Assembly: GCA_036258735.1 (NCBI GenBank)
Contig: DATADC010000008.1
Coordinates: forward strand, 1 to 63,373
Source: Candidatus Limnocylindria bacterium
Lineage (GTDB): Bacteria > Chloroflexota > Limnocylindria > QHBO01
Length of the DNA: 63,373 bases
Direction of reading: 5' to 3'
Part shown: positions 1 to 63,373 of the stretch, in pieces
How positions within the stretch are numbered: position 1 is the first letter of the stretch
Layout: each line of letters starts with the position of its first letter
The notes under the pieces: generated by a model
What the model saw: only the letters and a program-made list of their open reading frames with translations
What the model was told of the DNA's origin: nothing
The model's database searches: none
Made by a program: the position numbers and the translations under genes

Positions 1-267
1 AACACCATCAAGCTCAAGCTCAACCACGACCTGGAGATCCTGGGCTTGCTGGCGACGTTCTACGACGGCCGCACGGTGCTCGCCCGGGAGATGCTCGAGA
101 ACCTGCGAGAGCTCGGGGACCATCGGGTCTTCAACACGATGATCAAGAACACCGTGAAGCTGGGGGAGGCGCCGTTGACCGGAAAGCCGGTGACCGAGTA
201 CGCGACCAACTCCGCGGCGGCGCGCGCGTTCCGCGAGCTGGCCCGAGAGGTGGTGGAGCTTGGGTAG
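1..267 (+). CDS. parA: ParA/Soj-family partition ATPase, C-terminal part (5' end outside window)
   Basis: Frame 1 is open from base 1. Translation ...LGLLATFYDGRTVLAREMLENLRE...FNTMIKNTVKLGEAPLTGKPVTEYA matches the conserved ParA/Soj C-terminus. Stop TAG 265-267 overlaps the parB start. Confidence 0.8.
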   Translation, partial: NTIKLKLNHDLEILGLLATFYDGRTVLAREMLENLRELGDHRVFNTMIKNTVKLGEAPLTGKPVTEYATNSAAARAFRELAREVVELG

Positions 268-1237
268 CAAACGTCCCGCCTTCCGCGAGAACATCCACCG
301 CCTGTTCGACGAGGCGCAGCGGACCGACCTTGGGCCTGGCCTCGTCTCGCTGATCGAGTCACGCGCCACGAAAGCGACCATGCGCGAGGTGCAGCTGGAT
401 CGCATCCTGCCTAACCCGGCGCAGCCAAGGCTGTCGTACGAGGAGGAGTCTCTCACCGAGCTCGCCGATTCCATCCGCGAGCATGGCGTCCTGCAGCCCA
501 TCCTGGTGCGCCCGGTCGGCTCGCAGTTCGAGCTCATCGCCGGCGAGCGCCGCTGGCGCGCGTCGCGCCTGGCCAAGCGGGACAGCATTCCGGCCATCGT
601 GGTCGAGTTCGACGACCAGACGGCGCTGGAGGTGTCGATCATCGAGAACCTACAGCGCGAGGACGTATCACCGCTCGAGGAGGCGGCCATGTTCCGCAAG
701 ATGACGGACCTCGGCTACTCGGTCCGCCAACTGGCGCAGCGGATCGGCAAGGACAAGGGCTATGTCGAGAACCGAATGCGCCTGTCCGATGCGCCTCCCG
801 ACATCCGCGAGCTGGTGTCCGTGCGCAAAGACACCATCAGCCACGCCTACGAGCTGATGAAGATCGGCGACGAGCGGCTCCGCCGCCGCCTGGCCAAGAA
901 GGTCGCGGCCGGAGAGCTGCCGCTGGCGAGGCTGCGCGCCATGACCGGCACGGACGGAGACGGCGAGAATGGCGAGCGCCCCCGTCGCCGCGGCCGAACG
1001 ACCGCCGGCGAGGTGGCGGTAGCGAGGGCCGCTCGGGCCACCGACGACGCGCTGATGGTCAATCGAGCCAGGCTGGCCGATGCCATCGAAGAACTGGTGA
1101 GCCTGCTTCGGCAGCCCGAGGTCATCGAACAGATTCCCGATACGAACCGGGACAACCTGGCGCGCAACCTGACCGTGACGAAACTCAAGCTCGAGAACGC
1201 CATCGCCATCATTCGTGCCACCCGAGAGCCGGCGTAG
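260..1237 (+). CDS. parB: ParB/Spo0J-family partition protein
   Basis: ParB box motifs LPNPAQPR, HGVLQPILVRP and GERRWRASRLA, plus an HTH (YSVRQLAQRIGKDKGYVENRMRL). TTG start at 260 overlaps the parA stop; the GLVSLIE segment typical of ParB N-termini lies upstream of the first ATG (380). Confidence 0.85.
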   Translation: MGSKRPAFRENIHRLFDEAQRTDLGPGLVSLIESRATKATMREVQLDRILPNPAQPRLSYEEESLTELADSIREHGVLQPILVRPVGSQFELIAGERRWRASRLAKRDSIPAIVVEFDDQTALEVSIIENLQREDVSPLEEAAMFRKMTDLGYSVRQLAQRIGKDKGYVENRMRLSDAPPDIRELVSVRKDTISHAYELMKIGDERLRRRLAKKVAAGELPLARLRAMTGTDGDGENGERPRRRGRTTAGEVAVARAARATDDALMVNRARLADAIEELVSLLRQPEVIEQIPDTNRDNLARNLTVTKLKLENAIAIIRATREPA

Positions 1238-1255
1238 GCACGCGGTGAGGCGGCC

Positions 1256-1612
1256 TCAGGCCGTGTAGCTCATCACCTCTCGCTGGGCGACGAGGAAGTC
1301 GACCAGGCGCGCACGGGCGTTCGGGTCGATCCGGCGCAGGCCGCGGACCGCCTTGGGCAGCTCAAAGATCGGCGCCGCCAGCTGGCCGGCGGTGTCGATG
1401 CCGACCACGTGGTCCGGCCCTCCACCGACCAGGAATGCCCGCTGGAAGCCGCGCCCGTCCAGGCCGGTGATGTCGCAGAAGGCGGCGATGGCGGTGCCCA
1501 CGCCCATGCGCTTGGCGAAGTCCATGAACAGGTCGCCCGCCCAATGGTCGATCTGCTCGTCGGACTGCGACGAGACCATCGCCCGGTACTCGCCCGCTTC
1601 CCGCTCGCTCAC
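1256..1612 (-). CDS. hypothetical protein (118 aa)
   Basis: ORF with GC3-biased codons and a balanced, non-Arg/Pro-rich composition, unlike the overlapping frames. No family recognised by eye. Confidence 0.5.
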   Translation of the reverse strand: MSEREAGEYRAMVSSQSDEQIDHWAGDLFMDFAKRMGVGTAIAAFCDITGLDGRGFQRAFLVGGGPDHVVGIDTAGQLAAPIFELPKAVRGLRRIDPNARARLVDFLVAQREVMSYTA

Positions 1613-1720
1613 GCGCCTCCTCCAGCTGGTCTCGACCGCCCGATTCTAGCCGAGCGCGGCCGCCGATCCGCCGCGCTCGGCATGCCGGCGCGGGCTCGTC
1701 GTTCCGCTATTCTGCGCGCG

Positions 1721-2281
1721 ATGACCGAGCGTCCCACAGATCCGCGCACCGAGGACACGATCACCTACGAGCTGGTACGCACGCTTCGGCCCAGCGGGCA
1801 GTCCGAGGTGGTGGGTAGCGTCACCTTCAAGGACGGCCGCTCCACGGTGAACGCGCCAGAGCCGGTCGCCGTGGCCGTGCGTGAGCTGCTGGGCCGAGCG
1901 TTCGTCGATCGCGTCCAAGCGGACGAGCGGCCGCGCGGCTACCGACGCAGCGGGCAAGGCGGCGTTGACATGCTGGTCCCCGGCATGCCCGAGCACTTCA
2001 TGGCTCGCCTGCGCGGCCTGTGGCTCCCCTACCCCGATGGCACGGTCGTCACGGCGCGGGAGGCTGCCCTTGGACCGACTCGCGCTCCGGCTCTTGCCGA
2101 GGTTTACGAGCCGGGTGCCACGGTGACCGACCCGGCCGTCCGCCGCATGACGCTGGCTGAGAGCGAACGGGTCCTCGATACGCGCCCGATCGTCCAGGCC
2201 AATCCGCCGGCGACTGGCCTGCGGCCGCCGGCCGAGCGGCCGCGCGAGGTCAATCGCACCGACTGCGGCTGGATCGCCTGA
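1721..2281 (+). CDS. hypothetical protein (186 aa)
   Basis: ATG at 1721 inside ORF 1409..2281. Upstream of it the frame overlaps the minus-strand gene and is Arg/Ala junk; downstream (MTERPTDPRTEDTITYELVRTL...) looks protein-like. No family recognised. Confidence 0.5.
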   Translation: MTERPTDPRTEDTITYELVRTLRPSGQSEVVGSVTFKDGRSTVNAPEPVAVAVRELLGRAFVDRVQADERPRGYRRSGQGGVDMLVPGMPEHFMARLRGLWLPYPDGTVVTAREAALGPTRAPALAEVYEPGATVTDPAVRRMTLAESERVLDTRPIVQANPPATGLRPPAERPREVNRTDCGWIA

Positions 2282-2370
2282 TCAAGCTGCGTCATAGATT
2301 TACCTACATTCGGCTCTGCGCGGGACCTCGTCCCGTCGGGCCACTCGACCGTTCAACTATCATCCGCGGC

Positions 2371-2580
2371 ATGTCGGTCTGGAAGTACATGGCGCTGCCG
2401 CTGCTCATCGCCGGCGTGGGCGTCGTTTACTGGATCGCCAGCTACGAGTGGATCGGCACGGTGCTGCTCATCGTGTTCGCGCTCGCCATGGCCGTGATGG
2501 GATGGGTCCTGATCCCCACCCTCGACAACGTCGGACCCACGGCACCGGTCGACCCCGATTTCGAGGATCCCGGTCGCTGA
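2371..2580 (+). CDS. small two-TM membrane protein (69 aa)
   Basis: Two clear hydrophobic helices (ALPLLIAGVGVVYWIA; GTVLLIVFALAMAVMGWVLI) and strong GC3 bias. Faintly resembles actinobacterial oxidase subunit-IV-like small proteins, but that is not supportable. Confidence 0.5.
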   Translation: MSVWKYMALPLLIAGVGVVYWIASYEWIGTVLLIVFALAMAVMGWVLIPTLDNVGPTAPVDPDFEDPGR

Positions 2581-2717
2581 CCCGGCGGTGACAGCACGAT
2601 GCCGGGCAACTGCGGCTGCCCTAGCGGTCGTGCCGCTAACACAGTTGCCCGGCGCAGAAGTACTAACGGCGGCGAGGGCTCGGCGTTAGTCCCATCGGCA
2701 CAGCACTGGGTGTCAAA

Positions 2718-3137
2718 TTGACGACACCCCTTGGCGACCGGATACCGGAATGGATGGGTGGCCTGTTGCTGGCGTTTGCTGCGGTGGTAGCGATGTGGGC
2801 CGTGCTCGTCGCGATCATCTGGCTGCATCGGCCTTCTCGGCACCTGGCCGGCGCGGCCATGCGCCTGCTCCCCGACCTCCTTGGCTTGCTCCGCACCGTG
2901 ATCGCCGACCCGGCCACGCCTCGCCGCGAGCGTTGGCTGCTGGTGGGCCTGCTCGCCTGGCTGGCCAGCCCGGTCGACCTGATACCGGAATTCCTGCCCG
3001 GCATCGGACCGCTCGACGACATCGTCGTGGCCGCGGTGGTGCTGCGGTGGGTGGCCCGCCGCCTGGGGCGCGACTACCTTCGTGAGCGGTGGCCGGGCAG
3101 CCAGGACGGATTCGCCCTGGTCGAGCGGCTCCTTTAG
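2718..3137 (+). CDS. DUF1232 (YkvA-like) membrane protein
   Basis: Motif [26 protein letters not shown] is the DUF1232 signature (DLIPDFIPvlGylDD), with flanking TM helices. Start is uncertain: TTG 2718 or ATG 2754. Confidence 0.65.
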
Positions 3138-3202
3138 GTCTGGGGTCGCCGTATCGCGGCCGGGCCCTGCGGTCCATCGGTCGATCCGGCAATATCGGCG
3201 AG

Positions 3203-3630
3203 ATGACCAACGGCCAGGGCGGTGCCGCCTGGGGCACGATCCAGGTGCGTGGCGCGCGGGAGAACGACCTGCGCGACGTCAGCCTCGACATCCCGAAACG
3301 GCGGCTGACGGTGTTCACCGGCGTCAGCGGCTCGGGCAAGAGCTCGCTCGTGTCCGAAACTATCGCCGCCGAGTCTCGCCGCCTCATCAACGAGACGTAC
3401 AGCGCGTTCGTGCAGGGCTTCATGCCCCAGCAGGCGCGGCAATCGTCATCGAGCACAACCTCGACATCGTGGCTCGCGCCGACTGGGTGATCGACCTCGG
3501 TCCCGGTACCGGCCACGATGGGGGCCGGATCGTGTTCGAGGGTCCGCCGGCCGAGTTGGCCCGGGCGGAGGGCACCCTGACCGGCGAGCACCTTCGGCGC
3601 CGCCTCGAGGCAGCGCTCGCGACCGTCTGA
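3203..3630 (+). pseudogene. UvrA-like ABC ATPase remnant: N-terminal ~77 codons joined out of frame to the last ~63 codons
   Basis: 3203-3433 encodes [38 protein letters not shown]...[17 protein letters not shown] (UvrA-paralog N-terminus with Walker A). 3439-3630, in a different frame, encodes [37 protein letters not shown]... (UvrA C-terminus). The several hundred codons normally between them are absent. Confidence 0.7.
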
Positions 3631-3649
3631 ACCGTTCAGCCTGATCCCT

Positions 3650-4132
3650 TCAGCCCACGGCCTTCTTCACGAGCGCGGTGATCTTGGCCTCGTCCGCGGC
3701 GGTCAGCTTCGTCAGCGCCCACGAGGTCGGCCACATGGTGCCGTCGTCGAGCTTCGCTTCGGCGTTGAAGCCGAGCGTCGCGTAGCGCTCCTTGAACTTC
3801 GCCGCGGGCGTGAAGAAGCAGATGACCTTGCCGTCCTGGCTGGCATAGGCGGGCATCCCGTACCAGGTTCGCGGAACGAGGTCGGGTGCGGTGTCCTTGA
3901 CGATGGCATGGATGCGCTCCGCCATGGCGCGATCCGACGGCGGCATCTCGGCGATCTTGGCGAGCACGTCGGCTTCGCCCTGCGCCGCCTTGTCCGCGCT
4001 CTTGCCCCGGCGCGCAGAGGACTTCATCTCGCGGGCGTGCTCCTGCATCGCAGCCCGCTCCTCGTCCGTCCAGACCGCTGCTGTCGTGTCACGCGATGTC
4101 GTGCGCTTGGTCGCCTTCTTCGTGTCACTCAT
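3650..4132 (-). CDS. DUF1801 (YdhG-like) domain protein
   Basis: C-terminal half ([38 protein letters not shown]) resembles the YdhG/DUF1801 family. Lies 30 nt downstream of the VOC gene on the same strand. Confidence 0.55.
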
Positions 4133-4162
4133 TGCAGGTTTCTCCTCGGTTACGGGTGTCGG

Positions 4163-4576
4163 TCAGCCGCGTGCCTGGCTGACGCGAATCAGGTTCCCGG
4201 CCGGATCGCGGAAGGCGCAGTCGCGGTCTCCCCACGGCTGGTCCATCGGCTCCTGGATCACGTCGGCGCCGGTGGCCTGCACGCGGTCGAACGTCGCCTC
4301 GATGTCCGAGGTCGAGAAGTTCACGCCCCGCAGCAGGCCCTTGGCGAGCAGGTCGGCAATCGTCTCGCGATCAGCAGCCGAGATGCCGGGATCGGCCGCG
4401 GGAGGCTCCAGCACGATGTTGACGTCGGGCTGGGAGGCCGCTCCCAGGGTGACCCAGCGCATGCCCTTGGCCGCGACGTCGTTGCGCACCTCGAGCCCCA
4501 GCGCGTCGCGGTAGAAGGCGATCGCCGTGTCGTGGTCGTCCACCAAGAGGAAGCAGGTATGCAGTTTCACGTCCAT
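4163..4576 (-). CDS. VOC-family (glyoxalase/bleomycin-resistance/dioxygenase) protein
   Basis: MDVKLHTCFLLVDDHDTAIAFYRDALGLEV...DQPWGDRDCAFRDPAGNLIRV is a typical VOC beta-alpha-beta-beta-beta module pair. Lies 10 nt downstream of araC. Confidence 0.8.
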   Translation of the reverse strand: MDVKLHTCFLLVDDHDTAIAFYRDALGLEVRNDVAAKGMRWVTLGAASQPDVNIVLEPPAADPGISAADRETIADLLAKGLLRGVNFSTSDIEATFDRVQATGADVIQEPMDQPWGDRDCAFRDPAGNLIRVSQARG

Positions 4577-4586
4577 GGAGGCGAGC

Positions 4587-5042
4587 CTATCGGCTGGCGG
4601 TGGAAACCGCTTCTCGATTCCTGACCGGTCGCAGCGCCGCCCGCACCAGGCAGGCGGGCAGTGGCTCCGTCCACGAGTGATCCCGCGCTCGATATGCGCT
4701 GGGGCTCTCGCCCACGAGCTCGGTGAACCGGGTGCTGAAGGTGCCCAGGGATGAGCAGCCGACCTCCAAGCAGACCTCGGTCACCGACAGGTCGCCGCGC
4801 CGCAGCAGGGCCATGGCGCGCTCGATGCGCCGCGTCATGAGGTAGCTGTACGGGGTCTCGCCGTAGGCGGCGCGAAAGCTCCGTGAGAAGTGACCGGACG
4901 ACATGCACGCGGTCCGGGCCAGGGCCTCCACGTCAAGCGGGAGCGCGTACTCTCGATCCATCTGGTCTCGCGCGCGCCGCAGACGTACCAGGTCGTCCCG
5001 ATCCATGTCCCGCACCATACCATCGGCTGGGGACGCCCCCAC
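4587..5042 (-). CDS. AraC-family transcriptional regulator
   Basis: AraC HTH signature: LDVEALARTACMSSGHFSRSFRAAYGETPYSYLMTRRIERAMALLRRGDLSVTEVCLEVGCSSLGTFSTRF. Three candidate ATGs near the 5' end. Confidence 0.8.
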   Translation of the reverse strand: MGASPADGMVRDMDRDDLVRLRRARDQMDREYALPLDVEALARTACMSSGHFSRSFRAAYGETPYSYLMTRRIERAMALLRRGDLSVTEVCLEVGCSSLGTFSTRFTELVGESPSAYRARDHSWTEPLPACLVRAALRPVRNREAVSTASR

Positions 5043-5066
5043 GGATATTCCTCTGCGCCTCCGGTA

Positions 5067-6392
5067 ATGGCGTGGCGCGCACCGTGCATGTCCCGGCGAT
5101 CAACCGTGGAAGCCCGGACAACCCCACCTCGTGTCGTGCGCCTGAGCGCGGCACGCCTGCCGACGCGCCTTGGCGCCTTCGAGGCGCTCGTCTTCGCCGA
5201 CCACCTCGACGGCAGCGAACCGGTCGCCCTGGTTCACGGCGACGTTGCGTCGGCTGATGCGCCGCTGGTGAGGCTCCATTCCGAGTGCTGGACCGGCGAC
5301 GTGGTCGGCTCGCTGCGCTGTGACTGCGGCGACCAGCTCGGACGCGCGCTGACAGAGATCACGTCGGAGGGTGCGGGCGTCCTGCTGTACCTGCGCCAGG
5401 AAGGCCGGGGCATCGGTCTAGCCAACAAGCTGCGCGCGTATGGGCTGCAGGACAGCGGCCTGGACACGGTCGACGCCAACGCCGCGATGGGACTCCCGGT
5501 CGACGCGAGAAATTACGGCGGCGCCGCAGCGATCCTGCTCGAGCTGGGCCTCACCCGCATTCGGCTCATGACCAACAACCCTGCAAAAGTTGCTGCGCTG
5601 GAGGCGGCCGGCATCACCGTGGTCGAGCGCGTCCCGGTGACCGCGCTCCCCAACCTCGTGAACACCGGGTACCTCGAGGCCAAGATCGCCAGGCTGGGTC
5701 ATGCGGTGCCGAAGCGTCCGCCCAGGCCATCGGTCACGATTCACTACGCCCAGACGCTCGACGGGCGGCTCGCGACGCGGACTGGGGAATCCCAATGGAT
5801 CAGCGCGGAGGCCTCGTCCAGGTTCGCTCATCGGCTTCGAGCGTCGCACGCGGCGATCATGGTCGGCGCCGGCACCGTCATGGCCGACGACCCTCGGCTC
5901 ACCACCCGCCTGGTGGACGGCCCGTCCCCAGTTCGCGTCGTGGTGGACAGCACACTCCGGCTGTCGCCATTGTCGAAGGTCGTCAACGATGGCGGTGCGC
6001 CCACGATCCTGGCCACCACCGAGAGAGCCACGTGGGAGCGCAGGAGCGCCTTCCTGCGCTCCGACGTCGAGATCGTCGTCCTGCCGGCGACCGAAGACGG
6101 CCGGGTCGATCTGGGGGCGCTGCTCGACGAGCTCGGCCGGCGCGGGCTGGGCTCGGTCCTGGTCGAGGGCGGCGCAGGACTGATCACGGCGCTGCTGCGC
6201 GAGCACCGGGTGGGGCGCCTGGTCGTCACCATCGCCCCGATCGTCGTGGGAACCGGGATCGAGGCTGTCGGAGACCTCGACATCGTCCGGCTGCGCGATG
6301 CGCTCGCCTTCCGGCGGGCCTCGTTCTCGCAGGCCGGACCGGACGTCATCTTCGACGGCGAGCTCGAGCCATGGAGCGAGGCACGTGCCTGA
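5067..6392 (+). CDS. GTP cyclohydrolase II (RibA) fused to a RibD C-terminal-type pyrimidine reductase domain
   Basis: N-terminal half: HSECWTGDVVGSLRCDCGDQL...YLRQEGRGIGLANKLRAYGLQDSGLDTVDAN...LMTNNPAKV (GCH II). C-terminal half: VTIHYAQTLDGRLATRTG...MVGAGTVMADDPRLTTRL...VLVEGGAGLITALL (RibD_C/reductase). No deaminase (CMP/dCMP zinc) motif. Start is ATG 5067 or 5088; the ORF-track start 4890 overlaps araC. Confidence 0.8.
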   Translation: MAWRAPCMSRRSTVEARTTPPRVVRLSAARLPTRLGAFEALVFADHLDGSEPVALVHGDVASADAPLVRLHSECWTGDVVGSLRCDCGDQLGRALTEITSEGAGVLLYLRQEGRGIGLANKLRAYGLQDSGLDTVDANAAMGLPVDARNYGGAAAILLELGLTRIRLMTNNPAKVAALEAAGITVVERVPVTALPNLVNTGYLEAKIARLGHAVPKRPPRPSVTIHYAQTLDGRLATRTGESQWISAEASSRFAHRLRASHAAIMVGAGTVMADDPRLTTRLVDGPSPVRVVVDSTLRLSPLSKVVNDGGAPTILATTERATWERRSAFLRSDVEIVVLPATEDGRVDLGALLDELGRRGLGSVLVEGGAGLITALLREHRVGRLVVTIAPIVVGTGIEAVGDLDIVRLRDALAFRRASFSQAGPDVIFDGELEPWSEARA

Positions 6393-7389
6393 CGCGGTTT
6401 GGTTTCCCGCCGCGGGCGCGGTCGAGATCCGCAGCGAGCCGCCCCGCCCCCTGGGGTCCAGCGACGTCCGAGTTCATGCTCTCGTATCCGGCGTGAGCGC
6501 CGGGAGCGAGCTCCTCGTGTTTCGCGGACTAGCTCCGGACGACGTCGCGCCCGACCTGCCTACGGTCGAGGGGGACTTCCGCCTTCCGATCAAGTTCGGC
6601 TATGCCAGCGTCGGCAGGGTGGCGGAGGTGGGCCGTGACGTGACGAGCCTGGGGGCCGACGACCTGGTCTTCGTCCATCACCCACATCAGACCGACTATG
6701 TCGTGCCGGCTGACTTCCCGATCCGGCTGCCGAACGGCCTGCCGGTCGAGCGCGGGGTCTTTGCCGCAAACCTCGAGACTGCGGCAACCATTGCGCTGGA
6801 CGCTCATCCTCGGCTGGCGGAGGCAGTGCTGGTCATGGGCCAGGGCATCGTGGGCCTGCTCGTGACGATGCTGCTCAAGCGAGTCGGCGCGCGGCCGGTC
6901 ATCGCCGTGGACCTGTACGCACGCCGCCGGTACACGGCCGTGCAGGCGGGAGCAGACCACGCGCTCTCACCGGACGACGAGCTGGTGCCGCGAATCCTCG
7001 AACTGACCGGTGGACGGGGCGTGGACGTAGCCATCGAGGCGAGCGGGAGTGCTGCCGCCCTTCAGTCATGCGTGGACGCGGCCGCCTTCGGCGGGACGGT
7101 CGTCGTCGCGTCGTGGTACGGAAGCCGCCCTGTGGAGCTGGCGCTCGGAGCTGCCTTCCATCGGCGACGGCTGCGGCTCCTCAGCTCGCAGGTGTCGACG
7201 CTGGACCCGAGCCTGGGGCCCCGATGGAACCGCGAGCGCCGCACGGAACTGGTGACGGCACTTCTACTGGACTTGCCGCTGGACGACCTCATCAGCCACC
7301 GATTCCCATTCAATGCAGCGGCATCGGCCTACGAGCTGCTCGAGAGCAATCCCCAGGAGTGCCTGCAGGTGGTGCTGGAATATGTATGA
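6385..7389 (+). CDS. MDR-superfamily (zinc-type/BchC-like) dehydrogenase
   Basis: GroES-like N-terminus plus a Rossmann segment (VLVMGQGIVGLLVTMLLKRVGARPVIAVD). GTG 6385 overlaps the preceding stop by 8 nt (GTGCCTGA). The classic catalytic-zinc Cys/His pattern is not obvious by eye. Confidence 0.75.
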   Translation: MPDAVWFPAAGAVEIRSEPPRPLGSSDVRVHALVSGVSAGSELLVFRGLAPDDVAPDLPTVEGDFRLPIKFGYASVGRVAEVGRDVTSLGADDLVFVHHPHQTDYVVPADFPIRLPNGLPVERGVFAANLETAATIALDAHPRLAEAVLVMGQGIVGLLVTMLLKRVGARPVIAVDLYARRRYTAVQAGADHALSPDDELVPRILELTGGRGVDVAIEASGSAAALQSCVDAAAFGGTVVVASWYGSRPVELALGAAFHRRRLRLLSSQVSTLDPSLGPRWNRERRTELVTALLLDLPLDDLISHRFPFNAAASAYELLESNPQECLQVVLEYV

Positions 7390-7762
7390 GGTCGGTGTCG
7401 CCCGCTCATTCCACGCCGGGCACCAGCTGGACGAGTCGCCGTCCGCCGGCGATCACCACGAGCACGACTACCGCGTCGAGGCGATCGTGCGCGGCGAGTC
7501 GCTGGACTCCAACGGCATGCTGCTCGACCTCGACGCGCTGGGAGACTCGTTGACCAGGTGTCTGCGCGAGCTCGAGTCGGTTGACCTGCAATCGCTTGAG
7601 ACGTTTGAGGGCGAGAGCACGACCGTGGAGAACGTGGCCCGGCACATCTGGAACCACGTGTGTGAGCTGGTCGATCCGGCGCCGCAGCTCGCGTCGCTGC
7701 GAGTGACCGTCCACGAGTCACCCGACGCGTGGGCAGCGCTCGACCAACGCCTCGGCGCCTGA
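7382..7762 (+). CDS. 6-pyruvoyl-tetrahydropterin synthase / QueD-like protein
   Basis: ARSFHAGHQL...GDHHEHDYRVEAIVRGESLDSNGMLLDLDAL parallels QueD/PTPS (FEAAHRL...CGRLHGHSF.V...G.viDF). ATG 7382 overlaps the MDR stop (ATGTATGA). Confidence 0.7.
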   Translation: MYEVGVARSFHAGHQLDESPSAGDHHEHDYRVEAIVRGESLDSNGMLLDLDALGDSLTRCLRELESVDLQSLETFEGESTTVENVARHIWNHVCELVDPAPQLASLRVTVHESPDAWAALDQRLGA

Positions 7763-7781
7763 CGTGCGGGCGACTCCGCCG

Positions 7782-8912
7782 CTAGCCTTCAGGCGAGAGT
7801 CGCTGATCCGGGGGAGGTGGCGAGCCTGGTGCTGCGTCAAGGACTTGCGCCACGACGCCGAAGAAGCGCTCAGCCGTATGGTCCCAGGTCGGGCGGGACG
7901 CAGCCCTTGCGCGAGCCGCCTGCCCCATTGCCTCGCGGAGGTCGGGCTCGACCGCCACTCGCTCCAGCGCTCGGCCAAGCGCCGCCACGTCTCCGACGGG
8001 CGCCAGCAGGCCCTCGCGCTCGTCATCGGCCAGGAAGGGCAGGTTGCCCGCCCGCCAACCGACGACCGGAAGGCCGGCCGCCATGGCCTCTCCCCAGACC
8101 GTTCCGTACGGTTCCTCGAAGCTCGGGAGCACGAACGCGTCCATGCCTCGGTACATGCGGGCGACCGCGCTTGCCGGGATCAGCCCATGGACCATGACGC
8201 GTCCGACAAGGTCCGGCTGGGCCAGCCGACGCCGGACGCGGGAGGCGTACCGGCCGGTCGCCGCATCGCCCACGAGGTGGAGCGTGACGAGCTCGTCCGG
8301 CAATCCCGCCAACGCCTCCAGCAGATCGAGGATGCCCTTGCGGGGCAGCCAATTGGCCACGCACAGCGCCGCGATTCGGCGGCCGTGGCGGAAGTCGGGC
8401 CGCGGGAAGGTCACGCCGCCGTCAGTGGCCGCCTCCGCTGGAGCCGGGTCCTTCCCGGGCGGCACGACCACGAGCCGGCGTCTCGGCACCCCGGCACCAG
8501 CCAGCTGCTCGGCCAGCCATTCGCTCGCCACCATCAGCAGCGCGGCACGCCGATACGCCCAGCGATCCAGCCTCGCGCGCACGGAGCGCGCCACAGAGCC
8601 CGCGTCCATGCCGCCCGGCGGCTGGTGCAGCATCCCCAGGATCGGCACTCGCACGCCGGCCAGCCATGGAGCAGCTGGAGCGGCGGCGATGCTGTCCAGG
8701 ATGAGCGCATCCGCCCACTGGAGGGCTGGGTCTCTCATCCAGATTGGGCCGCTCAACATGGCCCACGGGAGCGGCACATCCGGCAGCGAGATGAACTGGA
8801 TTTGCATGCCATGCAGATGCGCCCGATCGGCGAGGCGCCGGTGGAAGAGATAACCGCCCGTCACGCGGGTGGGGTCACCGAGCGTTAGGAGCGCGAGCCG
8901 GGTGCGGGTCAT
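7782..8912 (-). CDS. GT4-family (GT-B, group 1) glycosyltransferase
   Basis: C-terminal signature FVLPSFEEPYGTVWGEAMAAGLPVVGWRAGNLPFLADDEREGLL (E-x7-E region). GGAG sits 9 nt upstream of ATG 8912. Confidence 0.8.
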   Translation of the reverse strand: MTRTRLALLTLGDPTRVTGGYLFHRRLADRAHLHGMQIQFISLPDVPLPWAMLSGPIWMRDPALQWADALILDSIAAAPAAPWLAGVRVPILGMLHQPPGGMDAGSVARSVRARLDRWAYRRAALLMVASEWLAEQLAGAGVPRRRLVVVPPGKDPAPAEAATDGGVTFPRPDFRHGRRIAALCVANWLPRKGILDLLEALAGLPDELVTLHLVGDAATGRYASRVRRRLAQPDLVGRVMVHGLIPASAVARMYRGMDAFVLPSFEEPYGTVWGEAMAAGLPVVGWRAGNLPFLADDEREGLLAPVGDVAALGRALERVAVEPDLREAMGQAARARAASRPTWDHTAERFFGVVAQVLDAAPGSPPPPDQRLSPEG

Positions 8913-9990
8913 TCATGTCGCTCCGACGGCATTCGGTTCGGGCGGTCTGTTCGGCGGCGGCGAGCGGTATCCGCTGGAGCTGGCGCGGGCCTTGGCGGCG
9001 CACATCGGCTGCGAGCTCGTCACCTTCGGAGCGGTACCGGCTGCCTGGAGCGAAGGCGAACTTCGGATGCGGGTTCTCCGTCCCCTCGCCCTCGTCCGAG
9101 GCCATCCGGGGCGCCCGATCGTACCATCGCTTCCGCGGGCCATCGGCCGAGCCGACATCATCCACCTTCACCAGATGCGGAGCCCGGCCAGCGTCCTGGC
9201 GGCCCTCACGGCCCGCGTTCGCGGCCGCCGCGCCGTCGTCACCGACCACGGACTTGCCGGCAGCGATTGGGGCGGGCTGGTGCCGCGGCTGTACGACCGC
9301 TTCCTCACGGTATCGCGGTACTCGGCCGCCGACATCCGAGCGCCAATGGCCAAGACCCGCGTCATCTACGGCGGTGTCGATCCCGACCGCTTTCGGCCGG
9401 AGGCGGACGTGCAACGCGCCGGCCTGCTGTTCGTCGGTCGGCTGACCCCCCACAAGGGCGTCGACGTCCTGATCCGTGCCCTGCCACCGGGCGCCGAGCT
9501 GACGGTCGTCGGCAGCGAGGGACACGACCGGACGCTCCCCGAGCGCGGGTACCCCAAATTGCTGCGCTCGCTGGCCGCGGGCCGGCGGGTTCGGTTCGCC
9601 GGCGCAGTCGACGATGCGCAGCTGGCCGGCCTCTATCGGCGGGCCGTCGCCCTGGTGCTGCCCTCCGTGGAGCGCACGTGCTACGGGCGCACCATTGCCG
9701 TCTCCGAGCTGCTGGGCTTGGTCGCCCTCGAGGCGATGGCCAGCGGCACGCCGGTCATCGCCAGCCGCCTGGGCGGGCTCCCCGAGGTCGTCGAGGACGG
9801 CGAGACCGGGTTCCTGGTGCCGCCCGGGGAAGAGGCCGCCCTGCGCCAGCGCATGGAAACGCTGCTTCAGGACCCAGCTCTCGCGGCCGATATGGGCGCA
9901 CAGGCTCGCCAGCGGGTGCTCGCCAGATGGACGTGGGCGCATTGTGCCGAGCGGTGCCGAGCCGCCTACGCGGAGCTGCTGGCAGAGTGA
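8902..9990 (+). CDS. GT4-family (group 1) glycosyltransferase
   Basis: FVGRLTPHKGVDVLIRAL...LVLPSVERTCYGRTIAVSELLGLVALEAMASGTPVIASRLGGLPEVVEDGETGFLV. AGGAG sits 9 nt upstream of GTG 8902; GTG 8869 is an alternative start. Confidence 0.8.
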   Translation: MRVIHVAPTAFGSGGLFGGGERYPLELARALAAHIGCELVTFGAVPAAWSEGELRMRVLRPLALVRGHPGRPIVPSLPRAIGRADIIHLHQMRSPASVLAALTARVRGRRAVVTDHGLAGSDWGGLVPRLYDRFLTVSRYSAADIRAPMAKTRVIYGGVDPDRFRPEADVQRAGLLFVGRLTPHKGVDVLIRALPPGAELTVVGSEGHDRTLPERGYPKLLRSLAAGRRVRFAGAVDDAQLAGLYRRAVALVLPSVERTCYGRTIAVSELLGLVALEAMASGTPVIASRLGGLPEVVEDGETGFLVPPGEEAALRQRMETLLQDPALAADMGAQARQRVLARWTWAHCAERCRAAYAELLAE

Positions 9991-10003
9991 CGCCGCTTCG
10001 AGG

Positions 10004-10384
10004 TTAACCGGTCGCCGGCCGCACGTACGAGCTGCCGGCGGTGAGCCCGTAGACGTTGCCATCGGGCGCGCGGAAGTGGAGCCAACCCTCCGTGCCGCGG
10101 ACCTCTGGCTGGCCGAGGACCTCGACGCCTGCCGCGCGCAGCTCGGCAAGGGCCGCGGGCAGGTCGTCGACCAGGAATTCGGGGACCGGCCCGGTCGAGA
10201 AGTGCAGATGATCCTCGTCCGAGGGTCCAAAGACTTCCACCAGCGACGAGTCGGGCATCCGGCCCTCTGCGAAGTCCGGCCCCAGCTCCTCCATCGGCAC
10301 ACCCAGGACGTCGCGGAAGAAGGCGACCGTCTCCTCGAAAGCGGCCGTCCGCGTTCCAACCCACACCACGCCCAACACGCGCAT
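10004..10384 (-). CDS. VOC-family (glyoxalase-like) protein
   Basis: MRVLGVVWVGTRTAAFEETVAFFRDVLGVPM...GWLHFRAPDGNVYGL shows a VOC fold pattern. Confidence 0.7.
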   Translation of the reverse strand: MRVLGVVWVGTRTAAFEETVAFFRDVLGVPMEELGPDFAEGRMPDSSLVEVFGPSDEDHLHFSTGPVPEFLVDDLPAALAELRAAGVEVLGQPEVRGTEGWLHFRAPDGNVYGLTAGSSYVRPATG

Positions 10385-10592
10385 GCTCTAGGATCGCAGC
10401 CGGAGCAAGTGGTCGGCGCCGGTCAATGGGTTAGCCCTGCTCGTTCAGGAGTGCCCCGCGACGACTCGCTATGCTCGAGCCAGGCTCGCGGCGCGGCCAG
10501 AGGTGCTAAGCTCCGGCTGTCGGCGGCTGGCGCCTCATGGCAGATCCACGCCCAGCTTAGTCGCCGCGTTGCGTGGATCGGAGGTGCCCCGA

Positions 10593-11291
10593 ATGACCCA
10601 GGTTTCCCAGGCCCAGCTTCGGGTCGTCGTCGAACAGCCCACCAGGGGCAAGCGCTGGGTCGCCGTGGCGGCGGACTGGCCGGGCCTCGAACGCGGTGGC
10701 AAGTCGGAGGACGAGGCAGTCCATCGGCTGAGTCGCTACCTGCCGCGTTACCTCCCGGTCGCGAAGCGCGCCCGGCTAGGCGCCGAGCTCGCGACCCAGA
10801 CCGACCTCGCCATCATCGCCCGGTACCCGGGGGTGGGCTCGACCGACTTCTGGGGCGTCTCCTTTGCGCCCTCGCCGCTCGACCGCGAGCCGTTCGACGC
10901 GCCGCTCTTCGACCGGCAGGTGCGGCTGCTGCGCGCGGCGTGGGCCGAGTTCGACGAGACGGCAGCCCGCGTCTCCGCGGAGCTCAGGCCGGGCGTCCGG
11001 GGCGGCGGTCGGTCCCGCGACCAGATCGTTCGGCATGTGTTGGCCAACGAGGGCGGCGACTTCTCGAAGCGCGTGAACGCTGATTCGGAGCTGGAGGACC
11101 TGCTTACGCCGGCTGGGCTCGCCCACCATCGAGACCGCTACGTCAAGGCCATGCGCGCCTGGTACGCGGAGGGCAAGCCGCTCGGCAAGTGGACGATCCC
11201 CTACCTGCTGCGCCACACGGCGTATCACGCGCTGGATCACGCGTGGGAAATGCAGGACCGCGACCTGACGGATGATGCCTCAGCGCGATGA
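10593..11291 (+). CDS. DinB-like domain protein (possible HicB-like N-terminus)
   Basis: GGAGG sits 8 nt upstream of ATG 10593. The C-terminal YLLRHTAYHALDHAWEM is DinB/DinB_2-like His-rich. The ORF-track start 10503 is upstream junk. Confidence 0.55.
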   Translation: MTQVSQAQLRVVVEQPTRGKRWVAVAADWPGLERGGKSEDEAVHRLSRYLPRYLPVAKRARLGAELATQTDLAIIARYPGVGSTDFWGVSFAPSPLDREPFDAPLFDRQVRLLRAAWAEFDETAARVSAELRPGVRGGGRSRDQIVRHVLANEGGDFSKRVNADSELEDLLTPAGLAHHRDRYVKAMRAWYAEGKPLGKWTIPYLLRHTAYHALDHAWEMQDRDLTDDASAR

Positions 11292-11355
11292 CGGCTACAC
11301 CGCACTGTCGGTCCGTTTCCGACGGGGGTGTTAACCGCTCGGATTCAGTACAGAG

Positions 11356-11430
11356 TGGCTCCGGCGGTAGGATTCGAACCTACGACCAAGCGGTTAACAG
11401 CCGCCCGCTCTACCACTGAGCTACGCCGGA
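11356..11430 (-). tRNA. tRNA-Asn (anticodon GTT)
   Basis: The reverse complement folds as a cloverleaf: acceptor TCCGGCG/CGCCGGA, D-arm GCTC-AGTGGTA-GAGC, anticodon arm GGCGG-CTGTTAA-CCGCT (GTT), T-arm GTAGG-TTCGAAT-CCTAC, discriminator G, encoded CCA. 75 nt. Confidence 0.9.
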
Positions 11431-11540
11431 ACGCATGCGGGCTCCATGGCGGAACCCCCGAGGACCGGCCGATGATACCGGCCTCTCACCCGCTGGGTCA
11501 AAGACCGATGCACCCCTCTGCGGGAGTACGATCGCACCCG

Positions 11541-12089
11541 ATGACTGACTTCCTGCGCGAGACCACCGACCTCCTGCGACGCACCCCTGAGCTTCTTCGC
11601 GCTCTGCTCGCCGGCCTGCCCGCGTCGTGGGCCGATACCCCGGACACCGACGGCGGTTGGTGTCCCCGCGACGTGGTGGGCCACCTCATCACCGGCGAGC
11701 AGACCGACTGGATCGCGCGGACCCAGCGCATTCTCGAGCACGGTACCTCGCTGCCGTTCGAGCGGTTCGATCGTTTCGCGCACGTCGAGCGGGACATGGA
11801 CGTGACGCTGGACGAGCTGCTGGACCGCTTCGCGCGGCTCCGCGCCGAGAACCTCCAGAAGCTCGCCGAGATCGTTACCCACGCCGACCTCGACCGGCGT
11901 GGCATGCACCCGGCGCTCGGCGTGGTGACGCTGCGCGAGCTGCTGGCCACGTGGGCGGTCCACGACCTGGACCACGTCTCGCAGATCTTCGCGGGCATGG
12001 CGGGCTCTCGCGACGCCGACGTCGGGCCGTGGAAGGCGTACCTCGGCATCCTGCTGCGCCGCGACGACCCGGCCGCCGTCGCCGGCTGA
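11541..12089 (+). CDS. DinB-family protein
   Basis: RDVVGHLITGEQTDWIAR...LLATWAVHDLDHVSQI is the DinB-superfamily His triad pattern. ATG 11541; the ORF-track start 11328 runs across the tRNA. Confidence 0.7.
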   Translation: MTDFLRETTDLLRRTPELLRALLAGLPASWADTPDTDGGWCPRDVVGHLITGEQTDWIARTQRILEHGTSLPFERFDRFAHVERDMDVTLDELLDRFARLRAENLQKLAEIVTHADLDRRGMHPALGVVTLRELLATWAVHDLDHVSQIFAGMAGSRDADVGPWKAYLGILLRRDDPAAVAG

Positions 12090-12108
12090 CGACGACGTCG
12101 GGCGCAAT

Positions 12109-14082
<1,974 letters not shown>

Positions 14083-14084
14083 GC

Positions 14085-15941
14085 TCAGCTCCTCCTGGCG
14101 CCCGCCACGTCCGCGGGCTCATGCATCTCTCGGGTTGCCTCGGCCTTCTCGTGGCCGAGCTGGATCAGTCGTTGCTCAATGGCGTCCAGGCGCGCCCGGT
14201 CGCCGTCCCGCTGCGCCTCCTCGAGGAGGAGACGGCCGTCGCGGAGGTCCTCTTCCAGTCGCTGGATGCGCAGCCGCAGCAGCGCCTCCCTGAGGACGCG
14301 CGCCGCAGTCTCCGAGTCAAGGCTGGCCTCGAACTCGGAGGCCGCCACCCGTGCCAGCAGGTCGCGCGCCAGCTCGCCGGTCGCAGGATCCAGGGACGCG
14401 ACGAAGCGCTCCAGCGCGGCGGCGCCAACGGCGTTGCCGTTCGAGGCGGCCACGTGCGCGCGCCACGCATCCGCCAGCGCAGCGGCCGTGGCGTCACGGA
14501 CGGGCAGCGAGCGATCGTGGGGCAGCTCCCTCGCCAGCCCGGGGTAGCGCATCAGCAGCATGAGCGCCTCGCGCTCCAGCGGACCCAACTGGGCACGCGC
14601 CTCGGCTTGCGGCGCGGCCTGTCGCTCCTTCAGTCCCAGGCCGTGAGCGCCGCGGCGAACCGGCTGGCGCTGGAGTGCCTCATGCAGGATGCGCTCCTCC
14701 ACGCCCACCAGCTGGGCAAGCCGCTGGACGTACAGGTTCCGCTCGATCGGGTCGCCGACCCGCTTCAGGACAGCGAGCACCCGCCCGGTCACATCGCGCT
14801 TGCCCGCCACGCTGTCGAGGCCCACCTCGTTCGCGGTGCGCTCGATGAAGTATTCGATCGCCGGCTTGGCGTTTGCGACGGCCGTGCGCCAGGCGCCCGG
14901 ATCGGTCCTGATCAGCTCGTCTGGATCCTTGCCGGCCGGGATGCGGACCACGCGCACCTTGGAAACGCTCTGGTCGGGGCCGAGCTCCTCCAGCAGGCCG
15001 CGCTGTGTGGCGACCTCGCCGGCCAGGTCCACGTCGTAGGCCAGCGCAACCGCATCGGCATAGCGCGTCGCAAGCTCGACCTGGCCCGCGGTCAGCGCGG
15101 TACCCAGGCTGGCGACCACGTTGGCGAATCCGGCCTGGTGGGCGGCCATCACATCGGTGTAGCCCTCCACGATGACGGCCAGCTTCTCGCGCCGAATTGC
15201 GTTCTTGGCGAGGTCGATGCCGAACAGGGTGCGGCTCTTGTCGAAGAGCGGGCCCGCCGGCGAGTTCAGGTACTTCGGGCCGTCCGCACCGGGCATGATC
15301 CGTCCGCCGAGTCCAACAGCCCGTCCGGACGCGTCGCGGATCGGAATGATGATCCGGCCGCGGAACTTGTCGACGACTCCGCCGCGGTTCGACGGCGAGG
15401 CAAGCCCGGCACCGATGAGCTCCTCGTTCGTGAAGCCCCGGCCGATCAAGCGGCGGGTCATCGCGTCCCAGGTGTTTGGCGCATAACCGATGGCGAAGCG
15501 CTCCAGCGTCTCGACGCTCAAGCCACGTTCGGCCAGGTAGTCCCGAGCACGTTGCGCCTGGTGCGCCTGCAGGAAGACCTCGCGATACCAGGCCACGGCC
15601 GCCTCGAGTGCCTCCCGCAGGCGTCGCTTGCGGCGGTCCTCCTTGGCGGTGCGCTCCGACAGCTCGACTCCCGCCCTCTCGGCCAGCCGGGCCAACGCGT
15701 CGCGGAAGTCAACGCCATCGCGGCGCATGAGGAAGGTGAAGATATCGCCGCCCTCGCCGCAGCCGAAGCAGTGCCACGTCTCGCGGTCGGGGCTGACGAC
15801 GAACGACGGCGTCTTCTCGGAGTGGAACGGGCACAGGCCCTTGTAGGCGGAGCCGGCACGCTTCAGCGCGACCGTCTCGCCCACGACGTCGATGACGGGC
15901 AGTTTGGACTTGATTTCGGCGGCGAGCCCAGACGAGGTCAT
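14085..15941 (-). CDS. dnaG: DNA primase
   Basis: Zinc finger [32 protein letters not shown] and TOPRIM region ([17 protein letters not shown]). Ends 2 nt before rpoD. Confidence 0.95.
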
Positions 15942-16236
15942 GTGCTCGGGGTCCGGCGGCCTGGGCCGCTTGTCAATAGCTTTGTCAAGAGGTACGAGGT
16001 AATTCTAGCGCATTGTCAACAGCGGCGTCCAGCCGATCGCGCAGTCGGCTCGCTCGACAGGCTCCCGTAAACTCGACGGTCCGACCGCACCAGACCGGCC
16101 ACCACCGCACCGGAGGGTACCTATCACCAGCCTCACCGTCCCGGCAGCCCTGCCGCCCGAGGCAGGCCCGCGCGCCGCGCTCGAAGCCCAGTTTCGCGAG
16201 CTGCACGCTCGGCGGCTGAACGGGTTCGCGCTGCTG

Positions 16237-16737
16237 GTGACCCTCGGCGACCGGGGCTCGGCGGCGGCTGCCACTTCGTCGGCCCTCGCCGAGGCGGCAG
16301 GCCACATTTCGGAGCTGAGGCACCCCGAACGCGCCGCGGCCTGGTTGCGTGCCCGGGCCATGGTGCGCCTGGCGCGCGCGAGGCGTTCCAAGCTTGCCGA
16401 GGATGCCCGTCGCGACGCGTTGCGGCCGTTGGGCGTCGACCGCCTCGTGTACGACCGCCTGGCGCGGTTGACGCTGGCACAGCGGGCCGCCCTGGTTGCA
16501 GCATCGGTCGAGCGCTTCGAGCCACTCGACGTGGAGCAGATCCTGGGACGCGACGCCGCGGCCACGCGCCGGCTGCTGGAGCGGGCACGGTCACGGTACC
16601 TGGCTGATGCGACGGGCCGTGACCCAGCCACGACCGCGCCGCTGCCGGCGACGGCCCGCCACGTGCCCGGAGGAGTGACCGAGCGCGTTAATGGCGTTGC
16701 GGCGCGCACGGTGGGCGCATCGTGGAGATCGGCATGA
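16237..16737 (+). CDS. ECF-type sigma factor-like protein (N-terminus probably longer, see findings)
   Basis: Region-4-like HTH ([45 protein letters not shown]). Stop overlaps the start of a ZAS-type anti-sigma gene (ATGA). GTG 16237 is the first canonical start, but the frame is open and protein-like back to 16009. Confidence 0.5.
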   Translation: MTLGDRGSAAAATSSALAEAAGHISELRHPERAAAWLRARAMVRLARARRSKLAEDARRDALRPLGVDRLVYDRLARLTLAQRAALVAASVERFEPLDVEQILGRDAAATRRLLERARSRYLADATGRDPATTAPLPATARHVPGGVTERVNGVAARTVGASWRSA

Positions 16738-17516
16738 CCCGATCCCAGCCGGACGCGTCCGCGGATCTTCACCAGCGCTTCCACGACTGGCTGATGGGCG
16801 GCTCGTCAGGCGAGCCGCCACGCGACGTCGCCCTCCACGCCGCGTTCTGCGCGGAGTGCGGCCACGCCATGGCGGCCGTGGATCTGCTCTCGCTCGTCGA
16901 CACCGGCCAAGCGCCGATGCCTCCGGTCAACGCGGAGGCGCGCGGGCCGCGCAGCATCTCACCGGCGATGCGCGCCGGCTTGGCCGCCGCGGCCGGAATC
17001 GTGCTGGGCGTGGCCGCCTGGGCGGCGGTGCCGGCAGACCTTCGGCCCCCGGGACTCGTGGCCCCATCCTCCGAGCAGCCGACCCAGGGAGTCCTGGGCG
17101 GGATCGGGATCGGCGGCGTACTTCTGACGCCGGGTCCCGAGGCGACCGACGAGGCGACCGCGGCATCGGCCGACGAGCCACCATCCAGCACCGCCGCACC
17201 GCCGTCATCCGCTCCGGGCATACCGGGCAGCGTCGCGCCGAGCGTTACTCCCCAGGTGGGCAGCGAGACCCGGCAACCCGAAGTGAGCGAGATTCCGGCT
17301 CCCAGCTTCTCGCGGCCCCCAACTGCCCGCCCGACCAGGTCGCCGTCGCCGCGGCCGTCGTCAGCTCCGCCATCCCCCACCCAGCCGACGACGCCGGAGC
17401 CGACCCCGTCGCCCATCGTCGACGACTGCGAGGACGGGCTGGACAATGACGGCGATCTTCTGGTCGACCTCGCCGATCCCGGCTGCCTGCTCGACGGCAA
17501 CGAGCCGTCCGCCTGA
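16734..17516 (+). CDS. putative zinc-binding (ZAS) anti-sigma factor, single-pass membrane protein
   Basis: H-x3-C-x2-C motif (HAAFCAECGH), one TM (LAAAAGIVLGVAAWAAV), a long Pro/Ser/Thr-rich extracytoplasmic linker and a C-terminal Cys-bracketed Asp-rich motif. Coupled to the sigma gene. Confidence 0.6.
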   Translation: MTRSQPDASADLHQRFHDWLMGGSSGEPPRDVALHAAFCAECGHAMAAVDLLSLVDTGQAPMPPVNAEARGPRSISPAMRAGLAAAAGIVLGVAAWAAVPADLRPPGLVAPSSEQPTQGVLGGIGIGGVLLTPGPEATDEATAASADEPPSSTAAPPSSAPGIPGSVAPSVTPQVGSETRQPEVSEIPAPSFSRPPTARPTRSPSPRPSSAPPSPTQPTTPEPTPSPIVDDCEDGLDNDGDLLVDLADPGCLLDGNEPSA

Positions 17517-17519
17517 GGG

Positions 17520-20492
17520 CTACTTGTCGCGCAGCTCGGTCGCGGTGATAGCCGCCTGCGCCGCCGCAAGGCGCGCCACCGGGACACGGAACGGCGAGCA
17601 GGAGACGTAGTCCAGCCCCACTTCGTGGCAGAAGGCGATGCTCGACGGGTCGCCGCCGTGCTCGCCGCAGATGCCGACCTTGAGCTTCTTGCGCGTCTTG
17701 CGCCCTTCCTCGGTGGCCACGCGCACGAGTCGCCCGACGCCTTCCCGATCCAGGACCTGGAACGGGTTGTCGGGGAGGATCTTGCGGTCCACGTACTGGA
17801 GCAGGAACTTGCCCTCCGCGTCGTCGCGCGAGAACCCGAAGGTCATCTGGGTCAGGTCGTTGGTGCCGAAGCTGAAGAACTCGGCGTGCTCGGCGATCTC
17901 GCCGGCGGTCAGCGCGCCGCGCGGCACCTCGATCATGGTGCCGAACTTGTAGTCGACTTGCTGGCCGGAGCGCTCGACGATCTCACGCACCTCTGCCTCC
18001 AGGACGCTGCGCGTCTCCGACAGCTCGTTCACGTGTCCGACCAGCGGGATCATGATCTCCGGCAGCGGGGTGCGCCCCTCGGCCGCCACGCGCGCCGCAC
18101 CGGCGAGGATGGCGCGCGTCTGCATGCGCACGATGTCCGGGATGAGCAGCCCCAGCCGGATGCCGCGCATGCCCAGCATCGGGTTCTGCTCGCGCATGGC
18201 TTCGACGGCCGCCAACAGCTCCTCCGCTTCGGCCAGGTCCACTTGCATGCCGGCCCGATCCGCGTCGGCCGACACGGGGCCCGCCCTACCCTCACGGCCG
18301 ATCAGCCTCATGGCGCGCGTGGCGTCCTTCTCGCCGAAGATGCGCGCCAGCCCCTTCTCGAGCGCCGGCGTCATCCGGTCGGCGACGGCATCGGTCACGC
18401 CGTCGGACGACTCGAGCAGGGTGCGGAGGCGGGTCACCTTCTCCAGCAGCTCGTCGTGCGAGGGCAGGAACTCGTGCAGCGGCGGGTCGATGAGGCGGAT
18501 GACCACCGGCAGGCCGTCCATGGCCCGGAAGAGGCCGGCGAAGTCATCGGTCTGGGCGACCTCCAGCTCGGCCAGCGCCGAGTCGAAGATCTCGATCGCC
18601 TCTCGGTCCTCGGCGGGCAGCTCGCCCCCCGCGTCGCGGCGGCGCTTGGCCTCGGTGGCGCGTTGCGCGTTGAGGATCATGCGGCGCACGGTCGGCAGCC
18701 GCTCCTCCTCGAAGAACATGTGCTCGGTGCGGCACAGCCCGATGCCCTCGGCCCCGAAGGCCCGCGCCCGCTCGGCGTCGCGCGGGTAGTCGGCGTTGGC
18801 CCAGACCTGGAGGCGCCGGGCGGCATCGGCCCAGCCGAGGAGCGTCGCCAGGTCGCGCTCGTCCTCGAAGCGCGCCTCGATGGTCGGCAGCTCGCCGGCG
18901 TAGATCTCGCCGGTGGTGCCGTCGATGCTGATCATCTCGTCCTCGCCCACGGTGACGGAGCCGGCGCGCATCTGGCGCCTGCCGTAGTCGATCTTCAGCG
19001 CCTCGGCGCCGGCCACGCAGGGCAGGCCCATGGAGCGCGCCACCACGGCTGCGTGGGAGGTGGCCCCGCCGCGAGCGGTCAGCACGCCGCGCGCGGCCAG
19101 CATGCCATGCACGTCGTCGGGGCTGGTCTCGATGCGCACCAGGATCACCGGGTCACCGGCGGCCTTGGCCTCCACCGCGCGGTCGGGGTCGAAGACGGCC
19201 TTGCCGGTGGCGGCACCCGGCGAGGCGTTCAGGCCCTTGGCGACGAATCGGTCCTTGGCCCCTTCCTTGGCCGCCTCGTCGAAGCGCGGCAGGAGCAGCT
19301 GCACGATCTGGCCCGGATCCACCCGCTGGAGCGCCTCGTCGCGGGTGATGAGGCCCTCGTTGGCCATGTCGACCGCGATCTTCACCGCGGCCGGGGCGGT
19401 TCGCTTCCCCGAGCGCGTCTGGAGCATGTACAGCGTTCCGCGCTCGATGGTGAACTCCAGGTCCTGCATGTCACGGTAGTGGCTCTCCAGCCGCTGCGCG
19501 ATCTCCTCGAATTGGGTATAGACGTCGGGCATCAGGCGCTGCATCTCGCTGATCTTCAGCGGGGTGCGGATGCCGGCCACCACGTCCTCGCCCTGGGCGT
19601 TGGTCAGGAACTCGCCGTAGAGCTGCTTGTCGCCGGTGTTCGGGTCACGGGTGAACGCCACGCCGGTGCCCGAGTCCTCGCCCATGTTGCCGAAGACCAT
19701 GGTCACGACGTTGACCGCCGTGCCGAGGTCGTGCGGGATCTTGTTGTACTCGCGGTAGTCATGCGCCCGCTTGCCGAACCAGGAGTCGAAGACGGCGCGG
19801 GTGGCCAGCTCCAGCTGCCGATATGGATCGGTCGGAAACGGCTGGCCGGTCTTCCCTTCCACGAGCGTCGTGTACCGCTCGCCGATGTCGCGTAGCTGGT
19901 CCGCCGTAAGGTCGGTATCGGCCTTGGCACCGACGGCGCGCTTGAGCTCCTCGAAGGGCTCGTCGAACTCCTCAGCGCCCAGGTCCAGCACGATGCGGCC
20001 GAACATGGCCACGAAGCGTCGCCACGCGTCCCACGCGAAGCGCTCGTTGCCGGTCAGCCGGATGAGGCCCTGGACCGTCTCGGGGTTGAGGCCCAGGTTG
20101 AGGACGGTGTCCATCATGCCCGGCATCGAGAAGGCGGCGCCGGAGCGCACGCTGACCAGCAGCGGGTTGTCCGGGTCGCCGAAGCCCTTTCCCGTCTGCT
20201 GCTCCAGCTGGTGCATGTGCGCCACCACGTCGTCCCACAGGCCCGGCGGCAGCTCCTTCCCGGCGGCGTAGTAGGCGTTGCAGGCCTCGGTGGTGATGGT
20301 GAAGCCCGGTGGGACCGGTAGCCCCGCGTTCGTCATCTCGGCCAGGCCGGCACCCTTGCCGCCGAGTAGGGCCCGCAGGGTCGCGTTGCCCTCGCTGAAG
20401 GTGTACACCAGCTTTCCGCTGGTTGGCTCGGTCTCGCGCTTGGTGGCGGTGCGGCTGCTGCGCTTGCGGGTCGTGCCCGTGGGGCTGGCCAT
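17520..20492 (-). CDS. ppdK: pyruvate, phosphate dikinase
   Basis: LGGKGAGLAEMTNAGLPVPPGFTITTEAC, phospho-His loop GGATSHAAVVARSMGLPCV, PEP-utilising C-terminal barrel (NPMLGMRGIRLG, FFSFGTNDLTQMTFG, CGEHGGDP). 990 aa. Confidence 0.95.
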   Translation of the reverse strand: MASPTGTTRKRSSRTATKRETEPTSGKLVYTFSEGNATLRALLGGKGAGLAEMTNAGLPVPPGFTITTEACNAYYAAGKELPPGLWDDVVAHMHQLEQQTGKGFGDPDNPLLVSVRSGAAFSMPGMMDTVLNLGLNPETVQGLIRLTGNERFAWDAWRRFVAMFGRIVLDLGAEEFDEPFEELKRAVGAKADTDLTADQLRDIGERYTTLVEGKTGQPFPTDPYRQLELATRAVFDSWFGKRAHDYREYNKIPHDLGTAVNVVTMVFGNMGEDSGTGVAFTRDPNTGDKQLYGEFLTNAQGEDVVAGIRTPLKISEMQRLMPDVYTQFEEIAQRLESHYRDMQDLEFTIERGTLYMLQTRSGKRTAPAAVKIAVDMANEGLITRDEALQRVDPGQIVQLLLPRFDEAAKEGAKDRFVAKGLNASPGAATGKAVFDPDRAVEAKAAGDPVILVRIETSPDDVHGMLAARGVLTARGGATSHAAVVARSMGLPCVAGAEALKIDYGRRQMRAGSVTVGEDEMISIDGTTGEIYAGELPTIEARFEDERDLATLLGWADAARRLQVWANADYPRDAERARAFGAEGIGLCRTEHMFFEEERLPTVRRMILNAQRATEAKRRRDAGGELPAEDREAIEIFDSALAELEVAQTDDFAGLFRAMDGLPVVIRLIDPPLHEFLPSHDELLEKVTRLRTLLESSDGVTDAVADRMTPALEKGLARIFGEKDATRAMRLIGREGRAGPVSADADRAGMQVDLAEAEELLAAVEAMREQNPMLGMRGIRLGLLIPDIVRMQTRAILAGAARVAAEGRTPLPEIMIPLVGHVNELSETRSVLEAEVREIVERSGQQVDYKFGTMIEVPRGALTAGEIAEHAEFFSFGTNDLTQMTFGFSRDDAEGKFLLQYVDRKILPDNPFQVLDREGVGRLVRVATEEGRKTRKKLKVGICGEHGGDPSSIAFCHEVGLDYVSCSPFRVPVARLAAAQAAITATELRDK

Positions 20493-20531
20493 GCGCGACG
20501 GCTCCTGTCAGGACTTCGGTGGGGAGGCTCG

Positions 20532-20560
20532 ATTGTAGCCGCGGCGCCACGCCGTTGACA
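20532..20560 (-). promoter_or_regulatory. possible sigma-70-type promoter upstream of ppdK
   Basis: On the minus strand: TGTCAA, 17 nt, TACAAT (-10 = reverse complement of 20532-20537). It lies about 40 nt upstream of the ppdK ATG, which has an AGGAG RBS. The -35 is poor; sequence-only guess. Confidence 0.3.
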
Positions 20561-20613
20561 CGCGATGGCATGTTCGACCGGACACATCTGGCACGGGCGT
20601 TGGAGTCAGCGCG

Positions 20614-21000
20614 CTAGCGGGATCGCTTCAACCGGCGACGGCCGGGCTGGCGGTATCTGACTTCGATCAGCGGCCACAAATCGTCGACGCGGATGCGGTA
20701 ATCGCCCCGGACCCGCCGCGCCCGCAGGCGGCCGGTACGGACCAAGCGCCGGACGTGCTCGGGGTGGAATCCGAGGACGATGCCCGCTTCCCGCGTCCCG
20801 AGATCGAGCGCGGCGAGGTCGACCTCGGCCTCATCGGCAAGGCCGGCCAGTGCGACGGCCATGGCCTTGGTGCGGTCCGCGGTGAGGGCGATGGCCTGGG
20901 CGTCGGGGCGCCGCATGGCGCGGGCCAGGGCCGAGGCCAGGTGGTCGCGCAGCTCGCCGGCGGTCGTGCCGCGCGGCTGGGTCAGCGGACGTTCAGCCAC
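20614..21000 (-). CDS. excisionase/MerR-superfamily helix-turn-helix DNA-binding protein
   Basis: C-terminal TREAGIVLGFHPEHVRRLVRTGRLRARRVRGDYRIRVDDL resembles the excisionase-family HTH_17 domain. GTG 21000 was chosen because upstream sequence belongs to the TPR gene; the start is uncertain. Confidence 0.5.
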   Translation of the reverse strand: MAERPLTQPRGTTAGELRDHLASALARAMRRPDAQAIALTADRTKAMAVALAGLADEAEVDLAALDLGTREAGIVLGFHPEHVRRLVRTGRLRARRVRGDYRIRVDDLWPLIEVRYRQPGRRRLKRSR

Positions 21001-21722
21001 CCGCGCTCCAACGCAGCCTCGAAGAGGCCCGGGATGGCAAGCACGATCCGGCCACCAAGGCCGGCGTGCTGCGCGTAGAGCGCCCGGGCCTTGGCAACGA
21101 CCCGGTCGCGCGAGGCGCCCGAGAGCTCCTGCGCCAGGCGCCGGAACTGCGCGAAGGCCGCGGCGTCCCGATTCGAGAGCCATTCGGCGTCGGCCAGCGC
21201 CTCGCGCGCCTGCGCATCTTCCGGCTGCAGCTCAGCGGCCGTGGCGGCCGCGCGCAACGCCCCGCCGGGTTCTCCGGTGCGCAGAAGCGCCCGCGCAAGC
21301 GCCAGCTGCGCGTCGAAGTCGGACGGGTTGAGACGCACCGCGCGGCGGGCGGCGTCGGCCGCCCGCGCGGCCTCGTCCGCGTCGAGCCGCTCCCCCGCCT
21401 CGGCCAGCGTCCAGGCCCGCTGTCGCGGGTCGCCGCGAGCCAGCCGCGCGTACTCGGTGGCGGCTTCGCGGTGGGCGCCCTCCGCCGAAAGCACCTCGGC
21501 CATCAGCTCGCGGTAGCGCACCTCGTCGGGATCCAGGCGCACTGCGTCGGCGGCATGCTGCTGCGCCTCATCGGTCCGGCCCAGGGCGAGCAGCGCTCGC
21601 GCCCGCAGCTCGTGCGCTGCGTCGTCGCCGGGGCGCTCGGCCAGGATGGCATCGGTCAGGCGCAGGACCTCCTCGTGGTCCGCGCGATCGAGGGCGGCCT
21701 GCACCGATGCGAGCTCCTGCAT
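20982..21722 (-). CDS. tetratricopeptide-repeat (TPR) protein
   Basis: Repeated about 34-aa Ala/Leu-rich helical units (A..A...A..AL.L.P.D..A...LA). Confidence 0.7.
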   Translation of the reverse strand: MQELASVQAALDRADHEEVLRLTDAILAERPGDDAAHELRARALLALGRTDEAQQHAADAVRLDPDEVRYRELMAEVLSAEGAHREAATEYARLARGDPRQRAWTLAEAGERLDADEAARAADAARRAVRLNPSDFDAQLALARALLRTGEPGGALRAAATAAELQPEDAQAREALADAEWLSNRDAAAFAQFRRLAQELSGASRDRVVAKARALYAQHAGLGGRIVLAIPGLFEAALERGWLNVR

Positions 21723-21725
21723 CGG

Positions 21726-23075
21726 CTAGGCGCTCGCCTCCCAGGCGGCGGTGCCCGCCAGCAGCGAGGCGAGCCGATCCGGTATGGCGTCCAGGGCGAC
21801 GCGCTCCTGCGTCATGCTGTCCCGCTCCCGGATAGTGGCCTTGCCGTCGTCGAGCGTGTCCACGTCCACGGTCACGCAGAACGGGGTGCCGATCTCGTCC
21901 TGCCGCCGGTACAGCTTGCCAATGGAGGCGGTGTCGTCGTAGACGGCGGCCATCCGCGGCCGCAGGTCGGCGGCCAGGCGGCGCGCCCGTTCGACGAGCT
22001 CGGGGCGGTTGCGCAGCAACGGCATGACCGCCGCCTTGACCGGCGCCAGCTGCGGTCGGATGTGCAGCACCACTCGCCTTTCCTTGTCAAGCTGCTGCTC
22101 GTCGTAGGCGTCGAGCAGCACGGTCAGCACGGCACGATCCACCCCCATGGCCGGCTCGATGACGTAGGGGATCACGTGCTCGCCGCTGGCCTCGTCGAAG
22201 ATGCGCAGCGTCTTGCCCGAGCCGGCGGAGTGCGCTGACAGGTCGTAGTCGGTGCGGTCGGCAACGCCCTCGAGCTCGGACCAGCCCATCGGGAAGGCGT
22301 ACTCGATGTCGGTGGTCTGCTTCGAGTAGTGGCTCAGCTCGTCCTCGTCGTGCGGCCGCAGGCGCAGGCGCTCGCGCGCGATTCCGACCTCATCGGTCCA
22401 CCAGCCCATGCGCTCCTCCACCCAGTAGGCGAACCAGCGGTCCTCCTCGGACGGGTCGACGAAGAACTCCATCTCCATCTGCTCGAACTCTCGGTCGCGG
22501 AAGATGAAGTTGCCCGGCGTGATCTCGTTGCGGAAGCTCTTTCCGATCTGGGCGATGCCGAAGGGCAGCTTCTTCCGGGTGGTCGTGGCCACGTTGTCGA
22601 AGTTGACGAAGATGCCCTGGGCCGTCTCGGGGCGCAGGTACGCCACGCTGGCGGTGTCCTCCACCGGTCCGACGTGGGTCTTGAATATGAGGTTGAACTG
22701 GCGCGGCTCGGTCAGCGTGCCCCGGCTCCCGCAGTTGGGGCACGCGATCTCGGCGGGCGGGCCCTTGAGGTCCTCGGCGCGGAAGCGAAGCTTGCAGTTG
22801 CGGCAGTCGACCATGGGGTCGCTGAAACCACCGACATGGCCCGATACCTCCCACACGCGCGGGTTCATGACGATGGCCGCGTCCAGGCCGACGATCTCGT
22901 CGCGCAGCTGGACCATGGAGCGCCACCAGGCCGCCTTGACGTTGTTCTTGAGCTCCACGCCCAGCGGGCCGTAGTCCCAGAAGCCGCCCATGCCGCCGTA
23001 GATCTCGCTCGACGGGAAGACGAAGCCGCGGCGCTTGGCGAGGCTGACGATGGCCTCCATGTTCGGGGCAGGCAC
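21726..23075 (-). CDS. glyQS: glycine--tRNA ligase (homodimeric class II type)
   Basis: IVSLAKRRGFVFPSSEIYGGMGGFWDYGPLGVELKNNVKAAWW and the FRNEITPGNFIFRDREFEQMEMEFF class II motifs. Confidence 0.95.
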   Translation of the reverse strand: MPAPNMEAIVSLAKRRGFVFPSSEIYGGMGGFWDYGPLGVELKNNVKAAWWRSMVQLRDEIVGLDAAIVMNPRVWEVSGHVGGFSDPMVDCRNCKLRFRAEDLKGPPAEIACPNCGSRGTLTEPRQFNLIFKTHVGPVEDTASVAYLRPETAQGIFVNFDNVATTTRKKLPFGIAQIGKSFRNEITPGNFIFRDREFEQMEMEFFVDPSEEDRWFAYWVEERMGWWTDEVGIARERLRLRPHDEDELSHYSKQTTDIEYAFPMGWSELEGVADRTDYDLSAHSAGSGKTLRIFDEASGEHVIPYVIEPAMGVDRAVLTVLLDAYDEQQLDKERRVVLHIRPQLAPVKAAVMPLLRNRPELVERARRLAADLRPRMAAVYDDTASIGKLYRRQDEIGTPFCVTVDVDTLDDGKATIRERDSMTQERVALDAIPDRLASLLAGTAAWEASA

Positions 23076-23232
23076 GTTCGGCGTTCGGCTCCGCTGCGGG
23101 TCGTGCCGGGTTCGGCGTTCCGAGTCTAGCGCAGGGCGCCGGCCACCATGCCGGTCGTGATCGCGTTGCGGACGCGCCGATCGCGCTCCGCCACGACCGC
23201 ACGGGCCAGTGACCAGTAGGCGTCCGGAGGGC

Positions 23233-24723
23233 CTATTCGATCAGCCCGTAGCCGGTCGGCTTGGTGAAGTCGGCGTCACGGTAGAAGAAGGTAAACGACG
23301 CGTTGCCCGAGATGCTCAGGTCCCACGCGATGAACTGGAGCGTGAGGTTGACCGCTCCGCCCGAGCCGCCCGATCCACCGCCCATCTCGACCGCTGCCGA
23401 CGGCGCGTAGACGGTGCCACTGACGGTGACCGAGCCGCCGCCGCTGAGGCGGACCACGGGCTGCTCGTAGGTGCTGGCCGGCGCCGGCGTGGCGTCCTGC
23501 CACAGCAGCAGGTTGAGGTAGTCGGCGTACTGGTGGCCGAGCGCCGCGTCCGCATCGGGGTAGTAGGATCGAAGCCGGAGCGTTGCGCCGGCCGCCACCG
23601 ACACCTGGCCCATGGTCCCCGTGCTGCCGACCGTGTTGAAGAGCAGCACGCCGCAGGTGGTGCGCGGGCAGTCCCCCTCCCAGGTGGCATCGCTCGTCAC
23701 GCTGAGCGCCGCGGGGATCGAGAACACCTTGGCCTGTGCCCCGATCTCCAGGCCGCCGCCCTGGAAGACGTAGATGCCCGGCCGCAGGAACGCCTGTGAC
23801 GAGTTGCGCAGCTCGATGCCGCCCTGGTAGATCCCCGGGTCCAGCACCTGGGTGGCGTTGCTGAGCACCAGCCGCGTGGTCCTGCGCACGGGGAGGGAAG
23901 CCTGGTCTATCGGAGGGAGCCCGGCCAGTGGATCGGCTATGGGCGTCTGGTGCTCGAGCGGCGCGGGGCTGATGGTCAACGCCTGCGGCTTGTACTCGCC
24001 CACGATGCGCAGCCGCGCGCCGTTCGTGACGTTCAGGGTGGTGGCGTTGCCGTTCGTGCTCAGCGCGCCGCCGTTGGCCTCGGTGCAGGTCGAGTTGACC
24101 TGGAGGGAGCCCTCGAACGTGACCGACGGTCCGCCCGACAGCAGGAACGATGGGCAACCGCGGCGGCCGTTGGGCCACGACGGGTTGCCCGGGTCAAGCA
24201 GTACCACCGAGTAGGTCGTCCCGAAGATCTGGCCGTTCACCGCGGCGCTGACGGTCTGGATGTCCGTCTCCGGCGCGCCGATCACGCTCGCGAAGAAGGT
24301 CCTGGTCCGATACGACAGCACCACGCGAACGGCGTCATTGTCCCGGTCGGGAGGGCAGGTGATGACCACGTCGTCCGCGTCGAGCGCCGGTGCGTTCTGC
24401 GCAAGGCTGTCCATGACGGCCTGGACCACGTCGGCGCGCGGGGCGCCCGGCGGGGGGCCGACGGTGTCGCTGCATCCGCGGCTGGTGCCGGCGGTCTTGA
24501 TGCGGTTCGCGCCCGCGATGGCGGCGGCATCCCCGGCATCCTGCAGGTCGCGGCGGTAGCTGAGCCCTACCCCGCCGTCGATGACGAGGGCGGCCAGGGC
24601 GACGATCACCGTGAACAGGAAGGCGGTGATGACCACGATCTGGCCCCGCTCCGAAGCTGGCCGGGCAGCGCGCACCCGTGAACGGACTGAGGCGCCGATC
24701 GGCAAGGAAGCTGCCCTGCGCAT
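23233..24723 (-). CDS. TadG-like Flp-pilus assembly / pseudopilin-like protein
   Basis: N-terminus RGQIVVITAFLFTVIVALAALVIDGGVGLSYRRDLQDAGDAAAIAGA is the Tad/TadG N-terminal pattern, followed by a large Gly/Thr/Ser-rich extracellular region. ATG 24723 overlaps the upstream stop by 1 nt. Confidence 0.65.
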   Translation of the reverse strand: MRRAASLPIGASVRSRVRAARPASERGQIVVITAFLFTVIVALAALVIDGGVGLSYRRDLQDAGDAAAIAGANRIKTAGTSRGCSDTVGPPPGAPRADVVQAVMDSLAQNAPALDADDVVITCPPDRDNDAVRVVLSYRTRTFFASVIGAPETDIQTVSAAVNGQIFGTTYSVVLLDPGNPSWPNGRRGCPSFLLSGGPSVTFEGSLQVNSTCTEANGGALSTNGNATTLNVTNGARLRIVGEYKPQALTISPAPLEHQTPIADPLAGLPPIDQASLPVRRTTRLVLSNATQVLDPGIYQGGIELRNSSQAFLRPGIYVFQGGGLEIGAQAKVFSIPAALSVTSDATWEGDCPRTTCGVLLFNTVGSTGTMGQVSVAAGATLRLRSYYPDADAALGHQYADYLNLLLWQDATPAPASTYEQPVVRLSGGGSVTVSGTVYAPSAAVEMGGGSGGSGGAVNLTLQFIAWDLSISGNASFTFFYRDADFTKPTGYGLIE

Positions 24724-25238
24724 CAGTGGTTCACCACCATGGTGTGCTCGGAGTGGATGGCCATCTCGCCGAAGCCGAGCACCGACATCAGCGTGAGTGA
24801 GACGGAGCTGCTGACTCCGACGGTGACCGGCGTGCCCCGCACGTTGGTCTCTTCGGTATTCGTGTCGCCCGTGCATTCGTCCCCGTAGCACACCGTCACC
24901 ACGATCGGACGCCCGCCCGCGATGGCGTAGTGCTTCGCCTGCTCGCGGATGCTGTCCTTGGAGGGCGAGGGATGCGGGCAGTCGTCGCTGGCCGCGGGGA
25001 TGACGGTCTCGGGGCCGGGCGGTCCAACGGGGCAGGCGTTATCGGGCGAGCCGCCGTGCACGATCGCGTAGCGAGCCGCCTCTCGGGCGGCATTGGTGAC
25101 GGCGCTGGTCGCCCAGACCACCCGTCCGAAGTCGAGGATGCCGACCACGATCAGCAGGAAGACCGGCAGGATGATGGCGAACTCGACCAGCGACTGGCCG
25201 CGATGCCCGGGACGCCGAAGGCGGTTCCTCATCGTCAT
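24723..25238 (-). CDS. TadE-family protein
   Basis: GQSLVEFAIILPVFLLIVVGILDFGRVVWATSAVTNAAREAARYA is the TadE-like N-terminal domain. Confidence 0.7.
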   Translation of the reverse strand: MTMRNRLRRPGHRGQSLVEFAIILPVFLLIVVGILDFGRVVWATSAVTNAAREAARYAIVHGGSPDNACPVGPPGPETVIPAASDDCPHPSPSKDSIREQAKHYAIAGGRPIVVTVCYGDECTGDTNTEETNVRGTPVTVGVSSSVSLTLMSVLGFGEMAIHSEHTMVVNH

Positions 25239-25714
25239 CGCCCCTGGAGGACCTGGAATGACTCGGTGGCGCTGAGCTGCCAGCTACCGCGATCCAGCCA
25301 CGGCCACGGCATGAGCATCCGGAACGGCAGCCGAGCCTGGAGGGTGACCGAGCCCAGCGGATAGAAGGCAGTGGCGCCGGGGGCGGTCGAGCTGCGCGAG
25401 TACGAGAGGACCTCGACCTCGGGTTGGTCGCACGCCTCGGGCGTGTCCCCCTGCTCGTAGCCGATGACGCTCTCCAGCTCGCCGCAGATGTGCGAGCGGG
25501 CCTCCGTCAGCGCGCTGTCCTCGTCGGTGGCGTTGCCCGCCGCGTATTCGGCGGCGGTTCGCGTGGCCGACTCGAGAGCGATCTGGGCGGCGTAGGCGCG
25601 ACCGAAGTCGACGATGATGCCGGCGAAGGCGAGCAGCATCGGCATGACGATGGCGAGCTCGACGAGTGCCTGGCCCCGTGGCGCGCTGCGGAATGGGTTG
25701 GCCGCCCGGTTCAT
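25235..25714 (-). CDS. TadE-family protein
   Basis: GQALVELAIVMPMLLAFAGIIVDFGRAYAAQIALESATRTAAEYA is TadE-like. AGGAG RBS upstream; stop overlaps the next start (ATGA). Confidence 0.7.
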   Translation of the reverse strand: MNRAANPFRSAPRGQALVELAIVMPMLLAFAGIIVDFGRAYAAQIALESATRTAAEYAAGNATDEDSALTEARSHICGELESVIGYEQGDTPEACDQPEVEVLSYSRSSTAPGATAFYPLGSVTLQARLPFRMLMPWPWLDRGSWQLSATESFQVLQGR

Positions 25715-26018
25715 CGCTCACTCCTGAAGGAAGGTGTGCGACGCTCTTCCGGCGGCTGGGCCGTCTCCCCGCGGGTGGGAGATCCCTGGCTTTGCGTCCC
25801 CGTCTCGCGGCGGGTTTGCCCTTGTCGATTGATAGCGCCAGGACGCAGCTGCCTGCGTACCTGCCGCCAAGTCTCCGGGCAGTCGCCTCCGAGCGATACC
25901 AGCCAGAGGTACCGGTGCCGCTAGTTCCCCGGTCCTAGTGGCGACTCCCCCGGAACGGTCGCGACACCCCCACGCCTGTCCCGACCGCCCCGCGGCACCG
26001 AGGCCGGCGCCGAGAGCT

Positions 26019-26819
26019 TCATGGGACGAGGACCGCTCCGCGGGCCGCGTGGCGGGCGGCCACCTCCTCCAGGAAGTCGCGGCTGCGCAGCTCGCGTTCG
26101 AGCACCGCCGACACGGTGGCGTGCAGCAACCGCTCGACCTCGCGTTGAATGGGTGGCCGCAGCTGGAAGCGGAGGATGTCGGTCAAGGCGCTGCGCTGCA
26201 GGTGGCGCATGACCTTCAGCGCATCGGGCCCGATGGACCGACCGCCCAGCGCGGCGTGCGCGCACTCCGGACCGAGCACGCCTCCGCCGCTGGCCGAGTA
26301 CACGTTGTCCTGCGGCTCGATCTCGTCGCCGCATTCCAGGCAGCGCGTCAGCTCGGGGCGGAACCCCATGGCGTCGAGGAGGGCCAGCTCGAACCATCGG
26401 GCCACCACCTCGCGGCCGACCTCGCTGGGCGCGGCGTCCAGGGCCGAAAGCCCCTGCGCCAGCAGCAGGAACGCGCCACGCGAGTCCGAGGCCCCTTCGC
26501 AGAAGCGGTCGGCGAGCTCCACGAGGTACCAGGCTGCGGCGGTGGAGTGCAGGTCGTCGCGCAGGCCGAGGTGCGGCTCCTCGAGCGCGACCTGCGTGAC
26601 GATGTCGAAGGTACGGCCCACCGCCAGCACCAGGTGCACGTCGCTGAACGGCTCCAGTCCCCCGCCCAGCCGGGAGCGGGGCCGGCGAATGCCCTTGGCC
26701 ACCACCCGCAGCTTCCCGTGGTGCGGCGTCAGGACGGTGAGCACCCGATCGGCCTCGCCCAGGTCCATGCTGCGCAGCACGATCGCCTCGGTCTTGTAGA
26801 GGCGCGCCCTTGGGCTCAT
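26019..26819 (-). CDS. recO: DNA repair protein RecO
   Basis: [44 protein letters not shown] (OB fold) and zinc motif CLECG...GPEC. ATG 26819; the ORF-track start 27827 is antisense junk. Confidence 0.85.
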
Positions 26820-26840
26820 TGGCTCGGGTACGCTTCCGCC

Positions 26841-27875
26841 GTGGACATCAGGACCGAGTTTAACGACCTCCTCGGCGACATCGAGGACGAGATGCGGGAC
26901 GTCCTGCGCCAGGGCCACGACCACGCCCGTCCCCTGTACGAGATGCTCTCCTACCACCTCGGCCTCGACCAGACCGATGGCGTCCGCGGCAAGCGCATGC
27001 GTCCGCTGCTGGGCCTGCTGGCCTACCAGTCCCTGTCGGGCGACTACAGGCGGGCGCTGCCCGGCGCCGCCGCGGTGGAGCTGGGACACAACTTCAGCCT
27101 GGTCCACGACGACATCGAGGACGCGGACCGTGAGCGGCGGCATCGGCCCACCCTGTGGGCCATCTGGGGCATCCCGCTGGCCATCAACGCCGGCGACGCG
27201 CTGTTCGCGCTGAGCCGGCTGGCGTTGTATCGGTTCATGGAGGACCCGGAATACGAGCCGGGCCGGCTGCTGGACATGATGCGCATCTACGACGAGACCT
27301 GCCTGGCCCTGTGCGAGGGGCAGTTCCTGGACATCAGCTTCGAGCGGCGCACCGACGTCACCGTGGACGAGTACATGGAGATGATCGGCCGCAAGACCGC
27401 CGCGCTGGTGGCCGCCTCGGTGCAGGCCGGCGCAATGATGGCCACCGACGATACCGACGTCGTCGACGCCTACCGCCGCTTCGGCTACACCCTCGGCCTG
27501 GCCTTCCAGATGGCCGATGACGTGAAGGGCAGCTTTTGGACCTCGGCCGCTTCGGGCAAGCCGGAGGCCGGCGATATCCGCAAGCGCAAGAAGACGCTCC
27601 CGCTGGTGTGGGCGCTCCAGAATGCCTCCGACGCCGATGTGGCCCGCCTGCGCGAGATCTACGCGCCGAAGGCCGGGACATCCGATGGACCGATGAGCCC
27701 CGATCTCGTGGACGAGGTGCTGGCCATCCTGGAACGCGCCGGAGCGCGCGACTTCGCGCTCGGCGAGGCGCGCCGCTACCGGGACCTGGCCCTGGCCGGC
27801 GTGGCGGAGCTCCCGGCCGCGGAGCAACCTCGCGCCGAGCTCGAGGCGCTGGTCCAGTCCGTCATCGCGCTGTAA
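26841..27875 (+). CDS. trans-polyprenyl diphosphate synthase (chain length not assignable)
   Basis: [49 protein letters not shown] 26841 (no clear SD) or ATG 26892 (GAGGA SD). Confidence 0.85.
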
Positions 27876-27908
27876 GCGCTCCGCCCTGCGACCTCGCTGG
27901 GGAGACGC

Positions 27909-29270
27909 CTACTCCGCGACACCGTTGTCAGGCTCGTCGTCGGGGCCGTTGGGGCGCGAGGCGATGACCTTGGCCACGCGGCGCGGCTCGGCCACCTCCA
28001 CGGTGAGGGTCACGTCCCCGAACAGGACCACGGTGCCGGGCAGGGGTATGCGACCCTCGCGGTGGACCACGAAGCCGCCGACGGTGTCGTAGGCCTCCTC
28101 ATCGGCCTCCTCGGCATCGGGCAGGTCGAACAGGTCGCGCAGGTCGTCCATGCTGACCCGGCCGTCCAGGCGGTAGGCGGTCTCGCCGTCGAGCTCCACC
28201 GGCTCGACCAGGGACTCCTCGGTGTCGTACTCGTCCTGGATCTCGCCCACGATCTCCTCGACCACGTCCTCCATGGTGATCAGGCCGGCCGTGCCGCCGT
28301 ACTCGTCGACCACTACCGCCAGGTGGCGCTTGGCGGCCTGCATCTCGTGCAGCAGCTCGTCCACGCGCTTGGTCTCGGGCACGTACACGGCTGGGCGGGC
28401 GAGGGTGCGGATGTTCATCTCGCCGGCTTCCTGGCCGTTGCGCTTCAGGTACGGCAGCAGGTCCTTGGCGTAGAGGATGCCGATGATGTTGTCCAGGCTC
28501 TCCTCGTAGACCGGCACGCGCGAATGGCCGGCGCGCACGATGAGGTCCAGCACCTCGTCGATGGGCGCGCTGACCTCCACGGCACGGATGCCGATACGCG
28601 GGATCATCACCTCGTGCACCTGCTTCTCGCCGAGCTCGATGACCCCGTGGATCATCTCCTTCTCGTCCTCCTCGATCCCGCCCGTCTCGGAGCCGGTCTC
28701 GACCAGCATCTTCAGCTCCTCGGTGGACAGGTACCCCGCCTGCGGCCGCTCGCGGCCGCCGAGCGCGCGGACCAGCACGTTGGACACCGATGCGACCAGC
28801 CAGACCACCGGGCGCAGGAGGGCGTCGAGCCAGCCGATGGGCCGCGCCACGAACAGCGCGAAGCGCTCCGCGAAGGTCAGCGCCAGGGTCTTGGGCACCA
28901 GCTCGCCGATGATGATCGAGGCCAGCGCGATGAGCAGCGTGACGAGCACGAAGCTGATCTCTTCCGCGGCGTTCTCCAGTGGTCTTACCAGCGCAATCAG
29001 GTCGGCCAGCGAGCCGGAAAGCGAGATGGCGCCCACCGCCGAGGCCAGGAAGCCCAGGAAGGTGATGGCGATCTGGATAGTGGCCAGGAAGCGGCTGGGG
29101 TCGTCCGTCAGGCGCTGGGCCACGCGAGCCGCGCCGTTGCCCTCCACCACCAGCTGGTTGAGCCGATGGCGCTTGACGGTGATGAGCGCGATCTCGCTGG
29201 ACGCGAAGAAGCCGCCGATCAGGATGAGCCCCAGCACCGCGGCCAGGTCGAGGAACCAGTTTGGGCTCAT
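27909..29270 (-). CDS. CNNM/TlyC-family protein (DUF21 + CBS pair + CorC_HlyC)
   Basis: N-terminal DUF21 membrane domain (GGFFASSEIALITV), CBS region (VHEVMIPRIGI...GHSRVPVY) and C-terminal CorC/HlyC transporter-associated domain. Confidence 0.85.
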   Translation of the reverse strand: MSPNWFLDLAAVLGLILIGGFFASSEIALITVKRHRLNQLVVEGNGAARVAQRLTDDPSRFLATIQIAITFLGFLASAVGAISLSGSLADLIALVRPLENAAEEISFVLVTLLIALASIIIGELVPKTLALTFAERFALFVARPIGWLDALLRPVVWLVASVSNVLVRALGGRERPQAGYLSTEELKMLVETGSETGGIEEDEKEMIHGVIELGEKQVHEVMIPRIGIRAVEVSAPIDEVLDLIVRAGHSRVPVYEESLDNIIGILYAKDLLPYLKRNGQEAGEMNIRTLARPAVYVPETKRVDELLHEMQAAKRHLAVVVDEYGGTAGLITMEDVVEEIVGEIQDEYDTEESLVEPVELDGETAYRLDGRVSMDDLRDLFDLPDAEEADEEAYDTVGGFVVHREGRIPLPGTVVLFGDVTLTVEVAEPRRVAKVIASRPNGPDDEPDNGVAE

Positions 29271-29324
29271 CGGCCGGTCACGGGCGCCGGGCGCCGTTGG
29301 CCGGCGGCGCCGCTACTGCTGCCT

Positions 29325-30776
29325 TCAGGCATCGGAAGGGTCGCCAGGACCTCCCTGCTGCGGCTTCCGATCCGCGACGCGGCCCGCCGCCTGCGGGCTC
29401 TCGTCGTGCCGGCGCCGTCGGAGCTCGATCGGCCGTGCCGGCATGCCGACCACCGTCTTGCCCGGCGCCACGTCGCGCGTCACGACCGCGCCTGCGCCGG
29501 TCTTGGCGCCCGGCCCAATCGTCACCGGCGCGCGCAACATGGTGTCGACGCCGATGAAGGCGCCGTCACCGATGACGGTGGCGTACTTGCGCTCGCCGTC
29601 GAAGTTTGCGGTGACCGCCCCCGCGCCGATGTTGACCCCCTCTCCAACCTCGGCGTCGCCGAGGTAGCTGAAGTGATGCTGCTGCGTCCCGGCCCCCACC
29701 GCCGTCTTCTTGAGCTCGGCGTAGTTGCCGATTCGCGACCGCGGCCCGATGCGACAGCCCGGCCGCACGTGGCTGTACGGACCGATCTGCACGTCCTCGG
29801 CCACCTCCGACTCCTCGATCACGCTGGCCCACACGCTGGATCGCGGGCCGATGCGCGAGTCGCGCACCTGGGCGTTGGGGCCGATGACCGCGTCCTGCGC
29901 CACCACGGTGCTCCCCGCCAGGACGGTCCACGGCTCGATACGCGCGTCCTGCCCGATCTCGACGCCGGGGTCGATGAAGGTGCTGGCCGGGTCGACGATG
30001 GTCACGCCGTTGCGCATGTGGCGCTCGGCGATAAGCGAGCGCATCAGCCGCTCGGCGGCGGCCAGCGCCACGCGGTCGTTGATGCCGGCCGTGAGCTCGG
30101 GACGCGGCGCCTCGACCACCGCCACGCGGCGGCCGCCGCCCACGGCGAGGGCCACCAGGTCGGTGAGGTAGAACTCTCCCTTGCCGGACGCGGGAACGTT
30201 GCCGACATTGGCGCGCAGCCACGCGGCCTCGAAGCAGTAGCTGCCGACATTGACCTCGTCCAGGCCGCGCGTCGGCTCGTCTGCGTCGGCCTCCTCGACG
30301 ACGGCGACGGCATTGCCCCGCGCGTCACGCACCACGCGGCCGTATCCTGCTGGATCGGCCACGCGCGCGGAAAGCAGCGCGATGGTGGCCTCTCCCTCCG
30401 CCTGCTCGCGCAGCAGCCGCTGAAACAGCTCGGCGGGCAGCAGCGGCGCGTCGCCCATGGTCACGACCACGTGTCGCACCCCGGCCGGCACGCGGCTCAG
30501 CCCACAGCGCACCGCATCGGCCGTGCCCAGCTGGGGGTCCTGGCGGACGGTGGGGACGCGGTCGCCGAGGACCGCTTCGACCGCATCGGCCCCATAGCCG
30601 GTGACCACCACACGATGCTCAATGCCGGCAACGGCCAGGGCGTCGAGGACGTGCGAGAGCATTGGGCGACCGGCGAGCGGATGGAGCACCTTGGGGACCC
30701 GCGAGCGCATGCGCGTCCCGTGGCCGGCGGCCAGGACGATGGCCGCGGATGCTTGCAACTGGGGTTGGCTCCTCAC
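29325..30776 (-). CDS. glmU: bifunctional UDP-GlcNAc pyrophosphorylase / GlcN-1-P N-acetyltransferase
   Basis: IVLAAGHGTRMRSRVPKVLHPLAGRPML N-terminal nucleotidyltransferase and a C-terminal left-handed beta-helix of hexapeptide repeats. Confidence 0.9.
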   Translation of the reverse strand: MRSQPQLQASAAIVLAAGHGTRMRSRVPKVLHPLAGRPMLSHVLDALAVAGIEHRVVVTGYGADAVEAVLGDRVPTVRQDPQLGTADAVRCGLSRVPAGVRHVVVTMGDAPLLPAELFQRLLREQAEGEATIALLSARVADPAGYGRVVRDARGNAVAVVEEADADEPTRGLDEVNVGSYCFEAAWLRANVGNVPASGKGEFYLTDLVALAVGGGRRVAVVEAPRPELTAGINDRVALAAAERLMRSLIAERHMRNGVTIVDPASTFIDPGVEIGQDARIEPWTVLAGSTVVAQDAVIGPNAQVRDSRIGPRSSVWASVIEESEVAEDVQIGPYSHVRPGCRIGPRSRIGNYAELKKTAVGAGTQQHHFSYLGDAEVGEGVNIGAGAVTANFDGERKYATVIGDGAFIGVDTMLRAPVTIGPGAKTGAGAVVTRDVAPGKTVVGMPARPIELRRRRHDESPQAAGRVADRKPQQGGPGDPSDA

Positions 30777-30832
30777 GGGGGCGGCAAGTGGCGCCGATGG
30801 TATGCGTGGCGCGCGAGCACGGTCAAACGGGC

Positions 30833-31222
30833 TCAGGCCCCGTCGCCGGCCAGCGCGATGGCCTCGATCTCGACCAGCGCCCCCTTCGGCAGCGCGGCCA
30901 CCGCAACCGTGGAGCGCGCGGGGTAGGGCGGCGAAAAGTGGCGCGCGTAGATCTCGTTGACCGCCGCGAAGTCGTCCATGTCGGTGAGGAAGACCGTCGT
31001 CTTGACGACGCGCTCGGGGGTCGTGCCGGCGGCGTCCAGCACCGCGGTCAGGTTTCGGAGCACGCGCTCGGCCTGCCCTGCCACGCCGCCGTCCACCAGC
31101 TCGCCGGTGGCCGGGTCGATGCCGACCTGTCCGGCCGTCAGCACCAGCTCGCCGCTCCGGATGGCCTGGCTGTAGGGGCCGATCGCGGCCGGGGCGAGGT
31201 TGGTCTTGACCACGGTGCGCAC
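30833..31222 (-). CDS. ridA: RidA/YjgF-family reactive-intermediate deaminase
   Basis: APAAIGPYSQAI...LVLTAGQVGIDPATGELV...VVKTTVFLTDMDDFAAVNEIY...PARSTVAVAALPKGALVEIEAIA. Confidence 0.85.
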   Translation of the reverse strand: MRTVVKTNLAPAAIGPYSQAIRSGELVLTAGQVGIDPATGELVDGGVAGQAERVLRNLTAVLDAAGTTPERVVKTTVFLTDMDDFAAVNEIYARHFSPPYPARSTVAVAALPKGALVEIEAIALAGDGA

Positions 31223-31226
31223 CGCC

Positions 31227-32078
31227 CTACCCTCCTTCCTCGTCGTTCACGGGCTCGATCGTAGCCGGTTCGCGCCGCAGCCGGGTGCGCGTGGCCCGCA
31301 CCCCGTTCGACACCAGGCGGGCGGCAGCCGCGTCGGCTCGCTCGGCGTCGTCCGTGCGGGCGAAGAGGGTCGGGCCCGAACCGGTGAGCTGTGGCCGAAG
31401 GCCGGTCGCCGCGAGCTCGTCGGCGATGCGGTCGAGCTCGGGGCGCAGCCGGCGGGCGGGACGCATCAGGTCGTTGCCTTCGGCGTCCGCGGCACTCCAG
31501 TCGCTCGGTCGGAGCTCGGCGTACACCGCGGCAGTGGACAGCGAGAACGGCGGGTGCGCCAGCACGACATCATCGCCGCCGGGCGGGTGGGGCCGTGGCG
31601 TCACGGCCTCGCCGATACCGGCCACCGCGGCCGCGGGAACGGCGGCAGCGAAGAACGGCACGTCCGCCCCGATCTCGGCGAGCCGGCGCAGGGTTTCCTC
31701 GTCGGGCGTGACGTCCTGCGGGTCGCCGCGCCAGCAGCGGCCGAGCCGCCAGGCGGCCGCCGCGTCCGATGACCCGCCGCCCAGGCCCGCCGCGGTCGGG
31801 ATCCGCTTCTCGAGCGCCAGGCAGGCGAGCTGCGGCTCCTCCCCCAACCCGGCCACCAGCCCGCGCCAAGCGAGGTTGGCGCTGGGGCTGCGTGGAACAT
31901 CCTCGTCGAAGGCGGCCTCGACCCGCAGCCCGCTGCACCCGGGCATGATCAGCAGGCGGTCGGCCAGCTCCAGCAGGACCATCTCGCTGATCAGCTCGTG
32001 GTACCCGTTCGGGCGCCGGCCGACGACGTGGAGCCAAAGGTTGAGCTTGGCCGGTGCGTCCAGGCGGAGCGGGGTCAC
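31227..32078 (-). CDS. ispE: 4-diphosphocytidyl-2-C-methyl-D-erythritol kinase
   Basis: APAKLNLWLHVVGRRPNGYHEL and GHMP motif IPTAAGLGGGSSDAAAA. GTG 32078 overlaps the rsmA stop (GTGA). Confidence 0.85.
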   Translation of the reverse strand: MTPLRLDAPAKLNLWLHVVGRRPNGYHELISEMVLLELADRLLIMPGCSGLRVEAAFDEDVPRSPSANLAWRGLVAGLGEEPQLACLALEKRIPTAAGLGGGSSDAAAAWRLGRCWRGDPQDVTPDEETLRRLAEIGADVPFFAAAVPAAAVAGIGEAVTPRPHPPGGDDVVLAHPPFSLSTAAVYAELRPSDWSAADAEGNDLMRPARRLRPELDRIADELAATGLRPQLTGSGPTLFARTDDAERADAAAARLVSNGVRATRTRLRREPATIEPVNDEEGG

Positions 32079-32986
32079 GGCGCTGCCTCCAGCGGCCGGC
32101 GGCCACGCCGGTCCGCGCCCAGCCGCGGAGCGAGGTGCGCCGCCAGGCGTGCCCACTCGTCGACGGATAGGGTTTGCGGCCGGCGCTCGGGGTCAATGCC
32201 GCAGGCCTTGAGCGCCTCGTCCAGCGCGCCAGGCGGCAGCGGCAGCTCCCGGCCGAGCCCGTTATGCAGCTGTTTGCGCCTCTGCCTGAACCCGGCCTGC
32301 ACGATCCGGTAGAACGGCTCGCGCCCCGGGCCGGGGGGCACCGGCGGATCGGCGCGACGCCGCAGCCGCAGCACCGCGGAATCGACTTTGGGAGCCGGCT
32401 CGAACGCCTCGGCCGGTACGCGCGCCACGACCTCGGCGAGCGTGACGTTCTGGACGAAGACCGACAGGTAGCTCATCCGGCCCGGCGGCGAGGCTACGCG
32501 CTCGGCGACCTCCAGCTGCACGAGCAGGACGGCAACCTGTGGCGCCCGGTCACCCTCCAGGAAGGCGTGCAGCAGCGGGCTGGTGATGTGGTACGGGATG
32601 TTGGCGACCAGCCGGTAGTCGTGGCCGGCGAACAGCTGGTCGGGCCGCAGCTCGAGGGCGTCGGCCTCGATCAGCTCGAAGCTCGGGACGCCGTGCAGCT
32701 CACGGCGCAGGAACGCCGCCAGCCGCGCGTCCAGCTCGACCGCCATGACCGATGCGCCCGCCGCCAGCAGCCGCCGGGTCAGCACGCCGAGCCCGGGTCC
32801 CACCTCGACCACTCGGTCACCAGGTGCGAGCTCGGCAGCCGCCACGATGGCGTCGAGCGCGGCGGCATCGGTCAGGAAGTTCTGGGACAGGCTGCGACGC
32901 GGACGCAGGCGTTCGGCGGCAAGCAGGCGGCGAAGCTGCCCCGGCGTCGGTGGCGCCAGGCGGTCCGGCGCCAGCGGATCGGTCAT
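32075..32986 (-). CDS. rsmA: 16S rRNA (adenine1518/1519-N6)-dimethyltransferase
   Basis: RRSLSQNFLTDAAALDAIV...VVEVGPGLGVLTRRLL...LVANIPYHITSPLL. Confidence 0.9.
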   Translation of the reverse strand: MTDPLAPDRLAPPTPGQLRRLLAAERLRPRRSLSQNFLTDAAALDAIVAAAELAPGDRVVEVGPGLGVLTRRLLAAGASVMAVELDARLAAFLRRELHGVPSFELIEADALELRPDQLFAGHDYRLVANIPYHITSPLLHAFLEGDRAPQVAVLLVQLEVAERVASPPGRMSYLSVFVQNVTLAEVVARVPAEAFEPAPKVDSAVLRLRRRADPPVPPGPGREPFYRIVQAGFRQRRKQLHNGLGRELPLPPGALDEALKACGIDPERRPQTLSVDEWARLAAHLAPRLGADRRGRRPLEAAP

Positions 32987-34026
32987 CGGTCGAGCCAGGG
33001 CAGGGCCAGGTTGGGGATCGCCTCCAGATCGGGGCCCGCCCGGTCGCCTGCCGCGTAGCGGAAGCCGGCCGCGGCGCCGATCATGGCGCCGTTGTCAGTG
33101 CACCACTCCGGCGGCGGTACGAGCAGCGGCAAACCGAGCGGGTCGATGCGGCGGCGAAGCTCGGCGCGGAGGGCGCGGTTGGCAGCGACGCCCCCGCCGA
33201 GGGCCACGGCGGCCACGCCGAAGTCCTGGGCAGCGGCGGCGGTCTTGGTAACGAGCGCGTCGACGACCGCCTCCTCGAAGGCGGCCGCCAGGGCGTCGAC
33301 CGGAATCGGCTCGCCGCGCTCGCGGTAGCCCGCCACCTCGCGCAGCACCGCAGTCTTCAGCCCGGAGAACGAGAAGTCGTACGGGCCGTCGGTGCGCGCC
33401 CGCGGAAAGCGCGTGGCCGGCTTCGCGCCCGCGGCTGCCGCGGAGACGGCCGGCCCGCCCGGGTAGGGCAGGCCCAGCAGGCGCCCGACCTTGTCGAAGG
33501 CCTCGCCGGCAGCGTCGTCCGCCGTCTGTCCCAGCAGCCGATATCGCCCGTGGTCCCCCATCAGCACCAGCTGCGTATGGCCGCCGCTGACGACCAGGCA
33601 CAGCAGCGGGAACGGCGGCTCGTCCGGCTCCGGTTCGCCGCGCCGCGCCTCGGTGAGCCAGTTGGCGTAGATATGGCCCTCGATGTGGTTGACACCGACC
33701 AGCGGGAGTCCGCGGGCTTCGGCCACTGCCTTGGCGGCATTGACGCCCACCAGCAGCGAGCCTATGAGCCCGGGCCCGTAGGTGACGGCCACCGCGTCGA
33801 GGTCCGACCAGTCCACCGCTGCCTGTGCCATCGCCGCGCGCAGCGTCGGAACGATCCAGCGCAGCTGCTGGCGCGCCGCCACCTCCGGCACGATGCCGCC
33901 CGTCTGCGCGTGGAGCGCGATCTGGGTCGCCACCTGGTTGGCCTCGACCCGGCGCCCGCCGCTGACGACGGCAACCCCCGTTTCGTCGCAGCTGGTCTCG
34001 ATCGCAAGGATGCGCGGTCCGGTCAC
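32983..34026 (-). CDS. tsaD: tRNA N6-adenosine threonylcarbamoyltransferase
   Basis: ILAIETSCDETGVAVV...VAVTYGPGLIGSLLVGVNAAKAVA...VGVNHIEGHI. GTG 34026 overlaps the rimI stop (GTGA). Confidence 0.9.
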   Translation of the reverse strand: MTGPRILAIETSCDETGVAVVSGGRRVEANQVATQIALHAQTGGIVPEVAARQQLRWIVPTLRAAMAQAAVDWSDLDAVAVTYGPGLIGSLLVGVNAAKAVAEARGLPLVGVNHIEGHIYANWLTEARRGEPEPDEPPFPLLCLVVSGGHTQLVLMGDHGRYRLLGQTADDAAGEAFDKVGRLLGLPYPGGPAVSAAAAGAKPATRFPRARTDGPYDFSFSGLKTAVLREVAGYRERGEPIPVDALAAAFEEAVVDALVTKTAAAAQDFGVAAVALGGGVAANRALRAELRRRIDPLGLPLLVPPPEWCTDNGAMIGAAAGFRYAAGDRAGPDLEAIPNLALPWLDR

Positions 34027-34559
34027 CGCTCGGCCTCGTCCGTGACGAGGCTTCGCGCGCGGGCCAGCACGGAGCGCATCCCCGGCTCGGCCAGCGGCGG
34101 CGTGCTCATGACCAGGGCGTCCTCGCCGTCGTCGGAGTAGTAGTGCGGGCGGCGGCCCACCACCTCGAACCCGAACTCGCGATACAGCGCCTGCGCGGGG
34201 TCGTTGCCGCTGCGGACCTCCAGCGTCAGGCGCGTCGCCCGGAGCTCGAGCGCGAGGTCCAGCAGCCGGACCATGAGGCGGCGGCCGACCCCCTGCCGGC
34301 GGAACTCGGGATGGACGGCGAAGGTCGTGATGTGGGCCTCGTCCACCATCAGCCACACGCCGGCGAAAGCGACCACCCGGTCGTCTGGCCTCGGGCCGAG
34401 CCGGGCGACCACATAGCGCGCCAGCCGGTTCCCGGTGATCTCCTGCTCGAAGGCGTACGACGGCCACGGCGTGGCGAAGCTGAGGCGCTCCACCTCCTGG
34501 ACCTGCGCGATGTCGGCGGTGCGCATGTCGTCCACGGTGATCGCCAGCCCGATCGCCAT
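34023..34559 (-). CDS. rimI: ribosomal-protein-alanine N-acetyltransferase (GNAT)
   Basis: GNAT fold (VAFAGVWLMVDEAHITTFAVHPEFRRQGVGRRLM) in the canonical tsaB-rimI-tsaD position. Confidence 0.8.
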   Translation of the reverse strand: MAIGLAITVDDMRTADIAQVQEVERLSFATPWPSYAFEQEITGNRLARYVVARLGPRPDDRVVAFAGVWLMVDEAHITTFAVHPEFRRQGVGRRLMVRLLDLALELRATRLTLEVRSGNDPAQALYREFGFEVVGRRPHYYSDDGEDALVMSTPPLAEPGMRSVLARARSLVTDEAER

Positions 34560-35215
34560 CAGGACGCCCCCACGCCGTTCCTCGTCGGTCCCCCGGGTGC
34601 AATGACCTCGGCCACGCCGCGCGGCGCGCGGAGGTACGCCGGCTCCACCCGCTCCAGGTCGTCCCCTCCGGGGATGTTGCGTAGCCGCTCGGCCGCCAGG
34701 CGCGCGACCGCCGCCGCCGCGCGACGGGGCGGACGCGACGCGGCCAGCCCGAACGCCTCCGCCAGCTCGGCCGGCGCCGAAACGACGCCGCCGACAAGGT
34801 CCGCCGGCAAGGCGTGGCGGTCCACGATCTCGGCCGCGTCTGCGCCGCGGCGCAGCAGGTAGGCGTCGCGGGCGCCGGCCCTCGCCAGCGCCGCCACCGC
34901 GTCCGGCTCGGCGGCGAGCCAGGCGACCAGGCTCGGAACCCCGACCAGCGGCTTGTCCAGGGCCATGGCCAGCCCTTTGGCCAGGCTCATGCCGACCCGC
35001 AGGCCGGTGAACGAGCCGGGCCCGGTGCCGACCGCAATGGCCTCGGCGCCCGCAAGGCCGGCGCCGCGCTCGGCGGCGAGCTCCAGCAGGCGCGGCAGCA
35101 CGTCGTGCCCCTGCCGGCGGTCGGACGTCCAGCCCGCGACGGCCAGCGGCGAGCCGTCCGCCGCGGCGAGCGCCACCGACGGGTCGGTGGACGCGGTCTC
35201 GAGGGCGACGATCAC
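34559..35215 (-). CDS. tsaB: tRNA t6A biosynthesis protein TsaB
   Basis: [16 protein letters not shown]...[27 protein letters not shown] 35215 overlaps the tsaE stop (GTGA). Confidence 0.8.
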
Positions 35216-35709
35216 GCTTCCAGCGCCCGCTGGGCGAGGCGCACGTGGTGCGGGCCGACGGCGCGCCAGCGGATGGTGCGGCGGTCCGCCACGGCGCCCG
35301 CGTCGAGCCCGATGTCGAGCTCGAGCCGCTCGTCGGGGAGCCACCCGGCCAGGCGGTCCGCCCACTCGACCACGGTCACGCCGTCGAGCTGCCGCTCATC
35401 CAGAAGGCCGGCGGCGTGCGCCTCCTCCGGGGCATCGAGGCGGTAGGCGTCGATGTGGAACAGCCGCAGCCGGCCGGGATGCTCATTCATCAGCACGAAG
35501 GTGGGGCTGTTGACGACGCTCGTCACGCCGAGCCCGTCGGCCACCCCCTTTGCCAGCTGTGTCTTGCCGGCGCCCAGCGGACCGACCAGGGCCAGCAGCG
35601 TGCCCGGCGCGGACGCGGCGCCCAGCGCGGCACCCACGGCGCGCGTCTCGGCCGGCGACGCGGTCTGCAGGCTGCCGGCGGCGACGGGCAACGTGGCGGA
35701 TCGATCCAT
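35212..35709 (-). CDS. tsaE: tRNA t6A biosynthesis ATPase TsaE
   Basis: [24 protein letters not shown]...[10 protein letters not shown]...HIDAYRL. ATG 35709. Confidence 0.85.
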
Positions 35710-35734
35710 GCTCAGCAAGAGGATAGGCGGACGC

Positions 35735-36778
35735 TCAGGACGCGGCTGGTCCTGCCAGGGTCGCCTCCAGGTTGGCCATCGGCACCGGCGCCAGGCGCCC
35801 GTCCTCGAACCGGACCAGGCCCATCCGGGTCGGGATGCCCGATGGCGCCGCGTGCAGCTCGTCAAGGGCGGCGACAAGCACGCCGGCGCGGCCCTGGAAC
35901 GGACGCCGGTGCGCGACCACCCGCTCGCCGACGCGCGGGAGCGTGCGTCGCGCGGGTGGCGTCGACGCGCCATGCACGAAGAGCAGGCCGTCGGCTCCGA
36001 ACAGGCTGGCGGTGCGCCCGGCGTGCGACCGAAGCCACGCGAACCGCTGGGGGTCGATGCCGACCTTGCCGAAGCCCTCAAGCAGCAGGACGCCGAACGA
36101 CCCGGTCAGGCCCCCGATCTCGCGCCGGCGCTGCTGGATGGCCTCGAAGTCGCGCAGCTCCTTGTCGAGCACGCCGCCGAGGACGATGCCGGCCACGCCC
36201 ATGGCCCTCGCCCGGGTCAGCGTCTCGGCGGACGCGCGCGAGCCGCCCACCACGATGCGCCCAGTGGCTCCGACGTCGATGGCGCCGGCGCGCAGCTCCT
36301 CCTCGGCAGCATGGACGGCGACCACCAGCTCGCCGTGTACGGCGTCGCCGGTGCCGCCCACGCCCCGCAGCACGACGCCGGGGACCTCGAGCACGATGGC
36401 TCCGGGCTCGACAGCCTGCACCTTCCCGTGGACGTGGCCGATGACCGGCTCTTCCTCGCCCAGCGGCGCGACCAGGGCGCTGCCGTCCGCGGGCGAGACC
36501 GTGAGCAGCATTCCGGTGAAGGGCATCGCCACCTCGCGCCCGTGCGCGTCCCGCGCGAGCGCCTCCCCGGCATCCAGGAGCGTACCGGGCCGCGAACGCA
36601 GGACCGCCAGCAGCTGTCCGGGTGGCCGGCCGAGCAGGTCGGTGACTCGAACGTGCCGCGCCGGCCCGGCGCGGCGTCGAATGGCCAGCACCTGCTCCGG
36701 ACGCACCTCCTCGCCGACCTCCACCACGGGCGTCGCGCCGCGCGGGATGCGAACCCGGTGGAGCGTGGCTCCGCTCAT
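35735..36778 (-). CDS. conserved-looking hypothetical soluble protein (347 aa), last gene of the 8-gene cassette
   Basis: GC3-biased ORF whose ATG overlaps the upstream stop (ATGA 36775-36778). Beta-rich N-terminus (VRIPRGATPVVEVGEEVRPEQVLAI), a Gly-rich central segment (RIVVGGSRASAETLTRARAMGVAGIVLGGV) and a small C-terminal barrel-like segment. No family recognised. Confidence 0.7.
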   Translation of the reverse strand: MSGATLHRVRIPRGATPVVEVGEEVRPEQVLAIRRRAGPARHVRVTDLLGRPPGQLLAVLRSRPGTLLDAGEALARDAHGREVAMPFTGMLLTVSPADGSALVAPLGEEEPVIGHVHGKVQAVEPGAIVLEVPGVVLRGVGGTGDAVHGELVVAVHAAEEELRAGAIDVGATGRIVVGGSRASAETLTRARAMGVAGIVLGGVLDKELRDFEAIQQRRREIGGLTGSFGVLLLEGFGKVGIDPQRFAWLRSHAGRTASLFGADGLLFVHGASTPPARRTLPRVGERVVAHRRPFQGRAGVLVAALDELHAAPSGIPTRMGLVRFEDGRLAPVPMANLEATLAGPAAS

Positions 36779-38472
36779 CGCTCCCCCACCAGCGATGGAT
36801 CCAGCGTCATGACGGCTGGCTCACGTACCACGGCGTCGCGCCAGGCGGCCAGCACGGCGCGCCGGTCGTCCGGCCGGCGTGGTACCGGCAGCGGCACGCC
36901 ACGGGCGTCGAGCACGAGGCCCACCGCGCCGCCCATCGCCATCGCGGTCATGCGCCGGGCGCGACGCGCGCCGCCCAGCGACGCGCCCTGGAGCAGTTCG
37001 ATCTCCAGCTCCGCCTCGTGACCACGAGCCAGCGGCACGACCTGGAGCTGCCCGGTCCGCACGTCCAGCGGCCCGATTGGCGGCCACCCTGTGCGGTGAA
37101 CCGTGACCCGCATCACGACCTGCCCCGGGCGGCCGCCGCGAGTCACGACTGACGTCCCGAGCGGGACCAGCAGGTCGTCACGCAGGACGCCCATGCCCTC
37201 CGCGATCTCGCTGTCGTCCAGGGCGCCGAGCGGGGGGAGCACGCCCGAGCTGTCGAGGGCCAGCTGGGTCACCCCCACCGGCCGCACGCCGTCCAGCAGC
37301 AGCTGCACCGCGTGCGAGGGCCGCGGCGCGGCAGCCAGGCTGCGGCCGGCGCCGATCAGCAGGTCGATGCCCTCCTCCATCTCGCCGCGCTCCGAGTCGG
37401 CCGCGGCCGCCAGCTGGTGTCGTACGGCGGCCTGCATGATGGCCAGCTCGTCCTCCGTCTGGGGCAGCGTCGCCGGTCGAGCGTGCAGGTTCTGGAGGCC
37501 GTCGGCCACTGCCATCTCGTCGATGAGCATCGGGATCCAGCGCGCCAGCCGACCCGGGCCACCGCCCGCCAGCCGGGCACCGGCCAGCCCTCCGGCGGCG
37601 AAGACACGGCTCTCGGCGCTTCCGGACTCGTCGGCCTGCGCCCACGTCAGGTAGCGCGCGCCGACATCCACGCCCACGATGCGTCGCCCCGCGCTCGCCG
37701 CCAGCTGCGACACCGAGCGCCGAAAGGCGACCGGCGTGTGCTGCCGGGTGCCGGCGGGCTCGACGACCCGCTGGAGCAGGTCCTCCAGCGCGTGACGCAG
37801 TGGCACCGGGTTCTCGCGGGTGGGTGCCGGCCGCGGGTTGTCGACCACCGTCACCGCTCCCTGCTCGAACAGCAGCGCGACGTCATCGGCCAGGGACGCA
37901 GCACCGGCCCAGATGACTGGAGCGTCGGAACTGCCGCGGGCAGCGGCGACGAGGCTCGCCATCTCCAGCGCCTGGTCGGCGCCGGCCGCGTCGAAGCCGC
38001 CGCACAGCAGCCAGGCGTCGACCTCGGCGTCCTGGAGGGCGGCGACGCGATCGACCAGCGAGCGCCCGTCGTCGGCGGTGGCACTCACCTCGACGGTCCA
38101 GCCTGCCGACTCGGCGGCGCGGCGGGCCGACGCCCCTGACAGCTCGGCGGACACGGCCCCCAGCGCCAGGCGCCCGGCCCGGCGCGGCGTGTGGCACGAG
38201 ATGCGCGGCGCGACCGCGAGGAGTTCGGGCAGGCGATCAGCCACGCGCCGGTCGACGACGCCCACCAGCCGCGCGACGAGCGAGGACCGCAGCTCCGCCT
38301 CTCCCCAGGCGGTCGGCTGCGCGACGTGGGCTGCCAGGCGCCACCTGCCGCGTGACCTGGCCACGACCGCCGCCTTGGTCCACGCCGATCCCGCGTCGAC
38401 CAGCAGCGTCATCTCGGCGGCCACGCGCGGCCGCTCCTCGACGGCATCCCGCGCTACCGGCCGCTCGTTCAC
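36775..38472 (-). CDS. GlmL/MutL-family (glutamate mutase L-like) actin/Hsp70-fold putative ATPase
   Basis: N-terminal phosphate-1-like motif MTLLVDAGSAWTKAAVV (compare GlmL iDfGSTfTK), a second nucleotide-fold repeat (RIVGVDVGARY) and about 565 aa length. GTG 38472 overlaps the upstream stop (GTGA); ATG 38411 is an alternative. Confidence 0.7.
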   Translation of the reverse strand: MNERPVARDAVEERPRVAAEMTLLVDAGSAWTKAAVVARSRGRWRLAAHVAQPTAWGEAELRSSLVARLVGVVDRRVADRLPELLAVAPRISCHTPRRAGRLALGAVSAELSGASARRAAESAGWTVEVSATADDGRSLVDRVAALQDAEVDAWLLCGGFDAAGADQALEMASLVAAARGSSDAPVIWAGAASLADDVALLFEQGAVTVVDNPRPAPTRENPVPLRHALEDLLQRVVEPAGTRQHTPVAFRRSVSQLAASAGRRIVGVDVGARYLTWAQADESGSAESRVFAAGGLAGARLAGGGPGRLARWIPMLIDEMAVADGLQNLHARPATLPQTEDELAIMQAAVRHQLAAAADSERGEMEEGIDLLIGAGRSLAAAPRPSHAVQLLLDGVRPVGVTQLALDSSGVLPPLGALDDSEIAEGMGVLRDDLLVPLGTSVVTRGGRPGQVVMRVTVHRTGWPPIGPLDVRTGQLQVVPLARGHEAELEIELLQGASLGGARRARRMTAMAMGGAVGLVLDARGVPLPVPRRPDDRRAVLAAWRDAVVREPAVMTLDPSLVGER

Positions 38473-39113
38473 CGTACGATCCCGAGCCAGTCGCCAAGCA
38501 GGAACCGCACCCGATCGAGGAGCAGGGCGAGGCGGCTCACCAGCAGGAACCCCAGCCAGCCGCCGATGCCGCCGAGCAGCAGCCACTGGCCGGCGCCGGC
38601 GGCTGCCGCGGCGACGCGCCCGCGCCGCACGCCGTGCAGGAAGGTGAACAGCACCAGGCCGGTGATGGCCAGCCCGAGCAGCGCGCTGGCGAGGTCGGCA
38701 CCGGCCGCAGACGCCGGCAGCACGGTGGCACCCAGCTGCGGCAGCAGGGTTCCGACCACGGCTCCGCCAAGAGCGAACGCCGCGGTGGCCGCCACCAGGA
38801 GCGATACGGGCACCGACGCAGCGAGCGGGGGCAGCCAGCGCCCGGCCACCAGCAGCGCCACCAGCGCCAGGCCAAGCCACGACAGCGGCACGCCGCCAGG
38901 GTCGGCCGCGAGCGGCAGCAACAGCCGCGGCACCAGCACCTCGCGGACGGAGACCACGACGAGGTAGCCTGTCGCCAGCCCGGCGAGCAGGTACTGGGCC
39001 AGGCGGAAGATGCGGGCGCCGCCCGCGAAGTAGGACCATACGCCCACCGTGACCGCGGCCGCGACCCAGGTCGCCGCCGTGCCGGCCGCGTCGGTCCCGG
39101 CAAAGCCGTTCAT
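38469..39113 (-). CDS. polytopic membrane protein (about 6 TM), cassette gene 6
   Basis: Alternating hydrophobic helices throughout (WVAAAVTVGVWSYF, LAQYLLAGLATGYLVVV, LGLALVALLVAG, LLVAATAAFALGGAVVG, LLGLAITGLVLFTFL, WLLLGGIGGWLGFLLV). ATGA overlap with the upstream gene. Confidence 0.7.
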   Translation of the reverse strand: MNGFAGTDAAGTAATWVAAAVTVGVWSYFAGGARIFRLAQYLLAGLATGYLVVVSVREVLVPRLLLPLAADPGGVPLSWLGLALVALLVAGRWLPPLAASVPVSLLVAATAAFALGGAVVGTLLPQLGATVLPASAAGADLASALLGLAITGLVLFTFLHGVRRGRVAAAAAGAGQWLLLGGIGGWLGFLLVSRLALLLDRVRFLLGDWLGIVR

Positions 39114-39940
39114 GCCTGCTCGTCCGGCTCACGGCGACCAGGCGTCGCATCCGGCCGGCGCACGACGTACAGGGCGCGCCCGATCACGCCCAGCGCGACG
39201 AGCATGCCTGCCAGCATGGGGAGCGCGGCCGGCTGGGCCTCGCCATCGCCCACGCCGCTCGCGAAGGTGGCGCCGTCGCGCACCGTGGCCAGCAGCCCGG
39301 CCAGCTGCCCCGTGCGCAGGTAGGGAGCCACCTCCGGCTGGAGGAAGGTAGGCACGACGGCCAGCACCGGCATGTCGGGAACCCGGGTGACAACCTGCTC
39401 GACCCAGGTTCGCGGGCCGATGTCGAGGCCGCCAACCACGAGCGTCATGTCGAACGCCGCGATCCCGGCGGCCGCATCCGCGAAGGCCGCGGGGAACGAG
39501 GCCCCGGCAGCCCCGAACTGCGTCACCGACAGGACCAGGCCCGCCTCGGCGCCGGCCACGAAGCCGAGGTCCAGCACGCGCCCGGCGTCCGCACCGCCGG
39601 CGATCAGGCGTTCGACCTCCGCCGCCGCCGCGGCTCGGCCTTCCGGGGTGTAGCTCACGAAGGCGATCCGCGCGCCGCGCTCCAGCAGCTCGGAGAGCGC
39701 GGCACGAACCGTGGCCCGGATCTCCGGGTACGTGCCGAGGTCGGGATCCATGCCGACCAGGACCATGGCGTCGTCGGGGAGGCCGTCGAGCGCGGCCGTG
39801 ACCTCGGTGGCGCGCGCCGGATCCGGGTTGGCGACCTGCAGCCAGCTACCCGCCGCGTCGCTCAGCAGCAGCGCAGCCGCCACCACCGCCAGCAATGCGG
39901 CAGGCCACAGCCACGGCCGGGCTGCGACACGCTCAATCAT
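39110..39940 (-). CDS. membrane-anchored protein with N- and C-terminal TM helices and a large intervening domain, cassette gene 5
   Basis: N-terminal TM PWLWPAALLAVVAAALLL, an alpha/beta-like about 220-aa domain, and C-terminal TM ALPMLAGMLVALGVIGRALYVV. ATG 39940 overlaps the upstream stop by 8 nt. Confidence 0.7.
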   Translation of the reverse strand: MIERVAARPWLWPAALLAVVAAALLLSDAAGSWLQVANPDPARATEVTAALDGLPDDAMVLVGMDPDLGTYPEIRATVRAALSELLERGARIAFVSYTPEGRAAAAAEVERLIAGGADAGRVLDLGFVAGAEAGLVLSVTQFGAAGASFPAAFADAAAGIAAFDMTLVVGGLDIGPRTWVEQVVTRVPDMPVLAVVPTFLQPEVAPYLRTGQLAGLLATVRDGATFASGVGDGEAQPAALPMLAGMLVALGVIGRALYVVRRPDATPGRREPDEQA

Positions 39941-40550
39941 CGGCGCTGCCGACGGCCAGCAGGACGCGTGCGGCATATGTCGCGGCGACGATTGCGACCC
40001 CGATCAGGAGCCCACGAAAGACGGCACCCACCGGGACGGCAAGCGCCCAGGCCGATGTCCCCGCCAGCCACGCCCCCAGCGTCCCGCCCAGGGGCAGCAG
40101 CAGGATGACGGCTGCGGCCGCTGCCAGCAGCATGACGACCATCTGGCGTGAGCGAAGCGCCATGCCGCGCTGCATGGCGGCCAGCAGGAAGACGAAGAGC
40201 ATGGCGAACAGCGCGGCAATGAGGGGTGCCAGGAGGGCCGCCACGAGCCAGCGCACGGCGGGGTCGGCCGAACCGGCCGATCCGGGGTAGAAGCCCGCCA
40301 GCAGCATGGCGGCCATGCCGGCCAGCAGCACACCCGACCCCAGCCGGTCACCTCCGGTTCGTGCCAGCTGCCCGCCGTGGTGGACCAGGAGCGTGGCCCC
40401 GCCCAGGACAGCCGCTCCGGCGGCCAGGACAACCACGAGCTCCAGCACGCCCTGGGCGACGCCCGCCACCAGCGGGTTGATGACGACGAAGTTGACGAGC
40501 AGCAGCAGCCCAATCAGGACCACGATCGTGGCCGGAAGGGACCTGCGCAC
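39933..40550 (-). CDS. polytopic membrane protein, cassette gene 4
   Basis: About 6 hydrophobic helices. GTG 40550 lies 1 nt after the upstream stop with a G-rich SD-like run; alternative TTG 40592 would overlap the upstream gene by 41 nt. Confidence 0.65.
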   Translation of the reverse strand: MRRSLPATIVVLIGLLLLVNFVVINPLVAGVAQGVLELVVVLAAGAAVLGGATLLVHHGGQLARTGGDRLGSGVLLAGMAAMLLAGFYPGSAGSADPAVRWLVAALLAPLIAALFAMLFVFLLAAMQRGMALRSRQMVVMLLAAAAAVILLLPLGGTLGAWLAGTSAWALAVPVGAVFRGLLIGVAIVAATYAARVLLAVGSADD

Positions 40551-40551
40551 G

Positions 40552-41391
40552 TCAGGCCCCCGCCAGGACCGTGGTGACGTCCACTCCTGCAACCCAGGCC
40601 AGCAGTGAGCCGAGGGCGATCACCGCCAGCGCCACCAGCAGCAGGCGGTTGGCGGCGAGCACGCCGGTTCGATCCGCCCGGCCGCGGATGTCGCTGGTCG
40701 CCTGGAAGAGCTCGGGACCGATCATGGTCCCCTCGCCGGTCAGCAGCACCGACGACGCCTGTGACGGCGCCGCGGTGCCGAAGCTGGACGAGGCCGCGCC
40801 CCGGCTGGCGCCGTACAGCAGAAGCAGCCCCTCCTCGGCCAGCCCTCCGGCCGCGAAGCTGGCTGCCGGCGACCCGCCGCGCGCCAGGGCGGTCGCGGCG
40901 GCCGTGGCTCGACCCTCGCCGAGGTACTCGGCCGACGACCGCGAGCGCCGCTCGAGCGTCTCGGTGCGCCGGTGCGCGTCGTCGAGGACGGCACGAGCCA
41001 TGCCCGCCGCCACGGCGTCGTTGGACGTCACTCGCAGCGGAACGCCGCTGCGGGCAGCGGCGCGGGCCACGACGCTCAGGACGCCGATCCCGGCCAGGGT
41101 CTGGAGGCGATCCAGCGACGAGGTGGCGCGCGCCACGCCGGCCGTGCCCAGCGAGAAGGCGGCCACGCCTCCGGACTCGGCCGCCAGCGCCATGGCCCGC
41201 CCAACCGATGCCAACCGGCCGAGATCGCGCACCGTCCAGCGGGTCGACGGCCTGGCCACCAGCGAAAGGATCACCAGCATCACCGTGAGCAGCGTCACCG
41301 TGGCGATCGGCCCCAGGCGCAGGGAGGAGGCTCCCACCTGCTCGCCGATGAACGCGACCAGGCCCCCGAGCAGGCTGCCCAGGTCGGGCAT
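40552..41391 (-). CDS. membrane protein with Ala/Gly/Ser-rich central domain flanked by TM helices, cassette gene 3
   Basis: TM helices near the N-terminus (PIATVTLLTVMLVILSLVA) and C-terminus (LLLVALAVIALGSLLAWVAGV). ATG shares 1 nt with the upstream stop (TGATG). Confidence 0.7.
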   Translation of the reverse strand: MPDLGSLLGGLVAFIGEQVGASSLRLGPIATVTLLTVMLVILSLVARPSTRWTVRDLGRLASVGRAMALAAESGGVAAFSLGTAGVARATSSLDRLQTLAGIGVLSVVARAAARSGVPLRVTSNDAVAAGMARAVLDDAHRRTETLERRSRSSAEYLGEGRATAAATALARGGSPAASFAAGGLAEEGLLLLYGASRGAASSSFGTAAPSQASSVLLTGEGTMIGPELFQATSDIRGRADRTGVLAANRLLLVALAVIALGSLLAWVAGVDVTTVLAGA

Positions 41392-41636
41392 CAGCCGCCG
41401 GCCCCCGCGCGCAGGCGTGCCAGCAGGCGGTCGTACTCGGCCTCGTCGAGCAGCGTGCGCTCCAGCGCCTCGGCGCCCTCACGCCACAAGGGCCGTGTCA
41501 CCGGCAGGAGGAACGTGGCTCCCACGGACAGCAGCGGGCGGAGCGGCCGGTGCGCCTCGAGCAGGAGCAGCGCCGGGGCCGCCAGTCCGCGGCGCTCGAG
41601 CTCGCCGACGGCCCGCTCCAGCGGGGAATCGCTCAC
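41391..41636 (-). CDS. small hypothetical protein (81 aa), cassette gene 2
   Basis: GTG 41636 overlaps the macro-domain gene stop (GTGA). Helical, Leu/Arg/Glu-rich with one hydrophobic stretch (LLSVGATFLLPV). Confidence 0.6.
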   Translation of the reverse strand: MSDSPLERAVGELERRGLAAPALLLLEAHRPLRPLLSVGATFLLPVTRPLWREGAEALERTLLDEAEYDRLLARLRAGAGG

Positions 41637-42160
41637 GCGGTGGCCCGCATCGCCGCCAGTGCGGATCCGTAGGCGACCGCCTCCGCCGGACCGCTCACCG
41701 CAACGACCAGCGAGGCCGGCAGCGGCGCGCCGAACGTCGCTCGATCGGTGAGCACGCGGGCAAGCACACTGGCGGCGGCGGCCGGGTCGAACACCCCGCG
41801 TTCGACGCCGACGGGTGCCACCGCCAGGCGTGCGAGCCCCAGGCGAGCGGCGAGCTCGAGGCCGGCGTCCAGGGCGCGTCGCAGACGCGCGGCGTCGGGC
41901 TGCAGGTCGTGGCCCACGCCCACCACGTGGATCACGTACGGGGCCGCCAGCTCTCCGCCGCCGGTGACGACCGCTGTGCCCGCCTCCACGGGTCCCTGCT
42001 GGACGGCGTCCCGCTCGACCGCCTCCCCGGCGCGCAGCCGCAGGGCGCGCGCCACGGGCGCGGTCATGAACAGGCTCTCGTTGGCCGGAACCAGGATCGC
42101 GTCGACCTCAAGCTCGGCGATCTCCCCCTGCCACACGTCGATCTCGATCGGGACTGCCAT
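41633..42160 (-). CDS. divergent macro-domain protein, cassette gene 1
   Basis: IEIDVWQGEIAELEVDAILVPANESL...YVIHVVGVG...LARLAVAPVGVERGVF follows the macro-domain layout (qGDIt...vDAIVNAAN...hvvgP...iafP.IStGvyG). The Gly-rich GGGVDGAI loop is replaced by FMTAPVARAL. Confidence 0.65.
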   Translation of the reverse strand: MAVPIEIDVWQGEIAELEVDAILVPANESLFMTAPVARALRLRAGEAVERDAVQQGPVEAGTAVVTGGGELAAPYVIHVVGVGHDLQPDAARLRRALDAGLELAARLGLARLAVAPVGVERGVFDPAAAASVLARVLTDRATFGAPLPASLVVAVSGPAEAVAYGSALAAMRATA

Positions 42161-42200
42161 CTTGCTCGCTCGGTGCAGCGCCAGCCGGATTGGGGAACGG

Positions 42201-43349
42201 CTATGCGCCGTGGTGCAGGCGCGGTAGCCGTCGCCGGAGGGCGGTGGTGACTTCGTAGTTGATGGTGCGACGCTCGGCGGCCACCTCGTCGGCCGAGATC
42301 TGGGCCCCCTGCTGCTCGCCGATCAGGACGAACTCGTCGGCGTAGGTTACATCATCGATCTGGCCCACATCGACGGTGATGCCGTCCATGCTGACCGTGC
42401 CCACGATCGGGGCGTGGCGCCCTCGCACCAGCACCGTGCCGTTGTTGGTATGCAGCCGGGGCCACCCGTCGCCGTAACCGATGCCGAGGGTTGCGATCCG
42501 GGTCGCGCGCTCGGCGCGGAAGCGCAGCCCGTAGCTGATGGCCGCGCCGGCCGGCAGGTCGAAGATGCGCAGCGGCAGCGCCTTGAGGCTGAGGACGGGC
42601 CGCAGGCCGTGGTCGCGTTCGGCCGCCCAGGCGGGCGCCAGGCCGTAGAGGCCGATGCCCGGGCGCACGGCATCGGCGTACGACCCTGCACCGGCCAGGA
42701 TGCCTCCGGTGGCCGCCAGGTGCACGAGCCCTGGGTCGACCCCTGCCGAGCGCATGGCGTCCAGCGTCTGTGCCAGGCGCAGCTGCTGCACCTCGGTGTA
42801 GGCGTCGTCCTCGCCGGCCGAGGCCAGGTGGCTGAACGTGCCGGCCAGCCGCAGGCTTCGGCTGCGCGCGATCCGGGCGCCTAGCGAGAGTGCCTCCTCC
42901 GGCAGCGCCCCCTGGCGGCCGAGGCCGGTGTCGACCTTGAGGTGCACCGGCACGCGCCGGCCCGCGAGCGCGGCAGCGGCCTCCAGCAGGCCGATGGCCC
43001 GCTCGTCGTAGACGACCGCCTCTAGCTCGCGCTCGACGACCGCGGCCGCCTCCGGCGGACCGATGCCCCACAGCACGAGGATCGGCAGCTCGATCCCGCC
43101 GTCGCGCAGCTCGAGTGCCTCGCCCGCGGTCGCGACCGCCAGCCGCTCCACGCCGGCGCGCGCCAGCGTGCGCGAGACCTCCAGCGCGCCGTGTCCGTAG
43201 GCGTCCGCCTTGACCACCGCGACGACCTGCTTGTCGGCGCCCGCCAGCCCACGCAGCTGCGCCAGGTTGGCTCGCAGGGCAGCGTGGTCGACCTCGAGCC
43301 AGGCCCGATGCGGGCTGCGCGGCGTCTCGGCGTGGGGCATGCCGCTCAC
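42201..43349 (-). CDS. alr: alanine racemase
   Basis: PLP-Lys motif VVAVVKADAYGHGALEVSR and C-terminal VSMDGITVDV. GTG 43349 overlaps the nnrD stop (GTGA); ATG 43340 is an alternative. Confidence 0.9.
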   Translation of the reverse strand: MSGMPHAETPRSPHRAWLEVDHAALRANLAQLRGLAGADKQVVAVVKADAYGHGALEVSRTLARAGVERLAVATAGEALELRDGGIELPILVLWGIGPPEAAAVVERELEAVVYDERAIGLLEAAAALAGRRVPVHLKVDTGLGRQGALPEEALSLGARIARSRSLRLAGTFSHLASAGEDDAYTEVQQLRLAQTLDAMRSAGVDPGLVHLAATGGILAGAGSYADAVRPGIGLYGLAPAWAAERDHGLRPVLSLKALPLRIFDLPAGAAISYGLRFRAERATRIATLGIGYGDGWPRLHTNNGTVLVRGRHAPIVGTVSMDGITVDVGQIDDVTYADEFVLIGEQQGAQISADEVAAERRTINYEVTTALRRRLPRLHHGA

Positions 43350-44254
43350 CGGCGCTCACCGCGGAGCTGCGATTGCGCCTCCGGCAGCAGGGCCGCCACG
43401 TCTCGGGCGATGACCCCTGCTCGACCGATGCGCTCCTCGGCCAGCAGGCCGGCGGCGCCGTGCACCGCCACCCCGCAGCCCGCGGCGGCGACCGGGTCGC
43501 AGCCGGCGGCCATGAGGGCCGCGATGCAGCCGGCGAGCACGTCGCCGCTGCCGGCGGTGGCGAGCGCAGGCGTCGCGACGTCTGAGCGCAGCGTCTCGCC
43601 GTCGGGCGTGGCGATCACGGTGCGGGCGCCCTTGAGCACCACGACCTTTCCCCAGCGGACCGCCGCCTCGCCGGCGGCTGCGGCCCGCGCATCGTCGTCG
43701 TCGGCGGCCACCACGTCACGTTCGCCGGCGCCGCTGAGCCGCGCGAACTCGCGCGGGTGTGGCGTGAGCACCGCCCAATGCGGCAGCTGGCGCCACCAGC
43801 CGCGGGCGTCGGACAGGGAGTTGAGGGCGTCGGCGTCGATCACCACCGGCCGATCCAGGTCCGCCAGGAAGCTGCGCGTCCGCCGCTGCGTGGCCGGATG
43901 CCGGCCCAGGCCGGGACCCACGACCACGGCGTCATACGCCGCCGCCTCCGCCGCCAGGCGGCGCCAGCCGGGCGGTGCCACCACGCCGGGCCCCTCCTCG
44001 GGCAGCAGCATGGCGGTCAGCTCGGGCATGGCACCAAGGAGCCGCAGGCCGACCGACTCGGCCGTGGCCAGGCAAACGAGGCCGGCGCCGGCCCGCGCGG
44101 CGCCCATGCCGGTCAGCAGCGCGGCGCCGGCGTACTCGTGCGAGCCGGCCACCACCAGCACGCGACCGAACGTGCCCTTGTGGGAGCGCGACGGCCGCTG
44201 GGGCAGCCGGTCGGCGACCCACCGCTGCGTCAGCGAGCGGACCGCCGCCGGCAT
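43346..44254 (-). CDS. nnrD: ADP-dependent NAD(P)H-hydrate dehydratase (YjeF C-terminal domain only)
   Basis: HKGTFGRVLVVAGSHEYAGAALLTGMGAARAG...ATAGSGDVLAGCIAALMA. ATG 44254 abuts the acpS stop. No epimerase (YjeF_N) domain. Confidence 0.8.
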   Translation of the reverse strand: MPAAVRSLTQRWVADRLPQRPSRSHKGTFGRVLVVAGSHEYAGAALLTGMGAARAGAGLVCLATAESVGLRLLGAMPELTAMLLPEEGPGVVAPPGWRRLAAEAAAYDAVVVGPGLGRHPATQRRTRSFLADLDRPVVIDADALNSLSDARGWWRQLPHWAVLTPHPREFARLSGAGERDVVAADDDDARAAAAGEAAVRWGKVVVLKGARTVIATPDGETLRSDVATPALATAGSGDVLAGCIAALMAAGCDPVAAAGCGVAVHGAAGLLAEERIGRAGVIARDVAALLPEAQSQLRGERR

Positions 44255-44634
44255 CAACCCCGCTCGGACCGATGGGCGACCGCTACGGCCACCGCCTGCT
44301 TGCGCTCGTGCGTGATGGAGACAGACACCTCCTCGAGGCCCATCCATTGCGCCCGGGCCAGCGCCCGCGCGTGGAGGTAGACCTGTGGCGCGCCGGCCCG
44401 GTTTGGCAGGATCTCGATCTCGCGCCAGCCGACCCCGCGGACCCCTAGGCCCAGCACCTTGCTGATGGCCTCCTTGGCCGCCCAGCGCCCCGCGATGCGC
44501 TCAATTCGGCCGCGACAGTAGGCTGCCTCGGCATCGGTCAGGACGCGCGTGGTGAAGCGCTGCGGGAAGCGGTCGAGCACGCGCACGATCCGCTCGATGT
44601 CGACCAGGTCGACGCCGATCTCGTGCCGGCTCAT
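44254..44634 (-). CDS. acpS: holo-[acyl-carrier-protein] synthase
   Basis: IGVDLVDIERI...RVLTDAEAAYC...WAAKEAISKVLGLG...ISITHE. Confidence 0.85.
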   Translation of the reverse strand: MSRHEIGVDLVDIERIVRVLDRFPQRFTTRVLTDAEAAYCRGRIERIAGRWAAKEAISKVLGLGVRGVGWREIEILPNRAGAPQVYLHARALARAQWMGLEEVSVSITHERKQAVAVAVAHRSERG

Positions 44635-44644
44635 GCGGGACGCG

Positions 44645-46474
44645 CTACTCGACGGTGACCGATTTGGCCAGGTTCCGTGGCTGGTCCACGTCCGTGCCGC
44701 GCGCCACGGCCACCTCGTAGGCGAGCAGTTGCAGCGGCAGGATGGCGATCACCGGCGCCAGCTCCTCGAGGGTGCGCGGCACGTACACGACGTCGCCGGC
44801 ATAGCGGGCGATGTCCTCGTCGCCCTCAGTGGCGACGGCCACGACCGGCGCCTCCCGCGCACGGACCTCGGCGATGTTGCTGACCACCTTCTCGTACGTG
44901 GCCCCCTGCGTGGCGACCGCGACCAGCGGGGTGTCCGGGTCCAGCAGGGCGATCGGCCCGTGCTTGAGCTCGCCGGCGGCGTAGCCCTCGGCGTGCACGT
45001 ACGACAGCTCCTTGAGCTTGAGGGCGCCTTCCATGGCGATCGGGAAGCCGAGCGCGCGGCCGATGTACATGACGTCAGTCACGTCCGCCCAGCCCCTGGC
45101 CAGCTTCTTGATCTGCGGCGCGAGGCCCAGCGCCTCGGCGGCCAGCCGCGGCAGCTCGCGAAGGCCGACGCCGTAGGTTCGCAGCTGATGATCGGTCAAG
45201 CGGCCGTGGAGCCGGGCCAGGTACAGCGCGATCAGCTCCAGCACCACGACCTGGGTCACGAAGGCCTTCGTCGAGGCGACCGCGATCTCCGGCCCGGCCT
45301 GGAGGTAGCAGACGGCGTCCGCCTCGCGGGTGATGGCCGACCCGACCACGTTGGTCACGACCACGATCGTGGCGCCGCGCTCCACCGCCAGCTTCTGGGG
45401 CGCCAGGGTATCGGCCGTCTCGCCCGACTGGCTCACGCTGATCACCAGTGTCCGCTCGTCGATGGGCGGCGGGGAATAGCGCATCTCGGAGCCGATCTGG
45501 CCCGCCGCCGGCAGGCCGGCCCAGTGCTGGACCAAGTGCGCTCCCACGGCGGCCGCGTAGTACGCAGTGCCGCAGCCGACGACGTACACGCGCTCGGCGG
45601 CGAGCAGCTTGTCGTGGATGGCGTCGAGCTCGCGGAGCGTGATGTCACCGGTGGGCGCCACCCGGCCGCGTAGGGCCTCCTGGATGGCGTGCGGCTGCTC
45701 GTAGATCTCCTTGAGCGTGAAGTGCGGGAAGCCGCCCTTCTCGGCGGCCTCGATGCTCCAGCGGATGGTGGTGACGTCGCGCTCCACCTCGCTGCCGTCC
45801 AGCTGGTAGATGCGCACGCCGGTCGGCGTGACATCGGCCACGTCGCCCTCGCCCAGGATCACGACCCGCTTGGTGTGCTCCAGGATGGCCGGCACGTCGC
45901 TCGCCAGGAAGCTCTCGCCGTCGCCCAGGCCCACGATGAGCGGCACGTTCATGCGCGCGCCCACGATCCGATCGGGGTGGTCCAGGTGCATGACGCCCAC
46001 GGCGTACGCGCCGCGCACCTCGCGCAGGGCCGAGCGCACCGCGGCCACCAGGTCGCCGTCGTAGCGCTCCTCGATGAGGTGCACCAGCACTTCGGTATCG
46101 GTCTCGGACTTGAACCGATGGCCCGTGGCCTGGAGCCGCTCCTTGATCTCGAGGTAGTTCTCGATGATGCCGTTGTGGATCAGCGCCAGCCGGCCGCCGC
46201 AGTCGGTATGCGGGTGGGCGTTCGTGTCGTTCGGGCGGCCGTGGGTCGCCCATCGGGTATGCGCGATCCCGGGCTGGCCGGCGGGGGCGTCGCCGTTGAG
46301 ACGCTCGGTCAGGTTGGTGAGCTTGCCGGCGCGCTTCTCGACGAATACGTTGCCGTCACTCGTGCGCAGCGCGATGCCAGCCGAGTCGTAGCCACGGTAC
46401 TCGAGGCGGCGCAGTCCCTCCAGCAGGATGGGCGCAGCGTCACGCGGCCCTACGTAGCCGACGATGCCGCACAC
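44645..46474 (-). CDS. glmS: glutamine--fructose-6-phosphate aminotransferase
   Basis: N-terminal nucleophile MCGIVGYVG, two SIS domains, C-terminal LAKSVTVE. Confidence 0.95.
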   Translation of the reverse strand: MCGIVGYVGPRDAAPILLEGLRRLEYRGYDSAGIALRTSDGNVFVEKRAGKLTNLTERLNGDAPAGQPGIAHTRWATHGRPNDTNAHPHTDCGGRLALIHNGIIENYLEIKERLQATGHRFKSETDTEVLVHLIEERYDGDLVAAVRSALREVRGAYAVGVMHLDHPDRIVGARMNVPLIVGLGDGESFLASDVPAILEHTKRVVILGEGDVADVTPTGVRIYQLDGSEVERDVTTIRWSIEAAEKGGFPHFTLKEIYEQPHAIQEALRGRVAPTGDITLRELDAIHDKLLAAERVYVVGCGTAYYAAAVGAHLVQHWAGLPAAGQIGSEMRYSPPPIDERTLVISVSQSGETADTLAPQKLAVERGATIVVVTNVVGSAITREADAVCYLQAGPEIAVASTKAFVTQVVVLELIALYLARLHGRLTDHQLRTYGVGLRELPRLAAEALGLAPQIKKLARGWADVTDVMYIGRALGFPIAMEGALKLKELSYVHAEGYAAGELKHGPIALLDPDTPLVAVATQGATYEKVVSNIAEVRAREAPVVAVATEGDEDIARYAGDVVYVPRTLEELAPVIAILPLQLLAYEVAVARGTDVDQPRNLAKSVTVE

Positions 46475-46492
46475 GGCGTCCCTCCTTCCTCC

Positions 46493-47824
46493 TCAGTTCA
46501 GGCGCGCCCTGGCCAGCTGGTCGAGCTCCTGGGCGATTCCGCCGATCTCGTCGAGGTCCTCGCCCTCGACCATGATCCTGATCTTGGGCTCCGTGCCGGA
46601 CGGGCGGACCAGGATCCGCCCGCGCGAGCCGAGACGCTCCTCGGCCCTCGCCACCGCCGCCCCGAACTCCGGGTCGACCTGCCACGCGTCCTTGTGGCGG
46701 ACAGCAGAGTTTATCACCACCTGCGGCAGCCTCGGGATCCGGGCGGCGAGCTCAGACAGCGGCGGGCTCCCTGCCGCGCGGACCGCCTTGACCAGCTCGA
46801 TGGCCGTCAGCATCCCGTCACCCGTGGTCGAGCGATCGCGAAAGATGACGTGTCCCGACTGCTCCCCGCCGAGGACCGCGTCGACGCGCTCCATCGCCTC
46901 GAGCACGTGCCGGTCGCCGACCGGGGTGCGCAGCAGTAGGCCGCCGGCGGCCTCGATCGCGCGCTGCAGGCCGCCGTTGCTCATGACGGTCGCGACCAGC
47001 ACGCCGTTTCGCAGCGTGCCGGCGGCGAGGCGCTGCAGGGCGCAGATGCCCATCACCGCGTCGCCGTCCACCACGCCGCCGCGCTCGTCGACGGCAATAA
47101 GCCTGTCCGCATCGCCGTCGAACGCGAACCCGAGGTCCAGGCCTTCCTCCGCCACGGTTCGCGCGAGCGTCTGGGGATGGGTGGAGCCGCAGTCCAGGTT
47201 GATGTTGGCGCCATCGGGCCGGTCAAACAGGACGGTGGCCTCGGCGCCGAGCTCGCCGAAGAGCGCCGGCGCGATCGCCGACGCGGACCCGTTGGCGCAG
47301 TCCAGCCCGATGCGCAGGCCGCGCAGGTCCTCTCCGGCGACCTGCACCAGCCGGTGCCGATATCCCTCCACCGCCGAGGCGTCGGGCACGACGCGGCCCA
47401 GCTCCTCGTTCGGCGGCGCCGGCAGAGCATGGGGGCCGAGGATCAGCCGCTCCAGCTCCTGCTCCACCGTATCGTCGACCTTGCGCCCGCCCGAGACGAC
47501 CTTCAGCCCGTTGTCCGCGGCGGGATTGTGCGACGCCGAGACCATGATCCCCGCGGCGTGCTGGCCGCTGGCCGCGACGTGGATCAGGCAAGGGGTGGTG
47601 ACCGTGCCGAGCAGCACGGCATCGGTGCCCACGGCGGCGAGGCCCGCCGCAACGGCCGAGACCAGCATGTCGCCGGACCGACGCGTGTCCTGGCCGACGA
47701 CCACGCTGCGGCCGCGGCCATCGAGCAAGTGCCCCACCGCTCGGCCCAGGTCGAAGGCCAGGCTGGGGGTCAGGTCAGCGTTGGCGACGCCACGGATGCC
47801 GTCCGTCCCAAAGAGGCGTCCCAT
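46493..47824 (-). CDS. glmM: phosphoglucosamine mutase
   Basis: LFGTDGIRGVAN and active-site SASHNPAADNG. ATG 47824 shares 1 nt with the cdaR stop (TTG 47827 is the ORF-track start). Confidence 0.9.
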   Translation of the reverse strand: MGRLFGTDGIRGVANADLTPSLAFDLGRAVGHLLDGRGRSVVVGQDTRRSGDMLVSAVAAGLAAVGTDAVLLGTVTTPCLIHVAASGQHAAGIMVSASHNPAADNGLKVVSGGRKVDDTVEQELERLILGPHALPAPPNEELGRVVPDASAVEGYRHRLVQVAGEDLRGLRIGLDCANGSASAIAPALFGELGAEATVLFDRPDGANINLDCGSTHPQTLARTVAEEGLDLGFAFDGDADRLIAVDERGGVVDGDAVMGICALQRLAAGTLRNGVLVATVMSNGGLQRAIEAAGGLLLRTPVGDRHVLEAMERVDAVLGGEQSGHVIFRDRSTTGDGMLTAIELVKAVRAAGSPPLSELAARIPRLPQVVINSAVRHKDAWQVDPEFGAAVARAEERLGSRGRILVRPSGTEPKIRIMVEGEDLDEIGGIAQELDQLARARLN

Positions 47825-49053
47825 CAACCGGGGCTGGGCGACGGGGTGGCCGGCTCGCGGAGCGTGACCGGCACGTTCGCGGGCGAGACGGCGAGAAGCG
47901 TCACATCGTCCGGCAGTGCAAGCGTGGGGGCCACCTGGTGCTGGCCAACTTCCAGCCCGGAGACCTCGAGCACCGGCGTCACGTCGCCGGCATCCATCTC
48001 GGCGAGGAGGGCGGCTGGTCCCTCCACCACCACGGAGACCTGCTCCTGCTGCGGAAGGCAGGCGAAGCCCTCCGGCGCACCCTCACACACGATGCCGACC
48101 ACGAACGTCCGGGTGGCGACCGCCGCTGCGACCTCCACGGTCACGGTCAGCGACCGGTTGCCGGCGCCGACGCGCGTGCCATCGGGCAACGCCAGCTGGG
48201 CCTCGAGGGTTGCCGACTGGCTCAGCGCCGTGATGCTCAACGGCTGCGTCCGCACCTCGTCAATCGGCCCCAGGACGTCGGGCAGGCCGAAGATGGTCAC
48301 CACCGCCGGCTCCGCGCTCACGGACGTGATCTCGAAGCCCTCCGCCGGCGAGCCGTCCAGCTGGGGACGGATCGGGACCGTCTTCGAGGTCTCCACCGCC
48401 CGCACGTCGATCTCGACCAGCACGGTTGCCGGCTCCAGCTCCACCGAACTCACCTCGGCGCCGTCCACGTCCACCGGCACGAGGTCCACCTGGCGCTCCA
48501 CGTCGATGGCCGACTCGAAGATCTGGACGCGGGCCACGGCGCGTTCGACGCGACCGAGCTGGCTCTCGGGGCCGACCGCCACGACCGTTTGGTCCGACAG
48601 CCGCGGCGTGCCGATGGCGAGCCCGTCCGGCACGGCCCCGCGCTCGACCACGACCGGGACCTCCCGCTGCCCGAGGCGGTCCAGCTCCACGGCCACGGTG
48701 GTCGGCGAGTAGCTGATCACCTCAACGCCCGGTGTCAGGGCAGTGACCTCGACCTCCAGCGCCTGCGGCTCGGGGGCCAGGTCCATGTCGTAATCGCGCA
48801 GGTCCACCGTTGCCGCGAAGGACTCGACGGTGACCCGCGAGACGGCGTCCGCAGATAGCCGATAGTGGACGTCCACCGTCCCCAGCTGCTGCGTCAGCGG
48901 GTACGCCGCTGCGGGGAGGCCCACGGCCTCGACCGGGACGCCGGGGAAGGTCTCCTCGCTGAACGAGCCGGAATAGACGAACCCGGTGTACAGCACCGTC
49001 GCCAGCGCCAGCGCACCGAGCTTCAGGTGCCAATTGCGGACCAGCCAGCTCAC
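47824..49053 (-). CDS. cdaR: YbbR-domain protein (CdaR-type regulator of diadenylate cyclase)
   Basis: N-terminal TM WHLKLGALALATVLY followed by repeated YbbR-like beta modules. Sits between cdaA and glmM as in the conserved cdaA-cdaR-glmM operon. GTGA overlap with cdaA. Confidence 0.75.
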   Translation of the reverse strand: MSWLVRNWHLKLGALALATVLYTGFVYSGSFSEETFPGVPVEAVGLPAAAYPLTQQLGTVDVHYRLSADAVSRVTVESFAATVDLRDYDMDLAPEPQALEVEVTALTPGVEVISYSPTTVAVELDRLGQREVPVVVERGAVPDGLAIGTPRLSDQTVVAVGPESQLGRVERAVARVQIFESAIDVERQVDLVPVDVDGAEVSSVELEPATVLVEIDVRAVETSKTVPIRPQLDGSPAEGFEITSVSAEPAVVTIFGLPDVLGPIDEVRTQPLSITALSQSATLEAQLALPDGTRVGAGNRSLTVTVEVAAAVATRTFVVGIVCEGAPEGFACLPQQEQVSVVVEGPAALLAEMDAGDVTPVLEVSGLEVGQHQVAPTLALPDDVTLLAVSPANVPVTLREPATPSPSPG

Positions 49054-50018
49054 CGTGGCCGGCCCTCGCGGCCGACGGGTCCGAGCTCGGGGCGCGGGGC
49101 GCGGGGCGGCGGCGCGCCGTCGACCACGCGCTCGTCAGGGTCGATCGGCAGGCGCTGCGCGGGCTCGCGCCCCACTTGCCAGCGCCCCTCGATTGTGCGC
49201 GTCAGGAACGGCATGCGCTGGCGCGGCGCCTGGGGCCGGATCAGGTTGAAGATCCGCCGCCGCAGCTGTTCCTCGGTGAGGTTGCGCTCGATCCGCCCAC
49301 GGAGGACGAGGCTGATGGACCCGGTCTCCTCGCTGATGACGATCACGATCGCATCGGTCTGCTCGCTGATCCCGATCGCCGCGCGGTGACGCGTCCCGTA
49401 CCGCTCGCTGTCGAGCACGTTCTGCGATAGCGGGAGCAGCACGCCAGCCGCCAGGATGCGCTCGCCGGAGATGATCACCGCACCGTCGTGCAGGGCGGTG
49501 CCGTGGTAGAAGATGGTGGCCAGCAGCTCGGCCCGCAGGTCGGCGTGGACCTGGACGCCGGACTCGGCGGCGAGATCGTACAGGCCCGTCTCGCGCTCCA
49601 GCACGATCAGGGCACCGTGACGCGAGCCGGAGATCAGGCGCGCCGCGCGGCTGACCTCGCGCGCCACCCGCTCCGCGGCCGAGATGTCGCTCGAGACGAA
49701 GAAGCGGTTGAAGGACCCGAACCGCCCGATCTGCTCGAGCGCGCGACGCAATTCGGGCTGGAAGACCACCACGATCGCGAACAGCCCGACCACGGCGCCC
49801 GCCTGCAGCAGCGTGGAGAGCAGGCGCAGGTCGAAGGCTTCGGCGGCCAGATAGAACAGGTAGACGAAGGTCAGGCCGATGACGATGCGGACCGCCCGAG
49901 TGCCGCGCAGCAGGATGAAGATCCAGTACACGACGACCGCCACCAGGAGGATGTCGACCAGCGTCGTCCAGCTACCGCGAAGGTAGGTGTCAAGGAATTC
50001 GCGGATCGCGTCGAGCAC
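49050..50018 (-). CDS. cdaA: membrane-bound diadenylate cyclase (DisA_N/DAC domain)
   Basis: Three N-terminal TMs, then the DAC domain (HGALIVLERETGL...GTRHRAAIGISEQTDAIVIVISEETGSISL). About 60-aa Arg/Pro-rich C-terminal extension. Confidence 0.85.
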   Translation of the reverse strand: MLDAIREFLDTYLRGSWTTLVDILLVAVVVYWIFILLRGTRAVRIVIGLTFVYLFYLAAEAFDLRLLSTLLQAGAVVGLFAIVVVFQPELRRALEQIGRFGSFNRFFVSSDISAAERVAREVSRAARLISGSRHGALIVLERETGLYDLAAESGVQVHADLRAELLATIFYHGTALHDGAVIISGERILAAGVLLPLSQNVLDSERYGTRHRAAIGISEQTDAIVIVISEETGSISLVLRGRIERNLTEEQLRRRIFNLIRPQAPRQRMPFLTRTIEGRWQVGREPAQRLPIDPDERVVDGAPPPRAPRPELGPVGREGRPR

Positions 50019-50037
50019 CAGGTTTCGATCATAGCAA

Positions 50038-50063
50038 GGGCCCCGGCGATTCCGCCGGGGCCC
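50038..50063 (-). terminator. probable intrinsic terminator after rpsI
   Basis: Perfect 11-bp GC stem GGGCCCCGGCG / CGCCGGGGCCC with a 4-nt loop, 25 nt downstream of the rpsI stop. On the minus strand it is followed by TTGCTATGAT (weak U tract). Confidence 0.55.
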
Positions 50064-50087
50064 ATCGGTCCTGGGACTGAGTGCGCG

Positions 50088-50480
50088 TCAGCGCTTGGTG
50101 AACTGCGGCGCCTTGCGCGCGCGCTTGAGTCCGTACTTCTTGCGCTCCTTGGCCCGCGGGTCGCGGGTCAGCAGGCCGGCCTCGCGCAGCGCGGGACGGG
50201 CGGTGGGATGCGCGCTGAGAAGGGCACGCGCGATCCCGTGGCGGATGGCACCTGCCTGTCCGCTGAAGCCGCCACCGGCCACCAAGACCGACGCCGAGTA
50301 GCGGCCCTCCGTCTCGGTCACCCGGAACGGCAGGCGCACCTGGTTGAGGTTTGCGCCGGCGCCGAAGTACTCGGCCGCGTCCTTTCCGTTGACGATCATT
50401 TCGCCGTTCCCCGGCAGCAGGCGCACGCGCGCCACCGAGGTCTTGCGTCGCCCCGTGCCGTAGATGTAGCTCGTGCTCAT
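50088..50480 (-). CDS. rpsI: 30S ribosomal protein S9
   Basis: [20 protein letters not shown]...[19 protein letters not shown]...[25 protein letters not shown]. Confidence 0.95.
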
Positions 50481-50495
50481 GCGCTCGCTCCCTGG

Positions 50496-50924
50496 TTACA
50501 GGTCGGCAGCCGCGGGCTGCTGCGCCTGGTGGGGGTGGTTCGGCCCGCCGTAAACCTTCAGCTTTCTGAACATGGCGCGGCCCAGGCGGTTCTGCGGAAG
50601 CATGCCCTTCACCGCGCGCTCGATGACCAGCTCCGGCTTGCGCGCCAGCAGCGCCTGGAGGCTCTCCTCCTTGAGGCCGCCGGGGTAGCCAGAGTGGCGG
50701 TAGTAGCGCTTCTGGACCAGCTTGTTGCCCGTGACCTTGACCCGCGCGGCGTTGATGACCACCACGTGGTCGCCGGTGTCGAGGTGCGGCGAGTAGGTGG
50801 GCTTGTGCTTGCCCTCAAGCAGGGTCGCGATGCGCGTGGCCAGCCGCCCGAGCGTCTGGTCGGCAGCGTCAACCACCCACCAGGCTCGCTCGATGTCGTC
50901 CGCCTTGACTGCGTAGGTCTTCAC
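50496..50924 (-). CDS. rplM: 50S ribosomal protein L13
   Basis: [61 protein letters not shown] 50924 overlaps the truA stop (GTGA). Confidence 0.9.
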
Positions 50925-51718
50925 GTCTCCTGCTCTCTCGTGATGGTTTGCTTCGTTATCCGGTTGTAGACCACCCGCTCGAGGGTGAGGCCCCTCGCCG
51001 CAGCGGCGCGCCCGTCCAGGGCCCGCCCGCCGGCGTCGAGGATCCGCGGCACGTCCTCCGGCGCCAGCTTGCCGCGACCGACCTCCAGGAGGAGGGCCAC
51101 GATGCTGCGCACCATGCGCCGCAGGAACGCGTTCGCCGTCACGACCACCTCCACCGAGGTGCCCCGAGACAGCACCCGCACCCGCGACACTCGCCGCACG
51201 GTTCGGCCCTTCGCGTCGCTGCCGAGGGCAGCGAAGTCGCGCTCCCCGTGCAGCTTGTCGGCGGCGGCCCGCATGGCCGCCACGTCGAGGCCTTCCCCGA
51301 TCTCGAGCGTCCGATGCCGTTCGGCCGGACGGCGGCTCCCCGCCGTCCGGATCCGGTAGCGGTACACCCGCCAGGCCGCGTCCCGCCGCGGGTCGAAGCC
51401 GTGCGGTGCGGCCCGCAAGGAGCGGACCGCGAGGTCCGGCGGCAGCACGGCGTTGAGCCGCCGTCGGAGCTCCTCCCACCCGAAATCGGCGCCGCGCCCG
51501 CGACGCGGCAGGCAGAAGGCCGCGACCTGACCGGTGGCATGCACCCCGGCATCGGTTCGCCCGGCGAGGCGGACTCGGACCCGCTCGCCGGTCAGTCTGT
51601 TAAGCGCCCCCTCCAGCTCCCCCTGCACCGTCCGAGCGTTCGGCTGGTACTGGGAGCCGGCGAAGTCGGTCCCGTCGTACTCGATGACCGCCCGCGCGCA
51701 TCGCTGCGGCGGAGGCAT
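50921..51718 (-). CDS. truA: tRNA pseudouridine(38-40) synthase
   Basis: [26 protein letters not shown]...[23 protein letters not shown] 51718 lies downstream of the rplQ stop. Confidence 0.85.
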
Positions 51719-51758
51719 CGGTCCGTCTGCGGTTGTATTGACGATCCAGCCCGCTCCC

Positions 51759-52112
51759 TCAGACGAGCTCGATCTGGACCATGGAAGCGGCATCCCCAAG
51801 CCGCTCCCCGAGCTTGGTGATGCGCGTGTAGCCTGAGCTGCGGTCTGCGTACTTCTCCGCCAGCTCGCCCATCAGCTTGTCGACGATGAGGGGCTCGTGG
51901 GGCATCTGCGCCGCCAGCGCCCGCCGCGCGGCGAGGTCACCGCGCTTCGCGGTGGCGATCATGCCGTCAACGATGCCCCGCACCTCCTTGGCTTTGGCCT
52001 CGGTGGTCTTGACGCGCTCGTAGCGGACCACCGCCACCGCAAGGTTGGACAGCATGCTCAGCCGATGGCTGCCCGTGCGGCCGAGCTTGCGGCCGGCGAC
52101 GCGGTGCGGCAT
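51759..52112 (-). CDS. rplQ: 50S ribosomal protein L17
   Basis: MPHRVAGRKLGRTGSHRLSMLSNLAVAVVRYERVKTTEAKAKE. Confidence 0.95.
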   Translation of the reverse strand: MPHRVAGRKLGRTGSHRLSMLSNLAVAVVRYERVKTTEAKAKEVRGIVDGMIATAKRGDLAARRALAAQMPHEPLIVDKLMGELAEKYADRSSGYTRITKLGERLGDAASMVQIELV

Positions 52113-53138
52113 CTAGCCCTCCCGGTCGAGCTCGGCGGCCACCGCCTCGTCCAGCTCCGCCGATGCCGGCAGGTCGGACTCGTCGGCGGTGGACGCGGCT
52201 GCCTCCTCGGGGCTAATGAAGCCGCGGAGCGCGAGCCGCTCCTTGAGCTCGTCGAGGCTCTTGCGGCCGAAGTTGCGCATGCGCAGGAACTCGTCGTCCG
52301 AGAGCGCCAGCACCTGGCCCACCTTGGTGATGTTGTTGCGCTTGAGGCTGTTGTAGGCGCGCATCGGCAGGTCGAGCTCCTCGATGGGCGCGTCGAGCAG
52401 GTTGGCGGAGATTGGAGCAGGCGCCTCCTCCTCACCGGCCACCGGACGCCTCCCGATCTCGGCGAAGCGGCCGAACTCGCGGACCAGGATCTCGGCCGCC
52501 TGGGAGAGCGCCGCCTTGGGCGTCGTCGTCCCATCGGTCTCGATCTCGAGCGTCAGGCGGTCGAAGTTCGTCATCTGGCCGACGCGCGTGTCGCTTACCA
52601 CGAAGTTGACGCGCTGGACCGGCGAGAAGATGGCGTCCACCGGGATGATGCCGATCGGCATGTCCTCGGTGTGCTCCGCCGGCCGGTACCCCACGCCGGT
52701 CTCCACGGTGAGGTCCATCTCGATGGATCCCGCATCGCTGTCGAGCGTCAGAAGGAGCAGGTCGGGATTGACGATCTCGACGTCCGCGGACTCGGTGATG
52801 TCGCCCGCCGTCACGGCTCCGGCCCCGTGCTTCACGAGCTTGAGCGTGACGGGATGCCGCGCGAATGAGCGCAGGCGCAGCTTCTTGATGTTCAGCACGA
52901 TCTGCGTGACGTCCTCCTTGACGTTCGGCAGGGTGCTGAACTCGTGGAAGACGTTGGCGATCTGGATCGAGGTCACCGCCGCCCCCTCCAGCGAGTTGAG
53001 CAGGACGCGACGCAGGGCGTTGCCCAGTGTCACGCCGTACCCATCGGCCAGCGGGTTCACCTCGAAGACCGAGCGGTTTCCGTCTGACTCGATCTCCTCG
53101 ATGCGCGGCGCGGGGGTGGTCGTCTCTAGTTCGATCAT
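52113..53138 (-). CDS. rpoA: DNA-directed RNA polymerase subunit alpha
   Basis: GVTLGNALRRVLLNSLEGAAVTSIQI and C-terminal domain PIEELDLPMRAYNSLKRNNITKVGQV. Confidence 0.95.
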   Translation of the reverse strand: MIELETTTPAPRIEEIESDGNRSVFEVNPLADGYGVTLGNALRRVLLNSLEGAAVTSIQIANVFHEFSTLPNVKEDVTQIVLNIKKLRLRSFARHPVTLKLVKHGAGAVTAGDITESADVEIVNPDLLLLTLDSDAGSIEMDLTVETGVGYRPAEHTEDMPIGIIPVDAIFSPVQRVNFVVSDTRVGQMTNFDRLTLEIETDGTTTPKAALSQAAEILVREFGRFAEIGRRPVAGEEEAPAPISANLLDAPIEELDLPMRAYNSLKRNNITKVGQVLALSDDEFLRMRNFGRKSLDELKERLALRGFISPEEAAASTADESDLPASAELDEAVAAELDREG

Positions 53139-53161
53139 GAAGGTGCTTTCGACTCCTGCTG

Positions 53162-53788
53162 CTATCGCGAGTAGAACTCCACGACCAGCTGTTCGTTGAA
53201 CTCCAGCGGCATCTGCTCACGCTCCGGCTCGGCCAGGATGGTGCCGGACAGCTTCGCCGGGTCGACACTGACCCACGAGGGGACCTGCGCCGACTTCATG
53301 AACTCGCCGATGGTCTTGAAGTGCTCCCGCCCGCGGCGGCTGTCACGCACGTCGATTCGGTCGCCGACCTTGGTCCCGAAGCTCGGGATGTTCGTCGGCC
53401 GGCCGTTGACGGTGAAATGCCCATGGCTGACCAGCTGGCGCGCCTCGGGACGCGAGCGAGCGAAGCCCATGCGGTACACGACGTTGTCCAGCCGCATCTC
53501 CAGCAGGCGCAGCAGGTTCTCGCCGGTCATGCCCTTGTGCTTCGAGGCCTTCTCGAAGTAGTTGCGGAACTGCCTCTCCATGATGGAGTAGCTCTTGCGG
53601 ACCTTCTGCTTCTCGCGCAGCTGGAGGCCGAACTCGCTGACCTTGCGGCGTCGCTGGATGTTCATCCCCGGCGGGGTGGCGCGGCGCTCGAAGGCGCACT
53701 TCTTGGTGTAGCAGCGCGTGCCCTTCAGGAAGAGCTTCAGCCCCTCGCGACGACAGATGCGGCAGACCGGATCGGTGTAGCGTGCCAT
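53162..53788 (-). CDS. rpsD: 30S ribosomal protein S4
   Basis: [36 protein letters not shown]...[15 protein letters not shown]. Confidence 0.95.
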
Positions 53789-53798
53789 CTCGTCGTGC

Positions 53799-54194
53799 CT
53801 ACACGCGGCGCCGCTTGGGCGGGCGGCAGCCGTTATGCGGAATGGGCGTCACGTCGGTGATGGCGCTCACCTCCAGGCCGGCGGCCTGGAGCGAGCGGAT
53901 GGCCTGCTCGCGCCCCGCGCCCGGACCCTTGACGAACACCTCGATCTGGCGCATGCCGTGCTCCATGGCGCGGCGTGCGGCGCCGTCCGCCGTCTGGGCA
54001 GCGGCGTAGGGGGTGCTCTTGCGCGATCCCTTGAACCCGACCAGCCCGGCACTTCCCCAGCTGATGACGTTCCCGCTCGTGTCGGTGATGGTCACGATGG
54101 TGTTGTTGAACGTCGACTGGACGTGGGCATGCCCCACCGGGACGTTCTTGCGTTCGCGCTTCTTGGCGCGGGAGGCTCGCTTTCGCTCGGCCAT
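53799..54194 (-). CDS. rpsK: 30S ribosomal protein S11
   Basis: [30 protein letters not shown]...[11 protein letters not shown]...[13 protein letters not shown]. Confidence 0.95.
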
Positions 54195-54209
54195 GGAACT
54201 CCTGTGTCG

Positions 54210-54584
54210 CTACTTCTTGCGCCGCACGCCCACGGTCCTGCGCGAGCCACGCCGCTGACGGGCGTTGGTCTTGGTGCGCTGGCCGCGGACGGGCAGGTTG
54301 CGCCGATGTCGCACGCCCCGGTAGGAGCCGATCTCCATCAGGCGCTTCACGTTCATGCTCACTTCGCGGCGGAGGTCGCCCTCGACCTTGTAGCCGCCGC
54401 CGTCGATCATCGCCCGCAGGCGGTTGACCTCGTCCTCGGTCAGGTCCCGGACACGCGTGTCCGGCGAGACCTTGGCGGACTCGATGATGCGCTGGGCCGA
54501 GGTTGGCCCGATGCCGTGGATGTAGGTCAGCGAAACGATCACGCGCTTCTCGCGCGGGATGTCGACGCCGGCGATACGTGCCAC
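54210..54584 (-). CDS. rpsM: 30S ribosomal protein S13
   Basis: [30 protein letters not shown]...[22 protein letters not shown]. Confidence 0.95.
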
Positions 54585-54590
54585 TGGTGC

Positions 54591-54704
54591 CTAGCCCTGC
54601 CGCTGCTTGTGCTTGGGGATGACGCAGATGACCATCACCACGCCGGAGCGCTTGATGACCTTGCAGCGCTCGCAGCGCGGCTTCACGGACGCAGAAACCT
54701 TCAT
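54591..54704 (-). CDS. rpmJ: 50S ribosomal protein L36 (37 aa; below the ORF-track size cut-off)
   Basis: My own translation of the minus strand gives [37 protein letters not shown], then TAG at 54591-54593. The ATG overlaps the infA stop (ATGA). Confidence 0.9.
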
Positions 54705-54919
54705 CTCATCCTGTACGTGATTCGACCCCGGGTGAGGTCGTAAGGACTCAGCTCGACGCGGACGGTGTCGCCAGGCAGGATGCGGATGAAGTTCTGGCGA
54801 AGCTTCCCGGAGATGTGGGCGAGGACCTCGTGACCGTTCTCCAGGCGCACCTTGAACATCGCGTTCGGCAGGGGCAGGACGACCTCGCCCTCTACCTCGA
54901 TTGCATCCTTCTTCGGCAA
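54701..54919 (-). CDS. infA: translation initiation factor IF-1
   Basis: [71 protein letters not shown] start. Confidence 0.95.
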
Positions 54920-55008
54920 GCGCTACGCACCCTCGTCTGCTGCATGGCTACTTGGTGGGGTTTGAACACACGGAAAGGCCGCCGCTCAGGGCGACCCACG
55001 GAATGGAG

Positions 55009-55037
55009 AGTATACCTCCGTACCGTGCCGGGCGCAA
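55009..55037 (-). promoter_or_regulatory. candidate sigma-70 promoter for infA-rpmJ-rpsM...
   Basis: Minus strand reads TTGCGC, 17 nt, TATACT (-35 = reverse complement of 55032-55037, -10 = reverse complement of 55009-55014) in the 142-nt map-infA spacer. It would give a leader of about 85 nt. Confidence 0.4.
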
Positions 55038-55061
55038 GGCACCCGACGGCTTATCGGAGGC

Positions 55062-55841
55062 TCACTCGGTGAGGACCTCGGGGCCCGATTCGCGGACCGC
55101 CACAGTGTTCTCGAAATGGGCGGACAGGCTGCGGTCGGCGGTGACCACGGTCCAGTTGTCGGGCAGCACGCGGACGTCGTCGCCGCCCAGGGTGAACATC
55201 GGCTCGATGGCGAAGCACATCCCCGCATCGATGCGGAGCCCGGTTCCGGGGCGGCCGTAGTTGGGCACCTGTGGGTCCTCGTGCATGGCCTGGCCGATGC
55301 CGTGGCCCACGAAGGGCCGCACGATCCCGTAGCGGTGCTCGCGGGCGACGGCCTCGATGGCCGCGCCCACGTCCCCCAGCCGGTTCCCCGGCACCGCGGC
55401 GGCGATGCCGGCTTCCATCCCGCGGCGCGTGGCGTCGATCAGGTCACGGACCTCGCGCGGCGGCATGCCAACGAACCAGCTACGGGCGCAGTCGGCATGC
55501 CAGCCCTCCCAGATGCAGCCCACGTCCAGGCTGACCAGGTCCCCGTCCTCGACCCGCCGACGACGCGACGGGATGCCGTGTACCACCTCCTCGTTGATGG
55601 AGGCGCATATCGAGCCGGGAAACGGCGGGTTCGACCCGTACCCCAGGAAGGACGGCACGGCGCCGGCATCGCGGATGATCTCTTCCGCGATAGCGTCGAG
55701 TGCCCCCGTCGTGACGCCGGGCAGCAGCTCGCGCTCCAGCGCCTCCAGGACGCGGACCAGGATCTGGCCGGAGTGACGCATGCGAGCGATCTCCTCGGGT
55801 CGCTTGAGGGTGACCGTCGAGGCGCGCGATGGCATGCCCAT
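55062..55841 (-). CDS. map: type I methionine aminopeptidase
   Basis: Metal ligand contexts VVHGIP, DVGCIWEGWHADCARSW, VGHGIG and FAIEPM. Confidence 0.9.
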   Translation of the reverse strand: MGMPSRASTVTLKRPEEIARMRHSGQILVRVLEALERELLPGVTTGALDAIAEEIIRDAGAVPSFLGYGSNPPFPGSICASINEEVVHGIPSRRRRVEDGDLVSLDVGCIWEGWHADCARSWFVGMPPREVRDLIDATRRGMEAGIAAAVPGNRLGDVGAAIEAVAREHRYGIVRPFVGHGIGQAMHEDPQVPNYGRPGTGLRIDAGMCFAIEPMFTLGGDDVRVLPDNWTVVTADRSLSAHFENTVAVRESGPEVLTE

Positions 55842-56524
55842 CAGCGCAGCACCGTCAAAAGATCCGCCGTGACCCGCTCGATGGGGGCATCCCCGTTCAC
55901 GCGAGTCAGGACGCCGGCGTCGGTGTAGTGGTCCACGACCTCGAGCATCGGCGGTACCTGCTTGTCGAGGCGCGCCCGCACGACGTCCGCGCGGTCATCA
56001 TCGCGCTGCTCGAGCGGCGTGCCGTCCTTGTCGCACATACCGGGCTCCGCGGGCGGGTCGGTACGCAGGTGGTAGGGCGTGCCGCACGAGGGGCATACCC
56101 AGCGGTCGCTGACACGCGCCACCAGCTCCTCGGTCGGGACGTCGATGTACGCGGCGCGCCAGATTCGCTCGCCCTGGGCGGCGAGCGTCTCGTCCAGCGC
56201 TCGCGCCTGGCCCACGGTCCGCGGAAAGCCGTCCAGGATCGCGCCGCGGGCCGCGGACGGCTTGGCCAGCTCGTCGGTGAACATGGCGATGGTCACGTCG
56301 TCGGGCACCAGGTCGCCGCGATCCATGTACTCGCGCGCCTGCTTGCCCAGCGCGGTGCCTCGGCGGAGCGCATCGCGAAAGAGGTTACCCGACGCCAGGT
56401 GCGCCAGCCCCAGCTCGCGCGAGAGAATCTCCGCCTGGGTCCCCTTGCCGGCGCCGACCGCGCCGATCAGCAGGATCAGCTTGCGCCGCTCGGGCGCGGC
56501 ATCGCCGGCGCCCGCATCGGTCAC
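55841..56524 (-). CDS. adk: adenylate kinase (zinc-lid type)
   Basis: P-loop LLIGAVGAGKGTQAE, ILDGFPRTVGQA, lid CPSCGTPYH...CDKDG. GTG 56524 overlaps the secY stop (GTGA). Confidence 0.9.
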   Translation of the reverse strand: MTDAGAGDAAPERRKLILLIGAVGAGKGTQAEILSRELGLAHLASGNLFRDALRRGTALGKQAREYMDRGDLVPDDVTIAMFTDELAKPSAARGAILDGFPRTVGQARALDETLAAQGERIWRAAYIDVPTEELVARVSDRWVCPSCGTPYHLRTDPPAEPGMCDKDGTPLEQRDDDRADVVRARLDKQVPPMLEVVDHYTDAGVLTRVNGDAPIERVTADLLTVLR

Positions 56525-57804
56525 CGGATGAAGCCCTCGTAGTGGCGCATCAGCATCTGGGCCTCCAGTTGCTTCATGGTCTCGACCACCACGCTGACGA
56601 CGATCAGGATGCTGGTGCCGCCCAGCTGGAGCGCATCGGTGCCGGGGATGGCCGCGGACACGAGCAGCGGAAGGACTGCGATGGATGCCAGGAAGAGGGC
56701 ACCGCCCAGGGTGATCCGGTTCGTGACGCGGGTGAGGAACTCCTCGGTCGGCCGTCCCGGCCGGATGCCTGGGATGAAGCCGCCGTTCTTGCGCAGGTAG
56801 TCGGCCGTCTGATCGGGCCTGAACTGGAAGGCGGTGTAGAAGTAGGTGAAGAAGACGACCAGGACGAAGTAGAAGACGCCGTAGACGAGCACGTTGTTGG
56901 CGCTCAGGTTGTTCACGATCCAGTTCGCGGCGCCCTGTACCCAGTCGATGTCGCTCGCGGTGAAGTACTGGGCGATCTGCGCGGGGAAGAGCAGGATGCT
57001 GATGGCGAAGATGATTGGGATCACGCCCGCCATCGTGACCTTGAGGGGCAGGTAGCTGGACTGGCGCTGCAGCATGCGCCGCCCGCGCATCTGCGTGGCG
57101 TACTGGACCGGGATGCGGCGCTGGCCCTCGTTGATGAAGACCACCCCGGCGATCACCACGATGGCTATCAAGAGGAACGGAATGATGCGCACCAGGCCGT
57201 CCGGGCCGGTGACGATGGGGGCCGCCTGGTCCGGGATGCGTCCCACGATGCCGGCGAAGATGATGAAGCTGATGCCGTTGCCCAGTCCGCGCTCGCTGAT
57301 GAGCTCGCCGAGCCACATGAGCAGGATGGTGCCCGCCGTGAAGCTGGTCAGCAGCGCCAGCTTCTCGAAGCTGAACAGGTCCGACTGCGGGATGACGCCG
57401 TTCGCCTCCAGCAGCACGCTGAAGCCGTAGCCCTGCGCGAAGGCCAGCGGCACGGTCAGCAGGCGGGTGTACTGGTTGATGCGGTTGCGCCCGTACTCGC
57501 CCTCGCGCGCGAGCTCCGCGAGGCTGGGGATCACCCCCTGCATCAGCTGCATGATGATGCTGGCGTTGATGTAGGGGTTCACCCCCATGCCGATGATCGA
57601 GGCCGTCGCCAGCCCACCGCCCGAGAACAGGTCCAGCAGCGGCAGCAGCTGGTTCGACTCGAACAGCTGCCGCAGCCGCTCCTGGTCCACGTTCGGGACC
57701 GGGATGTTGGTCAGCACCCGGAAGATCAGCAGGATCCCGAGCGTGAACAGGATCTTGCGGCGGATGTCCGGCGCCCGGAAGGCGGTGACCAGGGACTCGA
57801 TCAC
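56521..57804 (-). CDS. secY: preprotein translocase subunit SecY
   Basis: 10-TM protein with GMGVNPYINASIIMQL, GNGISFIIFAGIV and the C-terminal MRHYEGFI. Confidence 0.95.
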   Translation of the reverse strand: MIESLVTAFRAPDIRRKILFTLGILLIFRVLTNIPVPNVDQERLRQLFESNQLLPLLDLFSGGGLATASIIGMGVNPYINASIIMQLMQGVIPSLAELAREGEYGRNRINQYTRLLTVPLAFAQGYGFSVLLEANGVIPQSDLFSFEKLALLTSFTAGTILLMWLGELISERGLGNGISFIIFAGIVGRIPDQAAPIVTGPDGLVRIIPFLLIAIVVIAGVVFINEGQRRIPVQYATQMRGRRMLQRQSSYLPLKVTMAGVIPIIFAISILLFPAQIAQYFTASDIDWVQGAANWIVNNLSANNVLVYGVFYFVLVVFFTYFYTAFQFRPDQTADYLRKNGGFIPGIRPGRPTEEFLTRVTNRITLGGALFLASIAVLPLLVSAAIPGTDALQLGGTSILIVVSVVVETMKQLEAQMLMRHYEGFIR

Positions 57805-58413
57805 CTAGGACTCGCTCTCGGCCCCGGCCGCTTCGGCCTCTCCCTCTGCCTCCGCCGTCTCAACCTCTTCTTGGCCCTCTGCCTCCGCCGTCTCAACCTG
57901 AGCCTCCGCCTGTACCGATGTCTCGGCGGGCTCGTCCTCGACCGGGTTGCCTTCCGGCCAGCTGATGCGCTGCGCCGTGCTGCCCGCCGTCGCGAGCTTC
58001 TCGAGCGCCGAGCGCGTAAAGGCGTGCGCGTGGATGGTCACGCCCTTCGGCGCGTCGCCGCCGCCCAGGATCTTGACCGGGCGCGGCGTGGTCTTCGACT
58101 GGCGCAGCAGGCCATCGTGGACGAGGACGTCGGGGGTGATGAGCGTGCCGCTCTCGGCCGCGGCCAGGCGGCCCAGATTGACCCCGGCGTACTCGACCCG
58201 GAAGCGGTTCTTGAATCCGTGCAGCTTGGGGGTGCGCACGTGGAGCGGCGTCTGGCCGCCCTCGAACCAGGCGGGGATGCCGCCACCCGAGCGCGCCTTC
58301 TGGCCCTTCGTGCCGCGCCCGGCGGTCTTGCCGCGTCCCGAGCCGTGGCCGCGCCCGACGCGCCGTGGCGGCGTGTGCGAACCGGCCGGCGGGTGCAGGT
58401 CGTGCAGCTTCAC
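57805..58413 (-). CDS. rplO: 50S ribosomal protein L15 with an acidic repeat-containing C-terminal tail
   Basis: [44 protein letters not shown] core. About 55 extra C-terminal residues are rich in E/A/T. Confidence 0.9.
   Translation of the reverse strand: MKLHDLHPPAGSHTPPRRVGRGHGSGRGKTAGRGTKGQKARSGGGIPAWFEGGQTPLHVRTPKLHGFKNRFRVEYAGVNLGRLAAAESGTLITPDVLVHDGLLRQSKTTPRPVKILGGGDAPKGVTIHAHAFTRSALEKLATAGSTAQRISWPEGNPVEDEPAETSVQAEAQVETAEAEGQEEVETAEAEGEAEAAGAESES
57842..57899. repeat. 33-nt-period tandem duplication inside the rplO tail
   Basis: 25-nt string CCCTCTGCCTCCGCCGTCTCAACCT occurs at 57842-57866 and 57875-57899, encoding VETAEAEG twice. Confidence 0.8.
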
Positions 58414-58637
58414 TTCGACGTTCCTTCCTCGGTCGCCGGCTCGTGGACGTCCAGCAGGAACGCCACGCGGCGGATCATGCCCCGGTTCACCGGGGTGTCG
58501 GCGATCTCGACGGTCTGGTTGAGCCGGTGCAGGCCCAGGGCGCGGATGGTGCCACGCGCGCCGGCCGTGTGCCCGATGGTGGAGCGCACCCAGGTCACGC
58601 GCAACGAGCGGCCACCGGTGTCGGGCTTACCTGCCAC
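58410..58637 (-). CDS. rpmD: 50S ribosomal protein L30
   Basis: [47 protein letters not shown]. Position between rpsE and rplO. Confidence 0.9.
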
Positions 58638-59214
58638 GGCCGCCTCCCATTGGGACGGGCGGGGCCGGACGCTCGACGTACTCGTGCGGCCGGCGGGCCG
58701 CTTCGGCGCCGCGCTTGCCGAGCAGCTCCTCGGCGGTCTTCCCGCGGGCGCCGGCGATCTCGTCGGCCGATCGCAGCGACTCCAGCGCCTGGACCGTCGC
58801 TCGCACCACGTTCACCGGGTTGGTGCTGCCCATGGCCTTGCTGAGCAGGTCGCGGATGCCGGCCGCCTCGGCCACCGAGCGCACCGAGCCGCCGGCGATC
58901 ACGCCCGTGCCGGCCGATGCCGGCTTGAGGATGACTCGGCTGGCGCCGTAGTCGCTGGTGACCTCGTGCGGGATGCTGGCGCCCACCAGCGGCACGCGGA
59001 TGAGGCGCTTCTTGGCGTCCTCGACACCCTTGCGGATCGCCTCCGGAACTTCATTGGCCTTGCCCAGTCCGGCGCCCACCACGCCGTTGCGGTCGCCCAC
59101 GACGACCACCGCGCTGAAGCTGAAGCGTCGCCCGCCGCGCACCACCTTGGCCACGCGGTTGATCTGGACGACCTTCTCCTCGAGGTTGAGCTTGGACGGA
59201 TCGATTCGTGTCAT
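58627..59214 (-). CDS. rpsE: 30S ribosomal protein S5
   Basis: [53 protein letters not shown]. Confidence 0.95.
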
Positions 59215-59229
59215 GGCGGACTCCTTGCC

Positions 59230-59589
59230 CTACAGGTCGAGGCCGCCCTCGCGGGCGCCCTCGGCGAGCGAGCGGACCCGCCCGTGGTACTGGTAGCCAC
59301 TCCGATCGAGGACCACGCTGCTGACCCCTGCTGCGCGAGCGCGCTCGGCCAGGGCGCGGCCAACGGCCCGTGCCTGGTCCAGCTTGCCGCCGGGCGAGCG
59401 CAGGTCGCCCTCGCGGCTTGACGCGGCGGCCAGCGTGCGGCCGGTGCTGTCGTCGATCACCTGGGCGTAGATGTACTTAGCGCTGCGGAACACCGACAGG
59501 CGCGGGCGCTCCGGATCGCCGCTGATGCGCAGCCGGATGCGCTCGTGGCGCTTGCGACGCAGCGCGTCGCGGCTCTCCTTCTTGATCAT
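59230..59589 (-). CDS. rplR: 50S ribosomal protein L18
   Basis: [37 protein letters not shown]...[17 protein letters not shown]. Confidence 0.95.
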
Positions 59590-59592
59590 CGC

Positions 59593-60141
59593 CTACGCGC
59601 CCCCAACCTTGCCGGCCTTGCCTGCCTTACGCAGGATGTGCTCGCCCGCGTAGCGGATGCCTTTGCCCTTGTACGGCTCCGGCTTGCGTCGGGAGCGGAT
59701 GAAGGCTGCGGTCTGGCCGACCAGCTCCTTGTCGGCGCCGAACACCGACAGGCGCGTCGGAGAGTCCACGCGGAACTCGATGCCGGTCGGGGGCTCCACC
59801 TCAACCGGGTGCGAGTAGCCCAGCGCCAGGACCAGCTTCTGCCCCTGCAGCTGGGCGCGGTAGCCCACGCCGCTGATCTCCAGGGCCCGGGTGAACCCGC
59901 TCGTCACGCCGGTCACCATGTTGGCCACCAGCGTCCGGGTCAGGCCGTGCAGCGCCCGATGCCGCGGCTGGTCACTGGGGCGCAGCACCTGCAGCTGACC
60001 GTCGCCGTGCTCGACCTTCATCTCCGGATGGATCTCGCGCTCCAGGGAGCCCAGCGGCCCGGAGACCCGCAGCCGCGACCCGTCCTGGGTGACCTCCACC
60101 CCGTCAGGGAGCGGGATCGGCATGCGACCAATTCGTGACAT
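59593..60141 (-). CDS. rplF: 50S ribosomal protein L6
   Basis: MSRIGRMPIPLPDGVEV...GVGYRAQLQGQKLVLALGYSHPVE...KGKGIRYAGE. Confidence 0.95.
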   Translation of the reverse strand: MSRIGRMPIPLPDGVEVTQDGSRLRVSGPLGSLEREIHPEMKVEHGDGQLQVLRPSDQPRHRALHGLTRTLVANMVTGVTSGFTRALEISGVGYRAQLQGQKLVLALGYSHPVEVEPPTGIEFRVDSPTRLSVFGADKELVGQTAAFIRSRRKPEPYKGKGIRYAGEHILRKAGKAGKVGGA

Positions 60142-60153
60142 GTCGCTCGCTCC

Positions 60154-60552
60154 TTACCAGACGTAGCAGAGGACCTCGCCGCCGAGGTTCAGCTTGCGGG
60201 CCTGCGACCCGGTCATGATCCCCTGCGACGTGGAAAGGATGGCCGTCCCGAGCCCGCCAAGAACGCGCGGGATCTCGGTCTTGCGGGCATAGACCCGAAG
60301 ACCCGGCTTGCTGATGCGCTTGAGGCCGCTCACCACCGGCGTGCGTCCCTCGACGTACTTGAGGCGCACGGTGAGCATCTCCTGCACGCCGTCCTGGCTG
60401 GTGGCAAAGGACTCGATGAAGCCCTCCTCGACCAGGATCCGCGCGATCTCCCGCTTGATCCGTGACGACGGCAGCGTCAGCTCTCGGTGCCGCGCCAGGC
60501 TCGCGTTGCGGATCCGCGTCAGCATGTCAGCGATGGGATCGGTGGTGTTCAT
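60154..60552 (-). CDS. rpsH: 30S ribosomal protein S8
   Basis: [42 protein letters not shown]...GGEVLCYVW. Confidence 0.95.
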
Positions 60553-60650
60553 GTCGTCTACGTGTCTCCTCGGCGGTGGTTCGCGCCACGCTCCCGGCGT
60601 GGTTGGCGCCTGCCGCTGATGTGGCCGCTTGCGGCGGCCCTACCGATTGG

Positions 60651-60836
60651 CTACCAGCTCGACTTCGTGACCCCCGGCAGCTGGCCCAGCAGGGCACGCT
60701 CCCGGAAGCAGATGCGGCACAGGGCGAAGCGGCGCATGTAGCCACGCGGCCGGCCGCAGATCGAGCAGCGGTTGTGCTGCTGGACCGCGAAGCGCGGCTT
60801 GCGCCCTGCCTTGGCGATCATTGACTTCTTGGCCAA
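60651..60836 (-). CDS. rpsZ: 30S ribosomal protein S14 type Z (61 aa, Cys4)
   Basis: TTG start preceded by GAGGAG: [61 protein letters not shown]. The ORF-track start 60998 is upstream junk. Confidence 0.9.
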
Positions 60837-60852
60837 ATCCGGACTCTCCTCG

Positions 60853-61494
60853 CTAGCTGGCCTGGAACGGCATGCCGAGGAGCTGGAGCAGGCGACGCCC
60901 CTCCTCATCGGTCTTGGCCGTGGTGACGATGCTGATCTCCAGGCCCCGCAGCCGGTCGATCTTGTCGTAGTCGATCTCCGGGTACACCAGCTGCTCACGC
61001 AGGCCCAGGCTGAAGTTGCCTCGGCCGTCGAACGAGCGGGTCGGGATGCCCCGAAAGTCCCGGATGCGCGGCAGCGCCAGGCGCAGCGTGCGCTCCAGGA
61101 AGTCGTACATGCGCTGGCCCCGCAGCGTGACCTTGGCCCCGATGGGCATGCCGGTCCGCAGCCGGAACTGCGCGATGGAGCGCTTTGCGCGCGTCACGAT
61201 CGGCTTCTGCCCGGTGATGGTGGCCAGGTCGGACACCGCGGCATCCAGCGCCTTGGCGTTCTGGATGGCCTCGCCCAACCCGATGTTGACGACCACCTTC
61301 TCCAGGCGCGGCACCTCCATCGGGTTGGCGTAGTCGAACTCGCGCTGGAGGGCGGGCACCACCTCGTCGTGGTAGCGCTGGCGCAGCCCGGTATACGCCG
61401 GTGGCGTGAAGCCGCCGGCGCCGGTGCCGTTGCCATCCGCCCCGGCCCGCCGAGCGCGGGCGGCCGGCCGGGCCTTGGTCGTGGCGGCGCTCAT
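60853..61494 (-). CDS. rplE: 50S ribosomal protein L5 with about 30-aa N-terminal extension
   Basis: [40 protein letters not shown]... core. ATG 61494 overlaps the rplX stop (ATGA). Confidence 0.9.
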
Positions 61495-61820
61495 CGGGCG
61501 GTCACCTCGATCTGCTCGCCGCAGTGCTTGCACACCCGCGCATGGCGTCCACCCTCGAGCACCTGGTGCGCGATGCGGGTCGGCTTGTTGCAGCGCGGGC
61601 AGACGACCTGCACGTTACTCACGTGGATCGGCACCGGCAGGTCCAGGATGCCACCCTGCTGCGTACGCGACCGCGCGCGCATGTGGCGCTTGCCCATGTT
61701 GAGCCCCGGCACGACGACCGCCGGGCCGCGCTTCGTCTCCTCGACCCGCTCCACGGTCCCGCGCTTGCCGCGGTCCTTGCCGGCGATGACCATCACGGTA
61801 TCGCCCTTCCTGACGTTCAC
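61491..61820 (-). CDS. rplX: 50S ribosomal protein L24 (with C-terminal CxxC...CxxC)
   Basis: [26 protein letters not shown] (KOW) ... [13 protein letters not shown]...RVCKHCGEQ. Confidence 0.95.
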
Positions 61821-62188
61821 TACAGCACCTCCGGCGCCAGCGACACGATCTTCATGTAGTTGCGCTCGCGCAGCTCACGCGCCACCGGGCCGAAGATGCG
61901 CGTCCCGCGCGGGCTGCCTTGGGGCGTGATCAGCACGGCCGCGTTCTCGTCGAACCGGATGTGGCTGCCATCCGGTCGCCCGTACTCCTTGGCGGTTCGC
62001 ACCACCACGGCGCGCACCACGTCGCCCTTCTTGACACCGGAGTTCGGCAGCGCCTGCTTCACGCTGGCCACGATCACGTCGCCGACCTCCGCCGTGTCGG
62101 TCTGCGACCGGCCCAGGACCGTGATGCACTGCAGCGTGCGCGCCCCGGTGTTGTCGGCCACGCGCAGCCGCGTGTACTGGCGGATCAT
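61820..62188 (-). CDS. rplN: 50S ribosomal protein L14
   Basis: [26 protein letters not shown]...AVVVRTAKE...[10 protein letters not shown]...[12 protein letters not shown]. Confidence 0.95.
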
Positions 62189-62455
62189 CTAGTCCACCAG
62201 CTCCTCGTAGGAGCCGCGCTGCAGGATCTCGACGACGCGCCAGCGCTTCTCCCGCGAGAGCGGGCGGCTCTCCTCGATCCGCACCGTGTCACCGACGCGC
62301 GCCCCATTCTCGTCGTGCGCCTTGAACTTGCTCGAGAGACGCACCACCCGCTTGTAGATAGGATGGCGGCGCAGCCGCTCGACGCTGACCACGACGGTCT
62401 TGTCCATCTTGTCGGACACCACGCGCCCGACCTTCGTCCTTCGCTTGCCCTGCAT
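62189..62455 (-). CDS. rpsQ: 30S ribosomal protein S17
   Basis: [44 protein letters not shown]...[13 protein letters not shown]. Confidence 0.95.
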
Positions 62456-62685
62456 CAGCTGGCCTTCTCCGCGTCAGCCGCGGCCGCCGCCTCGGCGGCG
62501 TGCTGGCGCTCGGTCATCACGGTGAGGATGCGAGCGATGCGCTTCCGGGTCGCCGGCAGCCTGCTGTAGTTCTTCTCCTGGCGCGTGGCCAGGTCGAAGC
62601 GGATCTTCCACAGCTCCTGCTTCGCGTCCACCAGCGCGGTCTCCAGGTCCCGGTCCGATAGGCGACGGATCTCACTGATGTCCAT
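62455..62685 (-). CDS. rpmC: 50S ribosomal protein L29
   Basis: [31 protein letters not shown]. Position between rplP and rpsQ. Confidence 0.9.
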
Positions 62686-63100
62686 GCTCGAGACCCTCCT
62701 TCACCACGAACTTGGTCGAGATCGGAAGCTTGTGGCCGGCGAGCCGCATAGCCTCGCGAGCGATCGGCTCCGGTACGCCAGACATCTCGAACATGACGCG
62801 CCCCGGCTTGACGACCGCCACCCAGTGGTCGGGTGCGCCCTTGCCGGAGCCCATCCGCACCTCGGCCGGCTTCTTGGTGACCGGCTTGTCGGGGAAGACA
62901 CGGATCCAGATCCGGCCGCCGCGCTTGATGTGGTGAGTCATGGCGCGCCGCGCCGCCTCGATCTGGCGGCTCGTCAGCCAGCAGACCTCCTCGGCCATCA
63001 GGCCGTAGTCGCCGAAGCTGACCTGGGTGCCGCCCTTTGCCATCCCGGCGCGGCGTCCGCGCTGCACCTTGCGGTGCTTGACGCGCTTTGGCATCAGCAT
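62672..63100 (-). CDS. rplP: 50S ribosomal protein L16
   Basis: [34 protein letters not shown]...[46 protein letters not shown]. Confidence 0.95.
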
Positions 63101-63103
63101 CGG

Positions 63104-63373
63104 TCAGGCCTCCTCGCCCTTGGCTGGCTCGGCGTCCGGCGCCGCGGCGGCCGGCGCCTCCGGCTCGGCAGCCTCGCCGGGCTGGGCCGCGATCTCCGCC
63201 TGGTTCGGCTCGGCAACGGCCTCCGGCTCGTTAGTCGCGGCCGCCTGCTCGTCGAGCGTCGCCTCGGTCCCGGCAACGTCCGCCGCCGTTTCCGGCATGG
63301 TCGCCACCGGAGCGGTCGCCACCGGAGTGGTCGCCTCCGGAGTGGTGGCCTCGTCGGGGGCCGTACGCCGGCG
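63104..63373 (-). CDS. rpsC: 30S ribosomal protein S3, low-complexity C-terminal tail only (5' part outside window)
   Basis: The frame is open to the window edge and ends 3 nt before rplP, which is the canonical S3-L16 order. Only an Ala/Pro/Glu/Thr-rich tail is visible, so identity rests on synteny. Confidence 0.6.
   Translation of the reverse strand, partial: RRRTAPDEATTPEATTPVATAPVATMPETAADVAGTEATLDEQAAATNEPEAVAEPNQAEIAAQPGEAAEPEAPAAAAPDAEPAKGEEA
63300..63344. repeat. 3 x 15-nt tandem repeat inside the rpsC tail
   Basis: GTCGCCACCGGAGCG / GTCGCCACCGGAGTG / GTCGCCTCCGGAGTG, followed by a degenerate fourth unit. Encodes TPVAT/TPEAT-type pentapeptides. Confidence 0.8.

Follow-up and report, generated by a model that had tools for sequence, protein, structure and literature searches.

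A seven-gene set between alr and tsaE in Candidatus Limnocylindria, encoding four membrane proteins and a MutL/GlmL-type protein, recurs across bacterial phyla

Nucleotide-driven remodelling of a partner complex is the mode of action proposed for GlmL-type accessory proteins and Hsp70-fold reactivases. To our knowledge, the relatives in the PF13941 family with a proposed role are accessory to soluble B12 mutases, not to membrane complexes; we also know of no transporter class with an actin/Hsp70-fold ATPase as motor, nor of polymerisation in the hydantoinase/GlmL branch. In the Rnf and Nqr complexes, the subunits that bear the barrel-sandwich domain, RnfC and NqrA, are peripheral and sit on a membrane core, and NqrD, NqrE and NqrC have sizes and topologies akin to three membrane proteins (g4, g6 and g5) of the cassette described here. 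A fourth, g3, belongs to DUF6754, a family without known function on which a literature search gave no paper.

The cassette lies in a window of 63,373 nucleotides, the whole stretch of DNA analysed, and is listed below with its flanks, the genes being numbered from alr towards tsaE.

42201-43349, minus strand: upstream flank alr, alanine racemase (NCBIfam TIGR00492, 4.2e-97)
41633..42160, minus strand: g1, divergent macro-domain protein, 175 aa (Pfam PF01661, 4.7e-15)
41391..41636, minus strand: g2, soluble protein of a small conserved family, 81 aa (phmmer, neighbour clustering)
40552..41391, minus strand: g3, DUF6754 protein, 279 aa (Pfam PF20539, 1.7e-18)
39933..40550, minus strand: g4, polytopic membrane protein, 205 aa, ~6 TM helices (homologues behind DUF6754)
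39110..39940, minus strand: g5, bitopic-hairpin membrane protein, 276 aa (family alignment, topology)
38469..39113, minus strand: g6, polytopic membrane protein, 214 aa, 5-6 TM helices (homologues, fourth position of the module)
36775..38472, minus strand: g7, PF13941 (MutL/GlmL-type) actin/Hsp70-fold protein, 565 aa (Pfam MutL, 2.7e-26)
35735..36778, minus strand: g8, soluble partner of the ATPase, 347 aa (AF2, Foldseek, family matches)
35212-~35709, minus strand: downstream flank tsaE (NCBIfam TIGR00150, 7.3e-26)

The eight ORFs were all recovered at the coordinates of the first-pass annotation, which had described them as start/stop-coupled, and every junction was present: GTGA overlaps for g1/g2 (41633-41636) and g6/g7 (38469-38472), ATGA overlaps for g5/g6 (39110-39113) and g7/g8 (36775-36778), TGATG at 41391 for g2/g3, a 1-nt spacer followed by the GTG start of g4 at 40550 for g3/g4, and ATGATTGA at 39933-39940 for g4/g5. 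In alignments, the starts of g4 (GTG 40550) and g5 (ATG 39940) matched the N-termini of distant homologues; the start codon of g7 is uncertain by ~16 codons. According to the junction sequence, tsaE starts ~25 nt past the g8 stop codon, and tsaB, rimI and tsaD lie beyond it. Upstream of the cassette are a cdaA-cdaR-glmM block and, two genes from the macro gene, nnrD (ADP-dependent NAD(P)HX dehydratase gene). The gene content was also as described, with Pfam matches to the macro domain, DUF6754 and MutL at the E-values listed, and topology prediction gave four membrane proteins, two polytopic and two with a TM-domain-TM layout.

Related loci were colinear around the cassette in 82 of 82 cases, with the complete g2 to g8 set in 17 of them, and tsaE followed g8 in all 71 loci that reach past g8. 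The dN/dS values of the eight ORFs (0.19-0.53) were comparable to those of alr and tsaE, and purifying selection acts on all eight. The tight co-directional cassette consists of real genes; as had been proposed, their products are a GlmL/MutL-like ATPase, its soluble partners and four proteins of the membrane. The idea of a block inserted between alr and tsaE did not survive: composition is native, GC content (0.73-0.76) is that of the flanks and the alr-tsaE position is fixed across the class, which argues against a recent insertion. Nor is the genome actinobacterial, as its gene order had suggested; the named homologues are from the class Candidatus Limnocylindria (Chloroflexota), to which the host belongs, and the cdaA-cdaR-glmM block stands upstream. 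The cassette has long been part of this uncultured lineage of Chloroflexota.

DUF6754 was found in at least 596 species genomes, and the seven families g2 to g8 co-localise in FCB-group phyla, Planctomycetota and others. Across 80 loci from other phyla, DUF6754, g4, g5 and g6 (69, 64, 62 and 59 loci, respectively) occurred in that order on one strand, and MutL, g8 and g2 (26, 24 and 17 loci) were directly adjacent; no further family recurred in more than 10 of these loci. Tight gene spacing is conserved across phyla (gaps of 9, -1 and -4 nt in locus L012), and similar spacing is found in the Limnocylindria window. The arrangement is modular, one MutL-g8 pair often being accompanied by one to three tandem membrane modules. 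Among 37 long loci, however, only 14 have an ATPase module less than 10 kb from a membrane module, and the two may therefore not always act together. The outer face is variable, with FN3 or PQQ/BamB-like propellers at the DUF6754 N-terminus and, in some g4 paralogues, an FG-GAP propeller inserted in the outside TM3-TM4 loop, while conservation is highest in the cytoplasmic domain of DUF6754. It is highly probable that g2 to g8 form one seven-gene unit. The expected conservation of an eight-gene block was not observed, only the seven-gene core, without the macro gene, being kept across phyla. The gene set spans hundreds of bacterial species and is so far uncharacterised; as the first-pass annotation had supposed, PADLOC, Pfam, NCBIfam, PDB sequence, fold and literature searches linked it to none of the described systems for transport, secretion, division or defence. 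The annotation had suggested a stoichiometric membrane complex, and the strict co-occurrence is most naturally read as a membrane complex of several subunits.

Among the membrane subunits, g3 begins with a short stretch outside the cell, followed by a first TM helix, an alpha/beta domain of ~200 aa in the cytoplasm and a second TM helix; topology and charge place a basic DUF6754 domain between the two helices. It clears the PF20539 gathering score (67 vs 27) as a divergent member without ectodomain, with ~25% identity to canonical proteins, which themselves match at ~1e-110. The invariant residues E72, G74, E187, G205-T206, Q211 and E227 are retained, whereas several near-invariant motifs, including GRATEMG and CDYTLIGEE, are gone. 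For g3, AF2 yielded a poor model (pLDDT 57.5) that matched no known fold significantly. Homologues of g4 (E down to 6e-20) lie directly behind DUF6754 in 64 loci, those of g5 hold the third position of the module in 62, and those of g6 (E down to 1e-19) the fourth in 59. g5 is oriented N-in, with a TM helix, a ~215-aa extracytoplasmic alpha/beta domain, a second TM helix and a tail; its termini are basic and the outside domain acidic. By hhalign, g6 is unrelated to g4. No relative was found in Pfam, NCBIfam or PDB for g4, in Pfam or PDB for g5, or in PDB for g6, and no informative fold match or solved structure was found for any membrane subunit. In the alignments, g3, g4 and g6 of the Limnocylindria cassette depart from their canonical counterparts at many conserved residues, and the local version may therefore do something different.

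The soluble module is likewise recognisable. g2, which matched no Pfam or NCBIfam family, was similar in phmmer searches to ORFs of 114-185 aa (most 114-141 aa) adjoining MutL or DUF6754 genes in other phyla; its family (family 6 of the neighbour clustering) accompanies the ATPase module in 17 loci and carries the motif L(T/A)APA(I/L)xxLE..(K/R)PL. The Pfam MutL match of g7 spans the N-terminal half only; canonical relatives match PF13941 over their full length (3.8e-123, all 450 model positions) and have intact Hsp70-like phosphate-1, phosphate-2 and adenosine motifs. In alignment with these, g7 keeps the phosphate-1 motif D-x-G-S-x-x-T-K, but DIGGATTD of phosphate-2 has become D(V/L)GARYxx, SSAGGG has become PRRAGR and ~28 residues are deleted. 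Compared with GlmL, a C-terminal extension adds ~120-150 residues. D(V/L)GARY replaces DIGGATTD in all seven aligned Limnocylindria sequences; the nucleotide site is partly remodelled in this lineage and, in g7 itself, looks impaired. The g8 gene always stands immediately behind the MutL gene or at one gene's remove from it. Its product, modelled by AF2 (pLDDT 71.7), begins with a barrel-sandwich-hybrid domain and ends in a KOW/SH3-like barrel, and the alpha/beta region between the two is conserved. In Foldseek, the only matches, to NusG domain 2, KOW and the hybrid motif of RNAP beta', fell on the beta-barrel sub-domains. The g8 family weakly matched Biotin_lipoyl (17/25), RnfC_N (11/25) and NQRA_N (7/25), its N-terminal domain being of the barrel-sandwich type seen in RnfC and NqrA.

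From this co-occurrence of seven families, with their gene order, topologies, motif states and variable ectodomains, we infer physical assembly, docking, energy coupling and transport. DUF6754, g4, g5 and g6 would most likely form a four-subunit complex in the cytoplasmic membrane, in which DUF6754 exposes a conserved alpha/beta domain on the cytoplasmic side and g5 exposes a second one on the outer side. The soluble module (g2, the g7 ATPase and g8) would most likely dock on the cytoplasmic face, where nucleotide binding or hydrolysis could drive or reset conformational changes of the membrane complex. That the seven genes, as the Limnocylindria version of a conserved, phylum-spanning two-module system, encode an ATPase/chaperone-coupled membrane machine is the likeliest of the readings considered, although we regard it as evenly balanced. 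Transport or translocation, with specificity residing on the variable outer face, is a more tentative reading of what such a machine may do. In Limnocylindria, with ectodomains absent and phosphate-2 rewritten, the soluble module is probably altered and possibly non-hydrolytic.

The first-pass annotation counted the macro gene as part of an eight-gene unit and took it to imply an ADP-ribose or NAD-derived ligand, and a complex that senses or processes such a ligand, for instance in signalling or anti-phage defence, would be suggested by the GTGA overlap with g2, the retention of the gene in 10 related Limnocylindria loci (dN/dS 0.20-0.31) and the proximity of nnrD. However, the gene is missing at 5 of 14 Limnocylindria loci covering the alr/g2 junction and adjoins the system in none of the 80 loci from other phyla (with a single non-adjacent match), which leaves seven genes as the functional unit; a gene absent from so many loci offers no general clue to an ADP-ribose or NAD ligand of the system. 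The loops contacting ADP-ribose are both degenerate in g1, the glycine-rich loop after the motif Asn (N-x6-GGG) now reading T/S-A/G-P/A and the second phosphate loop (GTGxxG) G(T/V)(E/D)(R/H)G, and the motif Asn itself varies among relatives (N, S or T). PADLOC gave no match of note, and a site fixed across the class inside a housekeeping operon does not resemble a defence island. We consider an integral macro protein very unlikely and, for the entire system, largely refuted. The macro gene is a lineage-specific accessory neighbour outside the conserved core, and would be a facultative neighbour that shares one long housekeeping operon with the system without belonging to its subunits.

A second possibility is an envelope or cytoskeletal scaffold, in which actin-fold assemblies on the membrane, tethered to the envelope, would serve cell-wall growth or shape in the manner of MreB-MreC-MreD. 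One operon does combine an actin/Hsp70-fold protein with a bitopic protein bearing an outside domain and small polytopic proteins, a canonical member weakly matches the archaeal MreB-like_C model (0.0011), the Limnocylindria system has genes for cell-wall precursors (glmM, glmS and alr) as neighbours, and FN3 and propeller ectodomains would suit envelope contacts. Yet other phyla lack this cell-wall context, which is confined to Limnocylindria, sequence similarity to MreB, MreC or MreD is absent, the hydantoinase/GlmL branch is one for which polymerisation is not established, and tandem amplification of the membrane module suits specificity variants better, so that we hold a scaffold to be improbable. 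Still less credible is a complex on the Rnf or Na+-NQR plan that translocates ions or electrons, although the cassette recalls that plan, in which a subunit with an outside domain and a pair of six-helix subunits of ~200 aa are joined by a peripheral subunit of barrel-sandwich type: g4 and g6 (~205-215 aa, 5-6 TM helices) and g5 resemble NqrD, NqrE and NqrC, and the RnfC_N and NQRA_N matches of the g8 family point the same way. Against this, g4 and g6 are not paralogues, no subunit or homologue matched an Rnf-Nqr, FMN_bind, Fe-S or flavin-binding family, conserved cysteine clusters are not visible in the g4, g5 and g6 alignments, and Rnf and Nqr have no actin-fold ATPase. Finally, g7 could be no more than a GlmL-type protein that assists or reactivates a B12-dependent mutase whose genes lie elsewhere, its adjacency to the membrane genes being without functional meaning; its PF13941 membership and the name 'glutamate mutase L' given to homologues in public sources would fit. 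This has the smallest probability of the readings considered, as g7 falls far below the GlmL equivalog and subfamily cut-offs (43 vs 475; 53 vs 204), as do canonical members (219 vs 475; 160 vs 204), neither the annotated flanks nor the 80 loci from other phyla yielded a mutase gene, and adjacency to DUF6754 modules recurs across many phyla in several gene orders.

Compared with known systems, g1 has a clear macro fold by sequence, its closest solved relative being Thermus thermophilus TTHA0132 (PDB 2dx6, 2.4e-13), but departs from MacroD/AF1521-type domains in both replaced loops and the variable motif Asn. g3 shares the TM-domain-TM layout and an above-gathering score with DUF6754 (PF20539), differing as a divergent, ectodomain-less member that has lost motifs. 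With MreB-MreC-MreD the cassette has in common an actin-fold protein encoded with bitopic and polytopic membrane proteins, though from another branch of the fold, with no sequence relationship and with tandem-amplified membrane modules. The resemblance to Rnf and Na+-NQR lies in the barrel-sandwich-hybrid N-terminus of a peripheral subunit and in small six-helix and outside-domain subunits; the membrane subunits are non-homologous, cofactor motifs are absent and an ATPase is present. A further comparison is with the GlmL/MutL accessory protein of coenzyme-B12 glutamate mutase (PF13941; NF040745, TIGR01319) and, by extension, the Hsp70-fold reactivases DdrA and EutA: g7 shares the family, the ASKHA fold and the proposed nucleotide-driven remodelling of a partner complex, and differs in scores below every NCBIfam GlmL cut-off, membrane partners in place of nearby mutase genes, the rewritten phosphate-2 motif, the deletion and the C-terminal extension. 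Although the cassette has no P-loop ATPase and no homology to ABC or ECF components, it resembles ECF/ABC-type modular importers in logic, with a shared cytoplasmic energising module and tandem, interchangeable membrane modules.

The cassette on the minus strand between alr and tsaE consists of eight ORFs (g1 to g8), and each of the junctions listed in the first-pass annotation was found in the sequence, as were the flanking genes that it named.

35735–42160, minus strand: eight ORFs, g1 to g8, of 175, 81, 279, 205, 276, 214, 565 and 347 codons, respectively
41633–41636, minus strand: g1/g2 junction, GTGA
41391, minus strand: g2/g3 junction, TGATG
40550, minus strand: GTG start of g4, preceded by a one-base spacer
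39933–39940, minus strand: g4/g5 junction, ATGATTGA
39110–39113, minus strand: g5/g6 junction, ATGA
38469–38472, minus strand: g6/g7 junction, GTGA
36775–36778, minus strand: g7/g8 junction, ATGA
Upstream of the cassette: glmM, glmS, acpS, NAD(P)HX dehydratase and alr
Downstream of the cassette: tsaE, tsaB, rimI, tsaD, rsmA and ispE

Of the less obvious starts, those of g4 (GTG) and g5 (ATG) are supported by homologues in other phyla, whose N-termini align with them; the start codon of g7 carries an uncertainty of approximately 16 codons. The G+C content of the window is approximately 75% and high-GC DNA yields long spurious ORFs; selection on the ORFs was therefore examined. Compared with three related contigs, all eight gave dN/dS values of 0.19–0.53, within the range of alr and tsaE, figures that are rough since dS is close to saturation. 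The cassette is real and well conserved. The frame of g7 is open upstream across all of g6, giving a 791-codon ORF (36775–39150, minus strand). This long frame is an artefact of high GC content and might deceive gene callers; homologues set the length of g7 at approximately 550–565 residues. Between 31 and 48 kb of the window, no promoter-like site was detected, and the single terminator-like site (inside g4, with 1.9 expected by chance) was uninformative. No riboswitch was found when the region preceding the system was searched with Rfam, both in the window and for seven long loci.

Elsewhere in the window, two TadE-like pilus-assembly genes (25235–25714 and 24723–25238) are immediately preceded by a c-di-GMP-I riboswitch (RF01051; 25748–25830, minus strand; 48.7 bits, gathering score 35). 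This arrangement suggests that c-di-GMP controls a Tad-type pilus in this Chloroflexota genome.

The surrounding gene order had been taken as actinobacterial, a reading that did not survive the homology searches: the homologues of g7 and g8 with a named source come from 'Candidatus Limnocylindria' or 'Limnocylindrales', a class of Chloroflexota, and two further genes precede glmM and glmS.

49050–50018, minus strand: cdaA, diadenylate cyclase
47824–49053, minus strand: cdaR, YbbR domain

The order cdaA-cdaR-glmM is a Firmicutes/Chloroflexota pattern, typical of Firmicutes rather than actinobacterial, and its presence here argues against an actinobacterial origin. Two NCBI protein records labelled 'candidate division Zixibacteria' (P0087 and P0169) share 70–73% identity with g7 and g8 of Limnocylindria, far above the approximately 27% identity of genuine Zixibacteria homologues, and their bins are probably mislabelled or contaminated.

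The cassette had also been described as inserted between alr and tsaE. Its GC content (0.73–0.76), however, is the same as that of its flanks, and in two long contigs with 61–64% protein identity the cassette occupies the same place in a glmM-to-ispE gene order identical to that of the window. Together with 80 further loci from a metagenome scan using the g8 alignment, these make up 82 related loci, all of which are colinear with the window; the sole apparent exception was a cross-match of tsaD on tsaB. The genes g2 to g8 are complete in 17 of the 82, and tsaE follows g8 within 250 nt in all 71 loci that reach far enough. Each of the eight ORFs has been accounted for, without any mobility gene among them. 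Since the colinearity holds in every related locus and tsaE follows g8 wherever it could be seen, the block is a fixed feature of the class Limnocylindria and not a recent insertion; a recent genomic island was rejected on its native GC, the lack of patchiness among the 82 loci and the lack of a mobility gene.

Profile searches of the eight proteins (Pfam and NCBIfam) gave three assignments only: Macro for g1, DUF6754 for g3 and, limited to the N-terminal half of the protein, PF13941 ('MutL', the GlmL family) for g7. When 1.84 billion representative proteins were scanned in full with g3, 329 relatives emerged, most of them approximately 25–30% identical, either as stand-alone proteins or as the C-terminal 250 residues of longer ones. 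With canonical DUF6754 sequences as queries, a scan of species-representative genomes (one genome per species) confirmed relatives at 596 of 600 matched stretches among the matches listed. The system is thus common, with DUF6754 confirmed in at least 596 species-representative genomes, and the family profile matched at least 8,000 clusters (8,000 of 8,000 scored candidates), named matches coming from Poribacteria, Latescibacteria and GN15 and being mostly called 'fibronectin type III domain-containing protein'. The genome scan gave 80 loci from other phyla (Zixibacteria, Fermentibacteria/Aegiribacteria, WOR-3, Cloacimonadota, Ignavibacteria, Gemmatimonadota, Eisenbacteria, Planctomycetota, 'Deltaproteobacteria' and others); overall, among the carriers are FCB-group phyla, Planctomycetota, Poribacteria, Myxococcota-like MAGs and one whole Chloroflexota class.

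The eight window proteins were used as queries against ORFs called in these 80 loci. Approximately 80–110 ORFs matched each of g3, g4, g5 and g6, lying on one strand and always in the order DUF6754-g4-g5-g6 (D-4-5-6). Approximately 25 ORFs each matched g7 (E down to 1e-43) and g8 (E down to 1e-32), directly beside D-4-5-6 modules, and g2 proved to belong to a family of approximately 115–165-residue proteins adjoining MutL or DUF6754 genes. An all-against-all clustering of the 1,245 ORFs agreed with this picture.

Gene families recurring among the 80 loci from other phyla
DUF6754 family: 69 of 80 loci
g4 family: 64 of 80 loci
g5 family: 62 of 80 loci
g6 family: 59 of 80 loci
MutL (g7) family: 26 of 80 loci
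g8 family: 24 of 80 loci
g2 family: 17 of 80 loci
Each remaining family: no more than 10 of 80 loci

With M for MutL, the orders found in other phyla were 2-M-8-D-4-5-6, D-4-5-6-2-M-8, M-8-(D-4-5-6)x3 and a divergent 8/M pair beside (D-4-5-6)x3, and the order in the window is 2-D-4-5-6-M-8. The window copy has its D-4-5-6 genes (40552–41391, 39933–40550, 39110–39940 and 38469–39113) on one strand, in the family order and with an intergenic spacing as tight as in other phyla, and it also carries g7, g8 and g2. The soluble set is single-copy, whereas the membrane set often occurs in two or three tandem copies, as in the FCB-group loci L028, L050, L054, L057, L061, L065, L071 and others, where two or three D-4-5-6 modules accompany a single MutL-g8 pair. 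The ATPase module lies less than 10 kb from a membrane module in only 14 of 37 long loci, D-4-5-6 stands alone in one Poribacteria-like genome, and no Rosetta-stone fusions were found among the seven families. We consider it very probable that the seven families form one seven-gene system.

The count of eight genes has to be reduced by the macro gene. It is present in 9 of the 14 Limnocylindria loci that cover the alr/g2 junction (a tenth locus starts inside one) and absent from the other five (L106, L107, L119, L120 and L126), in which g2 starts approximately 90–140 nt past alr and leaves no room for it; among the 80 loci of other phyla, g1 matched one gene, non-adjacent to the system. Since the gene is missing from these five junctions, the conserved unit is one of seven genes, fixed between alr and tsaE in Limnocylindria, and the macro gene is an optional neighbour. 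The significance attached to it in the first-pass annotation, the handling of ADP-ribose or an NAD-derived ligand, is further weakened by its sequence. The g1 protein matches PF01661 with 56 bits (gathering threshold 22) and has TTHA0132 as its closest solved relative, but its first loop reads PANESLFMTAPVA in place of N-x6-G-G-G-(V/L/I) and its second GVERGVF in place of G-(T/S)-G-x-x-G. In every relative of g1, replacements affect both the second phosphate loop and the glycine-rich loop that follows the motif Asn, and the Asn position itself is N, S or T.

Some other genes accompany the system in a minority of loci. A TonB-dependent receptor and ExbB/ExbD/TonB adjoin it in approximately 10 loci of the Fermentibacteria and Ignavibacteria types (e.g. 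L012:13247–16114 and downstream, L028:786–1499, L015:18102–18764); this set is the only recurrent functional neighbour and occurs in too few loci to be defining. As functional clues, these genes were set aside together with GcvP, PPDK and acyl-CoA dehydrogenase, each being found in at most 10 of the 80 loci. Three small families without a convincing Pfam family were also seen: one of approximately 152 residues, always directly upstream of g2/MutL (8 loci, e.g. L015:5703–6173; sub-threshold MFS_1 match only, E 0.00096), one of approximately 114 residues that follows the system closely, at one or two genes' distance from a core gene (10 loci, e.g. L063:8311–8655), and one of approximately 253 residues between MutL and g8 (5 loci, e.g. 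L068:4846–5616).

Among the membrane subunits, g3 matches PF20539 (DUF6754) with 67.2 bits against a gathering threshold of 27, while longer canonical proteins match at approximately 1e-110, and g3 is therefore a divergent member of the family. Its two TM helices enclose approximately 200 residues rich in basic residues, and the positive-inside rule places the conserved DUF6754 domain in the cytoplasm and the variable parts outside. The cytoplasmic domain is the most conserved element, and the parts facing outwards vary. Canonical members additionally possess an acidic ectodomain at the N-terminus (FN3 or PQQ/BamB-like propeller), together with a signal peptide; g3 lacks the whole ectodomain and several near-invariant motifs, and retains the family invariants E72, G74, E187, G205-T206, Q211 and E227. 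An AF2 model of g3 built on a 52-sequence alignment was discarded owing to its low pLDDT (57.5) and its merely generic Rossmann-like matches (E ≥ 0.018). In g5, an acidic stretch of approximately 215 residues lies between two TM helices, with a short basic N-terminus before the first and a basic tail after the second, a layout that places the acidic domain outside the cytoplasm; among 29 g5-family members, no consistent weak Pfam match was found. Both g4 (approximately six helices) and g6 (five to six) are polytopic, and profile-profile comparisons showed g4 to be unrelated to g6 and DUF6754 to be unrelated to g5.

Variation in the membrane proteins extends to fused domains. A PQQ/BamB-like propeller was observed at the N-terminus of DUF6754 (L010:8309–10768), and an S49 (SppA/NfeD-like) peptidase is fused after the last helix of one solitary DUF6754 protein (L024:9494–11878). 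Three g4 paralogues (L054:14494–16269, L053_15 and L078:10802–12586) contain an insert of approximately 390 residues in the loop between helices 3 and 4, which in the L054 paralogue (L054_14) is an FG-GAP propeller according to Pfam; the L078 insert had no Pfam match.

The ATPase of the window, g7, scores 92.8 bits against PF13941 (threshold 27) and is well matched only at model positions 2–252, whereas its canonical relatives match over the full length (3.8e-123). Compared with GlmL, these relatives carry approximately 120–150 additional C-terminal residues, and they display Hsp70-like motifs: DCGSTTTK (phosphate 1), DIGGATTD (phosphate 2) and GSGGVLSHAP (adenosine). The phosphate-1 motif D-x-G-(S/T)-x-x-(S/T)-K is kept in the window protein as DAGSAWTK, of which D26, G28, S29, T32 and K33 are invariant in the family alignment (A8). 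The phosphate-2 motif D-x-G-G-x-T-(T/F)-D, on the other hand, is replaced by DVGARYLT. All seven aligned Limnocylindria g7 proteins have D(V/L)GARY where canonical members have DIGGATTD, as well as PRRAGR in place of SSAGGG, and approximately 28 residues are missing. Because the replacement motif is itself conserved, the nucleotide site appears altered, and possibly non-hydrolytic, rather than decayed. Relative to the canonical form, the window copy as a whole is derived and stripped down.

In an AF2 model of g8 (pLDDT 71.7), beta-barrels at the N-terminus and a small barrel at the C-terminus flank an alpha/beta region that was modelled poorly. This central region is where the family alignment shows the strongest conservation. 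Only the barrels found Foldseek matches, namely NusG domain 2, KOW domains and the RNA polymerase beta' hybrid motif, with low TM-scores. The window protein itself gave only a match to RPOC_hybrid (E 0.55), while 25 family members weakly matched Biotin_lipoyl (17/25), RnfC_N (11/25) and NQRA_N (7/25), from which the N-terminal domain is probably a barrel-sandwich hybrid.

The statement that the cassette resembles no described system held throughout the searches. Pfam and NCBIfam contained no family for g2, g4, g5, g6 or g8, either with the window proteins or with better-conserved canonical homologues; searches of PDB chains by sequence and profile (g7 and g8; the DUF6754, g4, g5, g6 and g8 families) gave nothing significant; and in the literature library searched, no paper named DUF6754 or PF13941, and nothing relevant was found on GlmL/'glutamate mutase L' or Limnocylindria. 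An anti-phage defence system was rejected, the PADLOC-DB 2.0 models yielding one weak match to g5 (E 0.025, 11 bits) and none to the other seven window proteins. A plain GlmL serving a distant mutase would account for the PF13941 match and is extremely improbable: g7 scores 43 against a cut-off of 475 (NF040745) and 53 against 204 (TIGR01319), the canonical relatives likewise fall short (219 and 160), and the B12-dependent mutase neighbours expected of GlmL are absent from the cassette, the annotated flanks and the 80 loci, so that GlmL proper was ruled out.

The putative barrel-sandwich hybrid of g8 hints at a redox or ion complex of the Rnf/Nqr kind, since domains of this type occur on the peripheral subunits of both Rnf and Na+-NQR. 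However, no Rnf-Nqr, FMN or Fe-S Pfam match came from the window proteins, their canonical homologues or the 29 g5-family members, no cofactor motifs were found and the membrane subunits lack homology; Rnf/Nqr itself was ruled out on these grounds, and a complex like it is given very little credence. The same low standing is accorded to the eight-gene, ADP-ribose-linked unit first envisaged. An MreBCD-like envelope scaffold appears unlikely: beyond a sub-threshold match of one canonical ATPase to MreB-like_C (E 0.0011), no Pfam match to MreB, MreC or MreD was obtained, and MreBCD was ruled out on homology. As every known family considered fails in at least one tested defining feature, and the Pfam entries DUF6754 and PF13941 give no function for the proteins concerned, the system is rated as lying outside the known kinds, a rating that rests on absent matches and not on a demonstrated new mechanism.

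The earlier proposal of a membrane complex is upheld as probable, the four membrane families co-occurring with the ATPase module. The four membrane proteins probably assemble as one complex, at whose cytoplasmic face the ATPase, g8 and g2 would dock, so that nucleotide turnover could drive or reset it; its job would be transport or translocation, with the specificity set by the outer face. Counting against this mechanism are the occurrence of the modules within 10 kb of each other in a minority of long loci and of D-4-5-6 alone in the Poribacteria-like genome, the impaired look of the local ATPase site and the fact that, to our knowledge, no known transporter class uses the actin/Hsp70 fold as a motor. 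Transport is a tentative reading in our judgement, while for the seven-gene system and the transport mechanism taken as a package we see the case as evenly balanced.

The system is a widespread 'conserved unknown'. Chloroflexota that are abundant in soil and freshwater carry it throughout an entire class, Limnocylindria. Neither Pfam nor NCBIfam has a model for five of the seven protein families, none of the members has a solved structure, and the database names 'glutamate mutase L' (g7 homologues) and 'fibronectin type III domain-containing protein' (DUF6754 proteins) should be regarded as misleading here. With membership, order, topology and variable parts delimited, a block of 'hypothetical proteins' has been made testable. 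If an actin/Hsp70-fold ATPase does energise the membrane complex, this would be a new coupling principle. It is conceivable, if doubtful, that the system represents a new class of cytoplasmic-membrane machine across many phyla, in which a GlmL-type ATPase powers or gates a four-subunit complex and one motor serves several tandem modules with differing ectodomains, the Limnocylindria form being a stripped-down derivative with a rewritten nucleotide site. In its logic the system resembles those that combine a shared energising module with exchangeable membrane modules, whereas its proposed motor, of the GlmL-type actin/Hsp70 fold, is unlike ABC, P-type, AAA+ or rotary ATPases.
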